From: Chiloscyllium plagiosum
Lineage: Eukaryota
Assembly (NCBI RefSeq): GCF_004010195.1
Contig: NC_057759.1
Location: 5,446,154-5,469,727, forward strand
Direction: 5' to 3'
DNA: 23,574 bases
A model generated the notes under the pieces. It worked only from the letters and a program-made list of their open reading frames with translations. It did not search any database and was not told the DNA's origin. The translations under genes were made by a program, and so were the position numbers. Positions 1 to 23,574 of this stretch are shown piece after piece; position 1 is the first letter of the stretch; each line of letters starts with the position of its first letter.

Positions 1-176
1 CGAAATGGGGTAGCGTACATAAAGAATGGTGAGAGAGAAAAAAATTGTAATTCCTCCATAATATTTGACTCTTGATTTGAAAATTTCTCTCTGGAAATTG
101 AGTCAATGTGTGTCTAATTCAACCTGCTCTATAACTATGGAAAAGAACGTTCTTCAGTCTGACAGCAGTAACATAC

Positions 177-258
177 CTGCTGTTTGTTAGAAGGAACTGA
201 ACACACTTGGCTTTGTACTGAGGACATATTACACTGTCTTGGTCCTTCAAGTAATTGT
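177..258 (-). CDS. Short exon, paralogue of 5303-5357
   Basis: Acceptor gtctcttctgtcttcctccag, donor CAGCAG|gtatgt, 82 nt. The frame NYLKDQDSVICPQYKAKCVQFLLTNS aligns with the paralogue with a 27-nt in-frame indel. Confidence 0.6.
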
Positions 259-469
259 CTGGAGGAAGACAGAAGAGACATCATCTGTAAATCAACATTA
301 AGTCAATGAAATAATTTAATCATCATTAGGCTGTGTTTCCTTCAAGACAGCAATTCCAACAGGACCATAGAGCTAATTCTATTCTTGGCCTGAGCTGCTC
401 TTTGGTGACTGTATCAAAATAATCTGTACCAATTCACTGAGAACCAGATACTAACCAATACCTCTACAA

Positions 470-1945
470 ATGGGATAATCTAATGCAAGTGCATGTCTGG
501 ATATGAAAGTTTCCTTATCTATCCATAGTTGTCAGTTTCTGCTCAGTGAATGTGTGGGGACAATTATCAAGATGTACCTGTTAAATGCTGCTCTGTGAAT
601 ATCTGAGTGCAATTATCAAATTGCAATTATCAGTCAGCAAAATCTGTACAAATGTGCAAGTGAATGCAGTTATCAATCTGTCCCTGTCACACTCTGGTAA
701 ATATATTTACATTTTCAAATCACAGAGACAAATAGGGACAGACTGATAACTACACTCATTCATTCACATAGCATAAACCGACAGGTGCAGGTTGATAACT
801 GAACTCATGTATCCACATAGAGGAAACTGCCAGGGACTAGTTGATAAATACATTTTAAATAAATTGGATCAGTCTCTATGTGTTTCTCAGACTGATAACT
901 ACACTCATTCATTCACATAGCATAAACCGACAGGTGCAGGTTGATAACTGAACTCATGTATCCACATAGAGGAAACTGTCAGGGACTAGTTGATAAATAC
1001 ATTTCATACATTTTAAATAAATTGGATCAGTCTCTATGTGTTTCTCCGATGTGGATATGCGAGGTTAGTTATCTATATATACCTGTTGGTTTCTGCCCTG
1101 TGAATGTGTTTGTTTGCTTACCAATCTGTCCTGAACAGTTTCTGCTGTGTGTCTGAGAGTGTATTTATCAACCTGAACCTGTCAGTTTCAGCTATGAGAA
1201 TGCGAGTTTCCATATTAGTCTCTACCTGTCAGTTTCTGCTGTATGAATATTAAATGCAGTCATCAATTTGTATCCATCAGTTATTCTGTGAGAATGTAGA
1301 TATTGATCTCTACCTGCAAGTTTAAGCTATATCAATACGGGAGAGCAATTATCAAACAGTATCTGTCAGGTTTTGCTATTTACCCTAGAGTGTCATTGTC
1401 AATCTGTTTCTTCTATGTCAATATGACAGTGTAGATACCAATCTGTCCTTGTCAGTTTCTTCTTTGTCAATATGTGAATACAGTTATTGATCAGTACCCA
1501 TCAGCTTCTGCTCTGTGAATGTGGATGTATTAGTCAAACTGTAGCTGTCGGTTTCAGTGATGTGAATGTGGGAGTATAGTTACCATTCTTACCTGTCATT
1601 TTCTTCTTTGTCAAAGTGAGTGTAACTGTCAATCTGTACCTTTCAGACTCTGCTCTGTGAATACATAAATATAGTTGTCAATCTGTAGCTGTCAGTTTCT
1701 GCTTGGTGAATATGTTTGTGTCATTGTCAATCCTTCCAGTTTCTACTATGTGAACATGTGAGCTGAGTTTTCACCTGTCGCTATCAGTTTCTGCTTTGTG
1801 AATGTGAGAGTTTAGATATCAATCTCTGTGTGTCAGGGTCTGTAATGTCAGTGTTTGAGTGTATTTAATCATCTTTTCCTGTCAGTTTGTGTGACTGTTG
1901 TTCTCAACCTGTACCTCTCAGATTGAGAGTGTCATTATCAATTTG
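470..1945. repeat. Degenerate ~48-49 bp minisatellite, block 1
   Basis: Recurring unit like AGTTATCAATCTGTACCTGTCAGTTTCTGCTCTGTGAATATGTGAGTGC. GTCAGTTTC-like cores at about 1451, 1499, 1547, 1594, 1642 and 1691. Confidence 0.85.
739..1046. repeat. 149-bp near-perfect tandem duplication
   Basis: Units start at 739 and 888. The second carries an extra 9 bp (ATACATTTC). Confidence 0.95.
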
Positions 1946-2412
1946 ATTTGATCTGCTTTTTTATTGTTACACGCACTGAGATACAATGGAAAGTATTGTT
2001 TTGTGTACTTTACAGGCAGATAATATCATACAAAATGCTTCAGGGTAATAGAACAGAATCCGCAATACAGTATTAAAACTTCAAAGAGACAGACATTAAT
2101 GCTAAAAATTGAGCAAGATTAGAGTGGTGCTGGAAAAGCACAGCAGGTCAAGCAGCATCCGAGGAGCAGGAAAATTGACGTTTTGGGCAAAAGCCTTTCA
2201 TCAGGAATGTCTGAAACGTCGATTTTCCTCCACCTCGGATAATGCCTGACCTACTGTGCTTTTCCAGCACCACTCTAATCTTGACTCTAATCTCCAGCAG
2301 CTGCAGTACCTACTTTCGCCTTAAAATTTGAGCAGTCCATTCAAAGGTCTGATAACAGCAGAGAAGCTGTTCTTGGGTTTGTTGGGTGGTGCATTCAAAC
2401 TTCTGTATTTTC
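1945..2412 (-). mobile_element. Decayed LINE 3' end (possibly Rex1/Babar-like), split by a PLE-derived insert
   Basis: Resembles a common fish/shark LINE 3' region. The sequence is continuous across the TSD at 2103-2115 / 2322-2334. Confidence 0.4.
2116..2321. mobile_element. PLE-derived short palindromic element with hammerhead core and 13-bp TSD
   Basis: Inverted arms spanning 2114-2283. TSD TAAAA(A/T)TTGAGCA at 2103-2115 and 2322-2334. The minus strand reads CTGATGA-AAGGC-TTTT-GCCC-AAAAC-GTC at 2177-2204. Confidence 0.85.
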
Positions 2413-2664
2413 TGGTGGTAGCTAGGAAAATATTAATTTTTTCCAGAAGATAGGGTGATGAGTAAAAGACAGATGGAGAGAGAGTCCAAAGAAAGAAGAA
2501 CAATAGGACTTACAAAGGAGCGGATAACTGTCAGACTAAGTGGGTGAATAGTCTATTAATAGGGCCTGTTAGTGGCTCACAATTGGAGGTGTATAATAGC
2601 AGACTCTTTGTTAACAAGGCTGGACATGTGGGGTTTTGGGTAATGACATAGGAGAGCTCAAATC

Positions 2665-2925
2665 CTGTAGTTGTTGAACTCAATATCGAGTCCAGAAGGC
2701 TGTTCAGATCCCAAGCAGTAAATGAGGTGCTGTTCTTCCAGCTTGCACTGAGCTTCACTGGAGCACTGCAGCGAGTCTGAGACAGCGAACAGGGTGGTGT
2801 GTTGAAGTGGCAGGCAACTAGAAGCTCAGGGTCTTTTTGTCTGGATAGAATGTAGGTGTTCAGCACAGTGGACACCCAATCTACACTCAGTTTCCCCAAC
2901 ATAGAGGAGACCACATTGTGTGCAA
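2665..2925 (-). mobile_element. Penelope-like element, GIY-YIG endonuclease fragment
   Basis: Frameshifted translation gives CGLLYVGETECRLG...KDPELLVACHFNTP...QCSSEAQCKLEEQHLIYCLG...QPSGLDIEFNN, typical of vertebrate PLE C-termini. Confidence 0.88.
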
Positions 2926-2940
2926 TATCTTTGCCACCAT

Positions 2941-2975
2941 CAGTTCTGAAGACAGGTCACTGGACCTGAAATGTT
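2941..2975 (+). ncRNA. Minimal type I hammerhead motif (PLE pLTR), 3' flank truncated
   Basis: CTGAAGA-C-AGGTC-ACTG-GACCT-GAAA-TG-TT with a perfect 5-bp stem II, inverted relative to the adjacent GIY-YIG fragment. Confidence 0.75.
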
Positions 2976-2979
2976 TGTT

Positions 2980-3520
2980 TTGTTATCAATCTCTGCCTGT
3001 CAGTTTCTTCTCAGTGAATATGCAAGTGTCGCTATCAAAGTGTACACGTCAATGTATGCGATTTGAAATTGGGAGCATAATCAATCTATTCCAGTCAGTT
3101 TCTGCTTTATGAATATGAGAGTGTAGTTACCAATCTTTCTCTGAAATTTACTGCCATCTGCATGTGTGAGTTATTAACCAACCTGATCCTGTCAGATTCT
3201 GCTCTGTGCATCTGAGAGTGCAGTTATTAGTCTGTATCTATCAGCTTCTTGTTTATAAATGTGCAAATTCATTTATCATACTGTACCTGTCACGTTTTAC
3301 TATGCAAATGTGTTAGTCTAGTTATCAACCTGTACCTGTCATATGTGTTTGTGCATAATTGTTGTTCTCTCCCTTTCAGTTGCTGCAAGGTGAGAGCAGA
3401 TATTGATTGATGCCCGTCAGATTTGGCTGTTTCCATACAAGAGTTTAGGATTTGATGTATACATGCCAGTTTCTGCTGTGTGACTGTGAGAGCGAAGTTC
3501 TCAATGAGTTCCAGTCACTT
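2980..3520. repeat. Same minisatellite, block 2
   Basis: The same unit (TTATCAATCTCTGCCTGTCAGTTTCTTC...) resumes after about 1 kb of inserted elements. Confidence 0.85.
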
Positions 3521-3589
3521 TCAGCTCTAATATATCAAAGTTGCTCAATTCTCTGGCAGCCAATAATATACTAAGAGTCTACTGGTGTC

Positions 3590-3790
3590 CATGGATCTAT
3601 TGTTGATTGCCAGAAAAACTCATCTGGTTCAGTCATGTCCTTGAATGAAGGAAACTGCCATCCTTCCCTTGTCTGGCCTACATGTGACTCCAGACCCACA
3701 TCAATGTGGCTGCATGGGTAGTTAGGGATGGGCAATAAATGCTGGCTGAGTCAGTGATGCCCCATCCCATGAATGAATGAGAAAATAAAA
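3590..3790 (+). mobile_element. SINE body with LINE-derived 3' tail, 5' truncated
   Basis: Ends GGCAATAAATGCTGG...CATCCCATGAATGAATG plus an A-rich tail. The tail resembles the LINE ends at 7220 and 15245. Confidence 0.7.
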
Positions 3791-4433
3791 TTCAGTGACT
3801 GAGATTCAATCTGGTAATAGTGTTTAGGGTGTTGAGATCGGTCCTTAATCTCCTATGCATTTTGTGACTTATGACTCAATCACAGAATTGGTACAGCCAT
3901 TCAGCCTGTTGTGTCTGCACTGGGACATTCTATTCCTTATCTGTTCTCCATACTAGTTTCCATTAATTGTTGGGATTCTGATCTTCATTCACTCACTCAC
4001 TGCCAGTGTCTCGATGTAAGTGCCAATTTAAGATTAGTTCTGCAGTTATCGGCCTTTGAATACCTTTGAATAGTGCCAGTTTTGACAAGTCAAGGAAAGG
4101 ATGTTATTCTCTTTCTATGTTCAGTGATTTTTTTTTCCAGTCAGGGTGTTAGGATAAACCCATTCACTATTTGATAGACCTGAGTGATTGAGGGATCAAT
4201 GTTGGTTCATTACTTATCTTTGCAAAGAATCTGAATTTTATTGTATTCAATCTCAGTTTTCTTTTTACATTTTGCGTGTGCAGTAGTGTTTGGCAGTTGC
4301 TGCTGGGCACTGCAATAATGTAACATCTAATACTAACATCTTCTGAAGCGATTAATAATGTGGTCAGTCAATTTATGACTGTCCATATCTGGAAGCAGTT
4401 GTGGGCCTTAATTACACTTTTTTCACCTTTTAC

Positions 4434-4471
4434 CGGCTGAGTGAGAGAGAGTTTTTGGTTGTGTTGCCAAT
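4434..4471 (-). CDS. Candidate 38-nt linking exon (phase 2 to 1)
   Basis: tacag|ATTGGC...CAGCCG|gtaaaa. Joins 5303-5357 to 177-258 in frame (RLATQPKTLSHSAD). The acceptor is weak and an alternative AAG lies 8 nt upstream. Confidence 0.35.
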
Positions 4472-5302
4472 CTGTACCACTTTAAAGAATTGAGATCACA
4501 CAAACATTGTCTGTATGTCTCTGTGTGATTCCAGTTCTGATACACTTTATGAGGTGGTTTTAAGGTCTTATCAATCAGTGTTTCATACATTAAAAAAGTA
4601 TGGAAATGCTTCTGCATTACTGAGGCCCTCAACCAGAATGGGAGCGTGCATGAAGTGTGTTTTCATCAACACTCGGCTGAGAGTGAGAATGAGAGAGACA
4701 GAGAAAGACACAAATGCGTATGTACGTATGTGAATGAGCATTAAGCATCCTCTCTAAAAGCATCCTCTGTAGATAAGGCTTGACCAAGAGGTTCATTTGA
4801 AATTTACATTGTTGTCTTTGTACAGGACAACTGTTTATCAAAAGAATAATTTTGGCCTGCTCAATTACTCATAAGTGTCCAACATTGCTTCTATATCTGC
4901 ACTCAAATATACACTTCATATTTATATTTGTTATAACCATGTAACACCATGATTGGTTTGTTCAAATTGATTGTAACTTTAAAAATGCTAAATCTACATA
5001 TGAATTTAATGCAGCTCATAAATGTGTATTTATAAGCAGAAAGGCTAACCTGCTTCTAATCTTATGAACCTTCACAAACCTTGCAATCTGATGAATGATA
5101 ATTGGCTTTGAATAATGGAATTTACTGTCACTGAGGTGGTAAACACTGAGAACAGGGCAAAATAATATCGATTTATATACCGTCAGTTGTGTTTAACTCT
5201 TGGATTAAATGTGTACTTCTGGAAATGGAGCTCAATGTGTGTCTGACTCAATCCACTCAGACAGTAGAAAGGACATTCTCCTCTCTGACAGTGGTAACAT
5301 AC

Positions 5303-5357
5303 CTGCTGGGTGTGAGAAGCAGTTGGTCACTCTTGGATTGATCCATCAAATATTTGC
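5303..5357 (-). CDS. Short exon, paralogue of 177-258; may contain the start codon (ATG at 5346)
   Basis: Acceptor ctctctcttttgtctttctccag, donor CAGCAG|gtatgt, 55 nt. The only open frame is KYLMDQSKSDQLLLTPS. Confidence 0.6.
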
Positions 5358-5571
5358 CTGGAGAAAGACAAAAGAGAGAGCTCCTGTACATCACTAGCAG
5401 CTGAGTAGGAAGACATCAAATGATCAATGCAATATTCAGATCATGATCATTATAATTCTCTTTGTTTTTGAACAGGGCAAGGTGAACAGTTCCACTCAAG
5501 CTCCTTGCAGTCTTTTTCTGTTTCCCAAATTCTAAAACATTTCATTTAGATAAAATAAAATCACCACAAAT

Positions 5572-5853
5572 GATTAGATTAGTTACAGAGTGGAAACAGG
5601 CCCTTCGGCCCAACAAGTCCACACCGACCCGCCGAAGCGCAAACCACCCAGACCCATTCCCCTACATTTACCCCTTCGCCTAACACTACGGGCAATTTAG
5701 CATGGCCAATTCACCCAACCTGCACATTTTTGAACTGTGGGAGGAAACCCGAACAGACACGGGGAGAATGTACAAACTCCACTGAGGCGGGAATTGAACC
5801 CGGGTCTCTGGGGCTGAGGCAGCAGTGCTAACCATTGTGCCACCGTGCCGCCC
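5572..5853 (-). mobile_element. HE1-type V-SINE with internal deletions
   Basis: tRNA-like head GGGCGGCACGGTGGCACAATGG (A box), GTTCAATTCC (B box), partial V domain, CR1-type tail ending in TAATC repeats. Confidence 0.92.
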
Positions 5854-5937
5854 ACTATGGAATGATTACACAGTTCAATGTCCAGCTCCCAATATATTAA
5901 CTGTTGAAAAACAAATACTGGGAACGATTTCACATAC

Positions 5938-5972
5938 CTGGAGACGTTTATCCGGTGCCTGCTATATTTATC
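5938..5972 (-). other. Candidate 35-nt exon, probably 5' UTR
   Basis: cctgtgtag|GATAAA...CTCCAG|gtatgt with a strong donor. Carries a TAA in the frame of the next exon. Confidence 0.35.
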
Positions 5973-6238
5973 CTACACAGGATTATCACATTTGTTTTTA
6001 CTGTCCTTTATTTCAACGTCTATTCGCAACAAACAGCGTGAACCAGAAGCCAAAAAATGATTTCCCATCAGTGTTTAGGGGATTGCAAACCACAAGAATG
6101 TCCGACAGCAGCTTCTTCCCGCTCTGCCTCCCTCAGCAGGCCCACACACAGCCCGAGAAAGGCCTCTCTCTTCCCCCCAGCCTGCTCACTCCAAGTTCCG
6201 GGACCAGTTCCTGCTACGCTCGGCCTCTTACGGCCTCT

Positions 6239-6320
6239 TTCCTGAAGAAGGGCTAATGTCGATTCTCCTGTTCCCTAGATGCTGCCTGACCTGCTGCGCT
6301 TTTCCAGCAACACATTTCCA
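6239..6320 (+). mobile_element. PLE pLTR fragment with deleted hammerhead core
   Basis: CTGAAGA-AGGGCT followed by loss of GCCCGAA. The downstream GATGCTGCCTGACCTGCTGCGCTTTTCCAGCA matches the arms at 2114-2283. Confidence 0.8.
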
Positions 6321-6324
6321 CCAT

Positions 6325-6900
6325 TAAAATAATACATAAAGGCGGCGTTCGTTATTAATGCGTTCACGCCGAAGAACGTTCATGAAATCCTCACAGGGCT
6401 GAATGAGAGTGTTGGTTCTCTCCGAAGACAATCTCGAATTGGAAGGAGCCTGCTGTTCCCTCGCTTCCCTGGGCGCTGATCTCTCCATTGCGGTCTGTTT
6501 CAAACAAACCTCTTGCACTCACTGAGTAAATGCTCCTCAACGGCAGCGCTGGGGGAGGGCCTCACGCATGCGCTCCTTTACTCAGGAACAGTCAGCTTTG
6601 GGAAAGGGGCAGAAACGGGCTTGCGATGTTTTCCCAATGATTTCCAGAAACAAACATCAATTGGTCATTTCCCCATTTCCCTTTTCTCCCAGGTTGACCA
6701 AAGGAACTGGGGCTGTGGGGGAAAGGGCAGACAACGTTTCAAGCTGGGAACTTTCCCTTTATGAAGCTTCAATGGTGCTCATTCCCGGGTCATGTTAATA
6801 ACTCCTCCCTCCGGCTCTCTCACAATCTGATCAGGGAGCGGGGAAACTGGCGGCCACTTGGCCCATCCCCTGTGCTCCCCCATTCGATAACATCACGTCT
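6325..6900 (-). promoter_or_regulatory. CpG-rich promoter-like region with candidate first exon ending at 6523
   Basis: Locally high CpG; NRF1-like GCGCATGCGT (6564-6573); CCAAT at 6634-6638 and ATTGG at 6660-6664; minus-strand donor CTCA|gtgagt at 6517-6522. Confidence 0.45.
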
Positions 6901-7217
6901 GATCGAATGTTAACTGTGGTATTTAATCCTGCTGACCCTTCATCCACAAATATTAACTCCTTGACCAAAGTATCATACCGAGAGATGGAATAAGTAGACC
7001 AGTCTTACGAAGGCAGAAAATAACTGATGGAGAGAGTCTTGCGTCACAGTGTCAGAGCTTATTTCTGGGTCAGGAGACCCGTGGAAAAGTCAGACCTGGT
7101 GTGCAATAACATCTCTGGGACTCGATTTAGTTTGTTGTGGATGACAGATTTTAGTGTCATGTATGCTGCAGACAGAAACCTTGTGATGTATTGTATGCCA
7201 AACGAGAGACCCCAGCT

Positions 7218-7512
7218 GTTTTTGTTTATTCACTCCTGGAACGTGGATGTCGCTGGCTGAGCCTACCATTTATTCTCCATCCCTTTGAGAAGGCGGTGGT
7301 GAGCCACCTTCTGGAACAGCTGTTGTCCATGTGCTGCCCACAATGCCATGAGTTCCAGGGTCTTGATCCAGTGACAGTGAACGAAAGCGGTTTTATTTCC
7401 AAGTCAGCATGGTTCCCCTTGGAGGGGAACTTGTCCGACATCAAGGCCGTGTTCCCTGACATCAGCTGTCTTTATCGTTTTCGATGGAAGTAGTTGCGAT
7501 TTGGAAGGTCGT
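7218..7512 (-). mobile_element. L2/CR1-clade LINE 3' fragment
   Basis: Colinear with 15245-15520 and has the same tail type as the SINE at 3590-3790. Confidence 0.7.
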
Positions 7513-7787
7513 CCTTTTACAAATTACAAAACTCGAATCTCTTTGTCAGCGGCACAGACAGAAGTCTCTCTGGCCGATAGTGTGAAATCAGAATAGTGTG
7601 TTGTCTCCCTGGTGTCAGGATCAAGGATATCTCAGAGAGAATGCAGGATATTCACAAAGGGGCGTACACATTGGAACTAACTACACAGGAAGGGAAAGGG
7701 ATGATATTCCGAAGGAAGAATAAGGAAGAGAGGCAAGATCTTGGAAAGGAGGTCCTCTCCAGTTGTAATATCTAGATTACTCCCGCT

Positions 7788-8001
7788 TTAGGGTGTAGGT
7801 TCCTGGGGTTTGTGGTGATGTCATTTCCTGGAACCCCATCCAGGAGAAAGATATAAATAGAAAGCAGGAGACAACAGCATCGCTTCACTCGCCTCTGATG
7901 ATGTTACCTAGCTAGGTAGTGAAACGTCTGGATATCAAACCTACAGCTCAGCGAGCAAACCTACACCTCAACCTGAGCTAAAAACCTTCACAAATCTTGG
8001 A
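7788..8001 (+). mobile_element. 214-bp PLE-derived insertion in CR1 ORF1 with 12-bp TSD
   Basis: TSD ATTAC(T/G)CCCGCT at 7776-7787 and 8002-8013. Contains ATATAAATAG and a hammerhead motif. Confidence 0.85.
7891..7932 (+). ncRNA. Minimal type I hammerhead motif with all core nucleotides
   Basis: CTGATGA (7895-7901), T, stem II GTTACCT-AGCT-AGGTAGT, GAAA-CG-TC. Predicted cut after GUC at 7928. Helix I is weak. Confidence 0.8.
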
Positions 8002-9284
8002 ATTACGCCCGCTGCTACGATCGACTGAGGGTAGGAATAGGATGAGAGAGCAGAGGAATGCCCAGCTCAGGAACTGGTGCAGGAGAGAGGTGTTCAATTT
8101 TTGGATCATTGGAATCTCTTCTGGGGAAGGCGTGACTTGTAGAAAAAGGATGGAATACACCTGAATTGGAAGGGATCTACTATATTGGCAGGGACATTTC
8201 CTTGAGCTACTGGGGAGGGGTTAAACTAGCAAGGTGTAGGCGTGGGGTGAGGTCAGTGGGAACCGGGGAGATAGTGAACAAAGATATCAATCTGAGGCTG
8301 GTAGTCGGTAAATCAAACACCCAGGGCAGACAGGAACATAGCAGAGAATGTGGTTGGATTGATAACTTAAACTGCATTTATTTCAATGCAAGAAGGAGGG
8401 TGAACTCAGGACATGGTTAGGAAAATGGGATTGGAATTGGGATATCATAACAATTACAGAGACAAGATTTGGGGATGACACAACTGGCAGCTTAATGTTC
8501 CAGGAATCAAATGTTACAGGAAGGATGGGGGGAGGGGGTCAGCAAGAGAAAATGGGGAGTGACATATTTGGTAAGAGATAAGCTCACACCTTTACTGAGG
8601 CTTATATCCATGGAAATTTTTTGGATGGAAATGAGAAATAAGAAAGGGTTTAATCACTTTATTGGGATTGGACTGTAGACACCCTAACAGTCAGCAGGAA
8701 ATTGAGAAACAAATTTGTCAGGAGATCTTAGATCTGCAGGAATAATGGTGTGGTTTCGGTGAGGGATTTTAACATTCCAAACATAGATTATGGCTGCTAT
8801 ATTGTTAATGGTTTAGACAGAAAGGAATTTCTTAAGTGTGCACAAGAAAAGTTTCTGATTCAGTATGTGAATGCATCTTCTAGACAAGGTGCAAATCTTG
8901 ACCTACTCTTGTGACATAATGATGTGTCAGTGGGGGAGCACTTTGGGACCAACGACCATAATTTAATTAGTTTTAAAACTCTGATGGAAAAGGATAGACC
9001 AGATCTAAAATTTGAATTTCTAATTTGGAGGAAGGCCAATTTTGAGAGTATTGTGCAAAAACTTTCAAAAGTTGACTGACGGCAGATGTTCGCAGACAAA
9101 GTGATGGCTGAAAAATGGAAAGCCTTCGAAAATGAGGGTACAGAGACAGTATGTTCCTGTTCGGGTGAAAGGCATGACTGGTAGATGTAGGAAGTGCTGC
9201 ATGAGAAAATAAGTTGAGGTTTTGGTCCAAATAAGATGGAAACATATGTTAGTTAAATACAGGAGAAGTTGAGTGAATCCTTCG

Positions 9285-9361
9285 AAGAGTATAAAGGCAG
9301 TAGGGATATACTTAAGAAGGAAAAGAGTATAAAGGCAGTAGGGATATACTTAAGAAGGAAA
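9285..9361. repeat. 38-bp perfect tandem duplication in CR1
   Basis: AAGAGTATAAAGGCAGTAGGGATATACTTAAGAAGGAA repeated at 9285 and 9323. Confidence 0.95.
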
Positions 9362-9947
9362 TGAGGAGGGCAAAAAAGGGACATAACATACCTTTGGTAA
9401 ATAGTGTTAAGGAGAATTCAAATAGATTTTATAAATACATGAAGGTCAAAAGGGTAACCAGGGAAAGAAGAGGGCCCCAAGGCAGCCGATGTGTAGAAGA
9501 AAAGGAAAAGAGGAAGATACTAAGCGAGTGCTTACTGAGGAGAGGGAAATGGAAGATATAGAACATGGGGAAACAGATAGTGATCTTTAAAAATGTCTAT
9601 AATGCAGAGGATGTACTGCTGGGTGATTTTATACAGAAAAGGTGGATAAAGCACGAGCACCCGATCAGGGGGACCTGGAATATGGTGATAAGCTAGGGAA
9701 GTGATTGTTGGGCCCCTTGCTGAGATATTTGTATCATCCATCGTCACAGGTGAAGTGCAAATAGACTGGAGGCTGGCTAATGTTGTGCCACTATTTAAGA
9801 AAGGTGGTAAGGAAAAGCCAGGGAACTATTGAACAGTGAGCGTAACATCAACGGTAGGCAAACAGTTGAGGGGATTGTGAGAGACAGGATTACATCTTTT
9901 TGAAAGGCCAGGATTGATTAGGGGTATTCAATATGACTTTCTGTGTG

Positions 9948-10092
9948 GGAAGTACAAACTTTCGGAGTGCTGCTCCTCCATCAGGTGTCTGGATTTAGAA
10001 AGCTTGTACTTCCAAATAAACCTGTTGGACTATAACCTGGTGGAGTGTCATTTTTAACTTTGCACTCCCCAGTCCAGTACCTGCACCTCCAC
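9948..10092. mobile_element. PLE pLTR fragment with short inverted arms and degenerate hammerhead
   Basis: Arms at 9948-9963 and 9998-10013. The minus strand reads CTGATGG-A-GGAG-CAGCA-CTCC-GAAAG (A9 mutated). Confidence 0.75.
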
Positions 10093-10619
10093 GTTATGGT
10101 GAATGATTTGGATGTGAGGTTGCAGGTATTGTAAGTAAGTTTGCAGATTACACAAACAATGTAGGTGTAGTAAACAGCAAAGAAGGCTACCTCAGAATAC
10201 AGCAGGATCTCAATCAGATGGGCCACTGGACCCAGGAGTGACATATTGAGTTCAATTTAAATCAATATGAGGTGCTGCAATTGGAAAGGCAAATCAGGGC
10301 AGGACTTACACACTTAATATAAATGTCCTGTGGAGTGTTGCTGAGCAAAGAGACGTTGGAATGCAGGTTCATTGTTACTTGAACGTGGAGTTATAGTTAG
10401 AAAGGATAGCAAAGAAGGCATTTGATATGTTTTCGTTTACTGGTCAGAGCTCTGCTTATGTGACTTAGGAGAACATGTTATAGGTTTACAGAACATTGGT
10501 AATGCCACTTTTGGAATATTATGTGCAATTCTGGTCTCTCTCCTATAAAAAGAATATTGTGAAACTTGAAATGACTACTTAAGATAGTTTTTGGTCCAAA
10601 GAAAAGGCCTACAATTTGG

Positions 10620-11570
10620 GAAGAAATATAGCGAGACAGGAAGGCTGCAAACTGATCCAAATTCAGCAAATGACTGCGAAAAAGGATTTAACTAACAAAG
10701 AACAAATGAAGAAGAGAGTAATGTTGTGAAAACCATTTTTTATAAAACTGCTAAAACACTAATAAATGTGTAAAGAGAGAAATGAACATTAATAGGTTGG
10801 CAAAGAGGACCACATGCCATTTAAAAAAAAACTGCTAAAACACTAATAAATGTGTAAAGAGAGAAATGAACATAAATAGGTTGGCAAAGAGGATCACATG
10901 CCATTTAAAAAAACTGCTAAAACACCAATAAATGTGTAAAGAGAGAAATGAACATAAATAGGTTGGCAAAGAGGACCACATGCCACTTACAACATTAAAG
11001 AGGGAAGTTCAAAATGGGGAACGAAAATGTCTCAAAAAACGCTAACATATTATTGTTCTCTGTTCACAAATGTTCACACAACTAACACAGTAGTGATATT
11101 GGTGAGTTTAGTGAGAGGGAAGAACTGAACCAAATCAGTATATTTGAGAAATGATGTTGGGACAGTGGACAGGATTGAAGGTTGGGAAACACCAGTCCTT
11201 GATCATCTATGTCCCAGAGTATTTAATGTAGTGGGCTGAGTAATACTGGATGCAGTGATGGTCATGTTCCAAGATTCGAAACACTCTGACATAATTTACA
11301 CAGATTGGGGGCGAGGTAGTGTAAGCAATCCAATGGAAAAGGGAGGTAGGTATAAAATTGTGAACTATAGACCAGTCAGCCTGCAGGGAAAAAATCAAAA
11401 TGAAAGCTTCAATTGCGAAGCATTTGACAAAACAGTATTCAGGATCTGCTGGAGTCAGCATGAACATGAAGGGCCTGTTCCAGTGCACACTTCTGTCTTC
11501 TAAGCTTGACAAACCGACTGGCCATCATTGAGGGTGTAAACAGTAGAGTTGATGAGAGTGTAACAGTAAC
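10620..11570 (+). mobile_element. Older CR1 ORF2 fragment
   Basis: EKGGRYKIVNYRPVSL and GKTPVLDHLCPRV-like RT-proximal motifs. Confidence 0.7.
10744..10985. repeat. ~83-bp tandem triplication
   Basis: ACTGCTAAAACAC at 10747, 10831 and 10913; units nearly identical. Confidence 0.95.
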
Positions 11571-11744
11571 TGAGGAGAAAAAACTACAACTAACTCCCTG
11601 GGCACCGCTGCAAAGGCTGAAAGGATGAGACATTCTATCCTGCCACACTTACATTTGGTGATATTTCTGGCGTATGACTGTGTGAATGTGAATATTGTGT
11701 CAGAGAGGCTGTCGGAAAAGGGCGGACGGTTAGTCGAACGTAAC

Positions 11745-11751
11745 TGTGTTT
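11745..11751 (+). promoter_or_regulatory. Upstream TG box of the H1 promoter
   Basis: TGTGTTT, the exact reverse complement of the H1 box, starting 354 nt upstream of it. This fits the ~350 bp TG-box spacing I recall for amniote H1 genes. Confidence 0.6.
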
Positions 11752-12098
11752 GTGTGTCCGTGAATATTATGGTATTTCTGGGTCTCTCTTGTGAAAATCA
11801 AAAACATTTTCAATTCAACTTATTCCCCGGCTCCCCCACTAGACCCCAAAGGTAAAATTTAAGACGATGTATTCGTTGATTTCAAGATTGCAGTCTAAAA
11901 GTACCGACAATGTCAGCGCTCAGCTCAAAGAGCTCGATCTGTGCGGCAGCAAAACGCGTTTAACTCGACAGCGGAGCCATCTATTCGGGTGAAAACACTT
12001 CAGTCGCAACCCTTCCCTTGTCTGGATCAGGAGCGATCGAGCCTGGCTCTCTGGAGATGCGGAATTTCAGAGGAATCGGAGAGTTTAGGCCGTTAGAG

Positions 12099-12105
12099 AA
12101 ACACA
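12099..12105 (+). promoter_or_regulatory. H1 box (AC box)
   Basis: AAACACA in the context GAGAAACACAG, about 150 nt upstream of the H1 ATG. Confidence 0.8.
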
Positions 12106-12253
12106 GAAAGGCAGCAGGAACAGGGAGCTGACAGCAGGTTGTCCCTGCGCCGTCCGCTCGCTGCCTTGAAGTTGCTCAGTGCCGCCGCCAACAGCTTCAT
12201 TGCTGACCCAGTTCAGACTGACCCAGAGAGAGATTCAGCGCAGAGTTCTCAAC

Positions 12254-12666
12254 ATGAGCGACAGTGCAGCCGCCGAAACGGCTCCTCCTCCTTCAAACTC
12301 CCAAAGATTCCAGTCAAGGCAAAAGCGGGAAAGAAGGCGGGAACATCAGCGGCCGCCAAGAAACCGGCCGTGAAGAAATCACCGGCCAAGAAGGTGACAG
12401 CGAAGAAATCTAAGGTCAAGAAAGCGACAGTCAAGAAATCTCCAGCCAAGAAAGCGACAGTCAAGAAATCCCCAGCCAAGAAAGCCAGCGGTAAGAAGCC
12501 GGCACCGCCAAAGAAAGCGGTGAGCAAAGCAGCGCCAAAGAAACGGACTCCGGTGAAGAAGGTGAAAAAGGTCAAGGCCCCTAAAGCTCCCAAACCCCTC
12601 AGCAAACCGGCTAAAGGCAAGGCCAAGCCCAAAGCGAAAGTGACCAAGACAGCAGCAAAGAAATGA
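12254..12666 (+). pseudogene. H1: Histone H1 (replication-dependent type) with globular domain deleted and a frameshift
   Basis: ATG at 12254 reads MSDSAAAETAPP (H1 N-terminus). In a different frame, from 12289, it reads SFKLPK...KKSPAKK...AAKK* (end of the GASGSFKL motif plus 125 codons of Lys/Ala/Pro-rich tail, stop 12664-12666). The winged-helix domain between them is absent. The ATG frame stops at 12373 (39 aa). Confidence 0.93.
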
Positions 12667-12696
12667 TCCAGTCGGTGTAACATGTAACCATCTGAA

Positions 12697-12743
12697 CCCA
12701 AAGGCTCTTATCAGAGCCACCCACATCTCTCAGGAAAGAGCTG
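12697..12743 (+). terminator. Histone mRNA 3' processing signals: stem-loop and histone downstream element
   Basis: CCCAAA-GGCTCT-TATC-AGAGCC-ACCCA (hairpin 12703-12718) followed by AAAGAGCTG (12735-12743), matching the U7-binding HDE consensus. Confidence 0.96.
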
Positions 12744-13120
12744 AGCCCGGATCCAATGTTCCCCGTCCCGACGCCAAACACAAACCTGCCTTAGATGTTA
12801 ACTGATCTGAATAACTCAAATACACACTCATGCCATGGTTTACAAGAGCGGAGACTGGGGAATGGGAGAGAGTTTATTGATCTCCATCTGGTTATTTCAC
12901 TGCGCGACTTATAACTCTACCGAGTCACGAATGTGACATATTGTAGTGTTTGTATTTCACTGACCCGTTCAGGAATGTTACTTTGTTCAGTTTTGATTCT
13001 GAGACCCTGCGGATGTTTTCATGGCGTGTTCCTTCCATCTGCCTGTTACAGACAGTTCATGCAGCAATTCCACATTGTCTTCGGGCTAATTACAATCTGG
13101 GCGAAATACACAAAAAAACA

Positions 13121-13415
13121 GGGGCGGCACGGTAGTTCAATGGTTCGCACTGACGCCTCACAGCGCCAGGGACGTCAGTGTGGAGTTTGCACATTCTCCC
13201 CGTGTCTGCGTGGGTTTCCTCTGGGTGCTCCGGTTTCCACCCACAGTCCAAAGATGTGCATGTTAGGTGAATTGGCTGTGCTAAATTGCACATAATGCTA
13301 GATGGATTAGTCAGGAGAAAATGTAGGGGAAAGGGTCTGGGTGGGGTTGCTCTTCGGAGGGTCGGTGTGGACTTGTTGGGCCGAAGGGCCTGTCTCCACA
13401 CTGGGTAATCTAATC
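13121..13415 (+). mobile_element. HE1-type V-SINE with B-box region deleted
   Basis: GGGGCGGCACGGTAGTTCAATGG head, V domain TGTGGAGTTTGCACATTCTCCC, tail TAATCTAATC. Confidence 0.92.
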
Positions 13416-13487
13416 ATAAAATGAGATTCTGTCCTTTTATCGGTGTACACTGCATTAGCTTTTAAGATGTTTAAATTGGCGGGATTG

Positions 13488-13987
13488 NNNNNNNNNNNNN
13501 NNNNNNNNNNNNNNNNNNNNNNNNNNNNNNNNNNNNNNNNNNNNNNNNNNNNNNNNNNNNNNNNNNNNNNNNNNNNNNNNNNNNNNNNNNNNNNNNNNNN
13601 NNNNNNNNNNNNNNNNNNNNNNNNNNNNNNNNNNNNNNNNNNNNNNNNNNNNNNNNNNNNNNNNNNNNNNNNNNNNNNNNNNNNNNNNNNNNNNNNNNNN
13701 NNNNNNNNNNNNNNNNNNNNNNNNNNNNNNNNNNNNNNNNNNNNNNNNNNNNNNNNNNNNNNNNNNNNNNNNNNNNNNNNNNNNNNNNNNNNNNNNNNNN
13801 NNNNNNNNNNNNNNNNNNNNNNNNNNNNNNNNNNNNNNNNNNNNNNNNNNNNNNNNNNNNNNNNNNNNNNNNNNNNNNNNNNNNNNNNNNNNNNNNNNNN
13901 NNNNNNNNNNNNNNNNNNNNNNNNNNNNNNNNNNNNNNNNNNNNNNNNNNNNNNNNNNNNNNNNNNNNNNNNNNNNNNNNNNNNNNN
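13488..13987. other. Assembly gap (500 N)
   Basis: Run of exactly 500 N, suggesting a placeholder size. Confidence 0.99.
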
Positions 13988-15035
13988 TATGACTGTATAT
14001 GGAAAGGATCTTCCTGGGAATACGTCAAGAGAAGTTATTTGTGCAGAATTGAAAAATAAGAAAGGGATGGTCACGTTATTGTGATTGCACTATAGAGCCA
14101 CCGATAGTCAGCGGGAAATTGAGAAACAAATTTGTAAGGAGATCTCAGTTATCTGTAAGAATAACAGGGTGGCTTTGATAGGGGATTTTAACTTTACAAA
14201 CGTAGACGATGTAGAGGAATTTTTTACGTGTGTACAACAACATTTTCTGATTAAGTATGTGATTGTTCCTACTGGAGAAGATGGAAAACCTAATCTACTG
14301 TTGGGGAATAAGACAGAGCAAGTGACTGAGGTGGCAGTATGGGAAAACTTTGGGGTCAGTGCCCATAATTCTATTTATTTTAAATAGTGATGATAAAGAA
14401 GAGACAGGATCTAAAACTTAATGTTCTAAACTTGAATGGGTTCCAAAAATATTGACAAGCATTTTGCCACAAAACTTTGGGGTCAGTGCCCATAATTCTA
14501 TTTATTTTAAAATAGTGATGATAAAGAAGAGACAGGATCTAAAACTTAATGTTCTAAACTTGAATGGGTTCCAAAAATATTGACAAGCATTTTGCCACAG
14601 TTGGAGAGTTTGAGCTAAAGGGAGAGTCTGAATTGGCTGTGGCTGTTTTCTCTGGGGCCTCACAAGCTGAGGCTTGACCTTACAGAGGTTTATAAGATCA
14701 TGAGGGACTTGAATAGGGTTAATAGACACGGTCTTTGCGCTGAGTCCACAACTGGGGGGCATAGGTTTCAGTTTAGAGAAGAAAGATTTGAAATGGACCT
14801 AAGGGGCAACATTTTTCACAAACAGGGTGGTACGTGTTTGGAATGAGCTGCCAGAGGAAGTATTGGAGGCTGGTGCAATTACGTTTTAAAGGCATCTGGA
14901 TGGATATATGAATAGGAAGGGTTTAGAGAGATGTGGACAAAATGCTGACAAATGGTTCTAGGTTAGGTTCGGACATCTGTTTGGCGCACACCAGATGGAC
15001 GGAAAGGTGTGTTTCCGTGCTGTATAGCTCATGAC
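13988..15035 (+). mobile_element. CR1 ORF2: endonuclease joined to 3' end by a large internal deletion
   Basis: ALIGDFNF endonuclease motif, then a jump near 14425-14435 to KLEWVPK-like post-RT sequence and the CR1 3' UTR. Confidence 0.88.
14344..14599. repeat. 127-bp near-perfect tandem duplication
   Basis: AAAACTTTGGGGTCAG at 14344 and 14471. It spans the CR1 deletion junction. Confidence 0.95.
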
Positions 15036-15244
15036 TTGCAGTTCCTTGCTGAATATCAGTGTCAAATGATACTTTTCGGCAGGCACAATGGTATAATAAC
15101 TTTATTTCAATTAGCTTTACAATAATAAAGCTGAACAACTGCTGATCATCCTTACTAAGACCGAAAAATCCAAATAACAGTTAACTTACTGCACTGATTC
15201 CAAGTATGCCGCATTTGAACTCTTTTTCTCCACTACCATTCCCT

Positions 15245-16362
15245 TATTTTTTACTTCTGGGACATGGATGTGACTGACTGGGCCCAGCATTAATCACCCT
15301 TGAACCTTGAATCACAGCAGTTAATATGCTGTACATATGCCCCCCAGTGTCCTGAGGGAGGGATTTCCAGGACGTCAACCCAACGGCACTTAATAGACAG
15401 CCGATATATTTCCAAGTTAGAATGGTGAGTGGCTCGGAGGGGATATTGCAGGGTGTCATGTTCCTACGTATCCACTGCTCTTGTTCTTCCAGATGGAAGT
15501 GGTCATGAGTTTTGTCTCAGGATTGTTGGTGAGTTTGTGCAATAATCTTATAGATGGTACACACTGCTGCTATTGAGAATTGGTGGTTGAGGAAGTGGAT
15601 GTTGTGGATATGGTGCCAATCACGTGGGAGCTGCTTTGTTCAGGATAGAATAGAGTTTAGATTAGAGTGGTGCTTGAAATGCACAGTAGGTCAGGCAGCA
15701 TCCGAGGAGCACCAAAATCGATATTTCAGGCAGGAGCCCTTCATCAGATTCTCGAGTTTCTCGTGTGTTCTTGGAGCTGCATCCTGAGAAATGGGGAGTA
15801 TTGCATCACACTTCCGACTTGTGCCTTTTAAATCGTGGGCAGGTTTTGGGGGGAGTCAGGAGGTGAGTTACTCGCTGAAGTAGTCCTAACCTCTGGCGTG
15901 CTCTTGTAGCCACAGTACTGATATGGAGAGTCCAGTTCAGTTTCTGGTCAACAGTAACTCCCAGGACATCGGTAGTGGGGGTATTCAGTGATGACAATAC
16001 CATTGAAAATCAAGGGGGTTATGGTTAGATTCTCTCTCAAAGAGAACCACCGGGATGTTGGTATTGTGGGGGATAGGGTGTTGGTGGATTCAGTGATTTC
16101 AACATCATTCAAAATCAAGGGACGATGGTTCGATTCTCTCTCAATGGTAAACCCCAGAACGTTCGTAGTGAGGTGATTCAGTGATGGGAACATTATTGAA
16201 TATTAATAGGCTATGGTTCGGTTCTTTCTGATTGGAGAATGTAATAGCATAGTGCAAATGTCCCTTGCCACATTTCTGCACAAGCCTGGATATTATCAAT
16301 ATGTTGCTGCTTTTGGACATAGACTGCTTCAGTATCTGAGGACTGGCGAATGGAACTGAAGG
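15245..16362 (-). mobile_element. L2/CR1-clade LINE RT C-terminus and 3' end
   Basis: VLGVTVDQKLNWTLHISTVATRARQRLGLLQRV and IDNIQACAEMWQGTFA. Confidence 0.85.
15651..15747 (-). mobile_element. PLE pLTR fragment with hammerhead core
   Basis: Minus strand CTGATGA-A-GGGC-TCCT-GCCT-GAAA-TA-TC (15720-15747). Same family as 2116-2321. Confidence 0.8.
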
Positions 16363-16364
16363 TT

Positions 16365-17010
16365 TGAGTCATGGAGAAGAACAGCACGTAAACAGTCCCT
16401 TTAGACCAACTCATTCATGCCGATCAGATAACCTAAATCAATCTAAACCTGCTTGCCAACATGTGGATCATATCCCACTAAACCATTCTTATTCATGTCC
16501 CTTTTCAATTTGCCTCTCTCACCTTAAACCTATGCCCTCTAGTTGGATTGTCCTACCCTGGGAAAATGACGTTTCCTATTTACACTATCCATGCCCTCAT
16601 GATTTTAAAAAGCTATATATTTTGTAAACCACAGTCTTTGACGCTCCAGGTAAACTAGCCTCTCCCTATTTATCAAATCCAACAACATGGCAACGTGCTT
16701 ATATATCTTTTCTGAATCCTTTCATGCTTAACACCGCTTTTCCTATTGCAAGGAGAACAAAATTGAATACAGTATTTAAAAAAAGGCACAACCAATGTCC
16801 TGTACACCCGCAACATGACATCACAACTCCTATCCTCAATGTACTCACCAATGAAGGCACCAAACGTCTTCTGCACCACCCTGCCCACCTGCAACTCCAC
16901 TTTCAAGAAAATATGAACCTGCACCCATAAGTCTTTGTTCAGCAATATTCCCCCAGATGCTACATTTAAATGTATAAACCATGCCTTGATTTGTTTTACC
17001 AAAATGCAGC
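16365..17010 (-). mobile_element. CR1 3' fragment
   Basis: KDLWVQVH...YRTLVVPFFKYCIQFCSP...ERIQKR followed by a CR1 tail. Confidence 0.88.
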
Positions 17011-17885
17011 AAATTACTTTAACCTAATATTTTACTAATTTGAAATAATGTGGTCAGGAATAGAGCTCATGAAAGGACGTCATAGTTGACATAGTTGAAA
17101 CCAGGTTTTACCCAATGATGGGTCCTGCTGGTGGCAATGTTTGTCCTCACCAAAGTAGCAATGTCAGCACATAATGCTAGCCATCAGACATAAAGAATGA
17201 CCAACATGTTTATTTTGGAGTGTTGCGATGGGGCAGCGTGGGGGTGAAGACTGGAAGGTGGAGTTGAGGATGTTTAGATCAAAAACGTTACTGTTAAATA
17301 GTGGAGCAGATTCGATGGGCTGAACTGCCTACTCCCATTCTTACATCTTATGGTCTTCACAGACTGAGAACAATCAAATTACACGCAGCGAGCAAAAGCA
17401 AAACCCTTGCACAGAATTAGGCCAAATTACACAGTAAGAGACCAGAGACACCCAAATTATCTCCAGTTAGAATCAGGCCTCAGGATTAGGGCAGAGGTGA
17501 ATATTGGCGGTCTACTAATCATGGAACACCCCTCTTGAAATTCACCCTAATTTCCAGTAGCTGAATTTGGAGAGAAAAGCTGGGACTATTCTAAAAACTA
17601 TAGAAGATGACGTAAAGATTTCAGGCAAACTGAGACCTATTTTGAGTAGTTGCATTGACCTTCGCGTCCTCCATAGGAACCAGACAGCCAATCTCTTCCA
17701 AAGCCAATGTCAATTTGCTCCCGCTCGAGTTGACACTCTTGCAAATTGTCCTGATTGGTTTCAAGATGAGAAACGAAAGACACCATTTCCATTTAGCCAG
17801 ATCAGCGTTAGTGAACTATGGTTTCCATCTCGTGTTAGTCTCTCCCCACACCTCCCACCACACCGCGGCCACTCGGTTCACTCAC

Positions 17886-18152
17886 TCTGGACAGTGACCT
17901 CCACCGGGAGGGATGTGAACATCGAAAGGTTCTGGAAAACTAAGCAGCGGTACCATCCTGAATCCAATGGGGTCGCTTGGTGGATGTGATAGATGTTGCG
18001 AGACACAGAAGCAGAGCTCACAAGGGTTTCGTTTCTTAAGAAGGAAATTTGTCCTCTCCCACACATGTGATCCTGGGCACATGTACAATTCAGTATGATG
18101 GAATCACCGGCTCTCTGCAGTCTGGGATTCACCTGCAAGATCACTGGACTTT
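17886..18152 (-). CDS. Internal exon encoding a C2-type Ig domain, Fc-receptor-like
   Basis: Acceptor ctctgtcaatttcag, donor CAGA|gtgagt, 267 nt, phase 1-1, open frame: SPVILQVNPRLQRAGDSIILNCTC...ISFLRNE...IHQATPLDSGWYRC...TSLPVEVTVQ, with GDSIxLxC and DSGxYxC motifs. Confidence 0.9.
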
Positions 18153-18258
18153 CTGAAATTGACAGAGTGGTTAAAATGTTTTGTGATGTAAACCATAGGA
18201 TTTTGATTAATCATTTTCAATATCTGTTGCTTGGATATCTGCTTCAAATTGGAGGAAA

Positions 18259-18472
18259 TGTGACAATGTCAGCCGGGTGGAACACATAGAATATGAGTTA
18301 CCTGATTGGGGCTATTAACCAGGTCCAATCAGAGAGTCCTGGCCGAAAGATATAAACGGGAGTGGCAGCGGTTCAATCTCTAAGCCAATTCTGAGCTAGC
18401 TATGTCAATGTACTGTACACATGTAAATAAAGGGTGACTTGACTGACCACCAGCCTCAGTGGAGTTATTTCA
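18259..18472 (+). mobile_element. Short LTR-like element (Gypsy-type)
   Basis: TG...CA ends, CCAAT, GATATAAA and AATAAA in LTR order. No TSD seen. Confidence 0.55.
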
Positions 18473-18499
18473 GTAGCAATTGACTGACACATTTTCGTC

Positions 18500-19840
18500 T
18501 CTACATCTGATGTTAATACATTAACTGGAAGGTACTTCTGACACTATTCCATCCATAAACAGTTTGAAAGCCTGGATATAGACTGAATAGCTTTCTGTAT
18601 TTAGATTGCTTTTTGCTGGAATGAGATATGCCTTGGGATGAACATTCATAACATGACAGCATTTTTCGTTAGGATTGAGAGTGAGATTCTGAAGCTAGTT
18701 TCCTGAATCTTAATAAGGAAAACTATGATGGTACGAGGCATGAGTAGGCTATGATGGATTGGGAAATGTTACTGAAAAGAATGAGATTGGGTGGACATTC
18801 AGCAAATGAATGGGTTAACTATCAAATTATTTATTCCAATCTGATTTAAGTGCAACGAGAACAGTGGCCAAACTATGGCTTACAGGGGAAGTTTCAGAAC
18901 GCAACTGGAAGGTACTTCTGACACCATTCCATCCATAAACAGTTTGAAAGCCTGGATATAGACTGAATAGCTTTATGTATTTAGATTGCTTTTTGCTGGA
19001 ATGAGATATGCCTTGGGATGAACATTCATAACATGACAGCATTTTTCGTTAGGATTGAGAGTGAGATTCTGAAGCTAGTTTCCTGAATCTTAATAAGGAA
19101 AACTATGATGGTACGAGGCATGGATAGGCTATGATGGATTGGGAAATGTTACTGAAAAGAATGAGATTGGGTGGACATTCAGCAAATGAATGGGTTAACT
19201 ATCAAATTATTTATTCCAATCTGATTTAAGTGCAACGAGAACAGTGGCCAAACTATGGCTTACAGGGGAAGTTTCAGAACGCATTAGATACAAAAAAGTC
19301 ATTCAAATTAGCAAGAAAAGAAACAATAGCATTGAAGATGAGGAACTGTTCAGAAGTCACCGAAGGAGCACCAAAAGATTGAGTGCCAAGAGGCAACTAG
19401 AATATGAGTGCAGGCTTGCAGGGAACATAAGAACTGACGGTAAAAGCTTCTGCAAATATGAAAAGAGAAAAAAAAATCTGAAAACCAATCTAAGTCCCTT
19501 GCAGTCAGAAACAAGAGAACTTACACTGAGCAACAAAGAAACGGCTGATGAACTAAATTATACTTCACTTCTATCTTCATACAGGAGATAAAAACTGTGC
19601 TGGAAATGATGGGGAACACAAAAGTTGTTGAGAGGGAGGAAATAAAGGAATATTGCTGGGGAAATTGATGGGATGCAAGGGAGATCGATGTTCAGGACCT
19701 GACAATCTACATCTCAGAGTGGTTAAGGAAGAGGTCTTAGAATTAGTGGTTGCATTGGTGATAGTGATCCAACAGACTGTGGGACAGTGCCTATGGATTA
19801 GACGGTTGCTGTTGCATCCTTACTATTTAAAAAGGGAAGT
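18500..19840 (+). mobile_element. Decayed CR1 ORF2 fragment
   Basis: EYECRLAGNIRTDGKSFCKY and KGDRCSGPDNLHLRVVKE. Confidence 0.85.
18523..19282. repeat. 380-bp near-perfect tandem duplication
   Basis: AACTGGAAGGTACTTCTGACAC at 18523 and 18903. Single copy in the paralogue at 22251-22630. Confidence 0.96.
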
Positions 19841-19991
19841 AGAGTCATAGAGTAATGCAGCATGGAAATAGGCCCTTTGGCCCAAATAAGTCCTCCGTTA
19901 ATTAAAACCAGGCACCCAGAAAAGCTCACCTTGGCTCTTAATCAATTAAAATGCGAGTGAGTGATAGAGAATTCCTAATTTCTACTATTTA

Positions 19992-20395
19992 GATTAGATG
20001 ACTTTTTAGATTACTTACAGTGTGGAAACAGGCCCTTTAGCCCAACAAGTCCACACCGACCCGACGAAGTGCAACCCACCCAGACCCATTCCCCTTCATT
20101 TACCCCTTCACCTAACACTACGGGCAATTTAGCGTGGCCAATTCACCTAACCTGCACATTTTTGGATTGTGGGAGGAAACCCCTCCGGCGACCGACTGTG
20201 TGGAGTTTGCACATTCTCCCCGTGTCTGCGTGGGTTTCCTCCGGATGCAGGTTAGGTGAATTGGCCACGCTAAAATTGCCTGTAGTGTTAGGTGCAGGGG
20301 TAAATGTAGGGGAATGGGTCTGGGTGGGTGCGCTTCGGCGGGTCGGTGTGGACTTGTTGGCCCGAAGGGCCTGTTTCCACACTGTAAGTAATCTA
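19992..20395. mobile_element. Two 5'-truncated HE1 SINEs head-to-head (inverted repeat)
   Basis: Minus copy to 20181, plus copy 20182-20395. Both 3' tails point outward. Confidence 0.92.
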
Positions 20396-20399
20396 ACTA

Positions 20400-20654
20400 T
20401 TTACAAATCCAAGCGCCCCTTTTCTTAGCTACTTAATATCTCGCTTCAACTCTGTTAAAAAAAAATGTTGTTCCACTCACACATTTATTTCACATTGCAT
20501 TAGCTTAATCTCAAGGCCTCACGGTCTTTTACAAATCCAAGCGCCCCTTTTCTTAGCTACTTAATATCTCGCTACAAATCTGTAAAAAAAAAATTTGTTC
20601 CACTAACACATTTATTTCACATTGCATTAGCTTAATCTCAAGGCCTCACGGTCT
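20400..20654. repeat. 128-bp tandem duplication
   Basis: TTTACAAATCCAAGCGCCCC at 20400 and 20528 with a few differences. Confidence 0.95.
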
Positions 20655-21168
20655 CTGTCTTCCCCGCTGTTTTCTGTTTGCCAGCTGCTGAGCTCCCTGG
20701 GTCATCTTCTTTCTTTTCATTGTGAATAAACTTTACATCAAAAGGTACTTTTGATAGAGTTTCTTTTTCTGATTTCTTTAAGAGTACGATGTGAGAAAGA
20801 CAGTTAATTTTCTGGTAGTTTCTCTCCCTATGGCAGTTGCTCTCTGGTCAATTTCAAAATGTCTTCAGTCTTATATCACCCAACATCGGATTGTCTTACT
20901 TGGTCGATGTTGGCAAAACCATAAGATCAAACTCGATATGGTTTTGGTATCCAGTGTCATAACTTAAACTGATTGGTTAAATTTGAATTGTTGTCAAAAC
21001 CGCAAACAAAACTCAGGTATCCATTTCACAGTCAAATTATGTTTATTTTCAATTTTCCAGTATATTCTGGGAGTCCCATCCAGTTTGATACAAGGGTTTG
21101 TAATCTCTCCGTTCAGAACAACATTCTCTCTCTTCAAGGTACAGGACTTGTCTTCAAACTTCATAACA

Positions 21169-22108
21169 CAGGACAGTGTTAAAACTGTACTGGAAATGAT
21201 GGGGAACACAGAGGGTGGTGAGAGGGAGGAAGTAACATTAGATTGCTGGGGAAATTGATGGGTAAAAATGGAGATCGATCCTCAGGACCTGACAATCTTA
21301 CCCCAGAGTGGTTAAGGAAGTAGCCTTAGAATTGACACATTGGTGACTATGTTCCAGGATGCTACAGATGCTGGGATAGTGCCTGCATATTAGACGGTTG
21401 ATGTTGCAACCTTACTATTTAAAAAGGGATGTGGGATCATCCAGTAATACAGCAGGGAAAGAGGTGCTTCGCCCTAAACTGGTCCATGTCAACTATGGTT
21501 CCCACTAATCTAGTTACAATTGCCCTCACTTGGTCCACATCCCTTTAAACCATGCACTTATCCAAATGTCTTTTTTTTAAATATTACTATTGTACCTGCC
21601 TCAACCATTTTCTCTGCCAGTCCATTCCATATACGCACCATTGTCAATGAGAAAAAGTTGCCTCTCAGATCCTTCTTAAATCTTTCCCCCTCACCTTAAA
21701 TCTGTGCCCTCTTGTTTTCATTTCCTCATCCCTGGGGAAAAAAAAGACTATCTGCATTCAACCTGTCCGTGCCCGTGATGATTTATACACCTCAATATGA
21801 TCACCTCTCATTCTCCCATGTTCCAAGGAACAAAGCCCTATCCTGGACAAGCTCTTCTTCCAACTCAAACCTACTCGCCCTGGCAACATCCTCATAAATC
21901 TTCTTTGCACTCTTGCCGGTTTAACCATGTTTTCTTATTACAGAGTGATCAGGTGTTAGAATTAGAGGTAGGTGAGCACTTTGGGGATAGTGACCATAAT
22001 TCGGTGATTTTTACTCTCGTGATGGAGAGGGATAAGTGTGTACTACAGGGCAAGAGTTATAACTGGGGTCAGGGAAATTATGATGCAGTGAGGCATGACT
22101 TAGGATGT
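21169..22108. mobile_element. Mosaic of CR1 fragments (+ 21169-21430, - 21436-21940, + 21945-22108)
   Basis: GPDNL and LFKKG motifs, an inverted CR1 3' end, and VGEHFGDSDHNSVIF. Confidence 0.85.
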
Positions 22109-22109
22109 A

Positions 22110-23535
22110 AAGCCAATTCTGAGCTAGCTGTGTCAATGTACTGTACACATGTAAATAAAGGGTGACTTGACTGACCACCAGCCTCAGTGGAGTTATTTCA
22201 GTAGCAATTGACTGACGCATTTTCGTCTCTACATCTGATGTTAATACATTAACTGGAAGGTACTTCTGACACCATCCCATCCATAAACAGTTTGAAAGCC
22301 TGGATATAGACTGAATAGCTTTATGTATTTAGATTGCTTTTTGCTGGAATGAGATATGCCTTGGGATGAACATTCATAATATGACAGCATTTTTCGTTAG
22401 GATTGAGAGTGAGATTTTGAGGCTAGTTTCCTGAATCTTAATAAGGAAAACTATGATGGTACGAGGCATGAGTAGGCTATGATGGATTGGGAAATGTTAC
22501 TGAAAAGAATGAGATTGGGTGGACATTCAGCAAATGAATGGGTTAACTATCAAATTATTTATTCCAACCTGATTTAAGTGCAACGAGAACAGTGGCCAAA
22601 CTATGGCTTACAGAGGAAGTTTCAGAACGCATTAGATACAAAAAAGTCATTCAAATTAGCAAGAAAAGAAACAATAGCATTGAAGATGAGGAACTGTTCA
22701 GAAGTTACCGAAGGAGCACCAAAAGATTAGGTGCCAAGAGGCAACTAGAGTATGAGTGCAGGATTGCAGGGAACATAAGAACTGACGGTAAAAGCTTCTG
22801 CAAATATGAAAAGAGAAAAAAAATCTGAAAACCAATCTAAGTCCCTTGCAGTCAGAAACAAGAGAATTTACACTGAGCAACAAAGAAACGGCTGATGAAC
22901 TAAATTATACTTCATTTCTATCTTCATACAGGAGATAAAAACTGTGCTGGAAATGATGGGGAACACAAAAGTTGTTGAGAGGGAGGAAATAAAGGAATAT
23001 TGCTGGGGAAATTGATGGGATGCAAGGGAGATCAATGTTCAGGACCTGACAATCTACATCTCAGAGTGGTTAAGGAAGAGGTCTTAGAATTAGTGGTTGC
23101 ATTGGTGATAGTGATCAAGGATCCAACAGACTGTGGGACAGTGCCTATGGATTAGACGGTTGCTGGTGCATCCTTACTATTTAAAAAGGGAAGTAGAGTC
23201 ATAGAGTAATGCAGCATGGAAATAGGCCCTATGGCCCAAATAAGTCCTCTGTTAATTAAAACCAGGCACCCAGAAAAGCTCACCTTGGCTCTTAATCTAT
23301 TAAAATGCGAGTGAGTGATAGAGAATTCCTAATTTCTACTATTTAGATTAGATGACTTTTTAGATTACTTACAGTGTGGAAACAGGCCCTTTAGCTCAAC
23401 AAGTCCACACCGACCCGACGAAGCGCAACCCACCCAGACCCATTCCCCTTCATTTACCCCTTCACCTAACACTACGGGCAATTTAGCGTGGCCAATTCAC
23501 CTAACCTGCACATTTTTGGATTGTGGGAGGAAACC
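22110..23535 (+). repeat. Segmental duplicate of 18382-20181
   Basis: Colinear and highly similar from AAGCCAATTCTGAG. Offset 3728 before the 380-bp duplication and about 3350 after it. Confidence 0.96.
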
Positions 23536-23574
23536 GGAGCACCCGGAGGAAACCCACGCAGACACGGGGAGAAT
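23345..23574 (-). mobile_element. HE1-type V-SINE running off the window end
   Basis: Tail and V domain in reverse orientation. Confidence 0.92.

Follow-up and report, generated by a model that had tools for sequence, protein, structure and literature searches.

The six hammerhead motifs in the window, i.e. the whole 23,574 nt stretch of Chiloscyllium plagiosum DNA that was analysed, are very probably decayed minimal ribozymes within truncated or fold-back stubs of four endonuclease-bearing Penelope-like element (PLE) families. Such stubs likely form when the reverse transcriptase initiates 60–100 nt downstream of the ribozyme and, with uncut RNA as template, runs back as far as an RNA 5' end that lies a few bases before the core. 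Hammerhead-bearing PLE repeats as a class are already known. That 5' ends accumulate 0–7 nt before the core is a detail that we did not find in print; a search of mainly the open literature returned no report of such a pile-up or of hammerheads in shark-type PLEs.

All six motifs lie where a preliminary description had placed them, the family D motif spanning one base more (9956–9984 instead of 9957–9984, minus strand). A descriptor composed of core, stem II and UH matched three sites in the window, compared with a mean of 0.075 in 40 dinucleotide shuffles, none of which reached three. Inspection gave the same division into three copies with a full core and three mutated ones (Table 1). The four stem II types were recovered as well; that each of them base-pairs does not hold for the copy at 6242, in which the 9-nt deletion takes out the 3' strand of stem II together with GAAA, such that stem II cannot pair. 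The copy at 9956 differs from family D by substitutions only. Read from the sequence, none of the six motifs keeps both core and helix I. In the copy at 7895 the closing pair of helix I is U-U, in the copy at 2946 a 49-bp repeat array replaces the 3' strand of this helix, and the copy at 15720 is cut at C3, so that its helix I 5' strand is flanking DNA. The copies in the window are presumably inert and decaying neutrally. An Rfam scan of the window at E ≤ 10 gave no match to a hammerhead family, and the window holds no head-to-tail hammerhead array. A further candidate at 5088–5124 (+), with one core mismatch and no family match, was treated as a chance match. An inverted partner, an optional tail and a target duplication are seen together at 2103–2334.

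Table 1. Hammerhead motifs and surrounding element features, with positions in the window.
Feature	Position	Strand	Remark
Left target-site duplication, 13 bp	2103..2115	.	12/13 identical to 2322–2334
Family A (Neptune-type) fold-back arm, no tail	2116..2208	-	start ATTC, 4 nt before C3
Family A minimal type I hammerhead	2177..2204	-	core mutated G12A (AAAA in place of GAAA); helix I closing pair lost
Inverted partner arm	2208..2321	+	begins within hammerhead (GAAACGUC half only); optional tail of ~36 nt
Right target-site duplication	2322..2334	.	pairs with 2103–2115
Family B body: decayed GIY-YIG C-terminus (2661–2924) and 3' UTR	2415..2930	-	tblastn E 4.6e-9
Family B hammerhead, inverted arm	2946..2975	+	exact core; A-U for G10.1-C11.1; helix I 3' strand lost
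Family A short copy, UAAU loop variant	6234..6322	+	hammerhead 6242–6261 with 9-nt deletion
Family C (Penelope/Poseidon-type) 3' end	7820..7990	+	tblastn 79–100% to P0001
Family C hammerhead	7895..7928	+	exact core; 7-bp stem II from an ATG; helix I closing pair mutated
Family D hammerhead	9956..9984	-	GGAG-N5-CUCC stem II; A9G; helix III mutated (AGCU in intact copies)
Inverted partner arm of family D copy	9998..10095	+	begins at GAAA
Family A short copy, UCCU loop variant	15655..15747	-	5' end at C3; hammerhead 15720–15747 with exact core

Linkage to GIY-YIG endonuclease sequence establishes the PLE origin, which the preliminary description had inferred, in each of the four families. For family A, 26 of 30 loci fetched by the endonuclease alone have an A hammerhead downstream on the same strand, and in 21 of these 26 it sits 159 nt past the protein match. 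The family C hammerhead was found at the endonuclease end of 12 of 16 stretches fetched by the reverse transcriptase alone; within the window the last codons of the endonuclease frame overlap it (7820–7990, plus strand). The endonuclease of family D lies 730–856 nt upstream in three independent loci. The family B body at 2415–2930 (minus strand) breaks off just short of its own hammerhead; it is 71% identical over 430 nt to another locus (L178), where a family B hammerhead follows 57 nt further on. Reverse transcriptase and endonuclease were both seen upstream for A and C, and the endonuclease region only for B and D. Pfam GIY-YIG scores were 16–23 bits, two of three fragments being at or under the cut-off of 22.6, and a search of the genome with this profile, which is too insensitive, yielded one weak match. 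Judged by their sequences, A and D are Neptune-type and C is Penelope/Poseidon-type, and B, by similarity, is likely Neptune-type. A C-x2-5-C-x2-C linker between reverse transcriptase and endonuclease is present in A (CNRRRCNTC) and D (CHGRRCKTC) and absent in C, the region being out of view for B; the same linker also occurs in Nematis (PMC8557442). Examination of 32 stretches of 7.5–9.5 kb, many of them with assembly gaps, turned up no complete partial-tandem full-length master whose frame is intact.

That ribozyme motifs are very abundant in this genome was borne out by a genome-wide search, which gave 220,032 exact-core matches compared with 5,215 for a reversed-pattern control, i.e. about 215,000 cores above background. 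Within 957,103 bases taken at fixed positions we obtained 64 descriptor matches (67 per Mb) and two for the reversed control. Because this rate predicts 1.5 matches in the window versus the three seen (Poisson P of about 0.2, worked by hand), the density of the window is ordinary, and the idea of a ribozyme cluster was rejected. The core is exact in 41 of 65 sampled family A copies that span the motif. Helix I, which the descriptor behind the 64 matches did not demand, pairs at 3 or more of 4 positions in 51 of them compared with 13.5% in random DNA. Positions 15.2–16.2 read CG or GC in 38 of the 64 and CpG-decay forms in 23 more, and the G at 10.1 is paired with C or U in 62. The residual helix III is palindromic (ACGU in A, B and C; AGCU in D). 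For 14 hand-picked, related intact representatives, with two D rows misaligned by one column, the cross-family covariation score was 0.608 compared with 0.224 ± 0.038 (0 of 500 shuffles), and slid registers gave at most 0.2. Helices I and II show compensatory changes across families. Missing stem II covariation had been named in advance as evidence against the ribozyme assignment; covariation was found between families for helix I, stem II and the palindromic helix III. Within family A no stem II covariation was seen; the stem shows decay instead, mostly at CpG. Predicted monomer folding energies of nine sequences were no better than those of shuffles and are uninformative.

We then consider where the copies end. 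In family A, 57 of 120 usable copies end 27–40 nt upstream of the cleavage site and one ends at it; for young copies the numbers are 17 and 0 of 40, and a start of copies at the cleavage site was rejected. Hand counts refine the position. Among the first 100 listed copies of the CUGU subfamily of A, 61 end 0–7 nt before C3 (39 at 3–4 nt), 4 end at 8–24 nt and 35 run on, and of all 100 exact family B copies about 73–76 end within 7 nt before the core. The pile-up site in A and B is an initiator-like TCAKT (TCATT in A, TCAGTT in B). In family D the pile-up is broader, at about 3–9 nt before C3, and has no initiator match. Family C shows no pile-up, with a flat depth over the ribozyme and, in a sample biased to long copies, long 5' extensions. 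The per-base end rate in family A is 0.04–0.09 at the pile-up versus 0.004–0.01 at other AT-rich motifs further up the 3' UTR. Ends piled up 0–7 nt before the core, with a single one of 120 at the cleavage site, suggest run-off reverse transcription of uncut RNA to its 5' end. The pile-up likely marks the start of the element RNA, at the A of TCATT in A and of TCAGTT in B. Against such a start, an extra G as cap signature was present at only 2 of 11 junctions of non-inverted copies ending at ATTC (hand count). One informative RNA run, from a poly(A) single-cell library that is ill-suited to this purpose, had no site with many molecule starts or ends, and none of these at the cleavage site; 64 poly(A) reads end just past the repeat. 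Loose read ends at ATTC in two sequencing runs fit the pile-up; they are confounded by upstream subfamily divergence and were not counted.

Most A, B and D units are 95–135 bp long or are fold-backs of about 200 bp. The preliminary description had taken them for short ribozyme-bearing PLE derivatives, which can be refined: they are 5'-truncated or fold-back insertions of endonuclease-bearing families and not a separate non-autonomous family, since ribozyme variants are common to long and short copies and fold-back junctions, which lie at the ribozyme, are copy-specific. The UCCU variant (copy at 15720) was not among the endonuclease-linked copies. As a reference-free check on the 5' ends we measured the gap between cleavage sites in head-to-head pairs. 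Of 26 A pairs less than 500 nt apart, 21 had a gap of ≤75 nt, and in all 7 D pairs it was 53–96 nt. Among 38 short copies without inversion, 15 have duplications of 8–18 bp adjoining the (A)TTC start, as an uncontrolled raw count. Two alternative 3' ends about 36 nt apart were seen (16 long and 8 short among 27). Same-strand pairs closer than 1 kb occur only 5 times among 137 family A tails, so that cleavage as dimers, which the preliminary description had attached to its otherwise correct minimal type I hammerhead with palindromic helix III, is unlikely for these dispersed copies. The in vitro activity reported for such dimers is low (PMC4209133) or depends on the protein of the element (PMC11167929).

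For the Neptune-type families it is quite conceivable, if somewhat short of probable, that transcription starts at the initiator 4 nt before the core and that the first short cDNA, made by internal start and run-off like retroviral strong-stop DNA, was itself integrated, seeding several hundred thousand stubs of 95–135 bp that consist of start plus ribozyme. Reverse transcription is known to begin internally on unprocessed RNA (PMC11167929), and the Penelope repeat has an internal Inr/DPE promoter (PMC2377424). Under the main explanation, copies that extend further would require a template jump, and the ribozyme would be under selection in master elements, cutting only when a protein assists it or when it stands in tandem. 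If the strong-stop proposal is true, the hammerhead lies at the template's extreme 5' end and is reverse-transcribed without having been cut, the genome records a PLE reverse-transcription intermediate at single-base resolution, and its ribozyme load may be one of the largest that have been reported in a vertebrate.

The pile-up can be explained differently while keeping the PLE origin. A cut of the cDNA by the endonuclease of the element, or its annealing with the target or with itself by way of short microhomologies at the 5' edge of the ribozyme (ATT, TTC/GAA, the stem II hairpin), is a doubtful reading that nevertheless keeps a real share of probability. In the anole the PLE endonuclease has a preference for 5'-ATT-3' (PMC11167929), and an ATT stands exactly at −4 in family A. 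Moreover, 53 of 120 family A copies have an inverted partner, inverted junctions are often found at TTC/GAA self-complementarity, and several target duplications share 1–3 nt with the element start. However, the pile-up of B has the same offset but AGTT instead of ATT, the target duplications do not consistently end in ATT, and the other AT-rich 3' UTR motifs are not hot spots. We consider it unlikely that the boundary is structural, with the folded ribozyme or a protein bound to it terminating reverse transcription at the base of helix I or protecting the RNA there from 5'-to-3' trimming. The coincidence of the pile-up with the helix I 5' strand in A, B and D would be accounted for, but a polymerase travelling 3'-to-5' along RNA should stall where it meets a helix, on its 3' side, and not past it. 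Family C has an equivalent helix I without pile-up, and the folding energies are no better than those of shuffles; in favour of a structural boundary, the ribozyme of the anole depends on the protein of the element for folding and cutting (PMC11167929).

Other readings concern the units themselves. As an independent non-autonomous family, i.e. a ribozyme-bearing SINE or retrozyme that is transcribed, self-cleaving and self-spreading, they would contain start, ribozyme and priming site. Units of 95–135 bp with target duplications are indeed very numerous, some poly(A) reads stop directly past the repeat, and PLE-repeat-derived tandem retrozymes are reported in vertebrates including one cartilaginous fish (bioRxiv 2026.07.22.740005). 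This origin is nonetheless highly improbable: the five loop variants of family A all occur in endonuclease-linked long copies, the ribozyme is identical in short and long copies, junctions vary from copy to copy, tandem pairs are rare and the ends are not at the cleavage site. Chance matches to a short descriptor have next to no probability. Shuffles do give about one match per window when one core mismatch is allowed, half of the motifs are mutated and Rfam returned nothing, but the genome count and the helix pairing at sampled sites refute this reading, and family homology and covariation stand against it as well.

For annotation, this genome contains several hundred thousand stubs that are missed by ORF and Rfam scans. 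For the role of the hammerhead in PLE transposition, the genome constitutes a very large natural record of reverse-transcription starts and stops. This record of ends argues against ribozyme cleavage making the template's 5' end, and the pile-up supplies a precise testable site (−4).

Minimal hammerheads (min-HHR) in the pLTRs of metazoan PLEs were described by Cervera & De la Peña 2014 (PMC4209133). Shared features are the type I core, the extra base after A9, the G at 10.1 and the palindromic 15.2–16.2, as well as the presence of several families in one genome, the predominance of single motifs derived from truncated PLEs, and opposite-strand pairs 100–700 bp apart. Unlike there, the stem II of A, B and D has only 4–5 bp. 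Our count of exact cores, about 215,000 above background, compares with about 4,000 in coelacanth and about 9,000 in Xenopus, obtained with a different descriptor that required helix I. The main text names no shark and no 5'-end pile-up.

Poseidon PAc of the green anole (Frangieh et al. 2024, PMC11167929) resembles family C in that stem II starts with an ATG, which lies 28 nt upstream of the cleavage site in C and 26 nt upstream in PAc, and its two reverse-transcription starts resemble the two 3' ends of family A about 36 nt apart; copies or reads beginning at the cleavage site are absent in both systems. In contrast to PAc, the endonuclease of A, B and D is separated from the ribozyme by a 3' UTR (about 160 nt in A, 730–860 nt in D) and the copies of these families stop at the ribozyme 5' edge, and A and D have a C-x4-C-x2-C linker. 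With the EN+ units of Neptune/Nematis and Penelope/Poseidon (Craig et al. 2021, PMC8557442; Arkhipova et al. 2013, PMC3846280) our families share heavy 5' truncation, an adjacent inverted copy, an optional end tail of 30–40 bp, target duplications, palindromic inversion junctions and an Inr-like repeat motif. They differ in the small size of most A, B and D units and in that the stretches examined hold no partial-tandem full-length copy. Non-LTR retrozymes (bioRxiv 2026.07.22.740005; PMC7229834) are likewise non-coding, carry a type I hammerhead and are kin to PLE repeats; they form head-to-tail tandem arrays, whereas the copies here are single or head-to-head.

All six hammerhead-like motifs of the preliminary description were found in the window, and its division into three full and three mutated cores was confirmed. 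Exact descriptor matches numbered 3, compared to 0.075 per shuffle (0/40 shuffles reached 3). In comparison with intact relatives, helix I was kept in none of the three exact-core copies, such that the six motifs include no intact ribozyme. The Rfam results for the window contained no hammerhead, the sole match being a histone stem-loop close to the cut-off.

Features of the window
Feature	Position	Strand	Description
Tandem repeat arrays	500-1930, 2971-3520		degenerate, 47-49 bp, 19 copies, 60-75% identity; inverted block at ~650-1000; one array truncates the family B copy
Inverted-arm element	2116-2321		two inverted arms meeting at ribozyme, one arm tailed, 13-bp target duplication
Family A motif	2177		G12A
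Endonuclease fragment	2661-2924	-	decayed, E 4.6e-9
Family B motif	2946		exact CUGANGA/GAAA/UH
Duplicated segments	2870-2985, 9975-10100, 15655-15755		
tRNA-derived SINE copies	5574-5835, 13140-13400, 20006-20400, 23360-23574		CR1-like tail; presumably HE1-type; pair at 20006-20400 head-to-head, truncated
Family A motif	6242		9-nt deletion removing half of stem II and GAAA
Family C inverted partner	7765-7830	-	hammerhead apparently lost by internal deletion at short microhomology
Family C motif	7895		exact CUGANGA/GAAA/UH
Family D motif	9956		A9G
Histone H1-like pseudogene	12254-12743	+	N-terminal codons fused out of frame to lysine-rich tail; globular domain missing, no Pfam match; histone 3' stem-loop follows (Rfam, 33.7 bits, cut-off 34)
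Family A motif	15720		exact CUGANGA/GAAA/UH
Tandem duplication	18500-23574		~3.35 kb at 98-99% identity, plus internal 380-bp tandem; either recent duplication or assembly artefact

The high abundance proposed for ribozyme-bearing copies was borne out genome-wide (3.56 Gb): the pattern CTGANGAN{13,19}GAAASSTH gave 110,008 + 110,024 matches, i.e. ~62 per Mb, and its reversed control 2,638 + 2,577. One hundred 10-kb stretches at fixed positions, with 957,103 non-N bases in total, contained 64 descriptor matches (reversed control 2) and, by homology alone, 184 family A tails, which extrapolates to several hundred thousand copies genome-wide. With 4 A tails against 4.4 expected and 3 exact cores against 1.5, the density of the window is thus average.

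The motifs almost certainly belong to stubs of Penelope-like elements (PLEs). The PLE origin suggested earlier is supported, as the motifs of families A-D are tied to GIY-YIG endonuclease sequence; clades were named by linker motif as described in the covered part of PMC8557442, not by tree. The parent element of family A (stem II GGGC-N4-GCCC, ACGU) comprises reverse transcriptase (RT), a CNRRRCNTC linker and a GIY-YIG domain, and the hammerhead sits in its 3' UTR. Among 30 loci retrieved by endonuclease alone the A motif lay downstream on the same strand in 26, in 21 of these 159 nt past the protein match, and each of five loop variants was endonuclease-linked. Family B is the inverted arm of the decayed endonuclease fragment in the window, and at another locus (L178) the same body is followed by the B motif. 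Family D (AGCU) lies 730-856 nt after a second linker-bearing endonuclease at three independent loci. The family C hammerhead overlaps the final codons of a GIY-YIG frame without linker and stood at the endonuclease end in 12/16 stretches retrieved by the family C RT. More hammerhead families, related to C and B and showing compensatory changes in both helix I and stem II, were seen outside the window (L085:2490-2523, L200:4931-4964, L170:9735-9768, L060:535-565).

Helix I, which the descriptor ignored, paired at at least 3 of 4 positions in 51/64 matches, compared to 13.5% for random DNA. Also outside the descriptor, helix III was a palindrome or a CpG-decay product in 61 and the partner of G10.1 was C or U in 62 of the 64. 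Covariation of the paired positions held across families: both sides had changed in 7/9 pairs, and the score was 0.608 versus 0.224 ± 0.038 for shuffles (0/500 as high) and ≤0.2 for slid registers, in a set of 14 intact, hand-picked copies covering all families, with two misaligned rows and a score inflated by kinship and selection. Among A copies variation is confined to N7, loop II and CpG decay; an exact core was present in 41/65, and 21/65 kept it together with stem II and the palindrome. Selection therefore worked on master lineages, while dispersed copies decay.

The inverted-arm element of the window is a textbook unit. The 5' ends of 120 of the 184 sampled A copies were mapped (of the others, 9 were too close to the end of a stretch and 55 contained N or matched only in part), and simulations recovered true ends to within a few bases. 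In 57/120 copies the end lay 27-40 nt before the cleavage site and in 1/120 at the site; an inverted partner was present in 53/120. For young A copies these positions held 17/40 and 0/40 ends, and 3' ends lay ~60 or ~98 nt past the cleavage site in 8 and 16 of 27. A reference-free measure gave head-to-head gaps of ≤75 nt in 21/26 A pairs under 500 nt; D gaps were 53-96 nt in 7/7 pairs, and no tail-to-tail pairs under 700 nt occurred. A hand count of the first 100 listed copies of a homogeneous A subfamily (9,650 matches) gave 61 that ended 0-7 nt before the core base C3 (39 at 3-4 nt), 4 that ended 8-24 nt before it and 35 that ran on. Similarly, ~73-76 of all 100 exact family B copies ended ≤7 nt before C3 (hand count). 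The optional A tail finishes at ~+80 to +98 past the cleavage site with CTCAC, then a pyrimidine run (e.g. L137, L139); this looks like a branch point followed by a 3' splice tract, possibly of a 5'-region intron as in Drosophila Penelope.

An 8-18 bp duplication abuts the start just before C3 in 15/38 short non-inverted A copies (without shuffled control), so that at least these 15 arose by insertion and not by a subsequent deletion. Four bases before C3 stands an A, which belongs to TCATT in family A and to TCAGTT in family B; both sequences fit the initiator consensus. Family D showed a wider pile-up without initiator match, and family C none, part of its data being a biased sample. For Penelope, the covered part of PMC2377424 describes an internal Inr/DPE promoter. 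According to the covered part of PMC11167929, a PLE protein uses uncut RNA and begins reverse transcription at an internal site past the ribozyme on its downstream side, and the ribozyme cuts only when the protein is present. A and B RNA would start four bases before the core, and the first cDNA would run off the RNA 5' end, often integrating alone or folded back; longer copies would require a jump. We consider the chances about even that this run-off step explains the 5' ends. That microhomology at integration or endonuclease cutting sets them is conceivable though rather doubtful, and a structural stop is less probable still.

The idea of dimer cleavage fared less well: in cis it is improbable for dispersed copies, because neighbours are mainly antisense, and tails on the same strand within 1 kb of each other came to only 5 pairs among 137 A tails. 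Reads of X21, a poly(A) single-cell RNA run, covered both strands of the A motif and crossed the cleavage site, and no place with many starts or ends was seen on it in this library. Given the many genomic copies and the library type, these reads prove neither element-driven transcription nor lack of cleavage. In the CUGU subfamily of A (L253:6828-6840) AATAAA lies ~50 nt past the cleavage site, and 64 X21 reads turn into poly(A) just past it; host transcripts may thus obtain polyadenylation signals from stubs of this kind.

For the duplicated segments most best matches lie on C50, the small contig of the window, with identical junctions; these copies therefore multiplied as segmental-duplication passengers. 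The CR1-type LINE fragments and tRNA-derived SINEs of the window presumably resemble those of sharks and rays.

Overall, the observation is confirmed, the interpretation supported and the kind already known; real interest attaches only to the scale and to the 5' boundary at single-base resolution. We found no report of hammerheads in shark-type PLEs or of a 5'-end pile-up, a shark example being possible in PMC4209133, of which part of the main text was covered. A term search of bioRxiv 10.1101/2025.06.08.657570 gave no matches, and bioRxiv 10.64898/2026.07.22.740005, as far as covered, examined one cartilaginous fish. With a stricter descriptor, Cervera & De la Peña counted ~4,000 in coelacanth and ~9,000 in Xenopus (PMC4209133, covered part). 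In family C two reading frames pass through the hammerhead DNA (L036:2656-2732; window 7895-7990), one being the end of the endonuclease and the other, from the stem II ATG, beginning MLPSQVMKRLDIKP, likely the N-terminus of the element. This ATG forms the beginning of stem II and precedes the cleavage site by 28 nt, the same arrangement as in the anole Poseidon element, where, in the covered part of PMC11167929, the ATG lies 26 nt before it.
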